In this document: one piece after another, positions 1-64,000 of the stretch | Numbering within the stretch: position 1 is the stretch's first letter | How the letters are laid out: each line of letters opens with the position of its first letter | Origin: Shigella phage SP18 | DNA: 64,000 nt | Sequence record: GQ981382 | Reading direction: 5' to 3' (one strand) | The notes under the pieces: model-generated | The model's input: the letters and a program-made list of their open reading frames with translations, nothing else | Databases searched by the model: none | Told to the model about the DNA's origin: nothing | Position numbers and translations under genes: made by a program

Positions 1-1
1 A

Positions 2-2236
2 TTATTCCTTATTGGCCGCTTCCACGGCCTTCATGATTTGAGCAACGTTCTGCACTTGTTCAGTTGACATGGCGTTACGGTTATATAAAAAGTGTGAAAC
101 AATTGGGTGATTCTTTTCAAATTCAAAAACCATTTTATCGCTTGTTACCGAAGCGTTTTTGGTCAGGTCGTCATAAATCTTATTACAAAGGACCAGCGTT
201 TCCTGCATGGTCTTATCAACCGTTCCACTGTTATATGCGTTATAAGCAAAGAACTTATTGAACTGCATTAGTTCGGCATAGTCAGTATTCACATCTTTCT
301 GAACATCTTTTGCATAAAAATACTTGAACATAAAATTCAGTTCTGCATATTCAGACAGGATAGGAATATAATAACGCGAACGGCTTGAAGCGGCAATGTA
401 CTGGTCCGCATCAACCGCATCAATCAATTCCACATAACGATTGACTGCAGCTTCAATCAGACAATCATACTGCGCCAGCTTGGTAACCTTTTTCTGAAGC
501 TGTGGACGAATAACACAGAATTCATTGATTTCCAACAGATTCGCCAGTTTGCACAATGTCTGGGTCCCGAAGGTCGTGGTGCCATATTCCTGATTCAACG
601 GGGAAATGCTACTGCGGTTAATGAATACAGCATAACCATCGATTTCCTCTGCATCAGCTGCACATGTAAATTCTTCAACAGACTGCCATTTGCCATTGGT
701 TTTAGTCCAACGAAGCAATGATGGAGTCTTTGACTTAACGCGGGCTTTCGGGTCAGCAACCGGAATCCAGTCTTTTACAAGGGCAGTCAGTTCAGACGTA
801 CGATAGATATTAACCGTATCGCCTTCAAATCGTTCCTGGAGTTGAACCATCAACCGTGTTTGAATTTCGCTGGTTGGGTCAACGAACAATAGACTACTAC
901 CTTGTACAGTCGGAACTTTACCGGATGCTTTGAGCTTTTTGGCTTTCGCGCTGGTGTCATACAGCATTGAACTGATACCACGAATCATCGCAATTCGCCC
1001 TTTAGCATCGTCAATAACAATATTCAAGGTATCATTATGAATACCAAACATGCTTGTCAGGCTTGCAGTATTCGTGTTCGAGCTTGAGTTACGCAGACGT
1101 TTCAGACGGGTGGTGCTATAGATATCATAGACAACCCCGGCATTAATAAGGTCTTTGTCCAGCTCGAACATTTCGTACATCTGATTAAAGGTCAATTGTG
1201 ATTTCGTAAATTTCGTTTCAACATTACGAGCTTTCAGAAAATTACGAGCTTCATAATTCAGATTCTGCAATTCGCGATACGTATGGCGGATACATTCTGA
1301 TTCCTGCCATTTCTTACAATCATCTTCCATGACCTTCTTATCAAGCGATTCAATACGTTCAACGATATTTGCGACCGTACGTTTGTCCAGTGATAATGCT
1401 TCGCGAGAAGGTGCAATATCCAACGAACCCATCGGGAACTTAATAAAGACAACATCATTTTTGGCAGTCATCCAGGTTTTCTTGGTGTAACCATCACCAA
1501 TCGGATAAACAATTCCGCCATAAATTGCATAAAGTCCATAACGTTCTGGACTGCTATAATTAATACGCGCTGGAGCATAGTAATCATCAAATTCCGGGAA
1601 GTATTCAATTTCGCCAGCGCCTTGCACTTCAGCCAGTCCAGCAAATGGACGCATGATATATGCAATCTCGTAGCGGAACTTACCGAAATCATTACTATCG
1701 ACCGGGACAACAACTTCAATCCCTGTGCGGTCACCAGGTTTCATTGGTTCGCTAAAGGTTGGCTTAATCTGTGGACCATCGCCGTCCATATAAGCGACAT
1801 AACCATTAACTTGTCCATCATGATATGAAATCAGGCTAAACGTCTCTGTATAACTGAACGGAGATTTAGAACCCAGACCAAAGCCACCAATAAAATCGTT
1901 GGATTCAGCCTTGGATGATGCAAAGAAACTGTTATACAAACCTGGAGTATTTTCATCACCACGAATCTGGAAATCACTCATACCCGGACCAAAGTCACGA
2001 CATACAAAACGTGGGTCCAGTTCACCAGGAGCTTGCACAATGAATTTATCCTGACAGCCATTGAGCATATGAGCATCAATCATATTGGTAATCAGCTCAC
2101 GAACAACCGCGCGCACCTTGTTTGTATAAAGGTCGCTGGTCAGAATCTTAAACACCTTTGGAGATGCCTGGATTGTGAATGCTGATGCCTTGGCACCATT
2201 ACCAAGGATTGCTTCCTTTTCAGTTTCTAAAATCAT
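2..2236 (-). CDS. rIIA: rIIA membrane-associated protein (protection against prophage-mediated exclusion), complete 744 aa
   Basis: N-terminal GHKL/HATPase-like motifs (ELITNMIDAH, GGFGLGSKSPFSY) and strong resemblance to T4 rIIA; first gene of the T4 map; stop codon at 2-4. Confidence 0.9.
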   Translation of the reverse strand: MILETEKEAILGNGAKASAFTIQASPKVFKILTSDLYTNKVRAVVRELITNMIDAHMLNGCQDKFIVQAPGELDPRFVCRDFGPGMSDFQIRGDENTPGLYNSFFASSKAESNDFIGGFGLGSKSPFSYTETFSLISYHDGQVNGYVAYMDGDGPQIKPTFSEPMKPGDRTGIEVVVPVDSNDFGKFRYEIAYIMRPFAGLAEVQGAGEIEYFPEFDDYYAPARINYSSPERYGLYAIYGGIVYPIGDGYTKKTWMTAKNDVVFIKFPMGSLDIAPSREALSLDKRTVANIVERIESLDKKVMEDDCKKWQESECIRHTYRELQNLNYEARNFLKARNVETKFTKSQLTFNQMYEMFELDKDLINAGVVYDIYSTTRLKRLRNSSSNTNTASLTSMFGIHNDTLNIVIDDAKGRIAMIRGISSMLYDTSAKAKKLKASGKVPTVQGSSLLFVDPTSEIQTRLMVQLQERFEGDTVNIYRTSELTALVKDWIPVADPKARVKSKTPSLLRWTKTNGKWQSVEEFTCAADAEEIDGYAVFINRSSISPLNQEYGTTTFGTQTLCKLANLLEINEFCVIRPQLQKKVTKLAQYDCLIEAAVNRYVELIDAVDADQYIAASSRSRYYIPILSEYAELNFMFKYFYAKDVQKDVNTDYAELMQFNKFFAYNAYNSGTVDKTMQETLVLCNKIYDDLTKNASVTSDKMVFEFEKNHPIVSHFLYNRNAMSTEQVQNVAQIMKAVEAANKE

Positions 2237-2243
2237 GTTTTTC

Positions 2244-2453
2244 TCACTTTATGTTACGTTTGATTAATTCTGCAACTTCAAGAAGTTCATCCTTTGTTGC
2301 GGCGTCTGAAGCTATTTTAATACGGATTTCTTTGAAGCGTTCTTTAAACTCTTCAGCTTCTCTTATATCAAAAAATCGTTGGATAACACGGTACTCTTTA
2401 TGGATAGCTTTATCAAACAGTTCCATATTAACTTTGAAGTTCGTCATTTCCAA
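2244..2453 (-). CDS. small hypothetical protein (rIIA.1 position)
   Basis: 69 aa ORF immediately downstream of rIIA on the same strand; positional analogy to T4 rIIA.1. Confidence 0.5.
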   Translation of the reverse strand: MEMTNFKVNMELFDKAIHKEYRVIQRFFDIREAEEFKERFKEIRIKIASDAATKDELLEVAELIKRNIK

Positions 2454-2712
2454 TCTCCTGTAATATTTTTCTCATACTACGCATGGTAGCTTTATGTTCT
2501 TGGTCATGGTATATCAATGCAAGGAGTGCTTCAATTCGCTCCTCAGGGACCTTCTGGCCAGCCTTAATGCTCATGGCTGTTGTTCTTACAGCTAATAAGT
2601 AACTTCGCTTCCTGTCGCTATCTGGGAGCTCCTGTACCTTCCTCAGGCCTGCTTCCATAATACACCGTGCGACATTTTGCAGATTAACTAAACTTCCGTC
2701 AGACATAATCAT
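2428..2712 (-). CDS. hypothetical protein
   Basis: 94 aa ORF, same strand, compact spacing; start uncertain (MIMSDG). Confidence 0.45.
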   Translation of the reverse strand: MIMSDGSLVNLQNVARCIMEAGLRKVQELPDSDRKRSYLLAVRTTAMSIKAGQKVPEERIEALLALIYHDQEHKATMRSMRKILQEIGNDELQS

Positions 2713-2762
2713 ATTTTCACCTCAAAGACATCTTAACACAATTTTTGTGGCTTGTACATAAT

Positions 2763-2791
2763 AAAAAGGTCTCCCGAAGGAGACCAAATTT
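2763..2791 (-). terminator. CUUCGG-tetraloop hairpin terminator (GGTCTCC-ttcg-GGAGACC plus U-tract)
   Basis: perfect 7-bp inverted repeat with cgaa/ttcg loop flanked by A/T runs. Confidence 0.55.
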
Positions 2792-2943
2792 TATTCTACT
2801 TTATAGACTTGACCATACGCCATGAAAGTTTCACCTTCCCAGGTTTCGCACGTGATTGTTACAAATTCTGCAAACAAAGGCTTTTTCTCTGCCCAGAGAA
2901 AACCATATTCACCGGTAGCGAGTGTAATCCAGTATTTAGTCAT
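2791..2943 (-). CDS. small hypothetical protein (~50 aa, below ORF-track cutoff)
   Basis: ATG preceded by GGAGA Shine-Dalgarno, ends at the terminator hairpin; coordinates hand-derived. Confidence 0.35.
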   Translation of the reverse strand: MTKYWITLATGEYGFLWAEKKPLFAEFVTITCETWEGETFMAYGQVYKVE

Positions 2944-2983
2944 ATTGTCTCCTAGTAGCGGGAGAATATTCTCCCACCTCTAT

Positions 2984-4816
2984 TTATAGCGTCGCATTCA
3001 TCCAATCTTTGCGCTGCTGGGAATCTTTACCGAATAGCATTTCGAACAGTTCTTTCCAGTTGTCGGGCAATTGAACAACTTCGAATACCGGTTCAAGCAA
3101 TACGCGTTTATACTCGGAATCTTCCAGAGAGCCAAGCCCCTTGATATATCGAATGGTATGCTTCGGAAGTTTATCCTTAGCTTCTTCATAGTCAGGAAGA
3201 GAATAGAACCATTCTTGTTTATCTTTGAGCTGCGCAATAATAACAGGAGTTTTCACAAAGCGAATTCGTCCTTCATGGAACAGTTCTGGCCAGTTACTGA
3301 AAAACGCCAATAATGACGGATAGATACTACCGACACCATCCACATCCGCATCTGTCATGATAGCAATGTTTCGGTAATTCATATTCTCGGCCGGTTGTCC
3401 AATCGTTAAACCAGTAATCGCACACACATCAAAGGCTTCAGCGTTCTTCATAACTTCAACAGCTTTCAAACCCCATGTGTTTTTAAACTTACCACGTAAT
3501 GGATAAGCACCTTGCAATTCACGGTCACGAACCTTGATAAATGGACCAGTTGCAGAATCACCTTCGGTCAGGAACAGAGTCGTTTCCAACTTATCATTGC
3601 CCCATTCGTTGGCCTTAATATGCTTCTGTACCTTGGCCTTTGAAGCTTTCTTATTTGCCTTAGTCTCTGCTGCTTTCTCTGCAGCCAATTTACGGGCTAA
3701 TGCAGCTTCAACAATCGGCATAATCAGCGGTTCATTTTTCAGAATAGCTTGCGCGATTTTCTTAGCATCAATCTTAATGTGATTTCGAATTTCACCAGCC
3801 GGAGAAGTCAATCGCTCCTTAGTCTGGGAATCAAATCGCATGTTGCTCATATCGCGGATGAACATAAGCATGGTGAGACATTCTTTAACTCGTGCCTTGG
3901 TCACCTCGATGCCTTTATATTTGCGCTTAATCGCCGGCTGAAGGTGTTCACAGATATCATCCATAACACATTCAACGTGGTGTCCGCCATTCTTTGTATG
4001 AATGTTGTTGACATAAGTCAGCTGACGGAAACCATCTGGGCTGGTCGTAAAGGCCATCGATACTGTATCAGTTTCCTGGATAACAACTTCGGTTCCGAAT
4101 TGCTTGGAGAACTTCTTGAAATTACCATCAACCTTTTTACCATTAAAGGTGAACTGAATATCCGGATAAACAACCGCGAGAGTCTGCAGACGGTCCAATG
4201 TAATATCCAGATAAATCTGGGACAGACTATTTTCTTCAAAGTGACTAAAATCTGGAACAAATATAACAGTTGTACCTTTGCCCTTAGATTTCTTGGTCGA
4301 CCAACCTTTGTTTTCCATACCGTTGGAGCAGTTAACGGTGATTTCATTTGCACCATCAGCGGTAATCCCTGTGAACAATACGGAGAAAATATTGGTCAGA
4401 GAAGACCCGACGCCATTCATCCCGCCAGTTTTACGTTCAGCATCATCGCCGAAGTTACCACCAGCTTTTGGAATAGTCCATGCTGCAACAGGGCCAGGGA
4501 TTTGTTCACCGTTTTGGTCTGTAACCATTGCTTGAGGAATACCACGACCATTATCAGAAACCGAAATCTGATTATCTTTAATTTGAACATCAATTTTATT
4601 GGCAAATTTAAAACTGGTGCGAATTGCTTCATCAACAGAGTTATCGATAATTTCATCAATCAGTTTTACAATACCAGGAACATAGCTTACGGACTTATAT
4701 TCACCAAACAAGAATCGCTCATGCGCTTCATTTGAACTGGAACCAATATACATCCCGGAACGTTTTTTGATATGCTCGACGTCCGAGAGTACTTTAATTT
4801 CATTATTAATCATCAT
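2984..4816 (-). CDS. 39: DNA topoisomerase II large subunit, fused 39+60 form (GyrB-like ATPase plus Toprim)
   Basis: 610 aa; GHKL ATPase motifs (IDNSVDEA, DNGRGIP, GGMNGVGSS), Toprim EGDSA and MTDADVDG; continuous ORF, no gene-60 split. Confidence 0.9.
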   Translation of the reverse strand: MMINNEIKVLSDVEHIKKRSGMYIGSSSNEAHERFLFGEYKSVSYVPGIVKLIDEIIDNSVDEAIRTSFKFANKIDVQIKDNQISVSDNGRGIPQAMVTDQNGEQIPGPVAAWTIPKAGGNFGDDAERKTGGMNGVGSSLTNIFSVLFTGITADGANEITVNCSNGMENKGWSTKKSKGKGTTVIFVPDFSHFEENSLSQIYLDITLDRLQTLAVVYPDIQFTFNGKKVDGNFKKFSKQFGTEVVIQETDTVSMAFTTSPDGFRQLTYVNNIHTKNGGHHVECVMDDICEHLQPAIKRKYKGIEVTKARVKECLTMLMFIRDMSNMRFDSQTKERLTSPAGEIRNHIKIDAKKIAQAILKNEPLIMPIVEAALARKLAAEKAAETKANKKASKAKVQKHIKANEWGNDKLETTLFLTEGDSATGPFIKVRDRELQGAYPLRGKFKNTWGLKAVEVMKNAEAFDVCAITGLTIGQPAENMNYRNIAIMTDADVDGVGSIYPSLLAFFSNWPELFHEGRIRFVKTPVIIAQLKDKQEWFYSLPDYEEAKDKLPKHTIRYIKGLGSLEDSEYKRVLLEPVFEVVQLPDNWKELFEMLFGKDSQQRKDWMNATL

Positions 4817-4838
4817 CTTTCCTCTTGTGTATGGAGGT

Positions 4839-4863
4839 ATTATAAGTCACATATTTTAAAGCA
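4839..4863 (-). promoter_or_regulatory. candidate MotA-dependent middle promoter upstream of gene 39 (MotA box TGCTTTA plus TTATAAT)
   Basis: minus-strand reading tttGCTTtaaaatatgtgacTTATAAT about 25 nt upstream of the gene 39 ATG; spacing slightly short of T4 consensus. Confidence 0.35.
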
Positions 4864-4864
4864 A

Positions 4865-4884
4865 AAAGGCCCGAAGGCCTTTTA
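4865..4884 (-). terminator. hairpin terminator (GGCC-cgaa-GGCC with flanking U/A tracts)
   Basis: inverted repeat aaaGGCCcgaaGGCCttt; between upstream gene stop and gene 39 promoter. Confidence 0.5.
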
Positions 4885-5280
4885 TTTGAATCGAAGCTGC
4901 TCTAACATTTTAATAGCTTGTAGGCGTCCGGCTTCAGTTTTAACCGTAATAATAACATCACCGCCGGTAACAACGATATCCTCTTTTGATTCCTGTTCGG
5001 TTATTTCAGAATCACATTCTGGAACTTCTTCAAAATATTTAAATTCATCACCAAAAATAAGACCGGTTCCATTACGACTATGGAAAGAAAATCCAGTCCC
5101 ATCGATAGTACTAAATTCCGTAACAACATTTGAATCCATCTTAGTGACTGAAAACTCTTTGGTGGTAACCAAATCAATGATAGAGGTTCCTTGTTGGTTC
5201 AAAATACTACCAGGCATACCGACATGTTTAAGGAAGCCATCTAAATCTTTAATGCAATAACTCTTTCCAATTTTAAACAT
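4882..5280 (-). CDS. hypothetical protein (goF/39.x region)
   Basis: ORF track 4882..5295 starts at a TTG; first ATG (MFKIGKSY) preceded by GAGGA gives 132 aa. Confidence 0.5.
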   Translation of the reverse strand: MFKIGKSYCIKDLDGFLKHVGMPGSILNQQGTSIIDLVTTKEFSVTKMDSNVVTEFSTIDGTGFSFHSRNGTGLIFGDEFKYFEEVPECDSEITEQESKEDIVVTGGDVIITVKTEAGRLQAIKMLEQLRFK

Positions 5281-5287
5281 AATATCC

Positions 5288-5548
5288 TCATTCAAATCGG
5301 ATGGTTGAATTTTTAAACAGCAATCCAGAACAAACAGTTCCTTTAACTTTCTTACCGGTTGGGCCTACGGCTGTAAAACCAGTATGCTGAAAATCATCTT
5401 CAGAGCAACCCAACCAGTTATATCCGGTGATTTGGATTTGCTCATAGCCGTTTGCATCTAATACCCGAATGGCATTATCTGCATCAGTACAACCAGCCAA
5501 TGAAACCGCCAGTACCAGTGCTGCAATAGAACGATTAATGTATTTCAT
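5288..5548 (-). CDS. small lipoprotein (signal peptide with lipobox LAGC)
   Basis: MKYINRSIAALVLAVSLAGC N-terminus; ATG with GAGGAA SD. Confidence 0.6.
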   Translation of the reverse strand: MKYINRSIAALVLAVSLAGCTDADNAIRVLDANGYEQIQITGYNWLGCSEDDFQHTGFTAVGPTGKKVKGTVCSGLLFKNSTIRFE

Positions 5549-5732
5549 AATTCCTCACTTAGTCAGCAGGTCGTAAAAACCGCCATTAACATGTTTAGGA
5601 GCCGAGACTAACCGAACAGCCAGCCGATGGCAATCAGGACAAACATCATTATCTCTTTCAGAGATTTTCTTGATTTTTTCGTATTCTTTCGCGCAGTCAT
5701 TGGATTGGCATTTGTAGTCATAAAGTGGCATG

Positions 5733-6107
5733 TTATTCCTTAAAATGTGCTTTCAACATCTGGTAAACGGTCCAGGCTTCAGAGTTATTAGAAATGGTGA
5801 TTTTAGCCAAAGGGAATTCGCTTGGTTCAAATGCTTCATCAGCGTCTTCGCATTCATCTTCAGTATCGTCATCTTTTTCTTCTTCAAAGAAACGACGCTC
5901 ATCTTCCTTTATGAATATTCTCTCCATTCCACCGGTCGAAAATTCTATCCGATATACATCACCACCTTCAATTCCGACTGGTCTAAATCCTTCACCATTG
6001 ATTATAGCATCAGCTATATTATCATTATCAGAGCATAACAAACGGAATCTGCTTTCAGCAACATTATCTTTAAAATAATACCATTTATCAGTTTCAAATT
6101 TCAACAT
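5733..6107 (-). CDS. hypothetical acidic protein
   Basis: track ORF 5733..6248 overlaps upstream gene; internal ATG (MLKFETDKWYYF) with AAGGAGA SD gives 124 aa. Confidence 0.45.
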   Translation of the reverse strand: MLKFETDKWYYFKDNVAESRFRLLCSDNDNIADAIINGEGFRPVGIEGGDVYRIEFSTGGMERIFIKEDERRFFEEEKDDDTEDECEDADEAFEPSEFPLAKITISNNSEAWTVYQMLKAHFKE

Positions 6108-6324
6108 GATAAGTCTCCTTCCAAAAATCTGTACCATCTTCTGATTCTTCGCGGAACAGCGCATAGCTAGGTAGTTCCGCACCTTCATACGCATACACAT
6201 AAATGATATCAGTTGTGCAAAGAAATTCATTGATATTTTTCTTAACAATCACTTTATCACTTTCAGCGGTTTCCCAGAACTCTTCAGCGGTCAGGGAAGT
6301 GGTCACACAATCTTCATTAAACAT
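6094..6324 (-). CDS. hypothetical protein
   Basis: 76 aa, ATG with GAGGAGA SD. Confidence 0.5.
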   Translation of the reverse strand: MFNEDCVTTSLTAEEFWETAESDKVIVKKNINEFLCTTDIIYVYAYEGAELPSYALFREESEDGTDFWKETYHVEI

Positions 6325-6339
6325 AATATTCTCCTCATT

Positions 6340-6359
6340 GATAGGGCAAAAACCCTATC
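6340..6359 (-). terminator. hairpin (ATAGGG-caaaaa-CCCTAT) downstream of motB
   Basis: inverted repeat between motB stop and next gene. Confidence 0.35.
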
Positions 6360-6370
6360 ATTTTTATAAT

Positions 6371-6862
6371 TTAGGCAAAATGAATATCAGCATACTCAAC
6401 GATAAAGCTCTCAGGAACAACCTTAAAGGTTCCAAGGAATACGATATTATACAGTTTGACACCTTCTTCAACCCACTGGTCGGTGATGTAACCAGACATA
6501 CTAGTGGTTTCATAAGTCGGACCGTACTTGCAATTGTATTCAAACGGTTTAGGTGAAACGAAAAAGACACCTTTACCTAATTTCCATTTAAAATCAACCC
6601 CAACATGAGACTGGTCAATGGTTTCAACTTCTTCAACTACTGGAGCGATGTATCCAGTAAATTCAGTTGATTCCAGGAATTTAGGATGTACATAAGCCAA
6701 TTGAGTTTCAGCATGACCATGTTTAGGAATAATACGCACTTTAACTTCTTTAATTCCACCTACTAAATTAGTGCGAAGACTCACAACCTCAACAAAACGA
6801 CCAGCAGCTTTAGAACGAGATTCTTTAGAAACACGTACAATATCACCTTCTTCAACTTTCAT
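6371..6862 (-). CDS. motB: MotB-like modifier of transcription
   Basis: 163 aa, position and size match T4 MotB (162 aa); called from memory of the T4 sequence. Confidence 0.65.
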   Translation of the reverse strand: MKVEEGDIVRVSKESRSKAAGRFVEVVSLRTNLVGGIKEVKVRIIPKHGHAETQLAYVHPKFLESTEFTGYIAPVVEEVETIDQSHVGVDFKWKLGKGVFFVSPKPFEYNCKYGPTYETTSMSGYITDQWVEEGVKLYNIVFLGTFKVVPESFIVEYADIHFA

Positions 6863-6905
6863 AATTTTCTCTCTTGATTAATAAGTTTATTCTCCAGTGG
6901 GGTCA

Positions 6906-6934
6906 TTATACTCTGACCCCAAGAGTTTGTACAC
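6906..6934 (-). promoter_or_regulatory. early promoter (GTGTAC -35, 18-bp spacer, TATAAT -10) driving motB
   Basis: minus-strand GTGTACaaactcttggggtcagagTATAATgacccc; matches the recurrent promoter cassette. Confidence 0.6.
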
Positions 6935-6941
6935 TTTAAAT

Positions 6942-7697
6942 TTAATTAAAAATTTCAACAACCATGGAACGTGGGACAACAGTAAATTCACCAGCATGGA
7001 CAACGTTCAGGAGTTCAACACCATCTTCAATCCACTGGTCTGTTACCCAACCACAAATGGAACTGTTAAATGGGCGTTTGATTTGAACTGGTTTACATAG
7101 CAAGTCAATAGGGTCACCCAGCTCGCTAACTTCTTTTAGCAGTACAGATTCACGCGGATAAAGGATAGCTTCAAGATTGTCACCTGATTCATTGACTGCA
7201 GTAAATTCAAAGATGCTTTGGTGATTGTGGTACTTAACTGTTTTAACGGTAAATGGAGCAAATCCAAAAATACCTTTCAGTACCCGCCAACCAGCATGCA
7301 TTGCGACAGTCTTTCCAAATTGACTATCATCTTCAATAAGCTGATAGGTTTTACCAACTTTGATAGGAGTTTCTTCAACTTCTTTGAAGAGTTCAATCTC
7401 AGCTTCATAAACCATAATTTTTTCTACTTCATTTGTATCAAGGCGACGTGCATGTAGAATATATGCTTTATCAAACCAGTTACTTTTTACAAAAGTTTCA
7501 ACAATAAATTCACCTTCGCCTAAAGCATCAGTCAGAGTATTATACCCAGAAACCATAGCTGCATTTTGAATAATAGGTTCAATCAGTTGATAAGTTTTGT
7601 TAATTTCAATAGTCATATTTTGTTTCTCAAGTTTTAATGGTTTAATTGGGCGAACATACATACTTACAACATCAAAGTCAATAAATTCTGGTTTCAT
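6942..7697 (-). CDS. MotB paralog with N-terminal extension
   Basis: 251 aa; C-terminal ~60 aa (GWVTDQWIEDGVELLNVVHAGEFTVVPRSMVVE) aligns with MotB C-terminus (GYITDQWVEEGVKLYNIVFLGTFKVVPESFIVE). Confidence 0.6.
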   Translation of the reverse strand: MKPEFIDFDVVSMYVRPIKPLKLEKQNMTIEINKTYQLIEPIIQNAAMVSGYNTLTDALGEGEFIVETFVKSNWFDKAYILHARRLDTNEVEKIMVYEAEIELFKEVEETPIKVGKTYQLIEDDSQFGKTVAMHAGWRVLKGIFGFAPFTVKTVKYHNHQSIFEFTAVNESGDNLEAILYPRESVLLKEVSELGDPIDLLCKPVQIKRPFNSSICGWVTDQWIEDGVELLNVVHAGEFTVVPRSMVVEIFN

Positions 7698-7954
7698 TAT
7701 GCAACCTTATTGAACATCGCCAGTTGATTAGGTTGTACAACCATAATTTCACGACGACCTTTTGTATTTGACACGTTCAGGTAGATGCCTTTGTTCATGT
7801 CTGTTTCTTTATCATATACCGCAATTTTATTGACAGTAAAGATTTTACCACGAATATTTGCAAATGCACATTCAAACGCTTTAGTCAGACCTGCTTCAGC
7901 AGCTTGAAGAGCGGACATTTCATATTGTTGGCCAATTTCAAAAGAAGTAATCAT
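7697..7954 (-). CDS. hypothetical protein
   Basis: track ORF extends through promoter leader (translating STTDEDNKM); true ATG after conserved leader gives 85 aa. Confidence 0.5.
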   Translation of the reverse strand: MITSFEIGQQYEMSALQAAEAGLTKAFECAFANIRGKIFTVNKIAVYDKETDMNKGIYLNVSNTKGRREIMVVQPNQLAMFNKVA

Positions 7955-7985
7955 TTTGTTGTCCTCATCAGTAGTTGATGAGATG

Positions 7986-8015
7986 ATTATGTCTCTTTCC
8001 ATTGACCTTGTACAC
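7986..8015 (-). promoter_or_regulatory. early promoter (GTGTAC -35, CATAAT -10) with conserved leader ATCAACTACTGATGAGG
   Basis: recurrent cassette; leader ends in GAGGA SD before ATG at 7954. Confidence 0.6.
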
Positions 8016-8021
8016 TACTTT

Positions 8022-8705
8022 TTATCGTTTTTTCGGTAAAGATAACGGGTCTGCATCTTCTTCGGAAGGAACTTCATCCAAACCAAGGGCATAGCGCTGG
8101 GCATACTTCAACATCAAAATATCTTTCGCGCAGTCATGTACCGAATCGTGCGCCACGAATCCATCTAAAGTCCCCTTTGGTAATGGAGTTTCACACATCT
8201 TACGGACGAGTGACAAGGCTTCGATGGCTGTCCTGATATCTCGCTGGTTCCAGAATACAACCGGCTCCAGGCCATAGGTATTCAATTCACGCTCAGGAAT
8301 CCCCTCATTGCGCTGTAGGTCGCGGATAAGGTCAACAAACAACGGGAAGTCAAAAGACATTCCCCGACACCACATAAGGCTTTCGTATTTGTTAATTCCA
8401 TTACCATTCAGATAGTCAATCGCCTGTTGGATACCGGTCAGAGTATCAACATCATGCGCAGAAGGGACCAGGTTAACACGTGCTTCGGTTGATTGTTTTT
8501 TCCACCAACCCATAGTTGTTGTGTCGAACAGCCGCTTACCTTTTTGATATTCAAGGCTGAACTTAATGCGTTTGCCGCGATTAACCAGAGTTTCGAATGA
8601 TTCTACAATAGCAGGGTCAGATTCAAATGTAATCAGGGCCAGGTCAATAACGGCTCCCTTCGAGCCGTTTCCCAGAGTTTCAAAGTCAATAATAGCATCA
8701 ATCAT
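8022..8705 (-). CDS. dexA: exonuclease A (DnaQ-like 3'-5' exonuclease)
   Basis: 227 aa, same length as T4 DexA; DFETLG exo motif. Confidence 0.8.
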   Translation of the reverse strand: MIDAIIDFETLGNGSKGAVIDLALITFESDPAIVESFETLVNRGKRIKFSLEYQKGKRLFDTTTMGWWKKQSTEARVNLVPSAHDVDTLTGIQQAIDYLNGNGINKYESLMWCRGMSFDFPLFVDLIRDLQRNEGIPERELNTYGLEPVVFWNQRDIRTAIEALSLVRKMCETPLPKGTLDGFVAHDSVHDCAKDILMLKYAQRYALGLDEVPSEEDADPLSLPKKR

Positions 8706-8937
8706 CGCACATCTCTTTTAATTTCTGAATTTCGCCAGCAACATAGTCGGAGATAAAAATCCCTGGCTCTTCATTGTTAAAATATTCAATCGCGGCCATA
8801 CGTTTCCGAATAAGATTCAGTTCCAGTAAAACGTAATTACTCTGCACGACGATAGTCGGATTATCTTCGAAAAATTCAACCGCGTCCTGAATACCATAGA
8901 TGAGATTATCTAAATCTTCTTTATGTACCTTATACAT
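8698..8937 (-). CDS. hypothetical protein (dda.1 position)
   Basis: ATG 2 nt after dda stop; about 79 aa. Confidence 0.45.
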   Translation of the reverse strand: MYKVHKEDLDNLIYGIQDAVEFFEDNPTIVVQSNYVLLELNLIRKRMAAIEYFNNEEPGIFISDYVAGEIQKLKEMCDD

Positions 8938-10258
8938 AATATGCGTCGTACCTCGCTCGTGTGATTCCAACATAAGCCAACTGGCTCGCTAATGAAGCTT
9001 CGGCCATATGGATGCATGGAGTATAGATGAATGCTTTGTCCACTGAAACGCCCTGGGCCTTGTGGATTGTACTAACCGGAAGAGCACGAACTTTCAAGAA
9101 GGTCCGGCGAGCTTTCCAGAAGTCTTTCCACTCTGGACGTTTACCAGCGGCTTTCATCTGTTTGTATGTGTCAGCAACTTTAGCCAGATATGCCTGGAAT
9201 TTCGGTTGCTGGTCTTCTGGTAAAACTTTAATGCGGTCAACCTGATATTCTTCATCTTCATCAATTGACTCAACTTCCAGGTCCCAGTAATTAATCACTA
9301 ACTGGTGCGATTCCCCTTTACAACGGAGAATGGTGGAAGTGTATTTGCAATCCTTGATGCGAACCAACTGACCATTATTAAAAATGGTTTCGCTGAATTT
9401 CTTACCTTCAAATTCCAGCTCTTTCATGTGTGGCTCTTGCATAACCAGGACTTCATACGGTAAAAATGCTTTATCCGTTTCATAGAGCTTGCGACGAATA
9501 ATATTATTCAGTTTTTCAACTGATTTATTCGTGTACGCGTACATCCTGTTTTCCATCAACATATCAGCATCTTTTACAATACCGAAATAGTTTACCATGA
9601 AATCCTTTAAAGCGGTTTGTGAGGTGAAACCCTGTACGCCATGGCCATCATACATACAGTCGCGGAACCAACCCCCATTACGAATTTCTGTCGCCACTTC
9701 AATGATAGGAGCATTGCTTCGCATGACCTCAGTCAGATGAATCTGTTTGAACTTAGGATGCGTAAAGAATGGGCTTATCTTTTGTTGTGTGCTTCCTGGG
9801 TCAACTGGCTGCAGCTGGTGCATATCACCAATCCCAAGAATAGTACACCATTCAGGAACAGAGTTACAAATAATCTTAAACAGAGACCCATCATACATAC
9901 TTGCTTCATCACAAACCAGAACATTACATTTTGACATGTCAGGCATTTCACGCTGTTCAAAAATGTTTTGGTCTTCATATGTGGTCGGGTTAATCTTCAG
10001 GATACTATGGATTGTATTCGCCGTTTGACCAGACAATTTAGATAGAACCTTTTTTGCCTGGTGAGTTGGTGCAGCAAGCACAATTCCCATAACTCCATTA
10101 CGCACTAAATGGTCAATGACAAATTTTGTCAGAGTAGTTTTACCTGTGCCAGCTGGGCCATTCAGAGTGATACATTCCCCCGAACGTCGCTGAATAGCTT
10201 CAGTGATATAATCAAAAGCTTCTTTTTGTCCTGTATTCAAGTCTTCAAATTTAATCAT
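8930..10258 (-). CDS. dda: Dda SF1B DNA helicase
   Basis: 442 aa; Walker A GPAGTGKTT; size and position as T4 Dda. Confidence 0.9.
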   Translation of the reverse strand: MIKFEDLNTGQKEAFDYITEAIQRRSGECITLNGPAGTGKTTLTKFVIDHLVRNGVMGIVLAAPTHQAKKVLSKLSGQTANTIHSILKINPTTYEDQNIFEQREMPDMSKCNVLVCDEASMYDGSLFKIICNSVPEWCTILGIGDMHQLQPVDPGSTQQKISPFFTHPKFKQIHLTEVMRSNAPIIEVATEIRNGGWFRDCMYDGHGVQGFTSQTALKDFMVNYFGIVKDADMLMENRMYAYTNKSVEKLNNIIRRKLYETDKAFLPYEVLVMQEPHMKELEFEGKKFSETIFNNGQLVRIKDCKYTSTILRCKGESHQLVINYWDLEVESIDEDEEYQVDRIKVLPEDQQPKFQAYLAKVADTYKQMKAAGKRPEWKDFWKARRTFLKVRALPVSTIHKAQGVSVDKAFIYTPCIHMAEASLASQLAYVGITRARYDAYYV

Positions 10259-10551
10259 GCCAATTTTACTCGCTTAACATATAAAGTATCTAAAACTAAT
10301 TTCAATTCTCGTGCGTGTTCTTCAGTAGGAAAAACTGTTTTTGTTTCACGCTTATCAAACCACCATTTTCTGGGAATATACCGTGTTTCAATACGTCCCA
10401 TGCGTAAATAGCGGTTTGTAGTATATGAATAGTTGGCAAGTTCATACTCTGCACCCGGTTTTGTGGTGTATAAGGTAACCTTTCCATCATACTCCAATGG
10501 GCGTTCAAAACCATCTTTATCTTTGTGAACTAGCACATATGCGTAGTACAT
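10255..10551 (-). CDS. hypothetical protein
   Basis: about 98 aa ORF overlapping dda start by 4 nt. Confidence 0.5.
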   Translation of the reverse strand: MYYAYVLVHKDKDGFERPLEYDGKVTLYTTKPGAEYELANYSYTTNRYLRMGRIETRYIPRKWWFDKRETKTVFPTEEHARELKLVLDTLYVKRVKLA

Positions 10552-10555
10552 CACA

Positions 10556-11302
10556 TTAACCTCTAATCAGTTTAAAAATTGACGCCTTCAAAGGCAGACC
10601 ACGTTTCAGTTTTAATTTACCAATAAAACCAATCTTCTCAAAACGCTCAAGACCTTGAATGATTTTATCATAGCAATCAAAAAGCGTTTCAGCATCAGTT
10701 AATTTCTTGGTAACTTTCCAGTCATTACCTTTGAGCAGGACGTTCAATTTAGTAAGCTCATGACCTTCCGCAACACGGGAACCATCAATGCGAGCCTTCA
10801 GAGCAACCATTTTTAATTGGTTTTCTTTGGACTGCTCTGATTTACTCATTTGAGCATAATGCTTAACGCGATTATCACGTTTATGCTGGATGTTCTTGAT
10901 ATGAGTATACGACTTTTTAATCTGTTCCCATTTCTCTGCAGTCAGATTTAACTTATCAATCTTCTTGGCGGATGGGCGCGCAATTTTTACAGCAACATCA
11001 TCGCGACGTTGTTTAAGCTCATCCAGGGACCAATCAGAACGCATGGTATTGTATTTCTTTTTAACAGGAATAACATTACCTTTGATATAACCAATATCAT
11101 TGTTAAAACGCTCTAATGATAACTTCTCACCTTCAATAGAGTTATTAAATGTCTCACCAGAATAAGCACAAACTTTTTGGTCAAGAATGTTAACCAGATA
11201 ATTGAAATCCAGGTTAAAGTCCTTACCGCGACGTTTAGCGGAAGCTTGAGTGTGTTCCAGACGACGTTTAACTTTCAGCGTTTTGGTTTTTGATAAAGTC
11301 AT
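10556..11302 (-). CDS. srd: Srd-like protein (T4 srd position)
   Basis: 248 aa basic protein between dda and modA, as T4 srd; assignment positional. Confidence 0.5.
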   Translation of the reverse strand: MTLSKTKTLKVKRRLEHTQASAKRRGKDFNLDFNYLVNILDQKVCAYSGETFNNSIEGEKLSLERFNNDIGYIKGNVIPVKKKYNTMRSDWSLDELKQRRDDVAVKIARPSAKKIDKLNLTAEKWEQIKKSYTHIKNIQHKRDNRVKHYAQMSKSEQSKENQLKMVALKARIDGSRVAEGHELTKLNVLLKGNDWKVTKKLTDAETLFDCYDKIIQGLERFEKIGFIGKLKLKRGLPLKASIFKLIRG

Positions 11303-11349
11303 GATATTTTTCTCATCTTACGGACGATTTGATAACTCAGTATGGATTC

Positions 11350-11378
11350 ATTATACACCATCCATTGGGTGTGTACAC
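11350..11378 (-). promoter_or_regulatory. early promoter (GTGTAC -35, TATAAT -10) upstream of srd
   Basis: GTGTACacacccaatggatggtgTATAATgaatccatactgag. Confidence 0.55.
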
Positions 11379-11458
11379 TACTTTTTGCCTTTAACGCTTT
11401 TATTTTTACTGTGTATAATGGTTCTAAGGTCTTTGGCCTTTTGTCAACCCAGAATACT

Positions 11459-12073
11459 TCAGTAAGAAAGAACGGAAAGATTCCATAATTTATAGTCTTC
11501 CCATCTATAAATGCTCTCAATAGAGTCCACGCGTAGCGTAGTTCCCGCAGGGAACATCATCTCATCTTCATCATTTACTAATTGCAAGTTTGAAGAACGA
11601 GTTATTTCAGGATATAGTCCATTGAACTCTTCAGGAGGTGCCGCACAAATCATTTTAAAAATCGCTTCCTGATAATCAAATGCGAATGGTGCATCATTAA
11701 TACAGAAAATATTTTTGGTTCCATAGAAGCTAAAGGAAGCAAAGTTACGCGCAACACTGAAATCTTTGGAGAAACTCATTACACGGTCAAACTCAATCGT
11801 AGCACCAACACATCCTACGGTTTCAAGATATGCCAAAGTTTTCTTAGAAATCCCGCGATATAACTTACCAGGCACAGCAGAAGTCAAATTCTTACGAATA
11901 ATTTTGTTCAAAGTTTCCTGGATAGTGTCTGGCTTATTTTCCATGCACTGCCAGAGTGTACTCTGTTCCAACTCAGAGTAAATTTCATCAATTTCAATCT
12001 GGGTATTTTCACGAAAATATTCACATTTAACTGCATTGATGTACTCTGCTAATTGGTGACTTGCGTACAGCAT
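11459..12073 (-). CDS. modA: ADP-ribosyltransferase ModA-like
   Basis: about 204 aa after trimming promoter leader; ART motifs (YRG, SFS, downstream acidic residues); A versus B label is positional. Confidence 0.65.
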   Translation of the reverse strand: MLYASHQLAEYINAVKCEYFRENTQIEIDEIYSELEQSTLWQCMENKPDTIQETLNKIIRKNLTSAVPGKLYRGISKKTLAYLETVGCVGATIEFDRVMSFSKDFSVARNFASFSFYGTKNIFCINDAPFAFDYQEAIFKMICAAPPEEFNGLYPEITRSSNLQLVNDEDEMMFPAGTTLRVDSIESIYRWEDYKLWNLSVLSY

Positions 12074-12104
12074 TTTATTATCCTCATCAGTAGTTGATAG
12101 GAAC

Positions 12105-12134
12105 ATATTAACGTGTCTTATTGCTCTTGTACAC
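12105..12134 (-). promoter_or_regulatory. early promoter with conserved leader, driving modA-like gene
   Basis: GTGTAC -35, TTAATAT -10, leader ATCAACTACTGATGAGG. Confidence 0.5.
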
Positions 12135-12678
12135 AGTCAAGAACATAATAATCACCAACAAATCCAGCATCAACTATCACGAATTTCTGGTCAACTGGAA
12201 CAAACCATTCAAGCTCAGAATCAATCATGTCCATGTATTCTTCACGTCTTAACGTTGCTGCCTGTTCGGAACCAGAAGCTGTATTGAAGAATTCCAGTGG
12301 AACATCAAGCGCGAGCTTACGCATTGCATCATGGTAACAAAAAGCTTTGGTCTGATTCAATCTGACGATAGTCCTAGTCACATATTCCATTGCAGCAAAA
12401 TCCCTGGCAATACCATAGTCTTCTGTAAAGGAGGTTATCCTTCCAAATTCAAAAGGTTTCATTGATTCTTTTGCTTCATCTAACAAATCAATCTCTTGCT
12501 GGGTAACCCCACGATACAAGACTGTATCAGGTACAGATAACCTTGACTTGATGATTGAGTTAACGTTTGAATGCAAGGTCTTATCGACTTTTGATGTGCG
12601 GCATTCAAATAATGAAGCTATCTCCATTTCACTAAATTTTAACTGGTTGGGTTCGGTATCAGATTTGATGATGTTCAT
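12118..12678 (-). CDS. modB: ADP-ribosyltransferase ModB-like
   Basis: 186 aa; ART motifs (LYRGV, SFT); paralog of adjacent modA-like gene. Confidence 0.65.
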   Translation of the reverse strand: MNIIKSDTEPNQLKFSEMEIASLFECRTSKVDKTLHSNVNSIIKSRLSVPDTVLYRGVTQQEIDLLDEAKESMKPFEFGRITSFTEDYGIARDFAAMEYVTRTIVRLNQTKAFCYHDAMRKLALDVPLEFFNTASGSEQAATLRREEYMDMIDSELEWFVPVDQKFVIVDAGFVGDYYVLDCVQEQ

Positions 12679-12734
12679 AATGGCCTCTCTGTTGTAAGAA
12701 AGACCATTATGTCATTAGGAGGGGAGTAAGTAAA

Positions 12735-12968
12735 CTACTTAAATACTCCAAGTGGGACGCCAAAGACTGCAATGTCTGCGGCCATGCCAATCGGAGATTG
12801 ATATGATGAGTAAGAACTTTTCGATTCTGTCGGGCGTTCGGCTTTAATTGTCTTGGATTCAGTCTTAATCCTTTGTAAGCGATTAATTTTTTGTTGCTCA
12901 ATTTCCTTATGAGCGTGTTTACGGTCGATATCCAGCGCCGATGTGGGAATATTTGTTAACCAGTTCAT
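12735..12968 (-). CDS. small hypothetical protein with SSYSSY motif
   Basis: start chosen at ATG overlapping upstream stop (ATGA); hydrophobic C-terminus. Confidence 0.4.
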   Translation of the reverse strand: MNWLTNIPTSALDIDRKHAHKEIEQQKINRLQRIKTESKTIKAERPTESKSSYSSYQSPIGMAADIAVFGVPLGVFK

Positions 12969-13144
12969 CGTTTCACCCATGGTGCCCATGGAGGTGGGTC
13001 GTCGTAATATGAGGCCAGGTCGCGCAGAACTTCCATTGGGAGACTAAAACCATGCTTCTGTATAATCGCATCAAGTTCGTCAACTAGGTCCACACGGGCT
13101 TCCGTAGGAGCTTTAGGCTCTTCAAAAAGTTCAAATAAATCCAT
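12965..13144 (-). CDS. small acidic hypothetical protein (~59 aa, below cutoff)
   Basis: hand-derived ORF filling gap between flanking genes with stop/start overlaps; coordinates approximate. Confidence 0.3.
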   Translation of the reverse strand: MDLFELFEEPKAPTEARVDLVDELDAIIQKHGFSLPMEVLRDLASYYDDPPPWAPWVKR

Positions 13145-13626
13145 TAGTAGCCACCGATAGGACCGTAACCATACATACGAGCACGCATTTTAGTATCTTG
13201 AATAGCTTCTTCTGTTAAAGTAAAGCGCAAGCCGATATCAAAGTGTTTCCAAATCTGACGTTCAACTTCAGCAAGGTCGTCGGTAGTGGAAATCAGATAT
13301 GTGCGACCTTTAAGGCGTTCAGTGGCCATTTTATCTCTATCTTTATAGAAAATGATATCTTCGCCATAAAGGTCCGGGTGACGATAGCCTTTGATATGCA
13401 GAGCTTCGGAAACAGTAAACGGACACCCTTCAGCCACATTAACGTTTTTGTTATGAAATACCTTCATCGTGACATTTTCTGGCATCGTCAGGTTCATTAA
13501 TTTTGTTTCCAACTCAGTAACCGAATCCATGCCATTGTAAACCATGATAAGACAAGCTGTAGCATCGTAAAGTCGTGTTTGTCCGGCAGAATCACGGACA
13601 TAGAATTCTAATTCGTATACTTTCAT
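13144..13626 (-). CDS. hypothetical protein (mrh region)
   Basis: 160 aa ORF, ATG start. Confidence 0.55.
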
Positions 13627-13772
13627 AATGATTTCCTCTTACCAACTAATGGACCATCAGGAACTTTATTTTCCTTGATGTACTTTTCATTTTCTTCCAT
13701 CATTTTACTGCCAATTTTCAAAAGCAAATCCAGTGCTTCTTTTGCCCGGCGTTCAGCCTCTTCTTGTGTCAT
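13626..13772 (-). CDS. small hypothetical protein (~48 aa, below cutoff)
   Basis: ATG with GGAGA SD overlapping upstream stop; coordinates approximate. Confidence 0.3.
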
Positions 13773-13963
13773 GATTTATCTCCGTAGATATCACGCATCA
13801 GTTTAAGCACAGCTCGTTCGGTCTTCTTTTCCTGCATAGCTTTAAGCCCTGTAGCAGCCCATTCTTCAGCTTCGCGCTGCATTTCTTCCTCGGCTCTGGC
13901 CACCCAGGAATCATCAATCCCTGGAGTAACCAACCAATCTTTAAGCCAACTTGTAATTCTCAT
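13769..13963 (-). CDS. hypothetical protein
   Basis: 64 aa, adjacent stop/start. Confidence 0.45.
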
Positions 13964-14320
13964 TTAATCACACGAGCTGGAAGACGAATCGCAGCTTCCT
14001 GAATCATAGGAGGAATAAGACGAATCACCAGTCCACGAACTGACGGCAGCAGCGACTACAATCGGAGTCATATCAATATGCGGTGTAGTATCGACATGGC
14101 TTGTAGAACGTCTTGAATCCAGATGCTCTTTTAACTTTTTAGAATTCAATGGTAATGCACCTGGTCCGACATTACCGGCTTTTTCTGGTTGGCGACGAAC
14201 TTCTTCCATCGTGCCATCACCCATGTAAACATATTCTCTTAGCTTGACATCTGGTAGGCTAACAGGAACCACACCTTCATTCGGTTTGGTCTTGAATAAA
14301 TTCTTGAGCCAACTAATCAT
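13964..14320 (-). CDS. hypothetical protein with Ser/Cys-rich C-terminal tail (SSYSSYDSGSCDSSSSSCD)
   Basis: 118 aa, ATG start. Confidence 0.5.
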   Translation of the reverse strand: MISWLKNLFKTKPNEGVVPVSLPDVKLREYVYMGDGTMEEVRRQPEKAGNVGPGALPLNSKKLKEHLDSRRSTSHVDTTPHIDMTPIVVAAAVSSWTGDSSYSSYDSGSCDSSSSSCD

Positions 14321-14514
14321 AGGAAACCTCGTTTAAATTCAACTTTACCATCATCACAACGGATTTCAATATTGAATTCTAAAGAATCATCATCGTGCAT
14401 CATGAACGAGTGCACGACAACCTCGTCAAACACACCCAGACCATACTTAAAATGCACATCATGGGCAATAACTTCATCTAAAGTTTTATTTGGTTTAATC
14501 CAACGGTTTAACAT
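14317..14514 (-). CDS. small hypothetical protein (soc.1 position)
   Basis: track ORF reads through the soc terminator; internal ATG after GGAGA gives 65 aa. Confidence 0.45.
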   Translation of the reverse strand: MLNRWIKPNKTLDEVIAHDVHFKYGLGVFDEVVVHSFMMHDDDSLEFNIEIRCDDGKVEFKRGFL

Positions 14515-14567
14515 AGTATTCTCCTCTGTAATTGAAATAATTATACCGCTTCTATTAAAAGCAAAAA

Positions 14568-14586
14568 GGGAACCCGAAGGTTCCCT
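14568..14586 (-). terminator. CUUCGG hairpin terminator downstream of soc
   Basis: GGGAACC-cgaa-GGTTCCC with flanking A/T runs. Confidence 0.6.
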
Positions 14587-14590
14587 ATAA

Positions 14591-14821
14591 TTAAACTCCT
14601 GGGGTAGGCGCAAACATCGCCGCGTTCTTAGTTCGCCAATCGGCTGCATCAGTCACTACAGTAGTATAGGCTGCAACGGCCGAAGGAAAAGTCTGATAAT
14701 GAGCATCCGCAATACGATGCTCGTTCGAATAGATTTCAAACGGAACTGATACTTCAACACCTTTAACTTCTTTACCTTCACCAGCTGGATGCGTAAAGGT
14801 TTTGATATTAACACCACCCAT
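14591..14821 (-). CDS. soc: small outer capsid protein Soc, copy 1 (76 aa)
   Basis: MGGVNIKTFTHPAGEGKEVKG...HYQTFPS; Soc-family, RB69-like by memory. Confidence 0.8.
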   Translation of the reverse strand: MGGVNIKTFTHPAGEGKEVKGVEVSVPFEIYSNEHRIADAHYQTFPSAVAAYTTVVTDAADWRTKNAAMFAPTPGV

Positions 14822-15056
14822 GATTAACTCCTGGGGTAGGCGCAAACATCGCCGCGTTCTTAGTTCGCCAATCGGCTGCATCAGTCACTACAGTAGTATA
14901 GGCTGCAACGGCCGAAGGAAAAGTCTGATAATGAGCATCCGCAATACGATGCTCGTTCGAATAGATTTCAAACGGAACTGATACTTCAACACCTTTAACT
15001 TCTTTACCTTCACCAGCTGGATGCGTAAAGGTTTTGATATTAACGAAACCACCCAT
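14808..15056 (-). CDS. soc: small outer capsid protein Soc, copy 2 (82 aa, one extra Phe codon, C-terminus reads through the repeat junction)
   Basis: near-identical to copy 1 at DNA level; ends ...PTPGVNHGWC because the junction lacks the copy-1 stop context. Confidence 0.7.
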   Translation of the reverse strand: MGGFVNIKTFTHPAGEGKEVKGVEVSVPFEIYSNEHRIADAHYQTFPSAVAAYTTVVTDAADWRTKNAAMFAPTPGVNHGWC

Positions 15057-15097
15057 GATTAACTCCTTTGTTGTTTAATTACAGGTGTATTTATAAC

Positions 15098-15616
15098 TTA
15101 ATAACCACGGTCCTGACGAGCAAAGTTCTCAGCATTTTTCAGGTAATACAATTTAAAGATTTCTTCTGCAGATAGACCAAGACCCTGGAACATATTCAGA
15201 ACAAAGTGCAGGATATCAATCATCTCGAATTTAATTTCGAGCTGGTCTTCAGGAGATAAATTATTAATCAGGGTTTGCTGCATTTCGCCATGTTGTGCTT
15301 TCCATGGTTTCCATACGGCCGAGGCAGCTTTCTCGCCATTGGACATACCGCCGAGAGAAGTCAGAAGTTCACGGAATTCGTCGTCAACATAATCTTTCTG
15401 GTTGCGAAGCCATGCAACAACATCGCCCGCGGTTGCCAATTCATCTGGATGTGCGTTATATTCTGGTTTTTCTGTAGCCAGACGAACCTGCAAAGATTTC
15501 TGCATATCAAGCATAATCTGCAGAGGGTCATCATTGCCTTTTAGGACATCATTATACGCATCTTGAGCTTTATCAACACCAGCAATCAGTTGAGAACACT
15601 CGTTAAAATGAGCCAT
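15098..15616 (-). CDS. 56: dCTP pyrophosphatase / dUTPase gp56
   Basis: 172 aa from MAHFNECSQL, resembling T4 gp56 N-terminus and length. Confidence 0.8.
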   Translation of the reverse strand: MAHFNECSQLIAGVDKAQDAYNDVLKGNDDPLQIMLDMQKSLQVRLATEKPEYNAHPDELATAGDVVAWLRNQKDYVDDEFRELLTSLGGMSNGEKAASAVWKPWKAQHGEMQQTLINNLSPEDQLEIKFEMIDILHFVLNMFQGLGLSAEEIFKLYYLKNAENFARQDRGY

Positions 15617-15654
15617 TATATTTTTCCTTATCAATTCATGTTGTTTGTATGTTA

Positions 15655-15680
15655 ATTATATCATATTGGTTTAAAGCATA
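15655..15680 (-). promoter_or_regulatory. candidate middle promoter (MotA box TGCTTTA plus TATAAT) upstream of gene 56
   Basis: minus-strand tatGCTTTAaaccaatatgaTATAAT; spacing about 11-12 nt. Confidence 0.3.
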
Positions 15681-15700
15681 AATACAAGAAAGGAGGATGT

Positions 15701-15898
15701 ATGCTCAAACTATCTAGTCTAATTCAAGCCATCAAAGGCAGTCGTAAGCGAACGATTCTGGTCCTTTCGATACTCTGTTTTGTTCTACTCTGGAATTTCA
15801 TTGTTGTCCCTATTGCATTGGCACATGGTGTTATATTGCCAGTCGTCGCGCTCGAATCAGTTGTAGATGTTTCACTAGCATTAATCGGCCTTATATAG
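15701..15898 (+). CDS. small hydrophobic (two-helix membrane) protein on the opposite strand
   Basis: 65 aa ORF with canonical AAGGAGG SD 6 nt upstream of ATG; sits in the 61-56 intergenic gap where T4 has dam. Confidence 0.45.
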   Translation: MLKLSSLIQAIKGSRKRTILVLSILCFVLLWNFIVVPIALAHGVILPVVALESVVDVSLALIGLI

Positions 15899-16006
15899 GT
15901 GGAACTTACTGGTTGTGCCTATCGCTGCAACACAAGGGGTGCACTTACCCCAGGTCACAATGGAACATATTCATTCCATCATCGGTTACTTTACCGGAAT
16001 CCCTTC

Positions 16007-17035
16007 CTAAACTTTTGCGTACTTCGAAAGTCGCATTCTCGCCATCAATCCTTGAGCAACGTTATCGGCCATATATGATTCGATTTGTTCAGGGGTTGCC
16101 CCTTCTGATTTAACCATCTCATTTATGTCTTTCGTATGCCATGGTGCATTGTCCCAGAACATAACAGCTTCGCCAGCTTCAACGAGCTTCTTCATACGTT
16201 TAATCGTATCCGGATGTCTTGGCTCGTTGTCCATTACCCATACTCTTGTTTCAGCATAAGGAACAGCTTCCAATGCCAATGTGCCACCGGTTATCGCAAT
16301 GCTGTTAGGGATAAACAAACTATCAATTGGACCTTCCATTACCCATACGCGTTTACGCTCATCAATCTTGTCTACTCCATAGACTTTGGAAGCTTCTGGG
16401 TGAGCTTTGATTGTGATATATTTTTGTGGTGCATCTTTGCGAAGAGCTCGTCCTTGGAAAGATTCGATTTCTTTTTTGCCGTTGAAGATAGGAATAACCA
16501 AGCGTGGCTCATTCGTTTCATTCTTATACGTCCCGGGATTAACGGAGTTAACTAATGCAGGCCATTTGTTTGTAAACCATAACCGGTTCCAAACATTGCT
16601 AGGAATACACCGACTTTTTACATACTTAATTATCGGATGTGCTTCTGGTAAAGTATCGAGTCTTTCACAAAAAGCAAGCTGCTCGATAACCGGAGTTTTT
16701 TCTGGTTCTTTCGGAGTTTCTGCAACTTCATTGCGCTGTCTGCCAAAGGCATTCTCCTTATACTTCTCAACCATATATTCCCGGTGTAAATCCGGCTCAA
16801 ACTCTTTTATGTATTTGCTTATATGCGTGGAGTAGTCACAGTTAAAACATTTCACGTAAACCGCGCCATCAGACGGATTGGTATACGCCCAGAATCGAGC
16901 TTTATGTGAATCTTTCTGGGAGTCGCCACAAACTTTACATCTGCAGTTTGCCTTAAATGTGCTCCCGGTGACTTCTCTATAACGTGGTTGATACGATAAA
17001 GCTCTGACTGCAAATTCTTTATCAATATATGACAT
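16007..17035 (-). CDS. 61: DNA primase gp61
   Basis: 342 aa, same length as T4 gp61; N-terminal Cys4 zinc ribbon (CRCKVCGD...CFNCDY) and Toprim core. Confidence 0.9.
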   Translation of the reverse strand: MSYIDKEFAVRALSYQPRYREVTGSTFKANCRCKVCGDSQKDSHKARFWAYTNPSDGAVYVKCFNCDYSTHISKYIKEFEPDLHREYMVEKYKENAFGRQRNEVAETPKEPEKTPVIEQLAFCERLDTLPEAHPIIKYVKSRCIPSNVWNRLWFTNKWPALVNSVNPGTYKNETNEPRLVIPIFNGKKEIESFQGRALRKDAPQKYITIKAHPEASKVYGVDKIDERKRVWVMEGPIDSLFIPNSIAITGGTLALEAVPYAETRVWVMDNEPRHPDTIKRMKKLVEAGEAVMFWDNAPWHTKDINEMVKSEGATPEQIESYMADNVAQGLMARMRLSKYAKV

Positions 17036-17067
17036 AGTTTCCTCATTTCAATGGCCCCGAAGGACCA

Positions 17068-17235
17068 TTATACTGTAGGTTTATCGTCTTTGTTCTTACG
17101 CTTTTTTGATGGGATTTGTTCAGGGCCTTTATTGACAACCACCCCGGAAGTGGTACCTGTTGCGGTATTAGTTGGGTTTCCACCTGCATCACCGGCAACC
17201 ATATCTTCGTTTATAAAATCTTTGAATGTTTTCAT
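17068..17235 (-). CDS. small protein (55 aa) with IP-like capsid-targeting N-terminus MKTFKDFINED and basic C-terminus
   Basis: ATG preceded by AGGGGG SD; N-terminus resembles MKTYQEFITE of the IP genes; hand-derived coordinates. Confidence 0.4.
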   Translation of the reverse strand: MKTFKDFINEDMVAGDAGGNPTNTATGTTSGVVVNKGPEQIPSKKRKNKDDKPTV

Positions 17236-17254
17236 AACACCCCCTTTCCGCTAT

Positions 17255-17446
17255 TTATACAACAAAGATAGCTTTATCACCATTTGCATCAGTCACTTCA
17301 TAAGTGTCTTCATGATACAACGGAATAATCCAGGTAACACCATCATCAGCGATAACATGGATTGCTTCTTGGTCTTGCGACACGATTTCATATTCTTCAA
17401 AAAGCTGGAAGACCGAAATCTTAGAGCCCGTACACATTGCACTCAT
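17255..17446 (-). CDS. hypothetical acidic protein
   Basis: 63 aa ORF. Confidence 0.45.
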   Translation of the reverse strand: MSAMCTGSKISVFQLFEEYEIVSQDQEAIHVIADDGVTWIIPLYHEDTYEVTDANGDKAIFVV

Positions 17447-17642
17447 ATTGTTCCCTTCTTTTAATCAATTGACGATGTGCCTTTTTAAGTTTACGAATCT
17501 GACGTTTAGTCGGTCGCGCAACGTAAGCTTGTGTAGTTACTCGTCCAAAAACACCATACTTAGGCGAAGGAGTATCAATAAAGACTTCCCACTGGCAAGA
17601 GTAACTATATATTGCTTTAGAGAATTGGGTCAAAACAAACAT
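17421..17642 (-). CDS. hypothetical basic protein
   Basis: 73 aa ORF. Confidence 0.4.
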   Translation of the reverse strand: MFVLTQFSKAIYSYSCQWEVFIDTPSPKYGVFGRVTTQAYVARPTKRQIRKLKKAHRQLIKRREQYECNVYGL

Positions 17643-17643
17643 A

Positions 17644-18003
17644 TTAACCTCGCTTCATGAAGGCATTAAAAATCTGGTCATCAATATCAGTAGGCGGTTC
17701 TTGAGCTTTGACCCAAGCCCCTTCCAGAATGTCATTTGCTTCAGTAGATATCATGACCCCAATTTCAGGGTTTCCGGTTATCCATACTGCACAATCGCGG
17801 ACATTCTTTTTATCAAATGGATAACCACGATTATCTTCACAAGGCCCATTCATTGTCATAAATGAACGAGCCTTTATGATAACATCATCTTTAACGATAA
17901 TATAACCAATCGCCTGATTATAACGAGGCTCACGAAATTCATAGTGAGCATTACCATTATTATTGCTCACCAGTTCAAAATTCAGAAAATTATAATAACT
18001 CAT
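17644..18003 (-). CDS. hypothetical protein with C-terminal DDQIFNAFMKRG tail
   Basis: 119 aa; shares about 40-bp 3' coding segment with the adjacent upstream gene. Confidence 0.5.
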   Translation of the reverse strand: MSYYNFLNFELVSNNNGNAHYEFREPRYNQAIGYIIVKDDVIIKARSFMTMNGPCEDNRGYPFDKKNVRDCAVWITGNPEIGVMISTEANDILEGAWVKAQEPPTDIDDQIFNAFMKRG

Positions 18004-18004
18004 A

Positions 18005-18445
18005 TTAATCTCGCTTCATGAAGGCATTAAAAATTTGGTCGTCAACTGAATATACAGGGGTTTCCAGAAGTTTCAAAAGACTGTTTTTAATGTACTTACC
18101 CGGGATACCCATATTAACAATACTGTCATTCAATTCATTATCAGGGTTGATGTCTTTAAATTCAAACCCATCAAATTCAACCTTGTCAGGAATACCATCA
18201 GCGAAAAAATAAACCAATTGGTGCATTGTATTGCGCGAAAATAATTTAGACTTGACCGCAATAAGTTCTTGCCAATGGTTTAATTCTTTGTTAAGAAGTT
18301 TATGAGCAAACGTAATTCTATTATCACTATCAACAAGAAAATAACCCAGGTATTGAATGGGTTCGTCGCTCCAAAACATCCTGTATGCTTGTGCATTTTG
18401 ATTTTTACAACGAAGTTTTTTGATAACTAGAGTTCTGTTAATCAT
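18005..18445 (-). CDS. hypothetical protein with C-terminal DDQIFNAFMKRD tail
   Basis: start trimmed to MINRTLVIKK to abut sp; about 146 aa. Confidence 0.5.
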   Translation of the reverse strand: MINRTLVIKKLRCKNQNAQAYRMFWSDEPIQYLGYFLVDSDNRITFAHKLLNKELNHWQELIAVKSKLFSRNTMHQLVYFFADGIPDKVEFDGFEFKDINPDNELNDSIVNMGIPGKYIKNSLLKLLETPVYSVDDQIFNAFMKRD

Positions 18446-18446
18446 T

Positions 18447-18740
18447 TTATTCACCTGTAACCCATTGAACAATCTTGCTGTTGTCAAATGAAGCATCGCA
18501 ATACAGAACATAGTTATACTGCATAACATCACCAGAAGTCAATTGGTCAGATACTTCTTTAACCATATCAGGACGGTCACGTTTAGTAATATTCATGATG
18601 TCAGCATAAATCTGATGTTCAACATCAGCCTGGTCAGCAGTCATGGACCACTCGCAAAGGTCTTTATCAAGTCCAGCAGTAACTGGAGCTGTGCCACATG
18701 ATGCTACGGTAAGAATTGCTGCGATTAATAACTTTTTCAT
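18447..18740 (-). CDS. sp: Spackle periplasmic protein (superinfection exclusion; inhibitor of gp5 lysozyme)
   Basis: 97 aa with signal peptide; DKDLCEWSMTADQ and MQYNYVLYCD motifs as in T4 Sp. Confidence 0.85.
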   Translation of the reverse strand: MKKLLIAAILTVASCGTAPVTAGLDKDLCEWSMTADQADVEHQIYADIMNITKRDRPDMVKEVSDQLTSGDVMQYNYVLYCDASFDNSKIVQWVTGE

Positions 18741-18768
18741 TTCAATCTCCTCAGTAGTTGATAGGGAT

Positions 18769-18798
18769 AATATACTGCATTATCCCTATGTTGTACAC
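18769..18798 (-). promoter_or_regulatory. early promoter (GTGTAC -35, TATATT -10) upstream of sp
   Basis: recurrent cassette with leader ATCAACTACTGAGG. Confidence 0.5.
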
Positions 18799-19002
18799 TT
18801 ATTTTTCGTTAGAACGATAATCATATTCAAAAACTTTATTGTCATTAACAAAGGCTTTAACCAGCGCATTATTCACTTCTGCATACTGCACTGTAACCCA
18901 TTCAATCATATTTTTGTCACTGACATCCAGCGCGGTTTCTTTGGTAAACATATTACCATTTTCAAACCAACCAATAAACACTACGTTCTCTAATTTATAC
19001 AT
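18799..19002 (-). CDS. dmd: Dmd antitoxin-like protein (inhibitor of host RnlA/LsoA toxins)
   Basis: 67 aa; VVFIGWFENGNMFTKE...VQYAEVNNALVKAF closely resembles T4 Dmd. Confidence 0.75.
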   Translation of the reverse strand: MYKLENVVFIGWFENGNMFTKETALDVSDKNMIEWVTVQYAEVNNALVKAFVNDNKVFEYDYRSNEK

Positions 19003-19320
19003 TTAGATTTCCTCACAAAACGCCCATGCGGCGTGATAAACTGTTGCGCCTTTAGTGTCATTTAAACAAACCACGTCAACAGGTGCAATCACACGATAAA
19101 GACGGGGTTCTCCTCCATATGAGCGAGCTGCTCTTCCTGCATAGATACGCGCCAAACCAATATCTTCAGTAAAAAACACACGCCCTAAATTTTTCTTACG
19201 CCCAACTTCTGACAAAACGCCAGTTGCATCAGGAGGACAAAGCATATTTTGGATTCCAGCATTAGAGCTTGACCCATGATAATAAACTTTGTATTCTGCC
19301 TTGCAATCAATGGTTTTCAT
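19003..19320 (-). CDS. hypothetical protein
   Basis: 105 aa ORF, stop/start abutting dmd. Confidence 0.5.
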   Translation of the reverse strand: MKTIDCKAEYKVYYHGSSSNAGIQNMLCPPDATGVLSEVGRKKNLGRVFFTEDIGLARIYAGRAARSYGGEPRLYRVIAPVDVVCLNDTKGATVYHAAWAFCEEI

Positions 19321-19364
19321 TTTATTCTCCAGTAGTTGATAGGGTCATTATAACATAAGAAAAA

Positions 19365-19379
19365 GGGGCTGTAAGCCCC
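19365..19379 (-). terminator. hairpin terminator (GGGGC-tgtaa-GCCCC plus U-tract)
   Basis: inverted repeat with flanking A/T runs. Confidence 0.5.
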
Positions 19380-19388
19380 TTTGTTCAC

Positions 19389-19691
19389 TTACGCCAACTC
19401 ATAGTTGTGCATAGTCAGACAACGAATTTTCCCAGTAGTTGGGTGCATAACAGTCACACTAATTGTGTAATCATCACACACGTTAACAAAAGGTTCGGCG
19501 ATAACATATACTGCCCCACCTGCCAACAGGTATTCACGAAGAGAGCTGCGAACAGATGAAGGTTGAACATCGCTTTTGAGCTTTATTAATTTACCAGTTT
19601 GAATGCCTGATGCGATAAGAGCAGCACAGTTTTCATCACGGCGAGCGAATTGTCCAAAATAGTAACGATTCATGTCGGTTTGATTAAACAT
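19389..19691 (-). CDS. hypothetical protein
   Basis: 100 aa ORF. Confidence 0.5.
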   Translation of the reverse strand: MFNQTDMNRYYFGQFARRDENCAALIASGIQTGKLIKLKSDVQPSSVRSSLREYLLAGGAVYVIAEPFVNVCDDYTISVTVMHPTTGKIRCLTMHNYELA

Positions 19692-19740
19692 ATGGTTTTC
19701 CTTTTAACAGTTGGTTTATTGTGTAACTCAGTATGGAATC

Positions 19741-19770
19741 ATTATGTCCTAAGACAAGGGGCTTGTACAC
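19741..19770 (-). promoter_or_regulatory. early promoter (GTGTAC -35, CATAAT -10) with ATACTGAGTTAC leader
   Basis: second cassette subtype, also seen at 11.35, 47.5, 48.1 and 61.9 kb. Confidence 0.55.
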
Positions 19771-20018
19771 TATTTTAATTCATTAATTAAATGAAAATCT
19801 TGTGCATTGAAAGTAATGAAAAAATAATCATTCCCTTCAACTGAAGCATGACAGGCAACACTACACCAGCGCCTTGCTCTGTTCAAGGAGCAATCCAAAA
19901 TTTTAAAAGGCTTCAGACCAACAATGGCAGCTGTTCTTTTATTATGCTCACAAATATCAGCATACTTTTGGAGAGCTTCTTCAGATTTGAACTGGTAATG
20001 CACATTAACTAATAACAT
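19770..20018 (-). CDS. hypothetical Cys-rich protein
   Basis: 82 aa single-gene unit bounded by promoter-terminator cassettes on both sides. Confidence 0.5.
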   Translation of the reverse strand: MLLVNVHYQFKSEEALQKYADICEHNKRTAAIVGLKPFKILDCSLNRARRWCSVACHASVEGNDYFFITFNAQDFHLINELK

Positions 20019-20049
20019 TTTATTATCCTCATCAGTAGTTGATGGGATA

Positions 20050-20079
20050 ATAGTACACCCTTTTTATGGTGATGTAAAC
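20050..20079 (-). promoter_or_regulatory. early promoter (GTTTAC -35, TACTAT -10); about 55 bp near-identical to the cassette at 51.8 kb
   Basis: GGTTTACatcaccataaaaagggtgTACTATtatcccatcaactactgatgagg. Confidence 0.55.
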
Positions 20080-20092
20080 CTCTAAAATGAAA

Positions 20093-20106
20093 AAGACCCG
20101 AAGGTC
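20093..20106 (-). terminator. CUUCGG hairpin terminator downstream of gene 41
   Basis: AGACC-cgaa-GGTCT with flanking A/T runs. Confidence 0.55.
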
Positions 20107-20107
20107 T

Positions 20108-21547
20108 TTAGAATTTCATTTGAGCAGCAAGGTCGTCCAGGTCGCTCCTGTTGACCCTGGTTTGTCTATTCATTTCAGCCTGGCGATTCATCTCACCGGT
20201 GGCTTCTTTAACCGTAGGGCCTTGTTTAGGAGCTGAATCATCATCAACCTCGTACCAGCGCTGATTGCCTTTCTTAACACCCATCTTGAATTTATTATAG
20301 TAGTTCTTATCGCCATAACGAGACTTAAGCTGTTTGATTAACTGTAGACCCATTTGAGCGAATTCTTCGGTCTCAACAACACCCAACATAAAGTCAGCCG
20401 TGTGAGCAATACCAAAGGATTCTGCGATGTCAGCCATATCAATCTCAGCTGCAACGTTCGCACCCCTGGTTGTCTGCGCTGCAGTCCACAGGACCACATT
20501 TTTCTCAACAGCCAGACCACGAAGTTCTTCTGCAACCATCTTAATCAGGCCGTAACTGTTTTCGGTAAACGTTTTCAGTCTTGAGCTTGCACAGATTGCC
20601 AGGTAGTCAACAATAATCACATCCGGCACAAATCCTTGCTTCAGTTTGTATTCATTCAGCAATGCACGGAAGGTATCCGCATGAGCACCGCCAGTTGGAT
20701 ATTGTTTTATCTTCAGAGTCCCAAGAGTCCCGGAAGCACGCCATTTTTCCATCTTAGCTTTATATTCCGCCCATGATATATGACCTTCATCAATATCATC
20801 CAGAGATACATCCAGCAAGTTGGCATCAATACGTTTGGCACATACTTCTTCAGCCATTTCCATGCTTATATAAAGCACATTATGACCAGTCTGAAGATAG
20901 TCAGCCGCTAACGAACAAAGTCCAAGGGATTTGCCGACGTTCGTCCCGGCCAGTAAAACGTTCTCTGTACCGTACTCAACCCCACCCTTTGTGATTTTAT
21001 TCAGGATGTTAATACGGAACGGAACCTTCTTCGATTTGTTCAGATAAGTCTGGAATCGAGCTTCGTAATCGTTTAACCAGTCATGGCCCAAAGCGGAGTC
21101 AAAACAGATAGACAATGCGTCGCGCATGATGTCGGGGATAGCACCAATATCCGGGATTCGTTTATCACGTTTATCTTTCGGAAGTTCGGCATTACTCTGG
21201 ATTTCGATAATCCTGGATGTGGCATTGAACATCGCAGACTTCTGCACATACTTCTCGGTTTCTTTAACCAACCATTCCTGGTCTTCTGGAGTATCGGCCA
21301 GGACTCCTAAGAGTTTCTTTGTGCCTTCATATTCGACTTCAGAAAGGTCAGAACTGTCGAGCGCGATATCAAGTGCAGTCTTAGTTGGTACCGCTTGATA
21401 TTCTTTTACGTGTTCGTTAATCGTATTAAAAAGAGTCTTCGCGGGACCCTTTTCAAAATATGTGTTATTCAGATACGGCCAGACTTTAACAAAATATTCC
21501 TTGTTAAAGAGTAGCTGGGATAAAATAGTTTCTACCACTTCCACCAC
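20108..21547 (-). CDS. 41: replicative DNA helicase gp41 (DnaB-like)
   Basis: 479 aa; strong identity to T4 gp41 throughout (Walker A GTNVGKS, LYISMEMAEEVCAKRIDAN). Confidence 0.95.
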   Translation of the reverse strand: MVEVVETILSQLLFNKEYFVKVWPYLNNTYFEKGPAKTLFNTINEHVKEYQAVPTKTALDIALDSSDLSEVEYEGTKKLLGVLADTPEDQEWLVKETEKYVQKSAMFNATSRIIEIQSNAELPKDKRDKRIPDIGAIPDIMRDALSICFDSALGHDWLNDYEARFQTYLNKSKKVPFRINILNKITKGGVEYGTENVLLAGTNVGKSLGLCSLAADYLQTGHNVLYISMEMAEEVCAKRIDANLLDVSLDDIDEGHISWAEYKAKMEKWRASGTLGTLKIKQYPTGGAHADTFRALLNEYKLKQGFVPDVIIVDYLAICASSRLKTFTENSYGLIKMVAEELRGLAVEKNVVLWTAAQTTRGANVAAEIDMADIAESFGIAHTADFMLGVVETEEFAQMGLQLIKQLKSRYGDKNYYNKFKMGVKKGNQRWYEVDDDSAPKQGPTVKEATGEMNRQAEMNRQTRVNRSDLDDLAAQMKF

Positions 21548-21876
21548 CTCTTTTTCATTTTAATTTTATCAATTTCATCTTGTATTTGCATTGTAACACA
21601 CTTTTCTACATGCACAGCAAGCTCCGCTTTGCGGTCTTCAGAAGGGGTGCCGAAATCAACTGAAACTTTTCCAGATGGTTCAATTTTAATTCCGGTTACG
21701 TACACAATGTGACTGGACCCATCAGGGAGTGATAACAGAATTTCCTGCCGTACAGTTCCCATGGATTGCCGGATAATCTCCAAACTTTTTTCGTAGTAAG
21801 GTACAGAAGGAGCCTTAGCTCCCTCCGCATCTTTCTCGAAATTATCTAAATCAGATAAATCGATATCATTCATCAA
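21532..21876 (-). CDS. 40: gp40-like protein (head vertex assembly chaperone position)
   Basis: 114 aa between 41 and uvsX as in T4; positional. Confidence 0.5.
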   Translation of the reverse strand: MMNDIDLSDLDNFEKDAEGAKAPSVPYYEKSLEIIRQSMGTVRQEILLSLPDGSSHIVYVTGIKIEPSGKVSVDFGTPSEDRKAELAVHVEKCVTMQIQDEIDKIKMKKRWWKW

Positions 21877-23044
21877 GGTCTTCCATCATATCTAAATCGT
21901 TTTCGATATCTGCCGCAGACGGTTTTGTCTTACCTTCAGGAGCAGTGTATTTTTCAACCTTGGAGGCAATAAGCGCATCAACTTCGGCATCAACAACAGC
22001 ATTGCTATCGATTGCACCCAGTTGGTAATGGCGTTTGATTGCATCACGGAAAGGTTCGTGCTTGAACAGCGGGCCCCAGAATTCGGTGCAGTTAGTATCT
22101 TTTGCGCGCCATGATTTTTCTTCGCGGACCATTTCACCGGTCTCAACATCAAGATATTCACGGTTATACCAACCAACTTTTGGTTTCACCACAAATCCGA
22201 TTTCCATTGCCATATCAAGCAGGCCAGAATACGGGTCAATACCCCCATCGAATTTTACATCAATGAAGAATTTACTTTTCTCTTTGACCATACGAGATTT
22301 TTCGGCGTTCAGAACAAATTGGAAGCCTTCAAGTTCTTTACCAGTTTCTTTAATCTGGCGTTTGCCGATAATGAATACGGTGTCTGCGGAATACATAACA
22401 CCTGTACCACCGGTCATAACGGTTTTGCTATACATCTCAATCGTCTCGATTGTATGGTTAACCGCGACACAAGGAATATCCTTGATGCTAAAATACGGGG
22501 TAACAATACGGAACAGAGATTTCAGGGATTTAGCACGAGTCATATCACCAACAACTTTTTCGTTCATCGCATCTTCTGTTTCTTTTTTCGACGCCATGTT
22601 ACCGATTGAGTCAATAAAGATAATGACTTTTTCACCACGCTCAATTGCTTCAAGCTGGTTAACCATATCAACTTTCAATTGTTCAACCGACTGGATTGGT
22701 GTATGGATAACACGCTCCGGGTCAACTTTCATTGCACGAAGATATGCTTCTGTGATACCAAATTCTGAATCATAGAACAAACAGATTGCATCGGGGTATT
22801 TGTTCATATATGCAGAGACCATCGTTAAACCCATATTGGATTTAAAGTGTTTTGACGGACCAGCAAAAATAGTCAAACCTGACTGCATACCACCATCTAG
22901 TGCACCGCTGATTGCAATGTTCAGCATCGGGATTTTTGTACGAACTACATCTTTATCATTAAAGAACTTGGACTTGGTAAGAGTCGCAGTCATTTTGGAT
23001 GTAGAAGCTTTAATCAAACGGGATTTCAAATCTGCAATAGACAT
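21866..23044 (-). CDS. uvsX: UvsX recombinase (RecA/Rad51 family)
   Basis: 392 aa; near-colinear with T4 UvsX (Walker A GPSKHFKSN). Confidence 0.95.
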   Translation of the reverse strand: MSIADLKSRLIKASTSKMTATLTKSKFFNDKDVVRTKIPMLNIAISGALDGGMQSGLTIFAGPSKHFKSNMGLTMVSAYMNKYPDAICLFYDSEFGITEAYLRAMKVDPERVIHTPIQSVEQLKVDMVNQLEAIERGEKVIIFIDSIGNMASKKETEDAMNEKVVGDMTRAKSLKSLFRIVTPYFSIKDIPCVAVNHTIETIEMYSKTVMTGGTGVMYSADTVFIIGKRQIKETGKELEGFQFVLNAEKSRMVKEKSKFFIDVKFDGGIDPYSGLLDMAMEIGFVVKPKVGWYNREYLDVETGEMVREEKSWRAKDTNCTEFWGPLFKHEPFRDAIKRHYQLGAIDSNAVVDAEVDALIASKVEKYTAPEGKTKPSAADIENDLDMMEDLDE

Positions 23045-23129
23045 TCATTTTTTCCATAGGCACCATTATATTTTTCTCACAGGTTTAAGATAGGATAATT
23101 ATATCACTGTATTTTTAGAGCAATTAATG

Positions 23130-23633
23130 TTAGTTAATACCTTGGCGTGCTTTCTCTTTAGCTATACATTTATTAATATAGCTCAGACGGTTTTGAGCAG
23201 AACGCTGATACATATCGCGGTACTCATTAGCTTTTGGAGAACCCGTCTCCGCCGCCTGATAAGCTTCCGCGCGCATGATGTTTATCTGCATATTGATGTA
23301 TGACATGCAGACCTGCGAAATCTGGTTAACAGTATCCAGGTCATTTTGTCGCTTGGTTTCTGCTTCCAGCTTGGCAATGATTTCGTCATGCTTCGCAGCT
23401 TGCTCGCGTTTGTACTCAATTTCTTGTTGAGCATATTTCGCGCAGTTGTTTCCACATTGATTGTTGTCGCGTTTGTAGATAAGTCCAGTACCACCTTTGA
23501 AATCAAAGGAACCATTATGCACCCGACGGTCGGCAGCAATTCGCGCTTTACCAATCTCGTTGGCATTAACAACATCACCCTGGTAAGCACAACCAGATAG
23601 CAGCATAACAGCTGCGATAGCTAACTTTTTCAT
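23130..23633 (-). CDS. lipoprotein of unknown function, coiled-coil rich
   Basis: signal peptide plus lipobox MKKLAIAAVMLLSGC; track ORF extended upstream. Confidence 0.55.
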   Translation of the reverse strand: MKKLAIAAVMLLSGCAYQGDVVNANEIGKARIAADRRVHNGSFDFKGGTGLIYKRDNNQCGNNCAKYAQQEIEYKREQAAKHDEIIAKLEAETKRQNDLDTVNQISQVCMSYINMQINIMRAEAYQAAETGSPKANEYRDMYQRSAQNRLSYINKCIAKEKARQGIN

Positions 23634-23783
23634 TGTATTTTCCTCAATTAAAACATTCATAGCGGGCTTGGAGCCCCAAAAATACCCAACCCAAAATTAA
23701 AGTTGGAATCATATGTGGAGTCATTATTGCCCAGTAGATTGACATACTAAAAAATGCAATCAGTACAATAATTGTAATTATCT

Positions 23784-24026
23784 TCATTTTGCTTCCTTGA
23801 TGATAATTACTTGTGCGTTTGATTTACGTTCAGCAACGAGTGCCCAGATAAATGCAATAAACCATCCGACCATTGTCCAACCTAACAGGAGGTTAACAAA
23901 GAAGATTCCGCAATTACTTTTGGTTCCACGCAGTAGCGCGATAATCCACGGCAGAAAATATGCCAGTGCAGCCAGGAAGAAAGAACCTGCACCAAGAACA
24001 ACAGTACCCGCAATTAATGTTTCCAT
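23784..24026 (-). CDS. small two-TM membrane protein (possible Imm-like, immediately upstream of gene 43)
   Basis: 80 aa highly hydrophobic; T4 imm occupies this position; assignment tentative. Confidence 0.5.
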   Translation of the reverse strand: METLIAGTVVLGAGSFFLAALAYFLPWIIALLRGTKSNCGIFFVNLLLGWTMVGWFIAFIWALVAERKSNAQVIIIKEAK

Positions 24027-24095
24027 TTTAATATCCTTAAGTTATTCATCAGTTGATGGGGTAATCATACGGCAATCCATTGCCGTTGTAAACAC

Positions 24096-26810
24096 TTAAA
24101 AGTCAAACATATCAAAAAGAGTTGCTTTCTTTTCGTAATCAACCTTAGCTGCTTCAGAGAAACCTGTTAATGGCTTAACAAAAGTCTTCTGGAACAGTGT
24201 GTTGTAGTCCATCCACTGCAAGACTTGGTCACGAATTTCAATCGGGAGTTCAATCCCTGACGGCCATGCAATCACAGTTTCACCAAACGGGTTGCCGACT
24301 TTAAGAGGAAGTACATACACCTTTTCCCCTTCCATGATTTGCGGAACAGTCTTCAGACCTTTAGTTGCACGCATATATGCAAGCACACCTTTGATATGAG
24401 CCGGACACTTAAATCCAGGGAAACCGCCTTCATTATATTTCTGGATGTTGTTAACCGATGATACACCTGCGATGGTCATGTAGTTAAGCTCATTAAATTC
24501 CTTATTGAATTCCTTGAAGTATGTCTGCAGAGATTCTTCACCTTCTTGCAGCATACGGCGGATACATTCTTTCAGAGCTTTCTGACATGCCTTTGGAGTA
24601 CTCGACTTTTGAGTTTCCAGACCCATGATTTTCAGTTTCGGAACCGCATATCGTGTGCCTTCCATATCGTACACGTTCAGCGCATAACGCTTCTTCGCCG
24701 TCCAGAATCCACCCACACCTTTAGAACCCAGCGGAGGACATGCAATCGCCTCACGGTCCATAAACATAAGGTGCTGTTTGTTGTTCATGTATTCAGCCAG
24801 CTCACGGAAAGCTTTATCGATTGCCGGTTCCAGACGGTCTTTCGCAAACTTGTCCATGAAGTCAACCAGGTGGTTTGTATCACGGAATTTAGATTCGCCA
24901 CCAACCTTTTTAATCAGGTTATCGCACTGGATATAAATGGAGTCAGTATCGCCATAGAACACATAAGTTTCACCGCTTGTCCCACAAACACTATCGAAGT
25001 ATTCGTTAACTTTACGCTCAATCCACTGCAATGCAAGTTGTCCGAAAGATGTAATCGCGGTTGCATTTCGCAGGTCAAAGTAACGGAACCAGATATTACC
25101 CAGAGCGCCATAACAACTGTTGATAAGCAGTTTACGGTTAATCTGTGCGGTCATGCCTGCAACTTCTTCCATCTGCGCTTTGTACAACATACCATTCAGA
25201 ACTGTTTGATTCAGACCATGTAAGGTTGTTTTCATATTGTCATCAAAGTCATGACGATAATCAACTTCAGGCTCGGTTGTACCAGTTCCTGGATTACGCA
25301 GAGCTTCCTTAATCAGTTCACCATTACGTTGAGCCGCAAGCATATAGCCTTTGTGCTCTTTACGCTGATTAAACACCTTGGTGACTTCTGTCGGAATAAT
25401 ACCCGCAACATCTTTAAAATACATCATACCATTTGGAGCACAACTAAATGTATCAGATGGACGGTCAGCAGTTCCTGCGATGTATTCGTACATCGGCGCT
25501 GGTGCAAATGACCCGGCAATCGTTTCTGGACTGATGTTAATCTGTCGGATGATGCTCGGATACAGAGATGTTAAGTCACAGCTCATAACGTATTTGTATG
25601 CGTTCGGAATCGGTTCCTTAACAAATGCACCAGGGAACGATTGGCGAACATGTGATTTGGTTTCCGGAATGACTTTGTTTTGAGTCTTCAGGCTGTTAAA
25701 GATAATCGCATCCCAAGTTTTGATTGGGCTGAATACAGACTGAATCTGCATTTTTGCATAATAACCCATTGACTGGCTCAGGTTAATAAACTGCCGCTTA
25801 CGGTCAATCTGCACAACACGATAAACGTCGATGATGTTATAAGAAATATACCGCTGGTGATTTGATTCACGCAGTTTAGAAATCGGGCCATCATACGGGA
25901 GTTTACCAACACCCAGTTCAGATTCCGCAACATAATCCAACGAATAAGACGGTTGGTTTGTGAAGCTGAACTTTTTATACAGGTCCAGATAATCCAGAAC
26001 AGAGATACCCAGAATCTGAATGATTTCTTGTTCTTCACCAAAGCCGTTGTTAATGACTTTAACTTTTGTACGACGATGTGGGCTCAGACGTTTTGCCGTA
26101 GCTTCACCAAATACATTTTTAAGGCGGTTGTAGATATATGGAATATCAAACTTCTCGATGTTCCAACCAGTTAACATAACCGGAGTTTTCTCGTTCCAGA
26201 ATACCAAATACTGCTGGAGCATTTCTTCTTCTGAATCGAAAGCCATATAAACAATTTTTTCCAGGATTTCTTCCGGGACTTCATCACCACCATCTTCCTG
26301 CAGCTTAGCAGCAATATCAATAGACCATTGCTCCACAGTGGCGTATGGTGAGCCCAAAAGGTCAAAGACATAGAATTTATCGTCTACCGAATCATAGTGC
26401 GTCAGGGCATCAATAGGGTGACGTGCTTCAGACGGTTCAGGAAACCCATCAGGAGATGTCACCTCGATATCGAAGTTAGCAACACGGATTTTACTTGAAT
26501 CATATTTGATTTCGTGTGGGTAACGGTCGGACAAGTATGCGAGTTTAAAGTCGTCCATACCCATAGCTTCGAGACCCATGTCATTCATTCGCTTCATCCA
26601 CTGGGATGCATCACGCATGGAATCGAATTCTTTTTTCACACAACCTTTATTATAGATGTCTGTATACTTTGCAGCTTGGTCTTCGCGGGCGTGCATAAAC
26701 AAGCATGGAGCATAAGGGATTTCACGAACACGTTCATGACCATTCTTGTCAATATATCGTTCGAGCAGATTGTCACCGATTTGTTCGATAGTTAAATAAA
26801 ATTCTTGCAT
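24096..26810 (-). CDS. 43: DNA polymerase gp43 (family B, 3'-5' exonuclease plus polymerase)
   Basis: 904 aa; exo motifs FDIEV and YNIIDV, polymerase motifs DLTSLYPSII, KILINSCYG, YGDTDS; RB69-like by memory. Confidence 0.95.
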   Translation of the reverse strand: MQEFYLTIEQIGDNLLERYIDKNGHERVREIPYAPCLFMHAREDQAAKYTDIYNKGCVKKEFDSMRDASQWMKRMNDMGLEAMGMDDFKLAYLSDRYPHEIKYDSSKIRVANFDIEVTSPDGFPEPSEARHPIDALTHYDSVDDKFYVFDLLGSPYATVEQWSIDIAAKLQEDGGDEVPEEILEKIVYMAFDSEEEMLQQYLVFWNEKTPVMLTGWNIEKFDIPYIYNRLKNVFGEATAKRLSPHRRTKVKVINNGFGEEQEIIQILGISVLDYLDLYKKFSFTNQPSYSLDYVAESELGVGKLPYDGPISKLRESNHQRYISYNIIDVYRVVQIDRKRQFINLSQSMGYYAKMQIQSVFSPIKTWDAIIFNSLKTQNKVIPETKSHVRQSFPGAFVKEPIPNAYKYVMSCDLTSLYPSIIRQINISPETIAGSFAPAPMYEYIAGTADRPSDTFSCAPNGMMYFKDVAGIIPTEVTKVFNQRKEHKGYMLAAQRNGELIKEALRNPGTGTTEPEVDYRHDFDDNMKTTLHGLNQTVLNGMLYKAQMEEVAGMTAQINRKLLINSCYGALGNIWFRYFDLRNATAITSFGQLALQWIERKVNEYFDSVCGTSGETYVFYGDTDSIYIQCDNLIKKVGGESKFRDTNHLVDFMDKFAKDRLEPAIDKAFRELAEYMNNKQHLMFMDREAIACPPLGSKGVGGFWTAKKRYALNVYDMEGTRYAVPKLKIMGLETQKSSTPKACQKALKECIRRMLQEGEESLQTYFKEFNKEFNELNYMTIAGVSSVNNIQKYNEGGFPGFKCPAHIKGVLAYMRATKGLKTVPQIMEGEKVYVLPLKVGNPFGETVIAWPSGIELPIEIRDQVLQWMDYNTLFQKTFVKPLTGFSEAAKVDYEKKATLFDMFDF

Positions 26811-26874
26811 TTGGTTTCCTTTATAGTCGAGTGATTGACTTTTGTTTTATGACTTGATGCTATTATACTACAAA

Positions 26875-26889
26875 AGGGACCGAAGTCCC
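26875..26889 (-). terminator. CUUCGG hairpin between regA region and gene 43
   Basis: GGGAC-cgaa-GTCCC followed by U-tract on the minus strand, about 60 nt upstream of the gene 43 ATG. Confidence 0.5.
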
Positions 26890-26895
26890 TTTGCT

Positions 26896-27111
26896 TTAAA
26901 TTTCTATTGTACGACGTTCGATGGTCGGATTACCATTTTCATCTTTAGTTCTAACCATAGCCTGGAAGACTCTCTGCCCAGGATGTAATAATTTATTGAG
27001 TTCCTTTTGAAATTCTATTTGAAGTTCTTCGGAAAGGTCAAAAATAGTTTGAGTTGGGGAAAGTCCGTATACTTCTTTAAGGCGTTCACATGTTTCAATT
27101 TCATGCTTCAT
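26896..27111 (-). CDS. small hypothetical protein
   Basis: about 71 aa from MKHEIETC, start overlapping regA stop. Confidence 0.4.
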   Translation of the reverse strand: MKHEIETCERLKEVYGLSPTQTIFDLSEELQIEFQKELNKLLHPGQRVFQAMVRTKDENGNPTIERRTIEI

Positions 27112-27112
27112 A

Positions 27113-27481
27113 TCAATTACCAATTGTATATTTGGCTACGAGCTTCCAGTCGTCTTTTTGTTTGAAGGAGATAACACGGAAGTTGTTTGTTACTGCGAAC
27201 AATTCATTATGCTCTTCTTCTTTGATAGCAATTAAGCCCCAGTCTTCAAGCAGTTGGGCGATGGAATCACGGCGCTGATAGTCTTCGCCGTCAATATCAA
27301 CCTGACGACCATCCATGCGCAGCATTTCTTTGAAGTGAACAATATAATAATGACCTTGCTTCTGGAGGATGTGGCAGCTCTGGTACAGCACACGGTCTTT
27401 ATTATTTGCGATACCCATACGGGTCAGAGTTTCTTTAACTTTCAGGAAGTCTTCAGGTTGCTTTAATGTAATTTCAATCAT
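27113..27481 (-). CDS. regA: RegA translational repressor
   Basis: 122 aa, same length as T4 RegA and highly similar from memory. Confidence 0.85.
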   Translation of the reverse strand: MIEITLKQPEDFLKVKETLTRMGIANNKDRVLYQSCHILQKQGHYYIVHFKEMLRMDGRQVDIDGEDYQRRDSIAQLLEDWGLIAIKEEEHNELFAVTNNFRVISFKQKDDWKLVAKYTIGN

Positions 27482-27482
27482 T

Positions 27483-28061
27483 TTACCATTCCAATATTTG
27501 TTTTTTAATTTCTTTTTGTTCTTTCACATTACTGGTAACGGTCTTTAAGAATTCATCCGTCACCAGACCTTTTGTCTTTTTCAAAACATCTTTAAGACTA
27601 CCTTTGACTTTCAATGTTTCCATATACATCAAAGCATCATCTGCATTAATTGTATAATATTTCATCAAAAGCTTTAACACAAGCTGGACGTTGACTACAT
27701 CCGGTTCAGCCTTCGCCCATTTGCCATAACGCTTGCCTTGTGGAACCGCATGCAGCAAATAATTATAATGCTGTTGGTCTGTTAATCCAGAACCGATTAA
27801 GTTCATCACGTTCACCTGCATGATGCAATCGACATGTTGACTCAAGGCATTGTCCAGCCAGAATTTATTGTAGTTTTCCGATTGAATCAGGTTCCGTGGT
27901 TTTTTGCTAACGGTTATGTCGTTAAGAATCGCGAACAATTCATTTTCTGCTTTCTCTTTGTATGAATCGGACAATTCCTGAATTTTGTTAAAGTCGCGTG
28001 ATTTCCACGCAACTTCATGTTCGTTTAATTGAACGTCATCATCAAAGAGACTTACAGCCAT
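27483..28061 (-). CDS. 62: clamp loader small subunit gp62
   Basis: 192 aa; ends LKKxxLEW like T4 gp62. Confidence 0.85.
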   Translation of the reverse strand: MAVSLFDDDVQLNEHEVAWKSRDFNKIQELSDSYKEKAENELFAILNDITVSKKPRNLIQSENYNKFWLDNALSQHVDCIMQVNVMNLIGSGLTDQQHYNYLLHAVPQGKRYGKWAKAEPDVVNVQLVLKLLMKYYTINADDALMYMETLKVKGSLKDVLKKTKGLVTDEFLKTVTSNVKEQKEIKKQILEW

Positions 28062-29029
28062 TTCATTTCCCCAGCCAGTTGAGCAAACAGATAAGTCAAG
28101 TGAACTTCGGTATTGGCCGCAATGCCATGGTACTGATTATTCTCACCTACAATCTCATACATGCGGATGATACTTGCACCAGTCAGTTTGCCATACATTT
28201 CATCAGCCAGCTTTGCAATGAAGCTTGAATAATCATTTGCATGCTTAGGAGCCAGACCACGAAGAACTTTAAAGTTACGGTCCTTAAGGGCATCAATCAC
28301 ATCATCAATTGGCGTGCGATTGTTTGTCACGATACTCAGAATACCAGAATCGATAACACCCTTTGCAGAGTAACGGTCAAGCTCGTTAATTGTCTTACGC
28401 AGGTCCGGGAAGTTATGCTTAACCAGAGCAGCAACAACTTTCAGGTCTTCGATTTCAACGCCTTCATTTTTACATATCGCAACTGCACGATGAATCATTT
28501 CTTTCATCATGGTAGTCTGGTCAGCCGGGGTTGATTCGCCGAACTTAATGACACGACAACGAGACTGCAACGGAGTAATGATGCCATCGATATTGTTCGC
28601 GGTCATAATGATTGAACAGTTGCTTGAATAAGCTTCCATAAAGCTACGGAGATGTCGTTGTGATTCAGCCAGACCTGCACGGTCAAACTCATCGATAACG
28701 ATTACCTTGCGGCGACCTTCGATTGATTTGGATGATGCAAAGCGAGTCAATTCATTACGCACAAAGTCAATTCGGCAATCGGAGCCGTTAACAAACAGCA
28801 TATCAGAATTCGTATCTGCGCACATAGCTTTTGCAACTGTTGTCTTACCAGTACCAGGGGAACTACTGACCAGAATCAAGTTAGGAATCAAACCTTTTTT
28901 AACAATCGCCTCTAATGTTTCTTTATCATGAGCCGGGAGAATACACTCTGATAATGTACCTGGGCGGTATTTTTGTTCCCACATGAAGTCGGATTCGTTG
29001 ACTGTCAAACCGTTAATTACTGTTGTCAT
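28052..29029 (-). CDS. 44: clamp loader large subunit gp44 (AAA+)
   Basis: track ORF begins at a TTG; ATG at MTTVINGL gives about 325 aa; Walker A SSSPGTGKTT, box VIVIDEFDR; near-colinear with T4 gp44. Confidence 0.9.
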   Translation of the reverse strand: MTTVINGLTVNESDFMWEQKYRPGTLSECILPAHDKETLEAIVKKGLIPNLILVSSSPGTGKTTVAKAMCADTNSDMLFVNGSDCRIDFVRNELTRFASSKSIEGRRKVIVIDEFDRAGLAESQRHLRSFMEAYSSNCSIIMTANNIDGIITPLQSRCRVIKFGESTPADQTTMMKEMIHRAVAICKNEGVEIEDLKVVAALVKHNFPDLRKTINELDRYSAKGVIDSGILSIVTNNRTPIDDVIDALKDRNFKVLRGLAPKHANDYSSFIAKLADEMYGKLTGASIIRMYEIVGENNQYHGIAANTEVHLTYLFAQLAGEMKWL

Positions 29030-29066
29030 TATTATTTTCCTCATATTAGTTTCTACTTTGTACTCC

Positions 29067-29084
29067 ATGGGGCCGAAGCCCCAT
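29067..29084 (-). promoter_or_regulatory. intercistronic CUUCGG hairpin between genes 45 and 44
   Basis: ATGGGGC-cgaa-GCCCCAT, perfect 7-bp stem; possible attenuator or RNA stability element. Confidence 0.45.
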
Positions 29085-29087
29085 TTA

Positions 29088-29783
29088 TTAATCTTGGAAT
29101 TCGTGGCTAGAGCCTTGTTCCATTGCAATCACATAGCTTGCTTGTGTACCTTCAAACTTCGTAGCAAATTTATCATCTTTCGCCCAAAGCATAACACGGT
29201 AATCAGCCGGAATCATTTTCATATTCAGTTTGTTAATGATAAATTTGAACGCTGCATCGCCTTCGTAATCGCCACACACCAGGGAATACAATGGACGCGC
29301 CAATTCTTTATCTTCGAGCTGGTTATAACCATGGATAACAATCTTACCGTCTTTGTTGGTGATTGCAAAAGTATCCAGAGACAAACCACCAGCCACACGC
29401 AGAAGCTGCTGCAGGTCACTGCCTTTCAGGTCGAAGATAACCTTAGCTACCGGGAAAGGAATCTTCTTAGCAGGGAACACGATAGTGCTCGGGTCAGCCG
29501 CAGGCCAGTGAATCGTTGAACGTTGGTCTTTGATAATGATATTTGATGCGTCTTCAGCCAGAGATACTTCAGCTTGGTCAGTTACCAGGCCCAGGATACT
29601 TAAGAAGCCGTTCAGGTCATAAATCGCAGCTTCAAAGTCAATTGTATCATTGATTTCGGATTCGCCATATGACGCTCCAGTTACAGAACGAGTCAGGATG
29701 GTATTGCCTGGTTTAAGCATAATGCCAGAGTAGATGGAGGTGAAGTTTTTCAAAACTGCGATAGTGTCTTTAGAGAATTTCAT
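29088..29783 (-). CDS. 45: sliding clamp gp45
   Basis: 231 aa; colinear with T4 gp45 (LKNFxxIxSGIMLK, IxWPAADPST). Confidence 0.9.
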   Translation of the reverse strand: MKFSKDTIAVLKNFTSIYSGIMLKPGNTILTRSVTGASYGESEINDTIDFEAAIYDLNGFLSILGLVTDQAEVSLAEDASNIIIKDQRSTIHWPAADPSTIVFPAKKIPFPVAKVIFDLKGSDLQQLLRVAGGLSLDTFAITNKDGKIVIHGYNQLEDKELARPLYSLVCGDYEGDAAFKFIINKLNMKMIPADYRVMLWAKDDKFATKFEGTQASYVIAMEQGSSHEFQD

Positions 29784-29813
29784 TTAATTACCTTTTATTC
29801 AAATCAAAATTAA

Positions 29814-30245
29814 TTAAGCAACAACTGCCATTTGTTTGCGGATAGCTTCTGGAAGAGATTCAATATACTCTGGAAGTTGCGCAGCAATAATAGAACCAGC
29901 TTGCACCAGATGGTCGTCAGAGTTAACACAGTAATCATCTTCAAGACGTTCGGAACCGTCACGGTCGATAACCAGTTTAGCACCAGCAGCCAGTGAATCG
30001 TTGTAATGACGTTGCATCAGTTCAATCCACTTATCAGATACATCAGTATCGATAACACCATACAACATGAATTTAACTTCTTGCGGCAGAGACTGCAGAC
30101 GGGTGGCAGATACTTCATCACACGCCAGGACCCAGGATTTGCGGATGCGGTTTTGGTTATGTGGGTTGGCGTCGGTGCGGATGGTTTTAACTTGGATATC
30201 TTTAGCAGTTACGTTGTTCATAATATTCTCTCTATTCATTATCAA
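29814..30245 (-). CDS. rpbA: RpbA-like RNA polymerase-binding protein (positional)
   Basis: 143 aa immediately upstream of gene 45 as T4 rpbA; start uncertain. Confidence 0.45.
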   Translation of the reverse strand: MIMNRENIMNNVTAKDIQVKTIRTDANPHNQNRIRKSWVLACDEVSATRLQSLPQEVKFMLYGVIDTDVSDKWIELMQRHYNDSLAAGAKLVIDRDGSERLEDDYCVNSDDHLVQAGSIIAAQLPEYIESLPEAIRKQMAVVA

Positions 30246-30437
30246 TTAATCAAAGTATTCATATGCGAACCAGGCTTTGTGTCTGTTCGCGATTATTTTA
30301 ACATATTCTTCACCGAAAGCGTTTTGTAAGTCACGTTCAGTAACAAGGTGTTCATCTTTCGAAAAGGTATTAACTAACACATACCGTTTAATTTCAGGGA
30401 CAGCCAGTAAATGCTGCCCGGTTAAGAAGTCAGCCAT
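30246..30437 (-). CDS. small hypothetical protein (45.2 position)
   Basis: about 63 aa from MADFLTGQ, avoiding overlap with gene 46. Confidence 0.4.
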   Translation of the reverse strand: MADFLTGQHLLAVPEIKRYVLVNTFSKDEHLVTERDLQNAFGEEYVKIIANRHKAWFAYEYFD

Positions 30438-30471
30438 AATAGCCTCTATTATAACATCCTTGTTTAAAGCA

Positions 30472-32166
30472 TTATTCCATAACAGTGAATCGACCAACTT
30501 TTTTCATCTGGAGATGTTGCCCGTATGCTTCCGGGTCATGGTCTCGGTGACTGATAATAAAGATGTTGGTGTCTTCCAATTTGTTCAGGATGGTAGCAAT
30601 TGCTTTAACACCCTCTACATCGGTGGCCGAGTCAAAAACTTCATCCAGAATCAAGGTGTTAATATTAACACCAGATACTTTCGCAGCAATATCACGCCAT
30701 GTAAACAGCAATGCAATATCGATACGAGCTTTTTCACCCTGGCTAAATGATGCATAGCTGAAGTCTTCACGTCCACGAGATTTAATCGTTTCGTTGAACT
30801 CTTCATCTAACGTAAAACTATAATCAGCTTCCATAACTTTAAGGTAAGCGTTTATCTGCTTATTAAAGATAGGAATATATTTCTTAATAATCGCACCTTT
30901 GATACCGGAATCTTTCAACATATCCGTTAGGATGCCACGTTGATATTTTTCCATCACAAGGTCAGATTTCTGTTTGACTATTTTATCAAGCTGGTCTTGA
31001 AGCATTTTAATGTCTGCTGCATGGTCGATGAATTCTGACTTAGCTTGCTCGATTAATGCTTTAACCTTTTTAGCTTTTTCGACAGTCTGGACTAAGGTTT
31101 GTTTCTTAGTTTGAATGTCTTGAGCTATTGTACGTTGTTTTTGTCTTGCAGCAGAATACGCATCAAATTGCTCCTGAACAGCGTTCTGGCGAGCTTTATG
31201 GTTATCAGCTGATACATTACATTCTTCAATCTTTGACTCAATCCTGGCGACAATGGGGTCTCCTGGATGCAACTGACTGGCACAAGTCTGACAGCAACCA
31301 CCTTTCTCGTACAGACCAACAACCTTTCGGTAATCGTCTATCTTCGACTTAATCAGGAATGATTCCTGCTTTAACTTCGTGAGTTCATGCTCAGGGTCTT
31401 CTCCCAAGATTATCTCAGTCAGTCTTGTCGTTGCTTCTTCGATAGTCGTTTTGATTCCACGTGCTTCTGTGGCAAGTTCATCATACATCGTTTGCAGCCG
31501 CAACAGATTATCACCTGATAATTTTCTTTGACGGTCTTCGTTGTCCTGATAGATTTTAATCTGTTGAACAATCCCGTCATGCTGCACATCCATCACCTGG
31601 ATTTGACTATTGACTTCGCGGATAAGAGATTTGTTCAGCTTATCCATATCGGCCAGTACAGAAACCTCTAAAAGGTCTTCGACAAGTTTTCTTCTTGCAG
31701 GAGTGGATAGGCCCATAAAAGGGGTATATCCAGCTGTGCCGAGTACGACAATCTGTTTGAAGCTCGCATAGGACATTCCGATGAGCTGTTCAAATTCCGC
31801 TTGGAAGTCTTTACTGCTGGCAGATTCATCAAGACGTTTACCGCCACAAGAGATTTCAAAAACATTGGGTTTTTGCCCGCGTTTGATATAGTATTCTTTT
31901 CCATCATATTCCATCCACAATTCAACGAGCATATCTTTTTTGTTGCTCGAGTTAATCAGCTGGCCTTTCTTTACATCACGAAAAGGCTTACCGAACATAG
32001 CAAAGGTAACCGCTTCAAGGAACGTAGATTTACCCGCGCCATTCTTACCGGTGACCAGAGTTTTTTGGACTTTATCCAGTTCAACAGTAATCGGTTGAGC
32101 ACCAACCGACATAATATTTTTATAGATAACTTTCTTAAGCTTAAAAGTCTTCATCGTAATAAGCAT
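30472..32166 (-). CDS. 46: recombination/repair ATPase gp46 (Rad50/SbcC-like)
   Basis: 564 aa; Walker A GKNGAGKST, long coiled coil, CxxC zinc hook, C-terminal LILDEVFD. Confidence 0.9.
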   Translation of the reverse strand: MLITMKTFKLKKVIYKNIMSVGAQPITVELDKVQKTLVTGKNGAGKSTFLEAVTFAMFGKPFRDVKKGQLINSSNKKDMLVELWMEYDGKEYYIKRGQKPNVFEISCGGKRLDESASSKDFQAEFEQLIGMSYASFKQIVVLGTAGYTPFMGLSTPARRKLVEDLLEVSVLADMDKLNKSLIREVNSQIQVMDVQHDGIVQQIKIYQDNEDRQRKLSGDNLLRLQTMYDELATEARGIKTTIEEATTRLTEIILGEDPEHELTKLKQESFLIKSKIDDYRKVVGLYEKGGCCQTCASQLHPGDPIVARIESKIEECNVSADNHKARQNAVQEQFDAYSAARQKQRTIAQDIQTKKQTLVQTVEKAKKVKALIEQAKSEFIDHAADIKMLQDQLDKIVKQKSDLVMEKYQRGILTDMLKDSGIKGAIIKKYIPIFNKQINAYLKVMEADYSFTLDEEFNETIKSRGREDFSYASFSQGEKARIDIALLFTWRDIAAKVSGVNINTLILDEVFDSATDVEGVKAIATILNKLEDTNIFIISHRDHDPEAYGQHLQMKKVGRFTVME

Positions 32167-32404
32167 CCTTGATACATGATTCAGCCATATGGATTAATGT
32201 CTCTGGAGTATCATCTTCCATTACATTAAAGCTAAATTCCACGGCCCAATCGGTGACTACATAGACTTTGATAAGTTGACCAGTTTCCCGGTCAGTGATA
32301 GCTTCAAACCAATACTTAATAGTATTCGGTTGATTATCGTCGTCAACCACATCACATTCGCGGATATGCTCAAGCCCCGCTTCATTAAAATCATAAAGTC
32401 TCAT
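32141..32404 (-). CDS. hypothetical acidic protein between genes 47 and 46
   Basis: 87 aa ORF with overlapping stop/start. Confidence 0.5.
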   Translation of the reverse strand: MRLYDFNEAGLEHIRECDVVDDDNQPNTIKYWFEAITDRETGQLIKVYVVTDWAVEFSFNVMEDDTPETLIHMAESCIKDAYYDEDF

Positions 32405-33420
32405 GGTTGCACCTCAAGATATAATTTGTTGGCCAATGCTTTGAGAGCTTTTGATTCTTTCTCATTGGCGTCAGGTAATGCATCGATATATTCTGCCATC
32501 ATATCTGTTAAGCGTTTTATGTCTAACTCTTCATCAGAGTCTGACGTATCAACACTGTTATCAACCTTATTGACAACACGCAATTCGTGCACACGCTTTT
32601 CTAATTCAGATTCGAACTTGGTCAGGTCTTTATCGACTTTTTCTACAATAACACGGACCGATAAGTCTTTGAAGTCGTCGTAGTTAATAGTTTCGTTTGG
32701 ATAGAAAATCTTCCGATGCCAGGTGGTTTCATTCGGAATAAATTTCATCTCTTCGGTTTCGGTATCAAATTCCCAGAACCCGCGTGGGTCGTTCTCATCA
32801 CCTGCTGTTAATGTCCATGGTGTTCCTATGTACTTAACGTTTGCAGCTTCTGAAATGGTATGGAAGTGACCAGACCAAACTTGCTTGTACTTCTTAAGGA
32901 AATCAGGCTCAAGTCCGTGGGATTTCAATCCTTTATAGAAATAAAACCCGGTTAATTCCCAGTGACCGATGCAATATTCAGCACCAGAAGTTTTGATATG
33001 TTGGTGAATGTCAGTTGCGTTCTCGTCACACATCCATGGAATCATATCAATCTGACAACCGTCAAAATCAACAGTCGTTGGCTTATCGTAGATTTTAACA
33101 TGGTCATACTTATTCAGGAGTTCAGTGATAGCATTAGGATGAATCTTATTCTTCAGATTCATGTCATGGTTCCCGACTATCGTGTGCATAGTAATTCCTG
33201 CTTCACGAAGGAGTTCCATAATCTCACGGCTGAATTCCATCGTCTTATGCGTTACGGCCTTACGGACGTCAAAAATATCGCCATATTGAATCCAGACTTT
33301 AATCCCATTCGCTTTGGAATATGCAATCGCCTGTAAAATACCATCGCGTTGAATGTTTTGAGCCCATGGGTCGTCAGCTTTGACACCTAAGTGCCAATCA
33401 CCTAAATTTAAAATTTTCAT
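32401..33420 (-). CDS. 47: recombination nuclease gp47 (Mre11/SbcD-like phosphoesterase)
   Basis: 339 aa from MKILNLGDWHLG; phosphoesterase motifs GDxHxG, GDIFD, GNHD. Confidence 0.9.
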   Translation of the reverse strand: MKILNLGDWHLGVKADDPWAQNIQRDGILQAIAYSKANGIKVWIQYGDIFDVRKAVTHKTMEFSREIMELLREAGITMHTIVGNHDMNLKNKIHPNAITELLNKYDHVKIYDKPTTVDFDGCQIDMIPWMCDENATDIHQHIKTSGAEYCIGHWELTGFYFYKGLKSHGLEPDFLKKYKQVWSGHFHTISEAANVKYIGTPWTLTAGDENDPRGFWEFDTETEEMKFIPNETTWHRKIFYPNETINYDDFKDLSVRVIVEKVDKDLTKFESELEKRVHELRVVNKVDNSVDTSDSDEELDIKRLTDMMAEYIDALPDANEKESKALKALANKLYLEVQP

Positions 33421-33563
33421 AAGCCAAGCACCGTTATCGCAATGCAAAATAAAATTATTGAAATGAACCCGTCAGGAGTGGAAAAGAATCCTATCCAACA
33501 AGCTCGTGTGAATGTATAGAATGCCATGAATAGCACGACATATCCTAAAAATAATTCCATATG
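33417..33563 (-). CDS. small hydrophobic membrane peptide (~48 aa, below cutoff)
   Basis: ATG after GAGGAGAAC SD; TGA overlaps gene 47 ATG; coordinates approximate. Confidence 0.35.
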   Translation of the reverse strand, partial: HMELFLGYVVLFMAFYTFTRACWIGFFSTPDGFISIILFCIAITVLGL

Positions 33564-33610
33564 TTCTCCTCAGTTGGTTCATTTTATCATCCCGAATATA
33601 AAGCAAAAAA

Positions 33611-33627
33611 GGAAGCACTAGGCTTCC
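33611..33627 (-). terminator. hairpin (GGAAGC-actag-GCTTCC) with flanking A/T runs
   Basis: inverted repeat in the 47-upstream region. Confidence 0.4.
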
Positions 33628-33947
33628 TTTCCAATTAATACACCGTACAGAGGTTCGTGAGAAGACCTGAACTTGATAGGCTTATAGGTAATAGTACCTT
33701 CATTTTCTGCTTTAATGCGAGCGGCTTCAAATTGAAGTATCATCTCATTTTTGTCAGATTTAATCTTATCAAAATCCGTCGAATTCGTCATTCATACAGC
33801 CTCTTAAAAATCAGGATGTTCGTCTTGAAATATATTACCCAATCGTTTTAATTCATCAGAAGTAAGAATATCTACATCATCAATAGCCATAATATGCCTC
33901 TTAAACTTTTTCGTATTCGTCTTTCATTAGCCAACCTGTCCATGTTA

Positions 33948-34148
33948 TCATCTCTGCCACCACTTCTTAAGTTGATGAGAATCAACCCAAACCTTGGCTA
34001 CAGGCTCAATCTTAAAAATACCATCAGAATATTGGCCCATCATTTTGTATTCGGTTTCGGTCTGCTTAATACAGATATTACCGTATGAGCGAAGTCTGAA
34101 AGCGGCTCCAATAAGAAGCCGTTTAAAAGGTTTATTTACTAATGCCAT
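33948..34148 (-). CDS. hypothetical protein
   Basis: 66 aa ORF. Confidence 0.4.
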   Translation of the reverse strand: MALVNKPFKRLLIGAAFRLRSYGNICIKQTETEYKMMGQYSDGIFKIEPVAKVWVDSHQLKKWWQR

Positions 34149-34443
34149 TTACGATTTCCCAAATTTGTTTGCGAGTAGAATCCCACATCAACTTAATCAG
34201 GTCTTCCGTAACGGGTTGGCGGTAAATCCCACGCAGTTTAACTAAAGCGTATTTGTATGCTTCAAAATTGTTTTCCAGCACTGCGCCTTGAGCATGCTTA
34301 TTCAGTCGTGCAATTTCACGAGCATTCTTTTTCAGAATCTTCGCTGCTTGACTGGTTGCTTCAAGTGCGTTCGCTTCTTCGAGACGTTCCTGTGCTTCTT
34401 CAATCTGCTTATCGGTCAGTTGAGAAATATCTGGAGCTTGCAT
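34132..34443 (-). CDS. hypothetical protein
   Basis: 103 aa ORF. Confidence 0.5.
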   Translation of the reverse strand: MQAPDISQLTDKQIEEAQERLEEANALEATSQAAKILKKNAREIARLNKHAQGAVLENNFEAYKYALVKLRGIYRQPVTEDLIKLMWDSTRKQIWEIVNGISK

Positions 34444-34444
34444 A

Positions 34445-34696
34445 TTAATCCTTGGGAGTTAACTCAATTGTAAAATATAGATTAGCATTATCCACATGAT
34501 AACGGTAATCAACGTTATTATCCGGTGAAGTAAATTCCAGATTCCGGACGTTTAAAGGGTCGATATCAATTGGAAGACCTTTTATGTCTCGCAGATAAAG
34601 TTTAATGAAATATGGGAGCGCAGTAAAGTCTTCCTCGATTTTATCTAAAAAATCGGTAATATCAAATTGATGTTTCATATAAAAAATCCAAATCAC
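34445..34696 (-). CDS. hypothetical protein
   Basis: 83 aa ORF abutting gene 55. Confidence 0.45.
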
Positions 34697-35219
34697 CTTC
34701 TTTATCTTTGGCGCTCTTATCAGACCCTGGCGCTTTAACTAAAGAGGATTCGTACTGTGTCATTTTGTCATAGATGTCCTGGATAAATGTTTCATCAGCC
34801 AGAGCCACCATATCGTCATCACGTGAATCGTATACGTTATGGACGAAGTAGCTATATTTCTTTGCCATTTCTTTACGTTCTTTTTTGATACGCTGAACGA
34901 AAGCATTGAAGCAAGCCATTGTTATGTAAGCATGTGGATTATCGTATTTTGTTTCGTCGAAGTTGTGAAGACCTTTTATTGCGGCCTCAATTCCGTCTGC
35001 TATCATTTCTTGCTTCCAGGATTGGGTATATCCGGAGAAGTTGAAACGTTTGCTAAGACCTTCGGCTATAAGCATAATCGCCAGACCAATAACATCGTTC
35101 TGGCGAATAATTTTGTTCGGGTCGGTGTTCGCATTCAGCTTCTGTTTCCACTCCGAAATAGCTTTCAAAAGCTCTTTATTATTTACATAGTTATTCTTGG
35201 TTAATTTAATTTCGTTCAT
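34662..35219 (-). CDS. 55: late-transcription sigma factor gp55
   Basis: 185 aa, same length as T4 gp55; position downstream of 47 region. Confidence 0.8.
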
Positions 35220-35267
35220 ATCGCCTCACTTAGTATATGAATATTATATCATCCTTAATACAAAGCA

Positions 35268-35534
35268 TTAGCGAAGTAAACAGTACGCCTGAAAGACCTT
35301 CTCCATAATTGCCTTAAATTCATGGATGTCAATATAAGGGATAACCTCGGCATCACTAATGAATTCCATCAGACGGTCATGCTCGTTGCGGTATTGTCCT
35401 TCATTCAACATGCCGATATGGGACTCCCACGAGCCATACCCTTCTACGTGTGGGAAGAATGTTATTTTCATGAATTCATCCACCCAAAACGTTCCCAGGT
35501 CCTGGATGGATATCATTGTATGATTGATGTGCAT
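35268..35534 (-). CDS. hypothetical protein
   Basis: 88 aa ORF. Confidence 0.45.
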   Translation of the reverse strand: MHINHTMISIQDLGTFWVDEFMKITFFPHVEGYGSWESHIGMLNEGQYRNEHDRLMEFISDAEVIPYIDIHEFKAIMEKVFQAYCLLR

Positions 35535-35821
35535 CAGTACACCAATTGAGCAGCTTCTAAAACATCATCAAGCTTATCAAACTGGTCAATATAATCAATC
35601 CCACCAACTTCATCTTTAGCATACAACCAATATTGGTGGAATTCATATTCAATAATAAAGTGGTCACCTTCAATCTGGAGAACCCCATCACCATTAAATT
35701 GAACTGCATAACCCGTAAAGCGGACATCATTCAGGAGTTCTTCTTTCATAGTAATCATTTCCAAGTTTTTATCGTAATTAGAGAGTTTTATTTTAATCAT
35801 TAAGATAATCCTCAAATTCAT
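35534..35821 (-). CDS. hypothetical protein
   Basis: 95 aa ORF. Confidence 0.45.
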   Translation of the reverse strand: MNLRIILMIKIKLSNYDKNLEMITMKEELLNDVRFTGYAVQFNGDGVLQIEGDHFIIEYEFHQYWLYAKDEVGGIDYIDQFDKLDDVLEAAQLVY

Positions 35822-36047
35822 TTAATGTCATACCTTCGTTCCATGCTGTTTTCAGGTGCGGCATTCTGTTATACGTCGGCTCCGAGCTTATAGGAAATAT
35901 CCTGAAATCGCGATTACTTCCACCAAGCATATTGGCAGCTTTTATAATAGTTTCACTTTTATTCATTATAGTTGTACGTTGAACACCATGAATAAATGGA
36001 CCTTTAAAAACAATTATGGCTGATACACCTTCTGGTAAATTATTCAT
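35793..36047 (-). CDS. hypothetical protein
   Basis: 84 aa ORF. Confidence 0.45.
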   Translation of the reverse strand: MNNLPEGVSAIIVFKGPFIHGVQRTTIMNKSETIIKAANMLGGSNRDFRIFPISSEPTYNRMPHLKTAWNEGMTLNEFEDYLND

Positions 36048-36370
36048 TTCGCACCCTTAATAATTTTCAGGTCAACAAAACCTTTCTTGCGCTGGGAATT
36101 CATACGCTTGATAGCTTTATCAGAAACTTCTTTGTTTTCACGCGGAAGCGGCAGACCAAACGCTACTACATCAAATTCATTCAGGATATACTGGACAAGG
36201 CTTTCACGAATACGCGCTTTACCCATTGTCTGACCTTCTGCAATAATCAACTTCTGTACATCGCCTTCCCACTGGTCCAGAATCTCAGGGGTAACGAAAC
36301 CAGATTTCATCAGAGTGTTAACTTTAGCAAATGCGAAATTAGTGATGATGTTAGTGATAGATGCAGTCAT
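36044..36370 (-). CDS. hypothetical protein
   Basis: 108 aa ORF. Confidence 0.5.
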   Translation of the reverse strand: MTASITNIITNFAFAKVNTLMKSGFVTPEILDQWEGDVQKLIIAEGQTMGKARIRESLVQYILNEFDVVAFGLPLPRENKEVSDKAIKRMNSQRKKGFVDLKIIKGAK

Positions 36371-36442
36371 GATATATTCCTCAGTCTCATTAAATTAAAA
36401 TTTTATTATCCTAGGGTCATTATACCATGACCCCGTTGGTTT

Positions 36443-36688
36443 TTACTGCGCTTTAGCGCCTTTCCAGCCTTCGTACATCATTGCAACGGATAAAAGCAAT
36501 GCGCCTTCGCATGCAGCATACTTATTATTCCAAAACCAGTTCAGAAAAACTTCATCCTCAATGCCAGAGTGTTTCATGTTCTGGAAAAATTTGGCACGTT
36601 CTTCTGCAATACGTTGTGACAATTTAGATTGTGGATTCATTTTAAATTTTCCAGTTACCGTTTTCATCAATAAATTCAATCCAGTCAT
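36443..36688 (-). CDS. hypothetical protein
   Basis: 81 aa ORF. Confidence 0.45.
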   Translation of the reverse strand: MTGLNLLMKTVTGKFKMNPQSKLSQRIAEERAKFFQNMKHSGIEDEVFLNWFWNNKYAACEGALLLSVAMMYEGWKGAKAQ

Positions 36689-36773
36689 TTACTGACCACT
36701 TGGTTGTATCGCCTTTTGGAGCAGAATTTAAAGCGTATAATCCTTGTTTAAAAAGCATTCGTTTGATATTCAT
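36642..36773 (-). CDS. small hypothetical protein
   Basis: track ORF extends upstream into neighbour; ATG at MNIKRMLFKQ gives about 43 aa. Confidence 0.3.
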   Translation of the reverse strand: MNIKRMLFKQGLYALNSAPKGDTTKWSVNDWIEFIDENGNWKI

Positions 36774-36780
36774 GTTTTCC

Positions 36781-37074
36781 TCAGCTGTAACGATAGCACT
36801 CGTTTGATTTACGTTTTGCAACACGGTGAGAAGTATTATAATCAAAATCATCCTCAACGTATACATCTTTTTTCAACTGACGAACTTCTTTACGCAGTTG
36901 ACGATTCATCTCATTCTTGACTTCTGAATCAACGCCACGCATACGCTTCCATTTGTCTGAACGGAAGATATTTTCTTCAACTTGTTCCTGACTTACACCA
37001 TCAGGCGCCTGACGACGCCCTGAATAATAAAAATCTTTTACAGACAATTCTTTGCGACGAATAGTTTTACCCAT
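36781..37074 (-). CDS. hypothetical basic protein
   Basis: 97 aa ORF. Confidence 0.45.
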   Translation of the reverse strand: MGKTIRRKELSVKDFYYSGRRQAPDGVSQEQVEENIFRSDKWKRMRGVDSEVKNEMNRQLRKEVRQLKKDVYVEDDFDYNTSHRVAKRKSNECYRYS

Positions 37075-37076
37075 AG

Positions 37077-37331
37077 TTACCTCAGCAGTTTGTATCCAAT
37101 AAGCTTTTTAATGTACTGGATATCTTTGACATCCAAATCCAACTTAAGGTCTTTCAGACGGTCACCCAGGGTCAAAAAGGTTACATGTTTCCAATTCTTC
37201 ACTGAGCAACAATAAGTCTTAGGCCCATTTGCAATTTCAATATTTTTATCTGTGACGGTGATAAAAATCAAACGTTCATCATCAAGATTAAGGGTGGCGA
37301 CATTTTTCATTGAATGTAATTTCAGGCTCAT
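37077..37331 (-). CDS. hypothetical protein
   Basis: 84 aa ORF. Confidence 0.45.
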   Translation of the reverse strand: MSLKLHSMKNVATLNLDDERLIFITVTDKNIEIANGPKTYCCSVKNWKHVTFLTLGDRLKDLKLDLDVKDIQYIKKLIGYKLLR

Positions 37332-37510
37332 AATTTAGGTCCTTTTGCAACTGTATTGAACAAGCTACGGTCACACACCATCAACGGAGCATCAGGCCAT
37401 TTCAAAGGACGATACCATACATCTTGGTCCGTCACTTTGGTTACTTGCACAGGATAGCCATTTACTGAATAATACTGGTCGGCTTTAATTTCTTTATCTT
37501 CAATAACCAT
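37328..37510 (-). CDS. small hypothetical protein
   Basis: about 60 aa after trimming promoter leader (STTDEENKM). Confidence 0.45.
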   Translation of the reverse strand: MVIEDKEIKADQYYSVNGYPVQVTKVTDQDVWYRPLKWPDAPLMVCDRSLFNTVAKGPKL

Positions 37511-37541
37511 TTTGTTTTCCTCATCAGTAGTTGATGGGATA

Positions 37542-37571
37542 ATGATACACCGTTCAAAGGGGCTTGTACAC
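37542..37571 (-). promoter_or_regulatory. early promoter (GTGTAC -35, TATCAT -10) with ATCAACTACTGATGAGG leader
   Basis: recurrent cassette immediately downstream of nrdH. Confidence 0.5.
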
Positions 37572-37577
37572 CCCTTT

Positions 37578-37895
37578 TTAATCTTCAATTAAGTCCTGGT
37601 CATACCCCAGGGATATCAGTTTTGTTTTAAAGGCAGGAATATTTGTCATTTTTTCATCATTGACAAAAATCACTGGGTAACGAATGTTAAGGGTAGGATA
37701 TCCAGCACGCTTAGCCAAAGACACGATTAATGGCCTGTCATAAGCGATTTCAGAGCCTTGTTTGTTAAGGACTGAATAGAATGTATAAGGAAGGTTTAAG
37801 GAGCCCAGAAGGCTCCTGACGTGCATACAACCTGGGCATCGACCGACTTCTTCGGGGATACCATAGATTTCAATCTTAGTCGAGTTTTGGTCCAC
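37578..37895 (-). CDS. nrdH: glutaredoxin-like protein NrdH
   Basis: 105 aa; CPGC redox motif; adjacent to nrdG/nrdD as in T4. Confidence 0.7.
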   Translation of the reverse strand: MDQNSTKIEIYGIPEEVGRCPGCMHVRSLLGSLNLPYTFYSVLNKQGSEIAYDRPLIVSLAKRAGYPTLNIRYPVIFVNDEKMTNIPAFKTKLISLGYDQDLIED

Positions 37896-38175
37896 AGGAA
37901 ATCACTCCTTGGTAGTTCCAGGTTTTAATAACTTCTTCATCGCTGGCAGTTGCGTACGGGACATAAACCTGAATAAGGAAACCCGTGTCATCGAAAGAGA
38001 AATAAACCGTCGGTTTGATTCCATGAATCTCAGACAATGCATAGATGTCTTTAAGGTCTTCTTCCTTACCGACAAAGAATTCCGGGTCCAGGTCACAGTC
38101 GTGGAAGTACCATTCATCACCGAACTTGTCCCATGCGGTCCAATTAGTAGCTACATATTCTTCAAAACGTTTCAT
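37876..38175 (-). CDS. hypothetical acidic protein
   Basis: 99 aa ORF. Confidence 0.5.
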   Translation of the reverse strand: MKRFEEYVATNWTAWDKFGDEWYFHDCDLDPEFFVGKEEDLKDIYALSEIHGIKPTVYFSFDDTGFLIQVYVPYATASDEEVIKTWNYQGVISCGPKLD

Positions 38176-38411
38176 TCTTTCACCTTCAGCATTTTTGCAA
38201 TGGTACTATGAATAGTCTGGATTCTTTTGTTGAATTCAGAGCTTTCGAGGCCAGGATTGGTGCTTAACCAACCGATAATAACAAACAGCAAACCAAACGG
38301 GATAGCCAGAATAAGCAGACAAACGATGAACAACACAAGCGTTATGTTTGCCAGAATATCTGCTGTAGCATTACGAAATTTATTCATATTTACCCTTAAT
38401 TGATTAACCAA
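38172..38411 (-). CDS. small membrane protein
   Basis: 79 aa with one strongly hydrophobic segment. Confidence 0.5.
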   Translation of the reverse strand: MVNQLRVNMNKFRNATADILANITLVLFIVCLLILAIPFGLLFVIIGWLSTNPGLESSEFNKRIQTIHSTIAKMLKVKE

Positions 38412-38501
38412 GCATTGATAAACACTAAACTATACTGCGAATAAAATTCTGGACCAAAACGAAAAATCATATCATTTATAGTATCCATAATGTAATTCAA
38501 T

Positions 38502-38972
38502 TTAATCATGTTTCCACACCCCATCGGTATTTGACCAAAGTCGCTGATTATCTGACCCTCGCCACAGTTTTTTGGTCGGAAGATTTTTCTCATACTTCCC
38601 ATCAATAATAACATCAACATATTTAAGCATTTCTAGTTGTTTAATATCTTCAAACTTATATCCCGTCCACATCCAAATGCTTTTATTGGGATAAAGATTT
38701 TTAATAGTTTGAACCACAGAGTGAATAACATCTCGGTTATCAGGATAGAGAGGGTCTCCTCCGGTTATAGTTAATCCTTCTATATAATCATTATTCAAAC
38801 ATTCAATTAATTGTTCTAGTGTTTTACCAGTAAATGGAACACCATTTCTAGCATTCCATGTTGATTTATTATAACACCCTTCGCATTTATGCAAACAACC
38901 TGTAACGAAAAGAACGACCCTACAACCAGGGCCATTCACAAAATCACAAGGATAAATTCTATCATAATTCAT
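38502..38972 (-). CDS. nrdG: anaerobic ribonucleotide reductase activating protein NrdG (radical SAM)
   Basis: 156 aa as T4 NrdG; CxxxCxxC radical-SAM cluster motif (CLHKCEGC). Confidence 0.85.
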   Translation of the reverse strand: MNYDRIYPCDFVNGPGCRVVLFVTGCLHKCEGCYNKSTWNARNGVPFTGKTLEQLIECLNNDYIEGLTITGGDPLYPDNRDVIHSVVQTIKNLYPNKSIWMWTGYKFEDIKQLEMLKYVDVIIDGKYEKNLPTKKLWRGSDNQRLWSNTDGVWKHD

Positions 38973-40786
38973 TGATGTTTAACCCTATGCATGATTTCTT
39001 TATTTTTGCCGAGATTAAATCCACGTTCGTTCGGATTCCCCAAATAGCCGCATGTTCTTCTTATTGTGTTCATCTTTTTAGGGTCAGTTTCTCCACAAAT
39101 AGAACAAACAAATCCGTTTTCAGTAGGAGTCATTTCATGGGTACTTCCACACGTAAAACATTTATCTACTGGCATATTAACACCAAAATAATCTAAATGT
39201 TGTGCAGCATAATCCCATACAGCCTCAAGACCTTTTAAGTTATTTTTCATATCAGGAAGTTCAACATAAGAAATGTGACCACCTGTTGCAATGAAATGAT
39301 ACGGTGCTTCGCGAGAAATCTTTTCAAACGGAGTAATATTTTCTTCTACTGAAACGTGGAAACTATTAGTGTACCAGCCTTTATCAGTAACATCTTTTAC
39401 ACTTCCATATTTTTCGGTATCAAGTTTACAGAAGCGATAGCACAGGTTTTCAGCAGGAGTAGAATACAAACTAAAAGCAAATCCGGTTCTTTCAGTCCAC
39501 TGCTTAAGACGAGCATTCATTTTAGTCAAAATTTCTTGTCCAATATCACGACCGACAAGAATATTCAATTCGTGAATACCAATGTATCCTAAGGACACTG
39601 AACTTCTACCGTTTTTAAATAACTCAATTATATCGTCATCGGGTTTAAGACGAACCCCGAATGCACCTTCTTGATAAAGAATAGGAGCAACAGTCGCTTT
39701 AACTCCTTTTAAGGAACTAATTCTACACATCAAAGCTTCAAAACATAAATCCATTCGCTCATTGAACAATTCAGTAAATTTCTGTTCATTGAACTGTGTT
39801 CCAATATAAGAATCTAATGCAATGCGAGGAAGATTCAGTGTTACAACACCAAGATTATTACGTCCATCAAGAATTTCATTACCAGTCGAATCTTTCCATA
39901 CGCCCAAGAAACTACGACAACCCATTGGAGAAACAGGAATAGATGAACCAGTGATAGCTTTGTTATTCTTAGCTGAAATGATATCAGGATACATTCTTTT
40001 GCTTGCACACTCTAAAGCAAGCTGCTTAATATCATAGTTTGGGTCGTCTTTATAAAGATTAACACCTTCTTCAACGAACATAACAAGTTTAGGGAAAATA
40101 GGAGTTATCCCATCACGACCAAGACCTTTAATACGATTTTTCAGAATTGCTTTCTGAATCATTCGTTCGGTCCAGTCAGTTCCGGTACCAAATGTAATTG
40201 TCACAAAAGGAGTCTGACCATTTGAGCTAAAGAGAGTATTTACTTCATATTCATAAGCTTGGAATGCATCGTATACGTCTTTTTCTGTTTTAGATTGGGC
40301 ATAATTCAACGCATCAGTGATTTGCCATTTTTCCGCGTCCTCAATATGTTTCGCATAGGTACGTTTAACATAAGGAGAAAGTACTTTATCTACATTCGCA
40401 AAAGTCGTTCCGCCATATTGATGGGAAGCAACCTGCGCAGTAATTTGTGCCATAATTGCAGTAGCAACACTGATTGATTTAGGAGTTTCAATCTGTGCAT
40501 TACCGAGTTTAAATCCGTTCTCAAGCATTCCTTTTAAATCTACTAAACAGCAATTAGTAAATGGAAGAGCAGGGGAATAATCAATATCATGGAAATGAAT
40601 AATTCCGCTTTCATGTGCTTTCATAATAAAAGACGCGACCATATTTTTGGCAATATGTTTAGATACAATACCAGCCATAAGGTCACGTTGAGTTGGAAAA
40701 ACACGAGAATCTTTATTAGCATTCTCGTTTAAAAGGTCTTTATTAGTTTTATGAATCAATCCTTCAATTTCGTTTTCAATTGTCAT
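38969..40786 (-). CDS. nrdD: anaerobic ribonucleoside-triphosphate reductase NrdD, uninterrupted
   Basis: 605 aa as T4 NrdD; C-terminal glycyl-radical region and CxxC zinc motifs; no intron. Confidence 0.9.
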   Translation of the reverse strand: MTIENEIEGLIHKTNKDLLNENANKDSRVFPTQRDLMAGIVSKHIAKNMVASFIMKAHESGIIHFHDIDYSPALPFTNCCLVDLKGMLENGFKLGNAQIETPKSISVATAIMAQITAQVASHQYGGTTFANVDKVLSPYVKRTYAKHIEDAEKWQITDALNYAQSKTEKDVYDAFQAYEYEVNTLFSSNGQTPFVTITFGTGTDWTERMIQKAILKNRIKGLGRDGITPIFPKLVMFVEEGVNLYKDDPNYDIKQLALECASKRMYPDIISAKNNKAITGSSIPVSPMGCRSFLGVWKDSTGNEILDGRNNLGVVTLNLPRIALDSYIGTQFNEQKFTELFNERMDLCFEALMCRISSLKGVKATVAPILYQEGAFGVRLKPDDDIIELFKNGRSSVSLGYIGIHELNILVGRDIGQEILTKMNARLKQWTERTGFAFSLYSTPAENLCYRFCKLDTEKYGSVKDVTDKGWYTNSFHVSVEENITPFEKISREAPYHFIATGGHISYVELPDMKNNLKGLEAVWDYAAQHLDYFGVNMPVDKCFTCGSTHEMTPTENGFVCSICGETDPKKMNTIRRTCGYLGNPNERGFNLGKNKEIMHRVKHQ

Positions 40787-41256
40787 TTTAAACTCTTTCT
40801 AAGCTGCTTCTTAAATGAAGCCATTAATTGTGTTTTGGTGTCAGATTCATTATAAGTCATACCATTCAAAAGCATTTCCCGAATCATTTCTTCTTTTCCC
40901 AGGCGACCGAACTCTTTGGCTTTGTCTGTTACAAAATTGGGGTGAATATTGTTTTCGGTATAATCAGATTTCAGATAGACAAGCAAACTCTCTAACCATT
41001 CCAGGTAGTCAACATCGCGACTTTTTAGACCCGAACGGCTGAACTTATGCTTCATTTGTCCTTCTGTTCCATTGCACAGATTGCATAGTAACCCGCGAAC
41101 CTTACCGGCTTTTGGTCCGTTCAATTCGTGGTCATGGTCAAGATGGTTGGCCTGAACATCAGAGTCCAAATCACGGTGGCAAATTGGACACTTACCAGCT
41201 TGTGCATCATAAAGTTTTTGTTTTTCTTCTTTGTATAATTTGCCAGTCAACAACAT
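40783..41256 (-). CDS. 49: endonuclease VII (Holliday junction resolvase) gp49
   Basis: 157 aa as T4 endo VII; N-terminal Cys zinc site and His-rich nuclease motif (HLDHDHELNG). Confidence 0.85.
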   Translation of the reverse strand: MLLTGKLYKEEKQKLYDAQAGKCPICHRDLDSDVQANHLDHDHELNGPKAGKVRGLLCNLCNGTEGQMKHKFSRSGLKSRDVDYLEWLESLLVYLKSDYTENNIHPNFVTDKAKEFGRLGKEEMIREMLLNGMTYNESDTKTQLMASFKKQLRKSLK

Positions 41257-41261
41257 AATAA

Positions 41262-41290
41262 AACCCTTACCATTATTAGATAAGGGTATT
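41262..41290 (-). promoter_or_regulatory. hairpin sequestering the gene 49 Shine-Dalgarno (ACCCTTA-loop-TAAGGGT)
   Basis: 7-bp perfect inverted repeat whose 3' arm (TAAGGGT) lies 6-12 nt upstream of the gene 49 ATG. Confidence 0.5.
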
Positions 41291-41386
41291 TATTAATATC
41301 CTAATAGTTTAGCAGTGCAACTTAGCACTAACAACAATCCGAATAAAGCAACTCCGGCCCAAAATACCGTAATAAGAGCATCCATA

Positions 41387-41563
41387 TCAGACCCCGTAGA
41401 ACGAGCGATGCAAACGTTTAAATTGACGAATCATCTTTTTAGTAGGACGGGTATATAATCCTACACAGGTGGCCATAAACTGGTCAGTAGGGCTTCCTTT
41501 GATAAGAAGTTTCCAGACCTTGTCACCGTTTAACTTTTCGGTATAGACTAATGCAGTTTTCAT
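41387..41563 (-). CDS. small basic hypothetical protein (~58 aa, below cutoff)
   Basis: ATG overlapping upstream stop (TAATG); hand-derived. Confidence 0.35.
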   Translation of the reverse strand: MKTALVYTEKLNGDKVWKLLIKGSPTDQFMATCVGLYTRPTKKMIRQFKRLHRSFYGV

Positions 41564-41832
41564 TAAACAATCCTAAAACAAGGATAATGGCATTCAACGT
41601 TACCATTATCAATTATCATATACTCAGTGATACAGGTCCATGACCCTTCAATTTCTATGGTATCAAAAAGGTATTCATCTGTTTCAACAACGTCCCAAAC
41701 ATTACATTCAACGTCAGGGTCAAAACGTTGTCTTAACGCATGGATAACATCACCATTTTTAAATCCTGCGTCTTGAAGCTCTTTCATAAAACCTGATTGA
41801 GCAGCATGAATATTAACAATTTCTAAAAACAT
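41563..41832 (-). CDS. hypothetical protein
   Basis: 89 aa ORF. Confidence 0.5.
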   Translation of the reverse strand: MFLEIVNIHAAQSGFMKELQDAGFKNGDVIHALRQRFDPDVECNVWDVVETDEYLFDTIEIEGSWTCITEYMIIDNGNVECHYPCFRIV

Positions 41833-42005
41833 TAAAAGACCTCATCAGAAAAGCGGAGTTGGGCTTCAAGCCAATGAATGTAGTCAGCTGCAGCAAAAAT
41901 TAAAGCAGATTCTTCATCGGGTAACTTACGAGAATCTGACAATTCGTAAAGCGAATGCTCAATCAGACGGCCTTTATGGCGGCCAACTTCAATTTTGGTA
42001 CTCAT
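41832..42005 (-). CDS. small hypothetical protein (~57 aa, below cutoff)
   Basis: stop overlaps downstream ATG (TAATG); hand-derived. Confidence 0.3.
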   Translation of the reverse strand: MSTKIEVGRHKGRLIEHSLYELSDSRKLPDEESALIFAAADYIHWLEAQLRFSDEVF

Positions 42006-42122
42006 ATCCAAACCCCATATCGATTAAATCATTGTTTGAAGGTTCATTATAATCTATTTCGGAATCGTTGTAAACAGGTTCCTCTGGCTCGACAGTTTCC
42101 CATCGAGCGGTATACCATGGTT

Positions 42123-42443
42123 TTATAGCGTAATCCATTCTCTGATAGTTTGGGTTACGACACGTTCTTGGAGCTTAACCAGTTCAACAGTCGGGACCAT
42201 ATGGTCCCAGTCAGTATGATAAGAGCCGGTACGAGTTTCGTTTACAGCCACATGCACATTATGTTTTTTGCTGAAATAAATTGCCTGGCGATATTGGTAT
42301 TTGCCGGTTTGTGTCCATTCGCCTAATTCAACCGGAACCAGGTAGTCCGAAAATTCAAACTCGTATGATTCAGTAAACGCATCATGGTCTTCAATGATTT
42401 CGCTTAAAACAGCATCAACATCTAATTCATTTTCAATAGTCAT
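42123..42443 (-). CDS. hypothetical protein
   Basis: 106 aa ORF. Confidence 0.5.
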   Translation of the reverse strand: MTIENELDVDAVLSEIIEDHDAFTESYEFEFSDYLVPVELGEWTQTGKYQYRQAIYFSKKHNVHVAVNETRTGSYHTDWDHMVPTVELVKLQERVVTQTIREWITL

Positions 42444-42748
42444 TGGTCACTCCAATAGCTTGATACTTCAAAATCAGGCTCGCCGTTTTCCCAGTACCAA
42501 GGACCAACCGGATGCCAATCACCATGCTTATCTTCTTCATATTCTTCAGATTCAAGCCCAACGTATTGCCATTGGACTTCATAAGCAGTGCCGCCGATTA
42601 CAACAGTGTTCTCACCATATGGATTAGCCACAGCAAAGTCAATACCTTCTGCTTTAGCCAGCCAAACCATATATTCGTATAGCTTATATTCCAGGTCATC
42701 TTCGGTACCATCACCTAGAAAAATGGTTTGTTCGTTTAATTCAATCAT
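42440..42748 (-). CDS. hypothetical acidic protein
   Basis: 102 aa ORF. Confidence 0.5.
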   Translation of the reverse strand: MIELNEQTIFLGDGTEDDLEYKLYEYMVWLAKAEGIDFAVANPYGENTVVIGGTAYEVQWQYVGLESEEYEEDKHGDWHPVGPWYWENGEPDFEVSSYWSDQ

Positions 42749-43081
42749 AATTCCACCATAAATTCAAATAGCTGGTCACGTACACAAGTATCAGTCCAAC
42801 CCCATTCGTTGGCTTCTTCTTTTAACCAATCCGGGAGATTTGCCAATACGGTTTCTTTACTAGGCGCAGGAGTATCAAACTCTCTTGCGCAGGTTTCATA
42901 AGCTTTATCAAATTCGGTCATTTAAAGTTCCAGAATGAAGCACCAACCAGAAATAAAGGCCAACAAATCATAGACGTCAGCCACCAGCAAAAGTCACCTG
43001 CACCGAAATCATCTAATTTAGCTAGGGTCTTAGCATAACCAATACCGATGATAAGATACAAAACACCCAACAATAATTCAA

Positions 43082-43345
43082 TCATTTAAAATAAGCTCGC
43101 AGTTGGTCGAAGCCACCAATATGACTTCCATCAGGGGCAAATACCTGTGGCATGGTCAAACCAATTTGAGATTCACGACCAAGCGCAACCAGGAGTTGAG
43201 CAATCTTCTCATCATCAAACACACCTTTTTCAGGCATAACGTTAATGAATTCGTAAGGTTGTTTTTTAACGTCAAGTAAACGTTTTGCATTGTCACAGAA
43301 AACGCAACGATGAATGTTTGAATCGTAGCCATATACTTTAAACAT
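43082..43345 (-). CDS. nrdC: thioredoxin/glutaredoxin NrdC
   Basis: 87 aa as T4 NrdC; CVFC redox motif. Confidence 0.8.
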   Translation of the reverse strand: MFKVYGYDSNIHRCVFCDNAKRLLDVKKQPYEFINVMPEKGVFDDEKIAQLLVALGRESQIGLTMPQVFAPDGSHIGGFDQLRAYFK

Positions 43346-43346
43346 A

Positions 43347-43604
43347 TTATTCCTTAATTCCTAATACTTGTTTGAAGGTCTCAGTATAATCGGAGTATTG
43401 ACCGGTTTGTTCTTTATGTTTGACCATAATACCATAAACTTCTGAACGCATATTATTATATGAACGAGTTAAAGCAGATTTCAATACTGAATAACTATCC
43501 GGAAGTTTACCGTGTTCTTTATAATAGGCCAGAGTTAATTCACGGACCGCCTTATCAGCAGTCTCAAGATATTCTTTACGCTTTGCCATTTTCTTCTCGC
43601 TCAA
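43347..43604 (-). CDS. hypothetical protein
   Basis: 85 aa ORF. Confidence 0.5.
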
Positions 43605-43869
43605 ATTTGTGTTTGCAATGTCTGCATTTATAACGAAGATTACTAGTCTGCCAATGGACTAACTGGACCTGTTCAGTTCCACATTCTGGACAGTTTGGAA
43701 CGCTCTTAGAAGCACGTTCCCGGCGGCGAACCATAGCCATTACCATATCCCAATCAGGAACCTGACTATAATCATCAGTCCAGTTTATAAGACCTTTATT
43801 AACCCCCGCTGCGGGGGTCCATTCTGGAAATGCAGTTTCTGCAATATCTTCAGCTAAACGTTGTTTCAT
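43576..43869 (-). CDS. hypothetical zinc-ribbon protein
   Basis: 97 aa; CPECG...CRHCKHK Cys4 motif. Confidence 0.5.
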
Positions 43870-44855
43870 TTCAGCAGCTCCAGAGCCTGTTCCAGTTTAT
43901 CCAGACGATTAGTTGATTCTTCCCAAAGTCGCTTGGCTTTGGTATAGTCTTCAGTTGCCTTTTTATTAACAGCAAGAGCTTCATTATACGCCGTTTCCAG
44001 GGCAACAATTTCAGGCGCTTTTTGTTTCACCGGCTCGTTGTTCAGATTATCAATCAGGTCTTCAAGGGTGGTTTCTTGTGGTGCATTCATAATTTCCTCA
44101 CTTTTCTTTTTATAAATTTCTGCAACAGTTGGTTGTTTTGCACATTTAACTTCGTGTAATGTCACCACAATTTTCCAACCTTTCCAACCATGAGCACTGG
44201 TGATAGGGTCTACTTTAATTTTTTCAACAGTGCGCATATAGTTAAGGGCACACTGCATCTGTGAAGTAAGCGTGCTCGCAGCATCAAGATACTTTTTGAC
44301 ATTTTCTGGAGTAGCTACTGGAGTAAAGAACTCATGCTTAACTGTAATAATTACCTGGTTTTCCCCAGACTCTTTAACCTTGACCATGTGCTCAGCCAAA
44401 TGGGAGATAGTGCGATAATCACCATCCATCAATTTTGTCGCTGATTTTATGATAGACATTTTGTTATCTCTGAATTCACGCGCCCAGCGATGGGCGAATT
44501 CAGAAACAGTATAGCCTTGTTTATCAAGGTAGTATTTTTCAACGTCACCAAACCAATGATAGCCAATTGTACCTTTGCCGCGGTTGGATTCAACACCAAA
44601 CTTATGAAGAAGGTCTTTATTAACCAGGTATGACAGGACTCGGGAACCTTTAAAAGTTTTCTTGATATCATCGTTACCTGCACGACTCGCAATAGTTGCA
44701 ATGTCTTTCTTGAAGCGACCAGATGCAACAATCGTCGAGTCAATCTGATTTAACCAGAAATTGATAATCGAAAGGATAGACAATTCACCTGTTAATGGTT
44801 TTACTTTTGCGTCGATAGTGGTGTTAAAGGCCTGGATATATTCGTTACGTGTCAT
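43866..44855 (-). CDS. hypothetical protein (329 aa)
   Basis: long ORF with coiled-coil C-terminus; no recognised motif. Confidence 0.55.
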   Translation of the reverse strand: MTRNEYIQAFNTTIDAKVKPLTGELSILSIINFWLNQIDSTIVASGRFKKDIATIASRAGNDDIKKTFKGSRVLSYLVNKDLLHKFGVESNRGKGTIGYHWFGDVEKYYLDKQGYTVSEFAHRWAREFRDNKMSIIKSATKLMDGDYRTISHLAEHMVKVKESGENQVIITVKHEFFTPVATPENVKKYLDAASTLTSQMQCALNYMRTVEKIKVDPITSAHGWKGWKIVVTLHEVKCAKQPTVAEIYKKKSEEIMNAPQETTLEDLIDNLNNEPVKQKAPEIVALETAYNEALAVNKKATEDYTKAKRLWEESTNRLDKLEQALELLK

Positions 44856-44913
44856 AGTGTTCTCCTCATAAAGTAGGAATTCATTATACTCCCTCCATCC
44901 TTGGAAGTAAACA

Positions 44914-45291
44914 TTATTTTAATGCTAAAATCGCCGCCTGCAATTTATTGCGTTGTGTTTCCATGTTCTTGATGCGATTCAGAACATCCTGGATACCCTT
45001 TTTCTCATCTTCAATCAGACCATTTAAGCGGTTGACTGATTCCTGGATAGCATCAGCATGATGTTTCTCAATAGGCTTCATTGATGGGTTAAAGATTCCA
45101 AGAGAGCTAGCCGGTTTGACTTTCCATTGGTACATATTTTTAACGTCCAGCGGTGAAATAGGCTGTGTTTTATATTGACCTGCAAATGCTGGACCATATG
45201 ATGCGGATGATGCGATAGGGGTACGTTCTGTCATTTCTGGTTCCTTTTTCTCCTGATAAGGAGCGTAAGACAAAAGATATTCTTTAGTCAA
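44914..45291 (-). CDS. hypothetical coiled-coil protein
   Basis: 125 aa ORF. Confidence 0.5.
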   Translation of the reverse strand: MTKEYLLSYAPYQEKKEPEMTERTPIASSASYGPAFAGQYKTQPISPLDVKNMYQWKVKPASSLGIFNPSMKPIEKHHADAIQESVNRLNGLIEDEKKGIQDVLNRIKNMETQRNKLQAAILALK

Positions 45292-45305
45292 TTTAATATC
45301 AATGG

Positions 45306-45818
45306 TTATAGTTTTAAGGAATTTTCCGTTTGGTGGATATAATTTGTATCTTCTTCAAACGTGTATGCTTCAACAGCATGGCGCATATAAAACAGCGCAA
45401 TACCCATAACCTCTTTAAAGGTATCACAAAGAGCAACATCACCCTTGGTGGTTGGCTTGAACTTAATCTGCACACCATCATTCTTGATATTGATAATCAA
45501 GTTACTGGAGGTAAAATTATAGTTCTTGATGTTAACTGGAGCTTTACGAATACGAAGTCCAGCTGCCAGGATTTCCTTGATACTCTTACGAACTGTGACA
45601 CCAAACAAAAACGCAGGGCGGCGGCAGTAATCATTCAGAGAGTTAATTCTTACAATACGTTGACCATACCCCTGGGTGGCAGAACCAGATTTGATTTTGC
45701 CAAAGTTAACCAGAGAATTCATCGCAATAAGACGGGTTGCACGTCCTTCACGCTGTTCAAATCGAGAATATTCTTTACGTGTTTTAATGTTCATATCAGA
45801 GTCCAAATAATTTTTCAT
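45306..45818 (-). CDS. hypothetical protein
   Basis: 170 aa ORF. Confidence 0.5.
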   Translation of the reverse strand: MKNYLDSDMNIKTRKEYSRFEQREGRATRLIAMNSLVNFGKIKSGSATQGYGQRIVRINSLNDYCRRPAFLFGVTVRKSIKEILAAGLRIRKAPVNIKNYNFTSSNLIINIKNDGVQIKFKPTTKGDVALCDTFKEVMGIALFYMRHAVEAYTFEEDTNYIHQTENSLKL

Positions 45819-46011
45819 AGAGTTTAGCGATAGGCCACAGAATTAGCATACATAACCAGGCAAAGCAAAATACTGGCCATACAAATGTAATGAATACCGC
45901 ATCATAGCTTGATTCAATTTTAACCGGGTTCCATGCGCCTGTTTTATGCGCAATCAAAGCAGTAATAAATCCTATCACAAGATAAGCAAGAATAAAACCA
46001 ATAATTTCCAT
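45796..46011 (-). CDS. small two-TM membrane protein
   Basis: 71 aa, hydrophobic. Confidence 0.5.
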   Translation of the reverse strand: MEIIGFILAYLVIGFITALIAHKTGAWNPVKIESSYDAVFITFVWPVFCFAWLCMLILWPIAKLYEKLFGL

Positions 46012-46013
46012 AA

Positions 46014-46859
46014 TTAATCCTTAAGAAGATTTAGGATATCGATATATTTCTGACGTTCAGCCTTGGCTTTAGCATTCAGACCGGAGAGTCGGAAAATCTC
46101 ATCATCTTGTTGTTGAATTGTAACATTCAAGCAAGTAAGCAAATTGCTAAAATACTCAATCTGGACTTGATGCTTCTCATTGCTTCGCACTGGAACAGGT
46201 TCCATTTTAGGAGCTTGTTCTGAAGAGTCTTCAGCCAGGTCTTTAATTTTATAAAGTTTAATACGCTGACCTGCTCCAGTTTCGGCATCACCAAAACTAA
46301 GAACACCGTGCTGTTCTAATTCAGACAAGGCCAATCGGAGATGGAACTTCCAGTTGTCGTATTGACATCCACTGTAATGGGAAATGGTATACTCATTTTC
46401 ATTTCTGGGGTGGTTAACAATACTAAAGATAATCCAATCACCCGAACCATTGGTCTTAAAGGTCATTTGTTTATCTTGACCTTTTGCAAGGCGAGCACCA
46501 AGAGCCAGTAAACGTCGTTGGTTGGCATGAAGGTCTTTAACCACTTCATCAAACGTCATGGTGCTAATCGCACGACCATAAAGGTCGTAACCTTTGTTAT
46601 AATTTTTAAGAATAATTCTGGCATTAGCACGAGACAACATACCTGTTTTACGAAGAGTTTTCATGACTCGGTCTTCTAACGTAAACGAACCTTTAGTCTT
46701 GTCAAAGATTTTAGTGAAGTCATTTTTAACAGTACAAACATTGAACTTGTCCCACATCATATATAGAACCTTTTCAACCACATCTTTAGTGCTTGGAATA
46801 CTGTTAAATTTAACAACTTTTTTAACTTCAGAACGAATTTCATTAATTGCTTGTGACAT
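46014..46859 (-). CDS. hypothetical protein (281 aa)
   Basis: long ORF, no recognised motif. Confidence 0.55.
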   Translation of the reverse strand: MSQAINEIRSEVKKVVKFNSIPSTKDVVEKVLYMMWDKFNVCTVKNDFTKIFDKTKGSFTLEDRVMKTLRKTGMLSRANARIILKNYNKGYDLYGRAISTMTFDEVVKDLHANQRRLLALGARLAKGQDKQMTFKTNGSGDWIIFSIVNHPRNENEYTISHYSGCQYDNWKFHLRLALSELEQHGVLSFGDAETGAGQRIKLYKIKDLAEDSSEQAPKMEPVPVRSNEKHQVQIEYFSNLLTCLNVTIQQQDDEIFRLSGLNAKAKAERQKYIDILNLLKD

Positions 46860-46922
46860 AATAATTTCCTCAATAGATTAATCAAAGGTCAGAACCATTA
46901 TACCATCCTTGGTATAAAGCGT

Positions 46923-47447
46923 TTATGCGAGAACCGTCTTTAAACGCTCTTCAAACTTCTGAAGGAGTACCTGGCGCTCTGCTCTTTGTTTGGTATAGGT
47001 TTCAATACGCTCTGAAGTGAGATTGTATTGTTCATTAACTGATTCCCTCATGAATTCAGGAATCTCTTTACACGCCTTGATTTCATTGAACTTATCAAGC
47101 ACCGCTTGTTGTTCAGCAATCAGACCATCATAATATTGGATATCTGATTTGATGTTTTGTACATCAGATTCAGTAGGCATATTTTTCTTTGCTCTTGTCG
47201 CTTGATATTCTGCATTAGTCTCTCTTGACCAGAACAAAGAACGGTTTTTGTTGGTGTTTTTATACACATCAACAATACCAACTGAATCAACAGTCACAAT
47301 CCAGTTCCAGGCGTTTTTATAAGTCTGACCACCTGATACTGTAATCTCACCTGCACAAGCAACATCATTAAAGAACTTACTTTGTGCTTCTGATTTAAAA
47401 TTACCATTATTGTAATTAATCAGATTAAAGATTGATTTGGCTTCCAT
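46923..47447 (-). CDS. hypothetical protein
   Basis: 174 aa ORF downstream of promoter cassette. Confidence 0.55.
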   Translation of the reverse strand: MEAKSIFNLINYNNGNFKSEAQSKFFNDVACAGEITVSGGQTYKNAWNWIVTVDSVGIVDVYKNTNKNRSLFWSRETNAEYQATRAKKNMPTESDVQNIKSDIQYYDGLIAEQQAVLDKFNEIKACKEIPEFMRESVNEQYNLTSERIETYTKQRAERQVLLQKFEERLKTVLA

Positions 47448-47483
47448 TTTATTCTCCAGTATTTGGTAACTCAGTATGGGAAC

Positions 47484-47513
47484 ATTATACGTTTATCCCC
47501 ATACTATGTACAC
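47484..47513 (-). promoter_or_regulatory. early promoter (GTGTAC -35, TATAAT -10); near-identical copy at 48.06 kb
   Basis: GTGTACatagtatggggataaacgTATAATgttcccatactgagttacc. Confidence 0.6.
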
Positions 47514-47515
47514 AT

Positions 47516-47818
47516 TTAATTAAAAGTTCTTTCAGTATTTTCACCGCTGAACCAGACGCTCTTAACGGCTTGCTGTGCGCGATGGAGCTGCTCTGCCATA
47601 TAAACACCAAGGGCCTCAGCTTTACGCGTCCTGTGGGCTTCTGCGGCGACCATTTGCAGCTTATCCATCATGATAAGAGCTTTACATTTCTCCTTCAGAG
47701 CATATCGCTTCTTCTCTTCTGGAGTTTTGACCATTCCTCTTAACTTGTGCATTTTCAGCTTAAAATGGTCAGCAGATTTCAGACATGCCTCAATCATGTC
47801 AAGTTCATACTTTTTCAT
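47516..47818 (-). CDS. hypothetical basic protein
   Basis: 100 aa ORF. Confidence 0.5.
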   Translation of the reverse strand: MKKYELDMIEACLKSADHFKLKMHKLRGMVKTPEEKKRYALKEKCKALIMMDKLQMVAAEAHRTRKAEALGVYMAEQLHRAQQAVKSVWFSGENTERTFN

Positions 47819-47824
47819 AATTCC

Positions 47825-48019
47825 TCACTTGCGACGACGTTTTGGTAATGGCATTGCTTTACCTGCAGGGGTCAAAGTCACACGCAAAGCATTACCAATA
47901 CCAAGGGATGCTTTAACCAGACCTTTGGCTTTTAACTCACCAAATGCTTGACGTTGTTCAGGGTCACGAGTGTTAACCATCAGACCTTTTTCACCAGCAG
48001 CTTTGATTAATTCTAACAT
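47825..48019 (-). CDS. small hypothetical protein
   Basis: 64 aa ORF between two promoter cassettes. Confidence 0.45.
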   Translation of the reverse strand: MLELIKAAGEKGLMVNTRDPEQRQAFGELKAKGLVKASLGIGNALRVTLTPAGKAMPLPKRRRK

Positions 48020-48060
48020 TTTATTCTCCGTTTGTTTATTTGGTAACTCAGTATGGGAAC

Positions 48061-48090
48061 ATTATACGTCTATCCCCATACTATGTACAC
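48061..48090 (-). promoter_or_regulatory. early promoter (GTGTAC -35, TATAAT -10), paralogous cassette
   Basis: GTGTACatagtatggggatagacgTATAATgttcccatactgagttacc. Confidence 0.6.
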
Positions 48091-48333
48091 TACTTTATAT
48101 AATTTTTAATATCAATCCTGCCCTGGTAGTGCTTGGCAGTTTCCTTCATCTTTTCTATGTCGATACCAACAATCACCTCACATGATTGACTTCCATGATG
48201 GCGTTTAAAATGTTCAATCGCTTCTTCTCGCGTTTGTTTGGATACGCGAGGTCTCATATGATTCATAATGGCTCCTTAGTAAAAATTCATTATGCATCAA
48301 CAGAGACAAGTTTGTACACCTTTAAAATAAAAA

Positions 48334-48349
48334 GGACCCCGAGGGGTCC
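48334..48349 (-). terminator. hairpin (GGACCCC-gag-GGGTCC) with flanking A/T runs
   Basis: inverted repeat downstream of the nucleotidyltransferase region. Confidence 0.45.
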
Positions 48350-48592
48350 TTAGATTGCACTCCAAAAATTATGGAATCTTATAGTATTGATAGCCCAGTT
48401 AACAAACCTGCGAGTTTGCTTGGAAGTTGGTTTACATGTGTACTTGATATTGACCCGACGCCCAGTTTCCCGACAGACCGCTTCGAGATACCAGCGCCGA
48501 CCTTTATTGGGTCTTCCATATGATAAGAAGACCTTGATTTCCTGGTTATCGATAATAGGAATTGTGGTTGTCAAGATATACCTCTTCAACAA
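48350..48592 (-). CDS. small basic hypothetical protein
   Basis: 80 aa ORF overlapping 3' end of upstream gene by 47 nt. Confidence 0.4.
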   Translation of the reverse strand: MLKRYILTTTIPIIDNQEIKVFLSYGRPNKGRRWYLEAVCRETGRRVNIKYTCKPTSKQTRRFVNWAINTIRFHNFWSAI

Positions 48593-49556
48593 ACTTGTCC
48601 CAGAACTTCATGTCCACCTTCTCAGGCATACCATTCTTAGCGGCCCAGATAGCATTAGTTTCGACTTCATCAACGATAGCTTCAAGTTCGGCCTGCACAT
48701 CTTTAAAAGCATGAAGCCCTTGTTTGATTTCAAGGATAAATGGTGCTGTACGTAAAGGATATTGGAGGTCGCCAGTCATATAGATTTCCTTCAACTGGTA
48801 TCCAGCCCGATAAGCATGGCTCAGAGCTTTCCAGTCGATACCTTCATTAGCTTCAGCCTTACGAGCGCGCTCGCCATATTCCGCATCGAGCTTATTCAGA
48901 GATTGCTTGAGCTCGATTAAAGACAAGGTGGTTTGGTACTTACGTCCAAGAACAGTATAGAACGTTTGAGGACCAGTTTTCTCGTGGTTATGGAATACCC
49001 ATTCACAAAACTCGTTTTCAGGGAGTCTGTGTTTGATATCTTCTACCTTAGTTCGACGTTGCTTAGTCGAACCGTCTTCTTGATAATCGACCCACTGTTC
49101 AGGAATCTGGTTAACGATTGCCAGTACACCACGTAGAGCGGCCAGTCGAGAACCTTTAACACCATATTTGGAAGCTTGCTTACGGACATACCCCAAATAG
49201 GCTTTCATGTTGGTTGTATAGAACCGCGAACGGTTATCCTGAATAAACTTCCATACATCTGGTAAATCGGATTTGACAACCAGGTCAGCCGGTGTGTGAA
49301 TCATGTCCAGGGCAACGGTTTCGCCATCGGCTGCCAGTTTAAAGAAATATTTCAGACTATAAAGTTCATGGTCAACATCATCTTTTGTATTTTTGGTAGC
49401 CGTGTTATTCGTGTTCAGGTTTGTATGGTTCATCGCGGTTCCGAGCAGGATATCTCGCGGATGAGGAACGAAGATTTCTTTAAAATCAACATCAGATTCC
49501 GGAGTACTTGTTCCATAAAGGTGGGAGCCAAAATATCCCTTCATAACAGTTCTCAT
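48546..49556 (-). CDS. predicted nucleotidyltransferase (Pol-beta-like NTase fold)
   Basis: N-terminal YFGSHLYGTSTPESDVDF fits the NTase motif hG[GS]x9-13DhD; start chosen at MRTVMKGY (about 336 aa). Confidence 0.55.
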   Translation of the reverse strand: MRTVMKGYFGSHLYGTSTPESDVDFKEIFVPHPRDILLGTAMNHTNLNTNNTATKNTKDDVDHELYSLKYFFKLAADGETVALDMIHTPADLVVKSDLPDVWKFIQDNRSRFYTTNMKAYLGYVRKQASKYGVKGSRLAALRGVLAIVNQIPEQWVDYQEDGSTKQRRTKVEDIKHRLPENEFCEWVFHNHEKTGPQTFYTVLGRKYQTTLSLIELKQSLNKLDAEYGERARKAEANEGIDWKALSHAYRAGYQLKEIYMTGDLQYPLRTAPFILEIKQGLHAFKDVQAELEAIVDEVETNAIWAAKNGMPEKVDMKFWDKFVEEVYLDNHNSYYR

Positions 49557-50005
49557 TTTTTGTCCTCGAAGTGGATTACAGGGCACATCTTAGATTTACG
49601 AGCTTTAATGTATTGAATAACGATGTTTTCTTTAGTTTCCTTTCCTTCACGTTTGGCTAGAATACGTTGCCATTCCTTTTCTTCTTTACGTAAATCATAC
49701 CAGGACCATAAATTCATTAGACCATACATTAAACCAAATGCTACCGCCAGAATAAGAGCCAGTGTAGCTAGTCCTAAAATAAACCCTAAACCTAAACCAA
49801 CCGGGGTACTTAATACAAAGAAATGCTCTAATACACCAGCCCCCGCGACAGTGAATCCAAAAACCACACTACCGATAAAAATGGCACAAACAAAACAGGC
49901 CCAAACCATTTTCCAAAAGTAAGCACACAATGAGTGTGGACGAGAATGGCGGTCATAAAATTTATCGTGGAAACGAGCATGCCAAGAGTTTGCATTGATA
50001 ATCAT
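49553..50005 (-). CDS. membrane protein (multiple TM helices)
   Basis: 150 aa with long hydrophobic stretches. Confidence 0.55.
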   Translation of the reverse strand: MIINANSWHARFHDKFYDRHSRPHSLCAYFWKMVWACFVCAIFIGSVVFGFTVAGAGVLEHFFVLSTPVGLGLGFILGLATLALILAVAFGLMYGLMNLWSWYDLRKEEKEWQRILAKREGKETKENIVIQYIKARKSKMCPVIHFEDKK

Positions 50006-50015
50006 AATATTTTCC

Positions 50016-50576
50016 TTAAGAGTTCATAGTTGGGATAACCGAGTTCAGATAAGAGACTAAAACTTTTAGCTCGTCTTTAGTAAATACAACTTCACTTTCA
50101 CCGTCATGTCTTTGGACAATGGACAACAAGTCACGGCCGTTATGTTGATACACAGTCAGTTCAGTATTATAATCTAATTCCTCTTCATCGCCTTCAAACG
50201 TTTCGCTAGATCGAATCAGTGCGTCTTGACCAGGGACTTTCCATTCAACTTCTGGCTTGCATTCTTCCTGGAACAGTTTGAAAATACAATCAAAGAATTT
50301 ATCAGAATCGCTGATGCTCAGACATTTTTCATCTGTTTCAATATTAAACCCAGCGTCGTGCTTATAAATGCGAGCACATACATCGTCGGTAATATCAAAT
50401 ACACCACTAAAACTACCGTTAAGATATTCATCTTTATCCAAAACCATTAAATCATAAAGTGGTTTAATATCAGCGATAGTCAGTACGATTTTATCGTCTT
50501 CTTGACAAAGCTCAATTGCGTTATTAACTACTTCAGCGGTCAGTTCGCCAAACAATTCAGTTGTTTCAATAATCAT
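50016..50576 (-). CDS. hypothetical acidic protein
   Basis: 186 aa ORF. Confidence 0.55.
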   Translation of the reverse strand: MIIETTELFGELTAEVVNNAIELCQEDDKIVLTIADIKPLYDLMVLDKDEYLNGSFSGVFDITDDVCARIYKHDAGFNIETDEKCLSISDSDKFFDCIFKLFQEECKPEVEWKVPGQDALIRSSETFEGDEEELDYNTELTVYQHNGRDLLSIVQRHDGESEVVFTKDELKVLVSYLNSVIPTMNS

Positions 50577-50586
50577 TTTCTGTTCC

Positions 50587-50877
50587 TCAACGGTTATGTT
50601 TTAAAATACTATAAAGCGCTTCTACTTGGCTTGCATCCAGGTAAATAACATCATCATCTTGCTCAATGGAAATCCCGCCAGTATTACCTTTAACAAAATT
50701 ACATTCGCACACTTCAACTGGGCGGTATACGTCACCAACTGGATGCTCAGGCTCCAGAACAATCACACCATTTTCAGAATTACCACTTGGGTCATATAAC
50801 ATTACAGTTTCCTCGCTAACCATGAAAAGAATAAACCAATTAAAACAGGCCCTACAGCCATTGTTAACCAAGCCCAA
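50587..50877 (-). CDS. hypothetical protein
   Basis: 96 aa ORF. Confidence 0.45.
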   Translation of the reverse strand: MGLVNNGCRACFNWFILFMVSEETVMLYDPSGNSENGVIVLEPEHPVGDVYRPVEVCECNFVKGNTGGISIEQDDDVIYLDASQVEALYSILKHNR

Positions 50878-50893
50878 GGTTCAAGATAGTAAA

Positions 50894-51151
50894 TCATCTC
50901 ATGCTCCTGTGCCAGCAATTTCGTGGCTCACGTTTAAAAATTTTGTCGTGCATTGATTGACAACCAACACAATATATCACACCTTTAATCGCTTGTCTCC
51001 GCGCTTCAGGAATTTTTTCGTCGCAGTCAAAACAGAATTCAGCAGACTCCCTTTCAACTGCAACTTGCGCTCTCGCATGGGTGATAGCGGCTTGGACAAC
51101 CGCTTCCATCTCTAACTGTTCAGCACCATCTTTTGCAAATCCAACAGCCAT
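50894..51151 (-). CDS. DksA/TraR-family C4 zinc-finger protein
   Basis: 85 aa; CFDCDEKIP...CVGC C4 motif typical of TraR/DksA. Confidence 0.55.
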   Translation of the reverse strand: MAVGFAKDGAEQLEMEAVVQAAITHARAQVAVERESAEFCFDCDEKIPEARRQAIKGVIYCVGCQSMHDKIFKREPRNCWHRSMR

Positions 51152-51333
51152 TATTCTTTCAACTCATTCAGATACTCAACCAAGGCTGCTTTAGAGTTAG
51201 CCAAATCTCGTTTACACTGTTCTATTCCAGAATATGAATAACCTTCACAATATTCAACAGCCAGGTCATTGGATGCATTTTCAATGTGCCAGGCGAGTTT
51301 GATAATTTTTTCAATCTGTTCAGTAGTTAACAT
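51151..51333 (-). CDS. small hypothetical protein
   Basis: 60 aa ORF. Confidence 0.4.
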   Translation of the reverse strand: MLTTEQIEKIIKLAWHIENASNDLAVEYCEGYSYSGIEQCKRDLANSKAALVEYLNELKE

Positions 51334-51337
51334 AATA

Positions 51338-51574
51338 TCACCAGTATTTTTTGATGGTAGAAATTAATTCTTGGACTTGAGTGTTCTTCAGCTTGCACCC
51401 ACAACCTTTTAAGGTGTCTTTAAGGAGCCATGGTTCCTTGAGCTCGTCCTTTTCCAGGCGGATTCTATATCCTCTGTAATCAGCAAATATGCTTCCGTCA
51501 TCAAATATCTTAATTTCAAGAATATGATTATTGGTTTCATATTCCAATGAAACCATGGTATTTGTAAGTTTCAT
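51338..51574 (-). CDS. hypothetical protein
   Basis: 78 aa ORF. Confidence 0.45.
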   Translation of the reverse strand: MKLTNTMVSLEYETNNHILEIKIFDDGSIFADYRGYRIRLEKDELKEPWLLKDTLKGCGCKLKNTQVQELISTIKKYW

Positions 51575-51777
51575 TATTCCACCACATATGATAATGAGAA
51601 AATTGCTGATGAAAGATGGGTAGCATCTTCTTCACACAGTTCAAATGGAGCTTTCTGTAAGAGTTCAACCACTTCTTCATCAGTGGCACTGTCCATAAAG
51701 ATTGCATAATCATTAAGATAGATAACAACCTCATCACCAGTATTAACTGCATCAATCTTGATATTTTTAATTCTCAT
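51574..51777 (-). CDS. small hypothetical acidic protein
   Basis: 67 aa immediately downstream of promoter cassette. Confidence 0.5.
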   Translation of the reverse strand: MRIKNIKIDAVNTGDEVVIYLNDYAIFMDSATDEEVVELLQKAPFELCEEDATHLSSAIFSLSYVVE

Positions 51778-51805
51778 TGTGTTCTCCTCAGTAGTTGATG
51801 GGATA

Positions 51806-51835
51806 ATAGTACACCCTTTTTATGGTGTTGTAAAC
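51806..51835 (-). promoter_or_regulatory. early promoter (GTTTAC -35, TACTAT -10), near-identical to cassette at 20.05 kb
   Basis: GGTTTACaacaccataaaaagggtgTACTATtatcccatcaactactgaggag. Confidence 0.55.
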
Positions 51836-51878
51836 CCCCTAAATGAAAAAAGGTCCACCCGAAGGCAGACCTTTTGAA

Positions 51879-52262
51879 TTACTCTAATGTTAACAGATAC
51901 TTAGTCTGAAAGAAAACTCCAACGATATCGTCCAGGGTCGATTGAATAGCCTTGGGTACAACTTTATAGACTCTTTCCGAGCTTTTAATCATTTCATCTA
52001 AAAACAAAATTGTATCTTTCGGCAAGTCCGAGGCGGACGGTAATGCAGCTTTGTATTGTTTCCCGCTGTAACCTAACCATTGCTCACTGAACTGGTCGAG
52101 TGGACCTTGGATTTCTGTGAAGTAGAAATCATAAGCTTTATGGCGGGCGTAACTTTTGGTTTCAAGATGGGCGGACTTAAAATAAGCCAAAGAGACTAAC
52201 AACCACCCAATATATGAATCCACCTCAGACCCACGACCCGTTACGAAATCATCAAATTTCAT
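51879..52262 (-). CDS. hypothetical protein
   Basis: 127 aa ORF. Confidence 0.5.
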   Translation of the reverse strand: MKFDDFVTGRGSEVDSYIGWLLVSLAYFKSAHLETKSYARHKAYDFYFTEIQGPLDQFSEQWLGYSGKQYKAALPSASDLPKDTILFLDEMIKSSERVYKVVPKAIQSTLDDIVGVFFQTKYLLTLE

Positions 52263-52545
52263 CTTCCAATTTTACCTTCATTAATTTAGCGTACTCTCTC
52301 GCCGCAGCTTTACCATCGCTTTTGCAGGTAATTTCAGTTTCGCATTGGCTTTTGTTGTTCCATTCAGTCTTGATAAACGCCCAGAACTGTTCGGATTGGT
52401 GTACGCTTGGTTCTTTGAATTGCGAATAAATCTTCATCGCACTATCTGCATATTGGGTAAACTTCCCATCTGTTGCAGAGGACAGATTTGGACCTAAACA
52501 GCCCAGGATTATTAGACTTAATGAAAGTCCTCGAATAAGGTCCAT
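52252..52545 (-). CDS. lipoprotein of unknown function
   Basis: 97 aa; signal peptide with lipobox LGC. Confidence 0.5.
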   Translation of the reverse strand: MDLIRGLSLSLIILGCLGPNLSSATDGKFTQYADSAMKIYSQFKEPSVHQSEQFWAFIKTEWNNKSQCETEITCKSDGKAAAREYAKLMKVKLEDEI

Positions 52546-52617
52546 AAGGACTCCTATTGTTGGTCATGATTACGCTTTGCAGCCTTAACATAGCGGAATA
52601 CTAGTTAGTAACTGTAT

Positions 52618-52893
52618 TTATAGACGTTTAAAATTAAAGCAGTACTCTGAAAATAAACCTGCAAAATTACGTTCAACCCAGACCCGTTGTTTTGGACTGG
52701 TGACCGTTGACAAATAGTATGCTTGTTGCAGGCTTATTCCGTTTTTATTGGGGCACTCTTTGTTGAACGAGTGATAGGTACTTGCAACGATTTCGACTTC
52801 GCGCTCATACCTTTCCTGGTCCTGTTGCATAGGAACAAAAACCAAAACCAGGAATATCAAAATAGAGATATACGTCCAAACCTTGTATACCAT
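52618..52893 (-). CDS. membrane-anchored hypothetical protein
   Basis: 91 aa with N-terminal TM helix. Confidence 0.5.
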   Translation of the reverse strand: MVYKVWTYISILIFLVLVFVPMQQDQERYEREVEIVASTYHSFNKECPNKNGISLQQAYYLSTVTSPKQRVWVERNFAGLFSEYCFNFKRL

Positions 52894-52900
52894 GTGAACC

Positions 52901-53473
52901 TCAGCTTGTTAATTCGAGCCAATGTTTTCTGCACAAAGATACGTACGATTCATTCCCACCGACCAATACTTGCTCGCCGTCCTTTACAGCAGCACCGTCG
53001 ATTACTCGAGCGGTCATGGTTGCTTTCCGGCCGCAATGGCAGACGCCCTTTAATTCAACCAGTTTATCCGAAATAGCCAGAAGTCTGGCCGAACCGGGAA
53101 ATAATTGACCCCGAAAATCTGTTCTTAACCCGTAACACATAACGGGGATATTGTAATTATCAACCACTTGAGCTAACTGGTCAATTTGCTCTGGTAACAA
53201 AAATTGAGCTTCATCGACCAGGACACAATGGATATCCTTTTGAGACTCGGCCCATTTATAGAATTCAAACAGGTTCATGTCGGCCGTTACCAGGTTTGCT
53301 TCCTGGCTAATACCGATGCGTGATTTAATTTCGCCTTCCGAGTCCCGATTATCAATAACAGGTTTTAGCAAAAGCACACTCATTCCACGCTCTTTATAGG
53401 AATAAGCTGCAGTCAGCAATGAAGCTGTTTTGCCTGCATTCATTGCTGCGTAATGATAAATTAAACTCGCCAT
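52901..53473 (-). CDS. tk: thymidine kinase
   Basis: 190 aa; P-loop MNAGKT, VDEAQF box and C-terminal zinc-ribbon cysteines. Confidence 0.9.
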   Translation of the reverse strand: MASLIYHYAAMNAGKTASLLTAAYSYKERGMSVLLLKPVIDNRDSEGEIKSRIGISQEANLVTADMNLFEFYKWAESQKDIHCVLVDEAQFLLPEQIDQLAQVVDNYNIPVMCYGLRTDFRGQLFPGSARLLAISDKLVELKGVCHCGRKATMTARVIDGAAVKDGEQVLVGGNESYVSLCRKHWLELTS

Positions 53474-53482
53474 ATCACCTTC

Positions 53483-53668
53483 TTAAAGCGTATTCACATA
53501 AGCTATTAATTCGTTTTCTTTCGCATCAAATCGATTAGCAAATTCTTCCTGATGTTCGGCATCTATTGGACCGTATTCATCATAAAAGGCGTTTGCTTCT
53601 GTATGCTCATCCAAAAGCTCATGGATAAGCTCAAATAATCTACTTTTCTGACTAATGCTTAAACTCAT
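53483..53668 (-). CDS. small hypothetical acidic protein
   Basis: 61 aa ORF. Confidence 0.4.
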   Translation of the reverse strand: MSLSISQKSRLFELIHELLDEHTEANAFYDEYGPIDAEHQEEFANRFDAKENELIAYVNTL

Positions 53669-53892
53669 TTCGGTTCCCCATATCGCACAAATTTAGGATG
53701 TTCGCAATAACCAGAATGAAAACCTTCACCCTTATGATTGGAACACCCTTTATTGGAACAGTACCACCAGTAATCATATTCGCAATTCATTTCATCGTTG
53801 CATAAAGCTGCGATTACTGGCCATTCACATTTTTCACATTTGGCCGTTTTAAGAATTCGGGCTTGGCTCATAACCATTGCACCTTTAAGCAA
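53665..53892 (-). CDS. small Cys-rich zinc-binding-like protein
   Basis: 75 aa with about 9 cysteines (CEKCEW...CSNKGCSNH...CEHP). Confidence 0.45.
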   Translation of the reverse strand: MLKGAMVMSQARILKTAKCEKCEWPVIAALCNDEMNCEYDYWWYCSNKGCSNHKGEGFHSGYCEHPKFVRYGEPK

Positions 53893-54080
53893 TATTCTTC
53901 TACGTGCTGTTTACGTTTATTTTTATCTATAAAAGTATATTCAACATATTCACCGATATACCATTTATCAGTGTTGTGTTGACTTTTTATAGGACATTTG
54001 GTTACTCGAGTTTCGGTCCAGCGTCGAATAATTTCCGCTTTGTTTTTAGGGTCAAACGGATGTGGGTAATGTGCTTTCAT
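53868..54080 (-). CDS. small hypothetical protein
   Basis: 70 aa ORF. Confidence 0.4.
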   Translation of the reverse strand: MKAHYPHPFDPKNKAEIIRRWTETRVTKCPIKSQHNTDKWYIGEYVEYTFIDKNKRKQHVEEYCLKVQWL

Positions 54081-54531
54081 AATCCACCACTATTAAATCA
54101 ATGTCAGGAGTAAACATATCAATTAATTGAGATACCTTATCCCAATCACCACCAGCAATACCACAACCAATACGTGGAATATAAATTACCGGTTTAAACA
54201 AAAGGGTTTCTGCTTGTAGATTTAATTCTATCATACAATTTACTAAAGCGCCATAATCAAGATTAGGGCCTGGTTCGTATTGCGTATACAAGTTATAGCA
54301 CATGCCAAAACCTGTAGGCTTATGTTTAAAAACAATAGACATATCGCCTAATTTATCACGAGAACCGTATTCAGTAGTGGTTTTATCTATTTCTAAAACT
54401 TTTGGATAAGCCTTCGCCAACTGTCCAGCTACACCGGAACCCATTGTATGAAAGCAGTTGCAACCATGTGCAATAATATTGCCTTGAAGAAAGAGGGCGA
54501 CGATATCGCCCTTAATATACTGGGTAATCAT
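54052..54531 (-). CDS. macro-domain protein (ADP-ribose binding/processing fold)
   Basis: 159 aa; glycine-rich signatures (HGCNCFHTMGSGVAGQL; IGCGIAGGDW) typical of macro domains; called by eye. Confidence 0.55.
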   Translation of the reverse strand: MITQYIKGDIVALFLQGNIIAHGCNCFHTMGSGVAGQLAKAYPKVLEIDKTTTEYGSRDKLGDMSIVFKHKPTGFGMCYNLYTQYEPGPNLDYGALVNCMIELNLQAETLLFKPVIYIPRIGCGIAGGDWDKVSQLIDMFTPDIDLIVVDYESTLPTSV

Positions 54532-54887
54532 TTAGAGTTCAATCCTCTATTATATGAATCCACTAACCTGTCAACCATACTGGTGCAGGCCGCCTTGTAT
54601 TTTGCACTTGATAGAATGCAATCCATTTCAAATAATTTCTTTTCATATTTGTTGGATAATACATTCTTTTTCAAAAGCGTATGTTCAACATCATTTTGAC
54701 CATCTTTATAGGCTGCGGTGAGCTTGGCACTGAACTGGATTATACAATCCACATTGCTTGCTGCGCAATAATCTTTAGCCGTCCTCGTTGCATATTCTAT
54801 GATGCTGTTGTTGTCGTCGCTCTGTACTGAAGCTATTCCTCCCATGCTGAATACTAACCCTATGACTAAAGTGATAACTCTTACCAT
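54528..54887 (-). CDS. secreted/periplasmic protein (Vs position)
   Basis: 119 aa with cleavable signal peptide. Confidence 0.5.
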   Translation of the reverse strand: MVRVITLVIGLVFSMGGIASVQSDDNNSIIEYATRTAKDYCAASNVDCIIQFSAKLTAAYKDGQNDVEHTLLKKNVLSNKYEKKLFEMDCILSSAKYKAACTSMVDRLVDSYNRGLNSK

Positions 54888-54889
54888 TT

Positions 54890-55432
54890 TTAATCCACCG
54901 TTTTTAATAGGCCTCGTGATTTTAAGTAGTTAGCTTTTTCTAGGACCTGTGAAGCATACTTATTACCAGCTTTCACATTCCATCCTGCGTTATATGATGA
55001 TAGCGTTTTTCTTATATCCCCCTTATGAATATTCAACCAGTATGAAAGCTCAATATAAGCCCAGCGTGCACTGTTCTCTCTCTTGCTTATCATCTTGATT
55101 ATTTCTTTATCTGTCATTGTCCACCCAACCTGTTTCACTCGTTCGCGTACGGTTGGAAGATAATTTTGGAATATACCATATGCATGATGCTTATCTTTAT
55201 TTAATCCAGTATTAACCCCAGCAGAACTTTCCTGCCAGGTTAAACCAGCCATGATATATCCCAAACCATTACGTTGGTGTGGATTTTCTTTGTACTTGCC
55301 ATTTTTCTGGAACTGTTCTCCAAACGCATAAGCATATTGAAGGTTCTCCATTTGTTCATTACTGAAAGTAGGCTCTACGCTATGGGCAGACATACTAACT
55401 GTCAATAGTAAGGTGGCGATTACTTTTTTCAT
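54890..55432 (-). CDS. secreted lysozyme-like / lytic transglycosylase-like protein (tentative)
   Basis: 180 aa with signal peptide; weak SLT-like E-S ... GIFQ motifs. Confidence 0.45.
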   Translation of the reverse strand: MKKVIATLLLTVSMSAHSVEPTFSNEQMENLQYAYAFGEQFQKNGKYKENPHQRNGLGYIMAGLTWQESSAGVNTGLNKDKHHAYGIFQNYLPTVRERVKQVGWTMTDKEIIKMISKRENSARWAYIELSYWLNIHKGDIRKTLSSYNAGWNVKAGNKYASQVLEKANYLKSRGLLKTVD

Positions 55433-55442
55433 GAATTCCCCA

Positions 55443-55901
55443 TTAGATATAAATCACTTTTGTGCTAATTTTTCCTTCCAGACGATTAGAGTTAACAAAC
55501 GCCATACGACAACACATGGTTGGAGACTTCCCAGGAATAGCTGGATTAACTGTCATTCCTAACCATAGGTTCTTGTCTGTGATTTCCAGACGAAGTGGAC
55601 GGTAGTTCACATTCGGGTCAATTTGTGCTTCAACTTCCGGGAGTGGTTTCATCTCCAGGAATTCAACGATTTCTTTTACATGTGGTGTGATTTTTCCAAA
55701 CAAGTCAAAAACATATTGTTCATCAATTTCACGTTGGATTGCACGGTCCAATAGGTGTGGACTGTACTTAATGAAGAATACTTCAAGGCCTGCTTCTTTA
55801 CAAGCCTTGTTGATAGCATTATTAATTTTGAGGAACTCCGTTTCAAAAATGCGACGAAGTTTATTGCGGCGAATGTAAACACTTGAATCGATAGTAGTCA
55901 T
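55443..55901 (-). CDS. regB: RegB sequence-specific endoribonuclease
   Basis: about 152 aa from MTTIDSSVYIRRNKLRR; HLLDRAIQREIDE and YRPLRLEITDKNLWLG match T4 RegB. Confidence 0.85.
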   Translation of the reverse strand: MTTIDSSVYIRRNKLRRIFETEFLKINNAINKACKEAGLEVFFIKYSPHLLDRAIQREIDEQYVFDLFGKITPHVKEIVEFLEMKPLPEVEAQIDPNVNYRPLRLEITDKNLWLGMTVNPAIPGKSPTMCCRMAFVNSNRLEGKISTKVIYI

Positions 55902-55928
55902 GATTATCTCCTTTTGTTTGATGGGATA

Positions 55929-56537
<609 letters not shown>

Positions 56538-56541
<4 letters not shown>

Positions 56542-56771
56542 TTCACTTCCTCGCCAGTTGCGATATCATATTCTACCAAACGAAGGCCTTCAGTCCAACC
56601 TTGCACGGAGATATAGGTAGACGGGTAAATCATTTCTTTACCATTCCACCGACCGCCATCCCAGACTTCCAGAAAGTCTTGTTCACCTGGTCCATTAAAC
56701 CATTCAACAAATCTTTTCAGAGCTTCATCAGAGCCTTCAATTGTCAATTTAGACATATTTTTTCCAGTCAC
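56538..56771 (-). CDS. hypothetical protein
   Basis: 77 aa ORF. Confidence 0.45.
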
Positions 56772-57045
56772 TAATTAATCGCACATCCTGGTCATAGGTC
56801 AGGAGGCTACGAGTGATAATACCCTTACACGGTCCAGAAATAAATTCCAGAGTAAAGTAAGGAACCTGTTTCATTAATCGGATACTTGGAGCATGACATC
56901 TAAAACGAGAGCCCTTAAAGGGCCCTGACATGAATACATATTCTAATGGATAGAAATAAGCATATTCAAAATTTGTAGTAAGGTCCTCTCTTCGGACCTT
57001 ACGTGAGAAATAACAGAACTCAAAAAGTTCTTCATCAGTCATCAT
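56749..57045 (-). CDS. hypothetical protein
   Basis: 98 aa ORF. Confidence 0.45.
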   Translation of the reverse strand: MMTDEELFEFCYFSRKVRREDLTTNFEYAYFYPLEYVFMSGPFKGSRFRCHAPSIRLMKQVPYFTLEFISGPCKGIITRSLLTYDQDVRLISDWKKYV

Positions 57046-57569
57046 TGCATTCCTATCACAAAGAACAGTGGCAGAGGTTTAGAACCTTGGCACATAAATT
57101 TATTCATCATTGTCTGATAAGCTTCATAGAACTTATCCATCGCTGGTAGGCGAATAGGCTCTTCAATAATAATCAATAATCGGGTAACAGACAGTCCACG
57201 ATATTTGTGAAAATGATCTTCATCTAAAAATGAACGAACAGTATCATATACAACAAAACCAGGTCGTTCAACATTAAGATGTGGCTGTGCTTTAGAAACC
57301 CGCTTTATTATATCACAGATTTCTCGTGAGCGATGCGAAGAACTCGACATAACAATCACATCATTACCTTTGGAAACCCAATCCGCAGCAAACTGTGCAA
57401 TGGCACTTGTTTTACCTGTTTGTCGCCCACCGTCAAGTCTCAGAGTGCCAAACTCTTGCATTCTTGAAGCGGGTTCATACCAGGTGTATTGGTCTGAATC
57501 TAAACGTTCAATGGCGCGTTCAGCGAAGGCGTGCATTAAGGTTAGATAAATGGGAGTTAAAAATTTCAT
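57042..57569 (-). CDS. P-loop NTPase of unknown function
   Basis: 175 aa; Walker A GGRQTGKTS and Walker B-like LLIIIEEP. Confidence 0.55.
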   Translation of the reverse strand: MKFLTPIYLTLMHAFAERAIERLDSDQYTWYEPASRMQEFGTLRLDGGRQTGKTSAIAQFAADWVSKGNDVIVMSSSSHRSREICDIIKRVSKAQPHLNVERPGFVVYDTVRSFLDEDHFHKYRGLSVTRLLIIIEEPIRLPAMDKFYEAYQTMMNKFMCQGSKPLPLFFVIGMQ

Positions 57570-57730
57570 AATTGTCTCTTAGTTGGTGGGGCCGTTCCTT
57601 GGCACATAATTCATCCATGTATCCGTATGTAAACCCTTTACCGCACTTGGGCTCGACCTTATTACAGGTAGGGAAAGGTCCATCACTCAGAGGACGCGAC
57701 GTTCATGAGGAGAGGGCCGGCTTGCCTTTA

Positions 57731-58030
57731 TTAGAAAGAACCAGAGCCTTTAATTGTGTTCTGGCGACCTTTATTTTCTAATTCAGAATGGTCAATTTCA
57801 TATGCTTGTGCTACACCAAAAGCCTTTTTAACTTTAGCTAAAGAACCTTTAGATGTAACAATATTAAAAGTATTACCTTTGGTAAAATCAACCAAATCCA
57901 CTTGTACACCTTGTTTACCGAGGCTTGCGACAATAGCATCAACATATTGTTGGTCTAAATTGCCCTGGACTCCAATTTGGAATGCTTTAGGAGCTTTAGC
58001 TTCTGTGATAAATTCTTGATAAGTTTTCAT
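57731..58030 (-). CDS. internal protein (IP) with capsid-targeting sequence, cargo of unknown function
   Basis: 99 aa; N-terminus MKTYQEFITEA matches the T4 IP capsid-targeting/cleavage motif; own early promoter. Confidence 0.7.
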   Translation of the reverse strand: MKTYQEFITEAKAPKAFQIGVQGNLDQQYVDAIVASLGKQGVQVDLVDFTKGNTFNIVTSKGSLAKVKKAFGVAQAYEIDHSELENKGRQNTIKGSGSF

Positions 58031-58055
58031 TTATTCTCTCCAAGTTGATGGGATA

Positions 58056-58084
58056 ATTATGCACTATCCCATCAAAAAGTAAAC
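58056..58084 (-). promoter_or_regulatory. early promoter (GTTTAC -35, CATAAT -10) for the first IP gene
   Basis: GTTTACtttttgatgggatagtgCATAATtatcccatcaacttggagagaataa-ATG. Confidence 0.55.
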
Positions 58085-58086
58085 AG

Positions 58087-58350
58087 TTATGCTTTACCGC
58101 CAGAAACAATACCAAAGGTCTCAAAGTCCCATTCAATATCGTCAACATCAACTTTCTTACCAGCAACCACGAATGCGATTTCGCGACGTTTTGCATAGGT
58201 GACAATTTCTTTACCGTCACCACCAAAGAAAGAATAACCATTGCGCTTCATGGTGCCAAAGTCTTCAGCATCACCAGCAAACGCGCGGACTTTAAAGGAA
58301 CCGGCAGGAGCTTTAGTAGATTCAGTAATAAATTCTTGATAAGTTTTCAT
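58087..58350 (-). CDS. internal protein (IP) with capsid-targeting sequence, cargo of unknown function
   Basis: 87 aa; N-terminus MKTYQEFITES; 13 nt downstream of the preceding IP gene. Confidence 0.7.
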   Translation of the reverse strand: MKTYQEFITESTKAPAGSFKVRAFAGDAEDFGTMKRNGYSFFGGDGKEIVTYAKRREIAFVVAGKKVDVDDIEWDFETFGIVSGGKA

Positions 58351-58363
58351 AATGTCTCTTTAA

Positions 58364-58678
58364 TTACTCTTTAGGGAAATCGCGCAAAAACGCATCATAA
58401 AGTTTATTACCAATGCGACGGAATGCTTTTGCCGCATGAACGTTATCCGGATTTGCAATTTTAATTTGCATTACATGACTACCGGCCCATGATTTGGCTT
58501 CATCATAATAGCCTTTAATTTCTTTAATAGTCTTACGTTTTCCGCCAGGACCATCAACAGTAATTTTCCACGAACCGGTGCTTGTTTCACTTGGTGGGGT
58601 TAATTGTTCAATCCAGACATAACCGCCTTCAACACGTTTTTGGGTAGATTCAGTAATAAATTCTTGATAAGTTTTCAT
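58364..58678 (-). CDS. internal protein (IP) with capsid-targeting sequence, cargo of unknown function
   Basis: about 104 aa from MKTYQEFITEST; track ORF extends through promoter leader. Confidence 0.7.
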   Translation of the reverse strand: MKTYQEFITESTQKRVEGGYVWIEQLTPPSETSTGSWKITVDGPGGKRKTIKEIKGYYDEAKSWAGSHVMQIKIANPDNVHAAKAFRRIGNKLYDAFLRDFPKE

Positions 58679-58708
58679 TTTATATTCCATTGTTTGGTTG
58701 ATAAAATC

Positions 58709-58738
58709 ATTATACAACCTTTTTAGTTAAGCGTACAC
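58709..58738 (-). promoter_or_regulatory. early promoter for the IP operon; -35 GTGTAC lies inside the denV C-terminal codons
   Basis: GTGTACgcttaactaaaaaggttgTATAATgattttatcaacc. Confidence 0.5.
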
Positions 58739-59143
58739 AGCTTTCCCATAGTATTTGTACCAGGTAGGCTTTTGAGAAATTTTCTCATTCAGTCTGGCTT
58801 GACTGATTTTAATTGACCAGATTGATGGTTGATAATCATTCTTCCATTCATCAGGAATATCATTTAAATCTTGGGTAGAAATATCTTTTATGTTAAACCC
58901 TCGCTTTAAACATTCCGCAATAAGTTCTTGATGACGGTTTTTAAGGAACAAAAGTTTATCATAAAAGAAGGTGACATGACCAGTCCCTAGAAGAAAAGAT
59001 GATGGGATTTTAAAGTCAGAAACCTTTTTACCATTTTGTACATGCTTACGAACAGCACCAAAAACGCGAGGAAGCTCACGATATTCAGCCATAAGATGTT
59101 GGTCAGCAAGTTCAGATACCAGAGTTAAATTAATGCGAGTCAT
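58727..59143 (-). CDS. denV: endonuclease V (pyrimidine-dimer DNA glycosylase)
   Basis: 138 aa; [35 protein letters not shown] near-identical to T4 DenV N-terminus. Confidence 0.95.
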
Positions 59144-59169
59144 GTTTGTTCTCCGTAGTTGATAGGGTC

Positions 59170-59199
59170 ATTATAACCCTACCATTTGGAGATGTACAC
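59170..59199 (-). promoter_or_regulatory. early promoter (GTGTAC -35, TATAAT -10) upstream of denV
   Basis: GTGTACatctccaaatggtagggtTATAATgaccctatcaactacggaga. Confidence 0.55.
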
Positions 59200-59687
59200 T
59201 AATATGCGTCAAAAGTTCCAGTACGGAAAGTTTCGATAACTCGTTTGGCTCGGTTCGGAGTCTGGACTTTATACCATCTCGAGTCGGCCAGTTCCTTAGC
59301 GGCGGCTTCCCATGATTTAGCCTTCAGCAATCGCATACCCTTAGGAAAACCAGCAACACCAGCAACACCCATCTGGAATACCATATTAATGAGCGCACAC
59401 CGACGGACTTCATCCAGTACATCATAAACAGGTTTTAAGACAGGATGCCTCAAGATTCCAGCTTTAGCCTTTTCGACCGAACGGTTAAACAGTGTTTCAG
59501 CTTCGTGCTGGGTTATACGGCCATTACAGACACGACCCATGAGCTTGTCGAGCTCGGCACGAGCAACATCTTTTGATGGGTTCTTAGTTATCAGTTGCCC
59601 GATACCAATGGTCCAAAAGCCTTCGGTATCTTTATACAAATCCAACTTACAACCTTCATCTATGCGTAACATTTCGAATATATTCAT
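59199..59687 (-). CDS. e: lysozyme (endolysin) e
   Basis: 162 aa; [12 protein letters not shown] and catalytic region [13 protein letters not shown] as in T4 lysozyme. Confidence 0.95.
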
Positions 59688-59713
59688 AATACCCCCTTAT
59701 ATAGGGGTATTTA

Positions 59714-60172
59714 TTATCCGAAAATTTGAGTCAGTACCTTATACATCGATTTGCCCATCACGTACTGCCATTGGCTCGGTTTAATCAGAGCAAACGCATC
59801 AAACTCTGGGACCGAACTGCCATCCGGGAAGGTATGATAGGCAGAGCATTTACTATGTCTGAACTGCTCATGCTCGACCGGAACCGTGTACAAAAACAGG
59901 TGAAGGTTTTTATTATCTGAATAACGGAACTCACCGAGGTCTTTTAAGAATGCTGGGTCATATTGGGTAAACCCGGTTTCTTCTTCGGTTTCACGGATAG
60001 CAGCTTCAATCGGGGATTCATCAGCTTCAACATGACCCTTAGGGATGTCCCATTTGTGCGCAGGCATACCTGGTTTACGAGAACCGGTCACACGACCCAT
60101 GAATAACTCTTTATCTTCAGTCATGAAAATAATGCCAGCAGATAATTCTTTCACCTTGTTTTTCTTACTCAT
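59714..60172 (-). CDS. nudE: Nudix hydrolase NudE
   Basis: 152 aa; Nudix box GHVEADESPIEAAIRETEEETG; position after e. Confidence 0.85.
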   Translation of the reverse strand: MSKKNKVKELSAGIIFMTEDKELFMGRVTGSRKPGMPAHKWDIPKGHVEADESPIEAAIRETEEETGFTQYDPAFLKDLGEFRYSDNKNLHLFLYTVPVEHEQFRHSKCSAYHTFPDGSSVPEFDAFALIKPSQWQYVMGKSMYKVLTQIFG

Positions 60173-60401
60173 CGTCTCGTTTCCATGATTGGTTAAAAAT
60201 ATCGCTCATTAAAAATTCAAGTCTATTTTCCAATGAAGGGCTTTCACTATCAGAAACTTGAATCATATAATCAGAAATAGGTCGGAACATATCCAAGTCG
60301 CTTTCTAAATCTTCTTTGATTTTCTCTTCTGATGTTCCGGTGTCATAGGAATACAGATAAGAATCACACGACTCAGATTTAATATAAATTGCAATACTCA
60401 T
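60165..60401 (-). CDS. small acidic hypothetical protein
   Basis: 78 aa ORF. Confidence 0.45.
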   Translation of the reverse strand: MSIAIYIKSESCDSYLYSYDTGTSEEKIKEDLESDLDMFRPISDYMIQVSDSESPSLENRLEFLMSDIFNQSWKRDDE

Positions 60402-60982
60402 TTACGGCATTCCTCAATAAAAGAATTTAATGTATTTTTCTTAGCGATATCGTCGTATACCTTTTTAACTTTAGAAATACGAAAAGGTACTTCAATAGTC
60501 ATAGTCCATAAAAATGATGCAATAAGTCCAACAGCAGCAGAAGAAATGCACGCGCCCATTACAGCCACAGGCGCTTCATTTTTACCTGTCAGGAAAAACC
60601 ACAGGATTGGTAAAAATAAGATTCCAGACCAAGCATAAAACCTGGAACAAATTAACTTATCAAATTCATCTTTCCAGGTACGAAATCCATATTTCTTGCT
60701 ATAAGAAATTAATGGGTCGGGCGTCTGTTCTTTGAGTGGTTCTGGTTGATACCCATTAATGATGTATCCCATTTTATATTCCTTAATTAAAAGCTCTTTC
60801 ACATGACGATTGCATCGCGACCAATCAACATTTTCCACCTTGATTCCTTCATCACCATCATCAAGGTTCGCCCAATATTTTTTGGTAATCATAAATTCAT
60901 CTCTTGATACAATTATACCTGCATTTTCTGCCCGACGGATGAAGTTTACATCAACACCCATACAACCAGGTTCATACAGCAT
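60398..60982 (-). CDS. membrane protein (soluble N-domain plus two TM helices)
   Basis: 194 aa ORF. Confidence 0.55.
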   Translation of the reverse strand: MLYEPGCMGVDVNFIRRAENAGIIVSRDEFMITKKYWANLDDGDEGIKVENVDWSRCNRHVKELLIKEYKMGYIINGYQPEPLKEQTPDPLISYSKKYGFRTWKDEFDKLICSRFYAWSGILFLPILWFFLTGKNEAPVAVMGACISSAAVGLIASFLWTMTIEVPFRISKVKKVYDDIAKKNTLNSFIEECRK

Positions 60983-61668
60983 TACCAGCCCTCCATAGGA
61001 AATTCCAGATATACTTGAGCATTAACGCGGATTTCATTGGTGATTTTATTAACGCGGTCAGTTTTACGAGATACACGACCAAACCAGCGCCAACCATTAC
61101 CAACTGTTTTTGTTCCAGTATGCCAGGTCTGCCAGTTGAATTCACACAACGTGCGGTCAGGAGCTTCTTGAACTAAAAGTTCACCCGCCTTGATTTTTTC
61201 CAGAACTTCCTGGTGCCACTGGCGATAGATAAGTTCGCCATCAGGAATCTGACTGAATTCTGAAGTTCCCAGAGCAAAATGAGTAGGGCAAACAGAAGCG
61301 TTAACCAGACCCAGGATGTGTTCAGAATGGTAACGAGGGTTATCATAATCAGGTTGTCCTGCTGTAATAAAATGTTGTCCTGCTGGAATATCTGGACGTG
61401 GTACATCATCATGGTGATACCCAGGGATAGCAGGATACCAACCAGGCATCAACATATGGACGCGAGAGTCAAATACAACATCACGATTGGTCCAGTCCAG
61501 TGGTAATGCAGCAATAAAGCTACGGGTAATTAAACCGCCTTTATCCCAGGCAAAACTTAAATCACAATTAAAGAACATCGGTTCATTTTTGATTTCGTCA
61601 TTACTGACATATTGAGCAAATTGACCAACTTCACGCATTTGACTATTAAAAGTTTTTGAGCTATTCAT
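60982..61668 (-). CDS. hypothetical protein, His/Asp-rich (possible metal-dependent enzyme)
   Basis: track ORF 274 aa overlaps upstream gene; ATG at MNSSKTFNSQ gives about 228 aa; HHDD...H cluster. Confidence 0.45.
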   Translation of the reverse strand: MNSSKTFNSQMREVGQFAQYVSNDEIKNEPMFFNCDLSFAWDKGGLITRSFIAALPLDWTNRDVVFDSRVHMLMPGWYPAIPGYHHDDVPRPDIPAGQHFITAGQPDYDNPRYHSEHILGLVNASVCPTHFALGTSEFSQIPDGELIYRQWHQEVLEKIKAGELLVQEAPDRTLCEFNWQTWHTGTKTVGNGWRWFGRVSRKTDRVNKITNEIRVNAQVYLEFPMEGW

Positions 61669-61678
61669 GATATTTTCC

Positions 61679-61903
61679 TCAGTATTCTTCATCATATTCA
61701 AAGTCTTCATCAAACTCGGGTTCCAGAGAAATTTCTTCTTCTGGGTGGAATTCACAAGGGAAATATTCCACTTCACCACAATCGGCGTCATAGGACTGGA
61801 AATCAATTTGGATTACGGTTTCGGATACAACAATAACTTCAGCAACCAAGTCACCTGCAATTTCCATTCCAACTTTAACATCTTTAGCTTTGATAGTATT
61901 CAT
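61679..61903 (-). CDS. small acidic hypothetical protein
   Basis: about 74 aa from MNTIKAKD following GGAGAATAAA leader. Confidence 0.5.
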   Translation of the reverse strand: MNTIKAKDVKVGMEIAGDLVAEVIVVSETVIQIDFQSYDADCGEVEYFPCEFHPEEEISLEPEFDEDFEYDEEY

Positions 61904-61937
61904 TTTATTCTCCAATTTGGTAACTCAGTATGGAATC

Positions 61938-61967
61938 ATTATGCACTGACTCCATACTGATGTACAC
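61938..61967 (-). promoter_or_regulatory. early promoter (GTGTAC -35, CATAAT -10) with ATACTGAGTTACC leader
   Basis: recurrent cassette. Confidence 0.55.
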
Positions 61968-61969
61968 AC

Positions 61970-62929
61970 TTATTTTGTGAAAGGACGAATTAAATGTTGG
62001 TTAGCCTTAAAGCGTTTAACATAGTCTTCGCGCCCCAGGGTGTTGTACATATTAACCACTTCCTGGTAATGTTCCCAGGCATACTCACGGAACCATCCAG
62101 ACGTAATGGAGGTGCAGACTTTTTCCAGCGCAATATGGAAGCTCACAGATGGAGAGATATTGAACTCATTAGGAACCTGCGAACGCTCCAGAGCGAGCAC
62201 ACATGCTTCTTCATAAACCCCTGCCAGTTTAATAACATCAGGGAGCGCTTCAAATTTTTCACGCGAGGTCATGACTTCTGAATCATCCTTCATATAGAAC
62301 TTATATGCAGGCTTATCAGCAAGCGCCACGGCCTCGTGGATGGAGTCATGGTCAAGGGTATAGATTGTATCATTAAAGAAAGTTTTCTTGCCCACGTCTA
62401 GTTTAGGGTGACTGTATGACAGTGTTTCTGTCTGACGATGCAGCATGATTTTCTGCAGTTCATCATTAAGAACAATACCCTTATTGCGAAGGTAATTAAT
62501 ATGACTCATGGTCTTCAGGAAGAATGGATTGTTCTTCAGGTAACGATGAGACAATTTGATTGCCAAACAAATATCAGGGGTCGCCCAGTAAAAACCAGAT
62601 AGACGGTCTCTCTGAATATTTGCCTTCGCATATTTGAGCAGACGATAACTGGAGGTAAAATCTTCGTCTTGAAGCTCATCAGTCAACTCACGAACACTTG
62701 TCAGTGCGCGGACGATGTACGCTTCAAAATAGGTTTCTTTACCATTGTGCATACATTTAAAAGCTTGAACATCTGGGTTATCCACATGCACGTGCTGCCC
62801 CATCATCTGGGTTTTAAAACTGTTCCAAGAACCCTGGTCAGCGATAAAGTCCCAATCAGAGTTTTCAATTTTCTGACTTTCAATCAGACCAGCGTTATGT
62901 AATGCACGAGAACCAATAACTAACATCAT
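61970..62929 (-). CDS. hypothetical protein (319 aa)
   Basis: long ORF; no confidently recognised motif. Confidence 0.55.
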   Translation of the reverse strand: MMLVIGSRALHNAGLIESQKIENSDWDFIADQGSWNSFKTQMMGQHVHVDNPDVQAFKCMHNGKETYFEAYIVRALTSVRELTDELQDEDFTSSYRLLKYAKANIQRDRLSGFYWATPDICLAIKLSHRYLKNNPFFLKTMSHINYLRNKGIVLNDELQKIMLHRQTETLSYSHPKLDVGKKTFFNDTIYTLDHDSIHEAVALADKPAYKFYMKDDSEVMTSREKFEALPDVIKLAGVYEEACVLALERSQVPNEFNISPSVSFHIALEKVCTSITSGWFREYAWEHYQEVVNMYNTLGREDYVKRFKANQHLIRPFTK

Positions 62930-62942
62930 AATATTTTCCTCA

Positions 62943-63110
62943 TTAGTAAAGACGAGTTACTTCATATTTTCCAAGTGCCGATTTTTTCGCTTCAATTCGT
63001 GAGGCAGCAAGATTGGCGGCCTCTAGTGAAGAAAATTGAACCACTTGAGAAGTATTCTGTCTTACTCCGCCTTGCGGGTGAGTGACAAAAACAATAAGAA
63101 CATTATACAT
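62943..63110 (-). CDS. small hypothetical protein (~55 aa, below cutoff)
   Basis: ATG after GAGGA SD; stop abuts next gene SD; hand-derived. Confidence 0.4.
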   Translation of the reverse strand: MYNVLIVFVTHPQGGVRQNTSQVVQFSSLEAANLAASRIEAKKSALGKYEVTRLY

Positions 63111-63120
63111 AATATTTTCC

Positions 63121-63321
63121 TCAAATAATACCGTATGCGTAAATATCTTTTTTAATGCAGGAAACTACTTCTTCCAGAGAATCACAAACACGTTCTGTGA
63201 CGCCTGCGTAATCACCACTGATGGTTACTTTAATGCCATCAGAAACTTCCTGGAGATTAACCTCCAGTTGGTTGACTTTGGCTTCGTTCAGAACTTTGAT
63301 TAATTCGTTTGCGATAGACAT
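63121..63321 (-). CDS. small acidic hypothetical protein
   Basis: 66 aa ORF. Confidence 0.45.
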   Translation of the reverse strand: MSIANELIKVLNEAKVNQLEVNLQEVSDGIKVTISGDYAGVTERVCDSLEEVVSCIKKDIYAYGII

Positions 63322-63385
63322 TTTTATTCTCCTGTTCTGATAACGTGATTGTCATCAGTTGATAGGAGTATAGTAACACAGTTTT

Positions 63386-63730
63386 TTAGACTTGTATACT
63401 GCTTCTACAATATTCTAAAAATAATTTATCGTTGTCTACCTTATCCCAACGACGACAAGATGGATTCCAGACCAGAGCGTTGTCACCACAACCATTGAGT
63501 TTAAAATGGTCGTAGTACATAACTATATGCCTGGTTTCGTCACTGGAGAACCCCGGTATAGGTTCTCCGTGGGTGTGATACCTATGATGATGCATTGAGA
63601 GGTCGCATTTGTAAAACATCTCACGTTTACCGCGAACGAACAAGAAAGCTTGCCCATTCATATAGAATTCTTTATCTGTTTTCAAAAGATATTTGAATAC
63701 CGAATCTTTATGCATAATTCCTCCTACCAC
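63386..63730 (-). CDS. hypothetical His/Cys-rich protein
   Basis: 114 aa; HHHRYHTH and Cys cluster; start uncertain. Confidence 0.45.
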   Translation of the reverse strand: MVGGIMHKDSVFKYLLKTDKEFYMNGQAFLFVRGKREMFYKCDLSMHHHRYHTHGEPIPGFSSDETRHIVMYYDHFKLNGCGDNALVWNPSCRRWDKVDNDKLFLEYCRSSIQV

Positions 63731-63745
63731 ATCCTTGTGATTAAA

Positions 63746-63973
63746 TTATTTTCCTAACGAAATGCGAGTAGGTTTTTTACCGAAATATTCTTCATAGGAA
63801 CCATCTAAACGACCCGCTTTAGACCGACAATACGAATCATACTTTTTGTAATAAGTCAACTCGGTATTGTAACGTGGATGTCTATCAGCCATAATAATAC
63901 TTAACGGCCAACCTTTGGCGTAATCACGAAGACCATTTATTTTACGAATATATCTTTTCTTTAATTTTAACAT
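63746..63973 (-). CDS. small basic hypothetical protein
   Basis: 75 aa ORF. Confidence 0.4.
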   Translation of the reverse strand: MLKLKKRYIRKINGLRDYAKGWPLSIIMADRHPRYNTELTYYKKYDSYCRSKAGRLDGSYEEYFGKKPTRISLGK

Positions 63974-64000
63974 GAACTTGGGTACCAGATTTTACCATCG

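Follow-up and report, generated by a model that had tools for sequence, protein, structure and literature searches.

Why do two neighbouring genes of a T-even phage end in the same short peptide, when the remaining parts of their products look dissimilar? The question is raised by a locus in a stretch of 64,000 nucleotides from Shigella phage SP18 (GQ981382), hereafter called the window. In this stretch all of the genes from the helicase gene 41 to the primase gene 61 are encoded on the minus strand, and two of them, ORF146 and ORF119, lie between the spackle gene (sp) and a TifA-like gene (Table 1). The source is a T-even phage, of Dhakavirus/VR20 type; phages TH54, 212, P479 and VR20 match a 1.8-kb query from the window at 95-98% identity. 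A sequence-only reading of the window had pointed out that the two genes, of 119 and 146 codons, share a C-terminal tail and are located immediately downstream of spackle in the segment between 41 and 61, and both observations are borne out. It had also regarded the tail as one grafted onto different proteins, which pointed either to a common interaction or targeting module or to recombination between paralogs. How did the two tails come to be alike, what keeps them alike, and what might they do?

ORF146 ends in SVDDQIFNAFMKRD and ORF119 in DIDDQIFNAFMKRG, each directly followed by the stop codon. Alignment of the two 3′ regions gives a direct repeat of 45 nucleotides, present as one pair in the window with 42 of the 45 positions (93%) identical, which takes in the last 12 or so codons with their stop and, beyond it, the ATG that starts the following gene. 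Over the final 14 codons the two genes differ at 7 of 42 nucleotides; the 3′ 16 nucleotides (GCCTTCATGAAGCGAG) are common to both and the upstream part differs, and homogenisation of the tails in the window is partial. The degenerate pattern FNAFM[KN]R is found at two sites in the 64-kb window, which are the two tails, against 0.10 expected from shuffled sequences. The tail is not a frame artefact with the real stop lying upstream, a possibility that the sequence-only reading had considered: the motif ends at the same stop in full-length homologues, of which ORF119 has them in 331 phage records and ORF146 in 84 (INPHARED record counts; AdfA, introduced below, has 487).

The junctions between the genes are tight. 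The ATG of ORF146 at 18445, with AGGTGA as its Shine-Dalgarno sequence, overlaps the stop codon of spackle as TAAAATG, and the TifA-like gene starts in the TAATATG that follows the tail of ORF119. In all of the tails the stop codon abuts the next ATG, as TAATATG, TGATATG or TAAAATG, and the last two codons ([AC]GAGGT) contain a GAGG Shine-Dalgarno sequence about 5 nucleotides 5′ of that ATG. As these two codons have this role, the terminal [RK][GD] of the tail is probably constrained by it.

Table 1. Features of the window around the pair and the two C-termini used for comparison (positions within the 64,000 nucleotides)
Feature	Position	Strand	Description
helicase gene 41	20108-21547	-	
dmd	18799-19002	-	anti-RnlA antitoxin, just upstream of sp; PF17587, E 1e-20; phrog_2102
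sp (spackle)	18447-18740	-	conserved upstream anchor, directly 5′ of ORF146; PF25676, E 2e-43
ORF146	18005-18445	-	146 aa; phrog_8539; putative single-domain AdfA-like protein, in the slot of T4 adfA/61.2
tail 1	18008-18049	-	final 14 codons of ORF146 (SVDDQIFNAFMKRD); last two codons are the Shine-Dalgarno sequence for ORF119
direct repeat, copy B	18001-18045	.	45 nt: ORF119 ATG, ORF146 stop, last ~12 codons of ORF146
ORF119	17644-18003	-	119 aa; phrog_4122; putative second AdfA-like cassette
tail 2	17647-17688	-	final 14 codons of ORF119 (DIDDQIFNAFMKRG); last two codons, CGAGGT, are the Shine-Dalgarno sequence for the TifA-like gene
direct repeat, copy A	17640-17684	.	45 nt: TifA-like gene ATG, ORF119 stop, last ~12 codons of ORF119
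TifA-like gene	17421-17642	-	73 aa; DUF7279; PF23945
63-aa gene and 55-aa 61.1-like gene		-	between the 73-aa TifA-like gene and primase gene 61
primase gene 61	16007-17035	-	
gp43 C-terminus	24096-24218	-	
gp55 C-terminus	34662-34784	-	

Does the peptide occur on other proteins? A search of related phages, as the sequence-only reading had proposed, finds it at the C-terminus of T4 gp61.2 (AdfA), which ends in SIDDQIFNAFMNRG followed by the TAATATG of gene 61.1. The tail of ORF119 matches positions 198-211, the last 14, of the profile PF23813 ('Anti-DarT factor A') and also the C-termini of phrog_3781 and phrog_8539. The primers for adfA of RB69 encode the ending IFNAFMNRG (PMC11257639). The motif is invariant in the family alignments of ORF119 (8 clusters), ORF146 (14 aligned) and AdfA (12 aligned), and the consensus of the tails is S[IV]DDQIFNAFM[NK][RK][GD]. 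By these alignments, the peptide is the hallmark of the AdfA (gp61.2) family, whose proteins otherwise evolve fast, and ORF146 and ORF119 would end alike because both are distant relatives of AdfA in which the C-terminal peptide of the family has been kept.

A 60-nucleotide query of the tail finds 751 places in 555 phage records, nearly all of which are named as enterobacterial phages. The tail-bearing loci examined are all T-even-like, with the tail only in the gene or genes just downstream of spackle. A degenerate DNA pattern for DDQIFNAFM is found in only 16 contigs of IMG/VR, all of them T-even and all at this locus, and has zero matches in the genomes of 185,579 bacterial and archaeal species. 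Among 1.84 billion representative proteins, a tail profile matches the ORF146 and ORF119 families and a single 1017-aa protein, which has VDDLIANDV repeats and is rejected as spurious; the profile, made with two sequences, missed AdfA, probably by favouring K-R. PDB sequence searches with the 31-aa C-terminal module described below and with the AdfA profile gave no relevant match.

Are the bodies in front of the tail also related? They had been called dissimilar, and at the level of BLASTP they are: the tail alone aligns between ORF146 and ORF119. In hhalign, the full ORF119 family also aligns with the ORF146 and AdfA families by the tail alone; ORF146 and AdfA at full length give a probability of 97.5%, with residues 14-146 of ORF146 colinear with 108-208 of AdfA. 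Residual similarity of the bodies emerges in hhalign with the tails removed and with richer alignments, for which 120 column shuffles with a mean score of about 12 served as the null. ORF119 scores 25.1 against ORF146 (null maximum, 23.9) and 22.1 against the N-terminal half of AdfA (20.0), and ORF146 scores 22.4 against the C-terminal half of AdfA (17.6), so that for each of the three family pairs none of the 120 shuffles reaches the observed score, the significance being low (P about 1e-3, probabilities 6-27%). The body alignments centre on a common strand motif, G[YG]hhVKDxxIhxA, at colinear positions. AlphaFold2 (AF2) models of ORF146 (pLDDT 63) and ORF119 (pLDDT 72) have the same order of elements, b1-b4 (long), a short b5, a helix and b6, and both end in a linker of low pLDDT and a tail helix of low confidence. 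When the BFVD models are searched with Foldseek, the ORF119 model matches an ORF146-family protein of VR25 (E 7e-5, TM 0.59) and a 157-aa protein of phage fPS-65 (E 9e-5). The ORF146 model matches the same 157-aa protein (E 2e-5), which represents residues 52-208 of an AdfA whose gene is broken by an amber codon, and has no reciprocal match to the ORF119 family in BFVD. The body profiles, the predicted topology and the Foldseek cross-matches together suggest, with moderate confidence, that the ORF146, ORF119 and AdfA bodies are remote homologues and that the pair consists of diverged paralogues.

The source of the 157-aa protein is itself unusual. In Yersinia phage fPS-65 (LR215724.1, ~1917-2543), the reading frame of adfA contains a TAG at about codon 18, and the annotated protein begins at an internal Met; the gene is either a pseudogene or one for a truncated AdfA.

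How do one-domain proteins compare with AdfA of 208-216 aa? The N- and C-terminal halves of T4 AdfA (encoded at 2133-2759 of its locus) align with each other in hhalign (P 5e-4) around FVFVKNNEIIAVA and GGIFVKDNRITRI, and AdfA thus appears, from this alignment, to be an internal duplication with two domain copies. ORF146 and ORF119, of 146 and 119 aa, lack such a two-domain body and have one beta-rich domain each in the AF2 models. PF23813 scores ORF119 at 21.7 bits, below the gathering cutoff of 27 and by the tail only, and has no match to ORF146 at E ≤ 0.01. It was considered that the pair could be a split AdfA. This was rejected, as the order is wrong (ORF146, which resembles the C-terminal half, stands first) and in other genomes the two families are found alongside full-length AdfA or in its place. 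An equivalence of His164, the specificity residue of AdfA, with a His in ORF146 was dropped as well, the alignment being off by one.

The arrangement of the locus was surveyed in about 24 loci (19 sp-anchored loci, T4 and five further records). In the T4 type, spackle is followed by adfA and 61.1; two loci (L026, L034) have an ORF119-like gene between adfA and 61.1, and a third (L029) has the ORF119-like gene alone between sp and 61.1. In the RB69 type, adfA is followed by a gene for a 65-aa protein. In the JS98 type, ORF146 is followed by the TifA-like gene, and in the window, VR20, VR25 and a Logan contig (SRR8048120; L041) ORF119 is inserted between these two. MN01 has ORF146, ORF119 and a 63-aa gene, and three loci (L030-32) have a 69-aa gene without the tail. 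The tandem with two tails is a common arrangement. AdfA and ORF146 occur together in none of the loci examined; ORF146 begins at the stop codon of spackle like 61.2 in T4, and ORF119 comes after ORF146 as the ORF119-like gene comes after adfA in L026 and L034. From these architectures and the lack of co-occurrence, ORF146 is the positional equivalent of adfA, and ORF119 is an optional second cassette. ORF119 is 43-45% identical (E 1e-27) to T4-like proteins of 118 or 119 aa, and by this similarity the gene of 118-119 codons that follows adfA in many Tequatrovirus genomes is a true orthologue of ORF119.

What keeps the tail constant? Among 28 tails, drawn from five or more lineages, the nine codons that encode the core DDQIFNAFM have zero nonsynonymous changes, and synonymous variants occur at all 8 of those that are degenerate. 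Between phage groups, pS of the tail is 0.4-0.8 as compared with 0.6-0.7 for spackle in the same genome pairs, in which pN of spackle is 0.07-0.25. Within the Logan contig, 9 of the 42 nucleotides differ between the two tails, across six synonymous codons, and the core peptides encoded are identical. Since the core is free of amino-acid changes and its synonymous sites vary at about the rate of spackle, selection acts on the peptide: the tail is under strict purifying selection as a peptide, not as DNA.

This bears on the view that the tail serves first of all as a joint for recombination of the DNA, comparable to the repeated cassettes of T4 hyperplastic regions and retained for swapping and stacking gene cassettes, with the peptide incidental. 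Several genomes do carry marks of DNA exchange at the tails. VR26 (L023) is VR25 (L022) minus exactly the ORF119 cassette; in MN01 an ORF119-like tail is joined directly to a different downstream gene by the same TAATATG; and rare variants are common to both tails of one genome, namely GAT at D-11, seen in L026 alone and in both of its tails, and the Lys codon AAA at position -2 in Escherichia phage vB_Eco_CP (L034), in which three tails are identical at 42 of 42 nucleotides. In the Logan contig the first ~110 residues of the ORF146-like protein are only ~34% identical to ORF146 of the window, in contrast to the last 31 residues (KYIKNSLLKILETPVYSVDDQIFNAFM...), which are near-identical, with ~90% DNA identity over the last 93 nucleotides. 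In addition, T4 recombines at microhomologies of 6-10 bp in this same region (PMC9391042). Gain and loss of cassettes, a solo tail and shared rare variants thus testify to DNA exchange at the tails in some genomes, and the recombination between paralogs suggested by the sequence-only reading has partial support from homogenised tails, flush presence or absence of the cassette and the solo tail in several genomes. With about 40 nucleotides of near-identical DNA in tandem, the tails are substrates for recombination, and in some genomes this accounts for ORF119 being gained or lost, for mosaic bodies and for homogenised tails. However, as the sole cause of the conservation the joint is largely refuted and we regard it as unlikely, since the synonymous divergence of the tail between groups equals that of spackle, so that the DNA is not specially conserved, and core peptides are identical in spite of the 9 (Logan contig) and 7 (window) differences in 42 nucleotides, with every degenerate codon varying. 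Given conservation at the level of the peptide, recombination is a consequence of the repeat rather than the reason for its conservation.

The tail could alternatively be kept by its overlap with the translation-initiation region of the next gene, through dual coding or translational coupling, and not for its peptide; the abutting stop and start codons and the GAGG within the last two codons would fit. This is hardly credible, because the core lies 16-42 nucleotides upstream of the start with its synonymous sites varying freely, because the genes downstream differ (61.1, ORF119, TifA-like, 63/65-aa gene), and because the codons bearing the Shine-Dalgarno sequence are the least conserved of the tail (R/K, G/D; GAGAT in ORF146). 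As for the graft proposed by the sequence-only reading, two unrelated proteins would each have gained a portable tail by recombination resembling exon shuffling. The tail-only alignments by BLASTP and by hhalign of the full ORF119 family speak for it, as does the boundary in the Logan contig, where bodies seem exchangeable upstream of the conserved C-terminal module. It is contradicted by body-only scores above all shuffled controls in three family pairs, by the colinear strand motif, and by the same predicted topology and the Foldseek cross-matches; moreover, all members occupy one locus. A graft is thus very improbable, and the tail is better described as the invariant C-terminus of the AdfA family.

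Further observations were made on the tails and their surroundings. In vB_Eco_CP (OZ034683.1, ~2544-2603), a tandem duplicate of ~60 nucleotides consisting of the ORF119-like tail and TAATATG forms a third, body-less copy of the tail between the ORF119-like gene and 61.1, which could be either a recombination footprint or an assembly artefact. The ORF146-like gene of the Logan contig (560-991) has a sharp mosaic boundary, and by this boundary the conserved C-terminal module of the ORF146 family would be ~31 aa, longer than the shared tail of 12-14 aa. Concerted evolution was considered as a general rule and not retained: it is seen in L034, L015 and L026, absent in the Logan contig and weak in the window.

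In our preferred explanation, ORF146 and ORF119 are probably tandem, diverged members of the AdfA superfamily in a dmd-sp-adfA-tifA island, each made of a body, a linker and an invariant tail. Each protein would have a beta-rich body that evolves fast and measures about 100 residues, a linker of variable length and an invariant C-terminal peptide. By analogy with AdfA, the variable bodies may recognise different host toxins or toxin variants, so that ORF146 and ORF119 would be inhibitors of toxins or defence with their specificity in the bodies. The tail would give all members one common function, most likely as a short, tethered interaction peptide, which would fold against either a conserved partner or a conserved target surface; the last two codons of the tail double as the ribosome-binding site for the gene that follows. 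The region before the tail, which has indels in the ORF119 and AdfA family alignments and low AF2 confidence, fits a flexible tether; with this and the strict purifying selection on the peptide, the common interaction or targeting module proposed by the sequence-only reading is plausible. The tail might instead be a structural element that AF2 does not pack. An amphipathic-helix reading of the tail was dropped, as its hydrophobic moment is no different from that of shuffled sequences.

To our knowledge, few phage inhibitors of DarT other than AdfA have been described. AdfA binds DarT1, the binding being switched on by a one-residue change in its body (R164H); for T4 AdfA, deletion is without phenotype against DarTG1, and it may target another DarT variant (PMC11257639). 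With AdfA (T4 gp61.2, PF23813) the pair has in common the identical C-terminal peptide and stop/start junction, the slot directly downstream of spackle between 41 and 61 among early genes in the anti-toxin island, and a weak but reproducible similarity of the bodies, ORF146 resembling the C-terminal and ORF119 the N-terminal half. It differs in that AdfA apparently has two domain copies and each member of the pair one, and in that the bodies of the pair, known here from sequence and models, fall under the Pfam threshold. The feature is real and widespread, and consists of single-domain AdfA-like paralogues with the AdfA tail; it is not a new type of system. The tail is common to AdfA and two uncharacterised families frequent in T-even phages, and as an element open to deletion, to swapping and to use as bait it offers a handle on AdfA function. 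ORF146 and ORF119 would be two new candidate anti-toxin or anti-defence proteins of the T-even anti-TA island, and the locus is a small model in which a conserved coding repeat also drives gain, loss and mosaicism of accessory genes.

Tethered docking peptides at C-termini include the tails by which gp43 and gp55 bind the clamp, the C-terminal tip of SSB and the tail of SspB that binds ClpX. The proteins considered here resemble them in architecture, with a specific body joined through a flexible, variable linker to a C-terminal peptide that is short and invariant. In the window, gp43 ends in KKATLFDMFDF, as in RB69, and gp55 in LDFLYETSI. The tail (QIFNAFM) shares with the clamp-binding tail of gp43 only the five-residue pattern [LI]F[DN]xF, and the AdfA-family tail, in contrast to the docking peptides, has three further residues after the hydrophobic motif. 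DarT-type toxins attack single-stranded DNA at replication forks. The tail could be a portable docking peptide that tethers the toxin-binding bodies of AdfA, ORF146 and ORF119 to one conserved partner, for which the gp45 clamp is a candidate, as IFNAF resembles LFDMF of the phage's own gp43 C-terminus; or else it could be a universal plug for the active site of a toxin family. We consider this more specific proposal quite unlikely; if true, proteins with the docking peptide would form a new class of anti-toxin adaptors localised to the fork.

The small T4 proteins Dmd (gp61.5) and TifA (gp61.4) inhibit the host toxins RnlA/LsoA and ToxN, respectively. In the window, their homologues lie on either side of the pair, as neighbours within one early region, and like the pair they are small, fast-evolving and variably present among T-even phages; they differ from it in having no sequence relationship to the pair and no tail. 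The 73-aa DUF7279 protein is a homologue of T4 TifA (gp61.4), the ToxN inhibitor, with 39% identity over 62 aa (E 1e-13). The gene tifA is located between dmd and sp in T4; in the window this interval is gene-free, the homologue being found instead downstream of the two AdfA-like genes. The region of dmd, tifA and adfA has been called an anti-TA island (PMC9391042).

An early-promoter-like site and a conserved leader are present 5′ of sp at 18741-18812, and spackle is probably the first gene of an early transcript, of which ORF146 and ORF119 would also be part. Arbiol, Comeau and Krisch are said to have proposed in 2010 that repeated PeSL cassettes serve modular shuffling in the hyperplastic regions of T4-type phages. 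The tail repeat is similar in being a short repeat that bounds variable genes in a plastic region, with gain and loss of cassettes at the repeat. It differs from PeSLs, which are intergenic and consist of a promoter and a stem-loop: in place of an intergenic early promoter and stem-loop at the borders, it lies inside coding DNA and the stop/start junction and is without a shared promoter, its conservation being at the level of the peptide.

Promoter/leader repeats similar to PeSLs are found near the tail locus as a feature separate from the tail repeat. Three intergenic regions on the minus strand, at 18741-18812, 19318-19392 and 20016-20112, have in common an early-promoter-like site (GTTTACA/TGTACA, 17 nucleotides, TATAAT-like) and the conserved leader CCCTATCAACTACTGAGGAG before the ATG. 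They are located upstream of sp, upstream of a 105-aa gene and downstream of 41, respectively, and terminator-like hairpins precede two of the three. In this form they look like the repeated promoter/stem-loop cassettes of the T4 hyperplastic regions.

Follow-up and report, generated by a model that had tools for sequence, protein, structure and literature searches.

The locus downstream of gp41

The window analysed here, the whole 64,000-nucleotide stretch of the Shigella phage SP18 record GQ981382, is by its sequence that of a T4-type coliphage of the genus Gaprivervirus (Tevenvirinae). Over 4 kb around positions 19741-20106 it is 97-99% identical to the Gaprivervirus coliphages DCP80, vB_EcoM_RZ and VR20, and 89% identical to VR7. 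The window genes lie on the minus strand, and all repeats are therefore to be read as reverse complements; the gene map was assembled minus strand first, with three genes set by hand, and downstream genes carry the T4-based names of the VR7 record. The gp41 helicase gene (20108-21547) is followed by three small ORFs of 82, 100 and 105 amino acids, then by dmd and sp.

The interval 19741-20106 spans the type-B -10 element upstream of ORF100, the cassette gene ORF82, the type-A module of ORF82 and part of the hairpin at 20092-20109 (Table 1). A generic promoter scan also detects copies of the module near this interval. Seven Gaprivervirus genomes (RZ, VR7, DK-13, TH54, TH40, TH44 and TH41) formed the comparison set, and the order of elements differs among them. 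In VR7 the terminator comes after gp41, with the type-B promoter and the ORF100 orthologue directly behind it, while in DK-13 and TH40 gp41 runs directly into module 19384. The VR7 and DK-13 junctions around ORF82 and ORF100 have their breakpoints in the A-rich and -35 part of the modules, and at base level the junctions around 19741-20106 fit the model of promoter-early stem-loops (PeSLs) considered below.

Table 1. Modules and associated features of the window; all +1 positions are inferred from spacing to the -10, and "drives" denotes a predicted relationship.
Feature	Position	Strand	Gene context	Details
Module 2758	2712..2785	-		upstream C(UUCG)G terminator 2785-2768
Module 6937	6862..6955	-	upstream of motB	8-bp inverted repeat around -10; 5' boundary of motB allele swap at ATG
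Module 8022, type A	7954..8036	-	upstream of VR7ORF013c/dexA block	leader hairpin CUCAUCA-ACUAC-UGAUGAG
Module 11385, type B	11302..11400	-	upstream of srd	
Module 12138, type A	12073..12155	-	upstream of modA	100% conserved; TH54 modA ORF is a 25-80% identical allele
Module 18804, type A	18740..18819	-	upstream of sp (spackle)	11-bp inverted repeat overlapping -10; insertion hot spot, 3 alleles
Module 19384	19320..19397	-	drives ORF105 and dmd	-10 19352-19347; TIR GGAGAAUAAAAUG; hairpin AAAGGGGC-UUA-CAGCCCCUUU at 19382-19362 with -35 in loop, plus U-run
Module 19777, type B	19691..19791	-	drives ORF100 (19389-19691)	-35 TGTACAA 19769-19763; -10 CATAAT 19746-19741; +1 19734; leader AUACUGAGUUACAC...
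ORF82, cassette gene	19770..20018	-		PHROG 2980, label 'goF mRNA metabolism modulator'
Module 20086, type A	20018..20091	-	ORF82	-35 GTTTACA 20078-20072; -10 TACTAT 20055-20050; +1 20043; leader AUCAACUACUGAUGAGGAUAAUAAA; ATG at 20018
Intrinsic-terminator hairpin	20092..20109	-	directly after gp41 stop	AAAGACC-UUCG-GGUCUUU and U-run; 36 nt upstream of the module 20086 -10
Module 23107, weak	23044..23148	-	upstream of uvsX	insertion hot spot, 3 alleles
Module 24099	24026..24114	-	upstream of imm	spacer stem-loop CGGCAA-UGGA-UUGCCG
Module 36454	36370..36469	-	upstream of 55.2	7-bp inverted repeat around -10
Module 37579, type A	37510..37592	-	upstream of 55.6	-35 in hairpin loop; 5' boundary of 55.6 allele swap
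Copy 42076, doubtful	42015..42096	-	intragenic	no ORF start after copy
Module 44913	44855..44933	-	upstream of nrdC.4	
Module 47520, type B	47447..47534	-	upstream of nrdC.8	TIR GGAGAAUAAAAUG
Module 48098, type B	48019..48111	-	upstream of conserved ORF64	
Module 48324	48266..48351	-	drives ORF58 (48090-48266)	terminator 48351-48332
Module 51842, type A	51777..51875	-	upstream of conserved mobD.5	12-bp C(UUCG)G terminator 51875-51848; paralogue of module 20086
Module 55965	55901..55979	-	upstream of regB	Shine-Dalgarno GGAG
Module 58071	58030..58106	-	upstream of ip7-like internal protein gene	11-bp inverted repeat around -10
Module 58742	58678..58759	-	upstream of ip10-like internal protein gene	
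Module 59205, type A	59143..59220	-	upstream of denV	285-bp insertion at -35 in DK-13 and TH44
Module 61974, type B	61903..61988	-	drives ORF74 (61679-61903)	crossovers at -35 and at next gene's Shine-Dalgarno
Module 63403	63321..63420	-	drives ORF66	TIR GGAGAAUAAAAAUG

A family of promoter-leader modules

A sequence-only reading of this DNA had proposed that promoter-leader modules recur at least 15 times in two leader subtypes. Mapping bears this out: 25 modules of 55-100 bp were located, each anchored on its -10 hexamer, in a single register and all on the coding (minus) strand, with both subtypes present. The near-identical pairs pointed out in that reading are also real, 20028-20094 and 51784-51850 being 93% identical and 47460-47513 and 48037-48090 98% identical. 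An nhmmer profile built from 17 seed copies scored 18 minus-strand sites at E <= 1.5e-4, of which 17 are the seeds and match by construction, and no plus-strand match better than E = 0.27. The count of 25 is made up of the profile sites together with weaker, well-placed ones. Several overlapping families of 25-77 nt direct repeats were recovered independently by a repeat search. A GTTTAC-type regular expression was tried as a module finder; with a -35 that in this phage is mostly GTGTACA, it passed over the majority of copies, and the profile was used in its place. The identity of the modules as a known structured RNA was ruled out, the whole window giving no Rfam match at the gathering score.

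The modules have a common order, consisting of an A-rich region, a -35 element, a spacer of 16-17 nt, a -10 element, a C-rich discriminator, the inferred +1, a leader and a Shine-Dalgarno sequence. The -35 is GTGTACA in 14 of the 25 copies and GTTTACA in most others, and the -10 is close to TATAAT and often followed by GA, with an A at the expected transcription start. A-rich runs stand immediately 5' of the -35 in most copies, and the gp41 stop, for example, falls just upstream of module 20086. All copies except one (24 of 25) are directly 5' of an ORF whose start, with Shine-Dalgarno and ATG, follows 11-47 nt past the inferred +1. The genes so placed include motB, srd, modA, sp, imm, 55.2, 55.6, nrdC.4, nrdC.8, mobD.5, regB and denV, two internal-protein genes and several small ORFs of unknown function.

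These features agree with published descriptions of T4-type early promoters. The T4 promoters combine excellent -35, TGn and -10 elements with an UP element and further consensus regions, an 'über' UP/-35/TGn/-10 arrangement (Hinton 2010, PMC2988021). The consensus published for T4-like phages has GTTTAC at -36 to -31, A-rich sequence at -40 to -44, GT-rich sequence 5' of -12, T-12, A-11 and T-7, and C-rich sequence at -3 to -1 (Nolan et al. 2006, PMC1524935). The modules share with this consensus the A-rich -40s, the GTTTAC-type -35, the GT-rich extended -10 and the C-rich -3 to -1, and with the T4 promoters an A-rich UP-like region, a TATAAT-like -10 and a location 5' of T4 early gene orthologues and novel ORFs. 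They differ in that the 14 copies mentioned above have G as the third base of the -35 hexamer (GTGTAC), and in their conserved initial transcribed sequences, AUCAACUACUGA and AUACUGAGUUACC, which exceed in length the published consensus descriptions in their available text. From sequence, position and orthology, we infer a regulatory role for the modules.

Leaders and ribosome-binding regions

The leaders are of type A (ATCAAC..., AUCAACUAC...) in about 13 copies, of type B (ATACTGAGTTA..., AUACUGAGUUACC) in 5, and of neither type in 7. For the leader motif ATCAACTAC the count is 8 where 0.55 would be expected, and for the leader motif CATACTGAGTTA it is 5 where 0.02 would be expected, in both cases only on the minus strand. 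The start region cCTATCAAC is common, as a looser pattern, to early promoters downstream of gp41 in other Tevenvirinae genera, so the type-A leader core is not peculiar to this phage. The module profile gave essentially no matches at E < 1e-3 in 42 gp41 loci of other genera, and an exact 14-mer scan of IMG/VR with the type-B leader returned mostly single chance matches, with multiple copies only in VR20 and VR26. In these comparisons, both the complete leader motifs and the GTGTACA -35 prove to be Gaprivervirus-specific.

Many modules have as their 3' part a recurrent ribosome-binding region, GGAGAAUAAAAUG; another recurrent one, UGAUGAGGAnAAnAAAAUG, is without GGAG. GGAG lies within the Shine-Dalgarno region of 13 of the 24 modules with a downstream ORF. 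The motif GGAGRAYARAA has 5 exact matches against 0.4 expected, all of them inside module ribosome-binding regions and all reading GGAGAAUAAAA. Strong RegB/S1 cleavage sites have the consensus GG*AGRAYARAA (Uzan & Miller 2010, PMC3014915), which the five regions match exactly, making them candidate RegB cleavage targets. The likeness to RegB/S1 sites extends to the presence of regB in the window (55443-55901, 98.7% identical to VR7 regB and with GGAG in its own Shine-Dalgarno); cleavage here is predicted.

Stem-loops and terminators

A C(UUCG)G terminator hairpin with a U-run lies immediately upstream of three modules only (2758, 20086 and 51842) and a CCUCGG terminator hairpin upstream of module 48324 only, while in modules 19384 and 37579 the -35 sits in the loop of a G/C hairpin that leads into a U-run. 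A terminator hairpin is adjacent to 4-6 of the 25 modules, and genuine single-gene cassettes, provided with a promoter as well as a terminator, form a minority. The statement in the sequence-only reading that the modules are often paired with CUUCGG hairpins thus holds for three of them and is overstated for the family. Hairpins are found in the spacers of modules 24099 and 19777, and a convincing stem-loop is absent from about 10 of the 25 copies.

In nine of the 25 modules a perfect inverted repeat of 6-11 bp places the -10, and often the +1 as well, in its loop. The arms vary between modules yet remain complementary (GGGTCA/TGACCC, ATGGAT/ATCCAT, TAGGGT/ACCCTA and GATGGGATA/TATCCCATC). Pairing of a module's own arms gives longer stems than pairing with the arms of other modules (permutation p(mean) < 0.0002; p = 0.0024 for the count of stems of 6 bp or more), and the folds of module regions are more stable than those of random windows (mean z -1.55 versus -0.17, p = 2e-4). 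Similar inverted repeats are present in early promoters of other Tevenvirinae genera. With their 5' arm upstream of the start site, these hairpins are confined to read-through RNA or to DNA, and they are without U-runs; a role for them as terminators is putative and unproven.

According to the available text of Arbiol et al. 2010 (PMC2839356), PeSLs fall into five classes by the position of the stem-loop, the commonest having it between the promoter boxes or overlapping the -10. The positions seen here (upstream of, overlapping or between the boxes) are positional classes of that scheme. The repeats bracketing the -10 had been considered as a possibly new feature, an idea that was dropped since stem-loops overlapping the -10 are a common PeSL class in that text. 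It is doubtful, though worth stating, that selection maintains them as a nucleic-acid structure that serves some purpose besides termination, such as a structure cut by a nuclease or a fold of read-through RNA. Were this so, a cruciform or hairpin cut by endonuclease VII and gp46/47 would make cassette shuffling and promoter conversion actively targeted and not a passive by-product; alternatively, a fold confined to read-through RNA would separate the translation of read-through transcripts from that of promoter-proximal ones.

Probable exchange between module copies

The 16-nt spacer is 100% identical between modules 20086 and 51842 and 94% identical between modules 47520 and 48098, compared with a mean of 32% over all 300 module pairs. 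Near-identity of unconstrained sequence in these two pairs indicates that each pair shares descent. Promoter 48098 has as its core, from -35 to +1, a copy of the 47520 promoter, which is located 577 bp from it; next to this core lies the ORF58 cassette, which is specific to the window. At the same place, upstream of the conserved ORF64, each of the seven relatives has a promoter with a different core, with another spacer and -10. Loci 20086 and 51842 are 31.7 kb apart and share spacer variants: AACACC is found at 51842 in the window and TH44 and at 20086 in TH41, and ATCCTC at 51842 in VR7, TH54 and TH40 and at 20086 in TH44. This distribution of variants indicates inter-locus conversion, as read from the aligned spacers.

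Alleles of modA, 55.6 and motB have been replaced downstream of modules that are themselves perfectly conserved: identity is about 100% up to the module leader or ATG and 25-80% from there on. Any gene-wise allele swap would be expected to have its 5' boundary at the ATG.

Insertions and deletions at module junctions

Among the seven relatives, 63 distinct indel events were counted, a set that is phylogenetically non-independent and whose breakpoints, taken from BLAST HSP ends, have a precision of only about 15 nt. At least one end lies within 60 nt of a module -10 in 21 of them, and all ends do so in 14; the other 42 have no end near a module. Against a uniform null, 12 of 51 breakpoints in three genomes are near modules where 2.4 are expected. 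Indels fall nearly always at gene boundaries, and the fair null is one of gene junctions, against which module enrichment is modest: 12 of 24 module junctions are polymorphic versus 40 of 114 others (OR 1.85, p = 0.13). The number of alleles per junction is 1.25 at modules and 0.59 elsewhere (p = 0.026).

Hot spots coincide with modules 18804, 20086, 23107, 48098/48324 and 58071. Others are without modules and include homing-endonuclease insertion sites and a tightly packed ORF block at 41-43 kb; the homing-endonuclease insertions in relatives, at about 4.8, 15.1, 16.0 and 30.4 kb, are at junctions without modules. Base-level junctions are convincing at about eight loci. The ORF74 insertion, for example, lies between the -35 of the resident promoter and the Shine-Dalgarno of the next gene. 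The tandem internal-protein (IP) genes at 57.7-58.7 kb vary in number among relatives, with breakpoints at the conserved gene start (MKTYQEFI...). The earlier suggestion that the modules mediate shuffling is therefore sustained in part: several indel, replacement and allele-swap boundaries do fall inside modules, but two-thirds of the indels lie elsewhere and the enrichment over other gene junctions is modest. Use of the modules as recombination substrates, which rests on the comparative junctions, is partly supported.

Conservation of module-flanked genes

The genes bracketed by modules had been proposed as the likeliest to be horizontally acquired. This agrees with the distribution of ORF82, which three of the seven relatives have and which at >= 95% identity is limited to 11 database records, and with those of ORF100 (four of seven) and ORF74 (none), but not with that of two of the five genes named there, 47825-48019 and 51574-51777, which are present in all seven; the latter, mobD.5, has a T4 homologue according to the VR7 annotation. 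A homologue of ORF82 with 57% identity occurs in the Tequatrovirus RB3, at a different junction (between 61.4 and sp) and with its own promoter module. ORF66 is present in one of the seven relatives.

ORF58, which was not among the genes that the sequence-only reading listed as bracketed, is found in none of the seven. Its complete segment (48060-48400) occurs only in MN01 and VR26 among the T4-type phages of the phage collection. Phages of 45-48 kb, among them Salmonella phage Akira (Akiravirus), have genes with 77-79% nucleotide identity to the coding part, so ORF58 is shared with an unrelated phage genus.

Across the window, 6 of 23 module-driven genes are variable versus 19 of 116 others (OR 1.8, p = 0.20); for genes of up to 120 amino acids the figures are 6 of 16 and 14 of 74 (p = 0.10). 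Most modules precede conserved T4 early genes (motB, srd, modA, sp, imm, 55.2, nrdC.4, nrdC.8, regB and denV). Bracketing by modules alone does not mark a gene as accessory; it does so for some cassettes, and is not supported as a rule.

Relation to known systems and interpretation

PeSLs have been described in RB49 and phi1 (Arbiol et al. 2010, PMC2839356) and in T4/PST and KVP40/nt-1 (Comeau et al. 2014, PMC4122927). In the available text of these papers they consist of an A-rich region with the stop codon of the upstream gene, a sigma-70-type early promoter, a stem-loop whose position varies (upstream, overlapping the -35 or -10, or in the spacer), a Shine-Dalgarno sequence and an ATG; they lie at gene boundaries of hyperplastic regions, accompany indels and replacements between close relatives, and recombine either within the A-rich region or somewhere from the -10 to the ATG. 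The modules of the window are alike in anatomy, location and crossover points, and by sequence they fit the PeSL definition, as given there, in all testable features. They differ from the published examples in their genus, in a -35 that is mostly GTGTACA rather than TTGACA (RB49) or TTTACW (T4/PST), in having two genus-specific leader types, and in carrying a terminator-like hairpin in only about a quarter of the copies. A further difference is that the association with indels was set against a gene-junction null, where it proved modest; evidence of inter-locus gene conversion is added. The modules are known here from sequence; mini-circles and promoter and terminator activity are features of the published system. 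The phenomenon is already published as PeSLs, and the finding is real but largely ordinary, with no new class of system.

The reading that we favour, with a probability of roughly 0.78, is that the modules are units of a sigma-70-dependent, T4-type early promoter, a leader and a translation-initiation region, a minority of them with terminators, that correspond to the published PeSLs and provide homology patches for exchange as a by-product. Their main function would be to capture the host's RNA polymerase right after infection and to have the early genes translated, and ribosome-binding regions of the sequence GGAGAAUAAAA would additionally tag mRNAs for cleavage by the RegB nuclease. Dispersed, near-identical sequences of 50-100 bp could then serve as patches of homology at gene boundaries for the phage recombination system. 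Crossovers in the A-rich and -35 part, the leader or the Shine-Dalgarno would bring in, remove or exchange entire genes along with functional expression signals, and the same recombination would homogenise promoter copies across loci.

If the modules were only promoters, their similarity would reflect selection for promoter and ribosome-binding strength, and their overlap with indels a shared position at gene boundaries in hyperplastic regions, with no causal role in shuffling. Such a view draws on the well-known extended consensus of T4 early promoters (Hinton 2010, PMC2988021), on the conserved early genes that most modules precede, on the 42 of 63 indel events that end away from modules, and on the lack of significance both of junction-level enrichment (p = 0.13) and of the variability of module-driven genes (p = 0.20). 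Selection for strength does not readily explain, however, why in two pairs the functionally unconstrained spacers reach 94-100% identity when the background is 32%, why spacer polymorphisms are common to two loci 31.7 kb apart, or why one promoter core has been overwritten by that of its neighbour, and base-level crossovers inside modules and multi-allelic hot spots at module junctions argue in the same direction. We regard this alternative as unlikely.

The covarying inverted repeats around the -10 in nine modules might instead be what a dedicated site-specific enzyme recognises, a recombinase or homing endonuclease acting on the module or hairpin and moving the cassettes as autonomous mobile elements; the available text of Arbiol et al. 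2010 (PMC2839356) speculates on a stem-loop-binding helper protein. Crossover points that vary among the A-rich region, -35, spacer, leader and Shine-Dalgarno, as in homologous exchange, and homing-endonuclease insertions at junctions without modules make this highly improbable. The same repeats, together with the leaders, could form an operator for a lineage-specific regulatory protein, for instance in early-promoter shut-off, with neither recombination nor an RNA element involved. The Gaprivervirus specificity of the full leader motifs would suit such a protein, as would the fact that the shut-off mechanism of T4 early promoters is unknown (Hinton 2010, PMC2988021; Uzan & Miller 2010, PMC3014915), but arms that differ in sequence and stay complementary point to base pairing, not to a shared protein recognition sequence, and the ATCAAC start region is common to several genera. 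An operator is accordingly considered very unlikely.

The favoured reading, of PeSL-type promoter modules, also touches on older concepts of phage evolution. Like morons (Hendrix 2000) and the 'linker' sequences of modular evolution (Botstein 1980), both as discussed in the available text of Arbiol et al. 2010 (PMC2839356), the cassettes are single genes with their own promoter, and sometimes a terminator, between resident genes, and their conserved boundaries are points of exchange; unlike morons as discussed there, they are co-oriented with their neighbours, and the regulatory sequences themselves give the homology. Shuffling at the T-even IP locus (Repoila et al. 1994, as cited in the available text of Comeau et al. 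2014, PMC4122927) has its counterpart in the variable number of tandem IP genes here, although the exchange point is the conserved N-terminal coding sequence and leader, not the promoter core.

These observations extend the PeSL picture to another T-even genus. To the available text of the PeSL papers they add a gene-junction control, by which the cassettes are hot spots yet account for only about a third of the indels, and sequence traces of gene conversion linking promoter copies that lie tens of kilobases from each other. For the annotation of Gaprivervirus phages, several of which are considered for therapy, the module map provides a list of early transcription units and candidate RegB targets, and it flags ORF58, ORF74, ORF66 and ORF82 as recently acquired small genes.

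Architecture of the promoter modules

The T4-type early promoter modules of the window carry GTGTAC(A) as their −35 element in 14 of 25 copies (for example, 6933-6927, 19769-19763 and 47512-47506), whereas the corresponding element of T4 early promoters is GTTTAC. The core of the window's element is the palindrome TGTACA, and the part of the −35 hexamer that differs has been treated in relation to the Alt-modified RNA polymerase (Nolan 2006, PMC1524935). Around the −10 box of nine modules, covarying inverted repeats of 6-11 bp hold the box, and often +1 as well, in a hairpin loop. These repeats lack U-runs, their 5' arm lies outside the promoter's own transcript, and they match one known class of promoter-early stem-loop (PeSL) cassettes.

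Coordinates of the recurrent region, the replaced alleles and the inverted repeats
Feature	Position	Source
UGAGGAAAAUAUCAUGA translation-initiation region	11286-11315, 36354-36383, 61652-61681	window
Replaced allele, modA	11459-12073	window
Replaced allele, 55.6	37328-37510	window
Replaced allele, motB	6371-6862	window
−10-bracketing inverted repeats	modules 6937, 11385, 18804, 36454, 47520, 48098, 58071, 59205, 61974	window
−10-bracketing inverted repeats, further cases	L040, L041, L045 and L061 (1430-1490)	loci outside the window

Gene replacement, insertion and duplication

Comparison with Gaprivervirus relatives revealed that alleles of modA, 55.6 and motB have been replaced at gene size with their length unchanged. 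In comparisons with some relatives, exactly one ORF drops to 25-80% identity, while the flanks, upstream promoter module included, are still 97-100% identical. UGAGGAAAAUAUCAUGA is the third of the recurrent translation-initiation regions; three genes have it, and it served as the downstream crossover site in the event that inserted the small gene ORF74. Relatives carry different numbers of internal-protein genes, and the breakpoints fall at the gene start, which is conserved; in the window three of these genes lie in tandem at 57731-58690, with a repeat period of about 320-328 bp and a common N-terminal targeting sequence, MKTYQEFI.

A perfect tandem duplication of 219 bp was found at 14594-14812 and 14826-15044 (100% identity, spacing 232); a strong C(UUCG)G terminator (14586-14567) lies close by. 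TH44 differs from the window here (event 14597-15031), and, judging from the HSP offsets, only one copy is likely to be present in RZ, VR7 and DK-13. Another strong C(UUCG)G terminator, at 4865-4882, has no adjoining promoter module; the junction containing it (4816-4882) is polymorphic, with three alleles, and RZ and VR7 carry an inserted endonuclease VII-like gene there.

Relationships of two small module-driven genes

ORF58 (48090-48266, minus strand) belongs to PHROG 12120, of unknown function, and shows 77-79% nucleotide identity both to a gene of Salmonella phage Akira, which adjoins the large terminase gene, and to genes of Akira-like phages of 45-48 kb. ORF58 is a horizontally shared, cross-family gene. 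ORF82 (19770-20018, minus strand) matches PHROG 2980 (“goF mRNA metabolism modulator”; E = 3.6e-20), and since synteny with VR7 places a separate goF orthologue at about 5.5-6 kb in the window, ORF82 may be a short goF paralogue.

Follow-up and report, generated by a model that had tools for sequence, protein, structure and literature searches.

A putative dCMP-methylating thymidylate synthase in T4-like Gaprivervirus phages that lack the known cytosine-modification genes

Introduction

The substrate and the product of thymidylate synthase (TS) homologues can be predicted from a few residues. At the position equivalent to residue 177 of E. coli ThyA, asparagine indicates dUMP and aspartate dCMP as the substrate, while at position 143 leucine stands for a methyl product and aspartate or glutamate for a hydroxymethyl product, and asparagine at position 169 for a 5-hydroxy product (PMC13326640; PMC8670742). 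Co-expression of seven natural Asp177 homologues, including that of XP12, with T4 gp1 yielded 5mdCMP in five cases and none in two, so this code is predictive but not absolute (bioRxiv 10.1101/2024.12.05.627091). Phages with 5-methylcytosine (5mC) deaminate the methylated nucleotide to thymidylate and hence need no second TS (bioRxiv 10.1101/2024.12.05.627091).

Pan-genome work showed that the whole T4-like genus Gaprivervirus lacks the known modification genes, and their absence next to retained enzymes acting on cytosine DNA was already described as an unsolved paradox (PMC8056088, PMC12115623). Acinetobacter phages 133 and ZZ1 are the other T4-like phages with this paradox named in PMC8056088. 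According to PMC6326788, the DNA of VR7 contains "modified cytosines" and is non-glycosylated, the base not being named there; VR7 was set apart from a "hydroxymethylated" T4 mutant, the assay being based on the 5mC-sensitive enzymes EcoRII and SalI and on T4 BGT.

The window analysed here, a stretch of 64,000 nucleotides from Shigella phage SP18 (GQ981382), represents, by genus assignment and synteny, the early-gene third of the genome of a Gaprivervirus, a T4-like coliphage whose nearest relatives are the RB69 and JS98 groups (Mosigvirus, Dhakavirus). TH41, UPEC01 and CJ20 are 98% identical to the window, and RZ shows 89-97% nucleotide identity. The window amounts to about 38% of the genome; for genes outside it, the complete genome of RZ was examined. 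Selection was measured as dN/dS.

Results

All genes of the uvsX-43 stretch lie on the minus strand. This hot spot for modification genes is bounded on the left by uvsX (21866-23044; 79% amino acid identity to T4 UvsX) and on the right by the DNA polymerase gene 43 (24096-26810; 60% identity to T4 gp43 over 903 aa). The original prediction held that bgt, gene 42 and imm are missing from this interval, which would contain only a lipoprotein and an 80-aa membrane protein. For bgt and gene 42 this was borne out by tblastn and by the lack of remnants, but imm is present: the 80-aa protein (23784-24026) is itself the superinfection-immunity membrane protein, matching Imm_superinfect (Pfam PF14373, E 1e-17) with 52% identity to T4 Imm (E 3e-24) and 68% to JS98 Imm. 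Both named genes exist, but a third had been overlooked, which encodes a 47-aa homologue of T4 42.1 and RB69 ORF054c (23644-23787; phrog_3610); it is 64% identical to RB69p054 (E 2e-14) and is annotated as 42.1 in VR7.

Only 85 bp (23045-23129) separate uvsX from the lipoprotein gene. The matching site is occupied by segA, b-gt and 42 in T4 and by the 5-hydroxycytosine-arabinose module in JS98 and RB69, whereas in Gaprivervirus this cargo site is empty, without remnants detectable by tblastx. About 60 of the 85 bp (23049-23108) belong to the conserved upstream region of uvsX: here the uvsX-proximal spacers of JS98 and RB69 match with 93% and 84% identity, respectively, and homology stops beyond.

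The 167-aa lipoprotein (23130-23633) belongs to the JS98 orf43/VR7 ORF049c family (phrog_1754), is 52% identical to JS98 orf43 and carries the lipobox LLSGC (MKKLAIAAVMLLSGC). Its homologues form only seven clusters and, because every one of them measures 167 aa, the ATG at 23633 is the true start. The resemblance to T4 imm.1 is limited to the N-terminus (E 6e-4), no Pfam match was obtained and dN/dS of the gene is 0.07. This protein is not a DNA-modification enzyme.

Gene 56, encoding the dCTPase/dUTPase (15098-15616, minus strand; Pfam dUTPase_2, phrog_173), is retained as originally stated: it is intact and 70% identical to T4 gp56 over the full length of 172 aa (E 2e-80), with a dN/dS of 0.18 in comparison with the VR7 and RZ alleles. 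The adjacent 56-61 spacer (15617-16006), the site of dam in T4, contains a 65-aa ORF on the plus strand (15701-15898) homologous to the ORF of the T4 dam-61 spacer. In tblastx and blastn comparisons of this spacer with T4 positions 16785-17935, the match was confined to the part downstream of dam, and no dam remnant was found. The 47-55 interval (33448-33947), which harbours a-gt and mobB in T4, holds only 47.1 and small ORFs; positions 33448-33553 correspond to T4 47.1 (blastn, 78% identical), a-gt.3-.5 come next, and neither similarity to a-gt nor a remnant of it was seen by blastn. T4 gp42, b-gt, a-gt and Dam, used as tblastn queries, matched nothing in the window (best E 0.36-1.6), in agreement with the predicted absence of dam and a-gt from these two sites.

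RB69 carries the arabinosyltransferase gp3 between rIIA.1 and 39, while the corresponding interval of the window (2237-2983) contains, by ORF list and VR7 annotation, only ORFs of 94 and about 50 aa; tblastn with RB69p003 gave no significant match in the window or in RZ. TS-family queries (phmmer, hmmsearch --max) found nothing in the window. The thymidine kinase gene tk (52901-53473, minus strand; 71% amino acid identity to T4 Tk) is a possible source of thymidylate by salvage, should a dUMP-specific Td be lacking.

Relocation of the modification genes, one of the two explanations first considered, found no support in the complete RZ genome. Neither T4 gp42, b-gt, a-gt and Dam (tblastn) nor the JS98 orf38-42 module nor the RB69 p003/p045-p055 arabinosyl-5-hydroxycytosine module had a homologue there, and arn and ipI were likewise absent in the genome-wide search. 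The same search of the rest of the genome, which had been suggested at the outset, did recover alc (56% identity to T4) and denB (46%), as well as gp56 (68-70%), denA (71%), ndd (62%), gp1 (48%), cd (87%) and frd (65%). Values of dN/dS were 0.12 for alc, 0.05 each for denA and denB, 0.02 for cd and 0.07-0.11 for frd; each of these genes, like gp56, evolves under purifying selection.

The td gene adjoins frd about 80 kb outside the window. The solution proposed here is therefore invisible within the window, and the argument for its phage rests on relatives. In RZ, phmmer and hmmsearch --max identified a single TS-superfamily ORF, the Td, with the motif GLPF-D-IGSY as compared to GLPF-N-IASY in JS98 and T4 Td; Gaprivervirus Td thus has aspartate at E. 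coli ThyA position 177, where canonical Td has asparagine. This lineage occurs in all 31 Gaprivervirus records of the phage collection (28 with 97-100% and three with 85.7% amino acid identity to RZ), and Asp177 was confirmed in every case checked, namely four cluster representatives and, at codon level, RZ, VR7, TH41 and CJ20. The codon is GAC in the first three of these phages and the synonymous GAT in CJ20; JS98 has AAT. Among the 120 nearest protein clusters, aspartate is found in the four of Gaprivervirus and in one sister metagenomic lineage, 114 T-even clusters have asparagine, and in one sequence the motif was not matched. Elsewhere in the active site nothing has changed: 25 further catalytic or ligand positions are conserved, Leu143, Cys146, His147, Asp169 and the folate-closing C-terminus are kept, and dN/dS of td is 0.05-0.19. 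As the enzyme combines Asp177, Leu143 and Asp169, the published residue code predicts conversion of dCMP to 5-methyl-dCMP.

The same three residues were found in Td of Acinetobacter phages 133 and ZZ1, the comparison with ZZ1 taking in td alone. In the 132 of 160 kb of phage 133 examined, Td is the only TS homologue, gp56, alc, denB, gp1, cd and frd are kept, and no gp42 or glycosyltransferase was found. Control phage AM101, which has the arabinose module, retains Asn177 in its Td, and the controls T4 and JS98 likewise lack the switch. Since Td of the Acinetobacter phages is only about 50% identical to that of Gaprivervirus, the switch arose at least twice.

Discussion

The second explanation first considered, a different cytosine-modification strategy, is supported by the modified cytosines of VR7, a Gaprivervirus member with the same Td Asp codon, by selection on alc, denA, denB and gp56 and by the Asn177-to-Asp change in the only TS homologue. 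Judged from gene content, these phages probably replace cytosine completely by 5mC as XP12 does, but with T4 machinery, the cytosine-modifying function having shifted to the phage's own td gene. In the proposed pathway, gp56 would hydrolyse dCTP and dCDP to dCMP, which Td(Asp177) would reductively methylate to 5-methyl-dCMP, the dihydrofolate formed being recycled by Frd. The dNMP kinase gp1 and host NDP kinase would then provide 5-methyl-dCTP, and its incorporation by gp43 would place 5mC in the position of cytosine. Alc, DenA and DenB could subsequently attack the cytosine DNA of the host with the phage DNA unharmed; cytosine methylation is reported to block Alc action (Kashlev 1993, as cited in PMC8056088). 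For thymidylate there are three candidate sources: Cd may deaminate the methylated cytosine nucleotide as in XP12-type phages, host ThyA may provide it, or it may be salvaged. One observation speaks against 5mC: McrBC/Mrr would be expected to attack fully methylated DNA, but RZ is propagated on E. coli K-12 MG1655. A counter-defence against McrBC/Mrr must be assumed, and homologues of arn and ipI are absent.

An unknown cytosine modification by an unrecognised enzyme, as proposed by comparative papers of 2021 and 2025 (PMC8056088, PMC12115623), with the Asp177 Td being incidental or a precursor supplier, appears rather unlikely. Many Gaprivervirus ORFs have no assigned function, and VR7 DNA is described only as having "modified cytosines". 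However, the RZ ORFs absent from T4 and JS98 are small (at most about 170 aa, except for homing endonucleases and a collagen-like ORF on the plus strand) and contain no enzyme domain, and the Asp177/Leu143/Asp169 Td is already sufficient and recurs independently in 133 and ZZ1.

We consider it improbable that Td acts as a dCMP hydroxymethylase and that the DNA contains non-glucosylated 5-hydroxymethylcytosine (hmC). T4 gp42 has aspartate at the same position, and sugarless hmC T4 is viable in permissive hosts and BREX-sensitive like VR7. Hydroxymethylases, however, have Asp or Glu at position 143, whereas Gaprivervirus Td keeps the water-excluding leucine and a complete TS C-terminus. Retention of frd under selection is consistent with dihydrofolate release by reductive methylation and, in the account by Gordeeva et al., T4147 is called "hydroxymethylated" but VR7 only "modified" after the T4 BGT test.

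Similarly improbable is a bifunctional Td acting on dUMP and dCMP, with partial 5mC substitution, or a deviation of the window's phage from its relatives in the about 106 kb of its genome outside the window. Engineered N177D and N229D enzymes reportedly retain some dUMP activity. Against these readings, the phage keeps the dCTPase gp56, through which T4 excludes dCTP completely, and the gene set is shared by all 31 relatives sequenced.

Ordinary cytosine DNA as in RB49 and RB43, with gp56 kept as dUTPase and supplier of dCMP and dUMP and with changed specificity of Alc and DenB, is very unlikely: such phages without gene 42 do keep gp56 and denA (PMC8056088; PMC12115623 Table 4), and BREX restricts VR7 as fully as unmodified phages, but RB49- and RB43-type phages lack the alc and denB genes that Gaprivervirus maintains under purifying selection, an Asp177 Td would mean a pointless loss of dTMP synthesis, VR7 DNA was found by experiment to be modified, and hmC T4 without glucose is equally BREX-sensitive, so that this sensitivity is no sign of plain cytosine.

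Complete replacement of cytosine by 5mC is described for the Xanthomonas and Pseudomonas siphoviruses XP12 and PaMx74, in which a single Asp177 TS makes 5-methyl-dCMP from dCMP and an enzyme of the dCMP-deaminase family can convert the methylated nucleotide to thymidylate, making a second TS unnecessary. The Gaprivervirus set of one Asp177 TS, cd, frd and a dNMP kinase fits this logic. Unlike the XP12/PaMx74 enzymes, however, Gaprivervirus Td is orthologous to T4 Td, with 68% identity and the same frd-td locus, and has been altered by a point change; its proposed pathway is embedded in the T4 machinery of gp56, gp1, Alc, DenA, DenB and Ndd.

With T4 itself, Gaprivervirus shares the genes for these six proteins, cd, frd and the uvsX-42.1-imm-43 backbone, but it differs in the genome-wide absence of gene 42, both glucosyltransferases, dam, arn and ipI and in Asp177 of Td. 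RB69 and JS98 have the same flanks (JS98 orf43 lipoprotein, orf44/42.1, imm) and use the same hot spot for their module of five to ten genes, comprising the D169N TS homologue gp48/orf39, a kinase, genes for arabinose-nucleotide synthesis and arabinosyltransferases; this module is wholly missing from Gaprivervirus. RB49 and RB43 (Krischvirus, Pseudotevenvirus; unmodified cytosine) resemble Gaprivervirus in lacking gene 42 and glucosyltransferases and in keeping gp56 and denA, but they lack alc and denB, both of which are present in Gaprivervirus, where the DNA of VR7 is modified. The engineered dCMP methylases E. coli N177D and L. casei N229D share this one substitution, the TS active site being intact apart from it; in contrast to these laboratory mutants, the enzymes of Gaprivervirus, 133 and ZZ1 occur naturally, are fixed and evolve under purifying selection.

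Gene content of the uvsX–43 interval

The 6-kb stretch around the interval shares 98.3% identity with the Escherichia phages TH41 and UPEC01, 98.2% with CJ20, 97.6% with the RefSeq phage vB_EcoM_RZ (RZ) and 94.7% with vB_EcoM_VR7 (VR7), all of which belong to the genus Gaprivervirus (Straboviridae, Tevenvirinae). Early genes of the window (G+C content about 40%) all lie on the minus strand and follow the order known from T4, from rIIA (2–2236) to the e/nudE region. The hot spot is bordered by uvsX (21866–23044, minus strand) on the left and by gene 43 (24096–26810, minus strand) on the right. The original prediction had placed only a lipoprotein and an 80-aa membrane protein between them; both are present, but a 47-aa homologue of T4 42.1 and RB69 ORF054c (23644–23787, minus strand) is also found there. 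The 167-aa lipoprotein (23130–23633, minus strand; lipobox LLSGC; phrog_1754) is 52% identical to JS98 orf43, has no Pfam match and belongs to a narrow family of 7 homologous clusters; its likeness to T4 imm.1 is confined to the signal/lipobox region. The gene imm had been regarded as missing. It is in fact the gene of the 80-aa protein (23784–24026, minus strand), which shows 52% identity to T4 Imm (E 3e-24), matches PF14373 (E 1e-17) above the gathering score and lies upstream of gene 43.

Absence of known cytosine-modification genes

The absence of gene 42, β-gt, α-gt and dam from their T4 loci was confirmed. Neither tblastn with T4 gp42, β-gt, α-gt and Dam (best E 0.36–1.6) nor profile searches gave a match in the window, and no pseudogene remnants of these genes or of an arabinose module were detected at the empty sites searched. 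The gap between uvsX and the lipoprotein gene comprises 85 bp, about 60 bp of which belong to a conserved spacer next to uvsX (93% identity to JS98). The 47–55 interval carries 47.1 and α-gt.3–.5 without α-gt, the match of the 56–61 spacer to T4 is limited to sequence downstream of dam, and the rIIA.1–39 interval, in RB69 the site of arabinosyltransferase gp3, contains small ORFs only. Gene 56 (15098–15616, minus strand) is full-length and its product 70% identical to T4 gp56, so that the predicted retention of the dCTPase holds as well.

For homologue searches beyond the window, the RZ and T4 genomes were assembled complete. By tblastn, phmmer and hmmsearch, gp42 was absent from both the window and RZ; alpha- and beta-glucosyltransferases gave no match in either, their canonical sites being empty. 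The complete RZ genome likewise contained no homologue of Dam, Arn or IPI. It retains gp56, alc (56%), denA (71%), denB (46%), ndd (62%), gp1 (48%), cd (87%), frd (65%) and one td; gp1, Alc, DenA and DenB were found in VR7 as well. The search of the remaining genome that had been proposed thus recovered alc and denB when run on RZ, but neither gene 42 nor glycosyl- or arabinosyltransferases.

In the sister genus Dhakavirus, the uvsX–imm interval of JS98 is filled by orf38–42, whereas the Gaprivervirus interval lacks these genes. Such a module, found in RB69, Dhakaviruses and others, constitutes the arabinosyl-5-hydroxycytosine pathway built around the thymidylate synthase (TS) homologue RB69 gp48 (PMC13326640, 2026). 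Because JS98 orf38–42 and RB69 p003, p045–p053 and p055 have no homologue in the window or RZ, Gapriverviruses possess an empty cargo site at a hot spot where other T-even lineages hold cytosine-modification modules. An RB69-type system was also not supported by the single TS of RZ, which has Asp at position 169 and not Asn, the mark of 5-hydroxy-dCMP synthases (PMC13326640). Mere relocation of the modification genes, one of the two options of the original prediction, is therefore not supported by the complete RZ genome, and the other option, a different cytosine-modification strategy, is supported.

That Gapriverviruses lack every known modification enzyme and yet keep DenA, DenB, Alc and dCTPase has already been noted in the literature as unexplained, on the basis of in silico analyses (PMC8056088, 2021; PMC12115623, 2025). 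With the DNA chemistry open, the 2025 paper left the suitability of the genus for therapy unjudged (PMC12115623). Gordeeva et al. (PMC6326788) found experimentally that VR7 DNA contains non-glycosylated "modified cytosines", listed apart from the "hydroxymethylated" T4147, as assayed with EcoRII and SalI (both blocked by 5-methylcytosine, 5mC), Csp6I and T4 BGT; VR7 is there reported to be fully restricted by BREX. Our literature search found no paper naming the Gaprivervirus base or its enzyme.

Active site of the Gaprivervirus thymidylate synthase

As td lies outside the window, Td was analysed in Gaprivervirus relatives. The only TS-superfamily ORF of RZ is td, adjoining frd. Its product has the TS fold (best PDB match T4 Td, 1TIS, E 6e-128; PF00303) with Cys146 present. 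The motif reads LGLPF-D-IGSY in RZ Td versus LGLPF-N-IASY in JS98 and T4 Td, corresponding to N177D in E. coli ThyA numbering; the numbering was validated by the correct placing of C146, R166, D169 and N177. No change was seen at 25 further catalytic or ligand positions, among them Leu143, Cys146, His147, Asp169 and the C-terminal tail (...PMAV).

This Td lineage is present in 31 of 31 Gaprivervirus records (85.7–100% amino acid identity), and GLPFDIGSY was seen in all 4 cluster representatives of the genus and in RZ, VR7, TH41 and CJ20. Asp is encoded by GAC in RZ, VR7 and TH41 and by GAT in CJ20, whose allele is 86% identical; the JS98 codon is AAT (Asn). Among the 120 nearest protein clusters, Asp occurs in 4 from Gaprivervirus and 1 from a metagenomic T4-like sister lineage (P0073) and Asn in 114 T-even clusters, the last one having no motif match; among 150 more diverse representatives, 130 carry Asn and 5 Asp. 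An exact codon-pattern scan of IMG/VR for GLPFDIGSY returned only VR20/25/26 and two chance matches in unrelated high-GC proteins. A looser scan yielded 41 TS homologues with Asp177, most of which keep PPCH and the TS tail, and the Asp177 class is therefore widespread.

A sister of the Gaprivervirus enzyme was observed on a Logan contig of 5417 bp (SRR24146912; L014) from an uncultured T4-like phage, which carries gp32, frd.2, frd.1, frd and td and resembles known Klebsiella phages only at its gp32 end (~79%). Its gene at 3953–4831 encodes a Td (P0073) with Asp177 that is 68% identical to RZ Td and shares many Gaprivervirus-specific substitutions.

With Asp in place of Asn177, TS becomes a dCMP methylase (Hardy & Nalivaika 1992; Liu & Santi 1992, both as summarised in PMC8670742). 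At position 143, Leu specifies a methyl and Asp or Glu a hydroxymethyl product (PMC13326640). The combination D177/L143/D169 therefore predicts 5-methyl-dCMP, to be formed from dCMP by Gaprivervirus Td. Natural Asp177 homologues, including that of XP12, gave 5mdCMP upon co-expression of T4 gp1 in 5 of the 7 cases tested, the code failing for the other 2; such modified nucleotides are handled by T4 gp1, and phages with 5mC obtain their thymidylate through deamination of the methylated nucleotide, which spares them a second TS (NEB preprint, bioRxiv 10.1101/2024.12.05.627091).

Asp177 enzymes in Acinetobacter phages

Other T4-like phages with the same paradoxical gene content have been named (PMC8056088). 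In the 132 of 160 kb examined of Acinetobacter phage 133, the rest being a structural block, a single TS homologue was found (NC_015250, 140516–141463; L036/L063), annotated "thymidylate synthase" and reading LGKPF-D-IASY with L143 and D169. The same 132 kb contain gp56, alc, denB, ndd, gp1, cd and frd and no gp42, 5hoC synthase or glycosyltransferase. For Acinetobacter phage ZZ1, where td alone was considered, Td (L065) reads LGMPF-D-IASY with Leu143 and Asp169. The control AM101, a related Acinetobacter phage with an arabinose module, has Asn at 177. As the Acinetobacter and enterobacterial Tds are about 50% identical and each groups with Asn-type neighbours, the switch to Asp177 arose at least twice. 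Judged by these motifs, the annotation of the 133 and ZZ1 enzymes as thymidylate synthases is probably wrong, as is probably that of the Gaprivervirus enzyme.

Selective constraint

Within the genus, dN/dS values were 0.05–0.19 for td, 0.07–0.11 for frd, 0.12 for alc, 0.05 for both denA and denB, 0.02 for cd and 0.18 for gp56; all seven genes are maintained by purifying selection. That frd has been kept agrees with a reductive methylation, which would yield dihydrofolate. In the comparison of RZ with JS98, gp1 (47%), alc (49%) and denB (43%) rank with the orthologues of lowest identity, which might faintly hint at a changed base, as the C5 substituent has to be recognised by these proteins.

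Variation between closely related genomes

Gene 56 forms a hot spot of diversity within the genus: gp56 is 70.5% identical to VR7 and 86.6% to RZ at the amino acid level, with flanks of 89–96% nucleotide identity. The homing endonuclease gene segF lies beside 56 in VR7 and is absent from the window, a pattern that would fit allele exchange driven by endonucleases. In RZ, one homing-endonuclease gene follows gene 39 and another separates 56 from 61 (L001, 2495–3202 and 14269–15018), both of which are missing from the window at 4817–4882 and 15900–16007; mobile-endonuclease content thus varies between near-identical genomes. The segment that spans nrdD and the first part of gene 49 (38952–41295) shows 94% (38952–40248) and 87% (40251–41295) nucleotide identity to T4 versus 65–75% elsewhere. 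NrdD has 98.8% amino acid identity to the T4 protein across 425 residues; the window lacks the nrdD intron that carries I-TevII in T4, and VR7 lacks both nrdD and nrdG (38502–38972 in the window). The pattern suggests that this segment was exchanged recently with a Tequatrovirus. At its C-terminus, the product of a 119-aa ORF (17644–18003; phrog_4122, "61.2" in VR7) weakly resembles the Pfam family AdfA, or anti-DarT factor A (E 1.5e-4), with a score short of the curated cutoff.

Proposed pathway and alternatives

The most likely strategy, which we put forward with moderate confidence from the active-site signature, would be an XP12-type replacement of cytosine by 5mC via a point-converted Td; for the XP12 system we refer to references cited in PMC8543423. 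The product, base and thymidylate route that we infer are as follows. gp56 would convert dCTP and dCDP to dCMP, Td(Asp177) would methylate dCMP to 5-methyl-dCMP, and gp1 together with host NDK would provide 5-methyl-dCTP for incorporation by gp43. Alc, DenA, DenB and Ndd would then act on host C-DNA only. dTMP could be supplied by Cd acting on the methylated nucleotide, by host ThyA or by salvage (tk, 52901–53473, minus strand).

As RZ grows on McrBC+ K-12 without arn or ipI, 5mC would require a counter-defence. A cluster of five ORFs at 80163–81617 of the RZ genome (L007, 21522–22976) encodes small proteins resembling internal head proteins, with starts like the T4 capsid-targeting sequence (MKTYQEF...) and no T4 or JS98 counterpart. 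These candidate injected anti-restriction proteins could account for growth on McrBC+ hosts.

Alternatively, the modified cytosine might be a new derivative, either 5-methyl-dCMP processed further or another base made by an uncharacterised early protein; both in silico studies concluded that these phages may contain a non-canonical base of a new type (PMC8056088, PMC12115623). When the RZ ORFs were compared with T4 and 135 kb of JS98, those without counterpart encoded small proteins, homing endonucleases, a collagen-like protein and internal-head-protein-like products, none with an enzyme domain, which left no candidate for a Gaprivervirus-specific modifying enzyme. The two largest non-T4 ORFs of the window, 60982–61806 (phrog_1843, 228–274 aa; counterpart of JS98 orf120 and RB69 ORF132c) and 61970–62929 (319 aa, DUF7277 and DUF7275, phrog_2141; counterpart of JS98 orf122 and RB69 ORF134c), are 90–98% identical to the JS98 proteins and therefore cannot explain a chemistry specific to Gaprivervirus. 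We consider a new derivative improbable; it would add a new, fourth member to the cytosine chemistries of T-even phages, besides glucosyl-hmC, arabinosyl-hmC/5hoC and 5mC. GC content and mutation-spectrum signs of 5mC deamination were judged too weak to be diagnostic.

Replacement by 5mC through a D177/L143/D169 Td would offer a concrete answer to the Gaprivervirus paradox. If correct, it would show that one amino acid change in a housekeeping enzyme can take the place of a hypermodification module of several genes, and thymidylate synthesis would have its methylation and deamination steps in reversed order. It would also provide an E. coli system for 5mC DNA against McrBC, Mrr, BREX and other defences, and improve the annotation of genes uniformly labelled "thymidylate synthase". 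XP12 would then share the status of a full 5mC phage with an entire genus of common coliphages and with at least two T4-like lineages from Acinetobacter.
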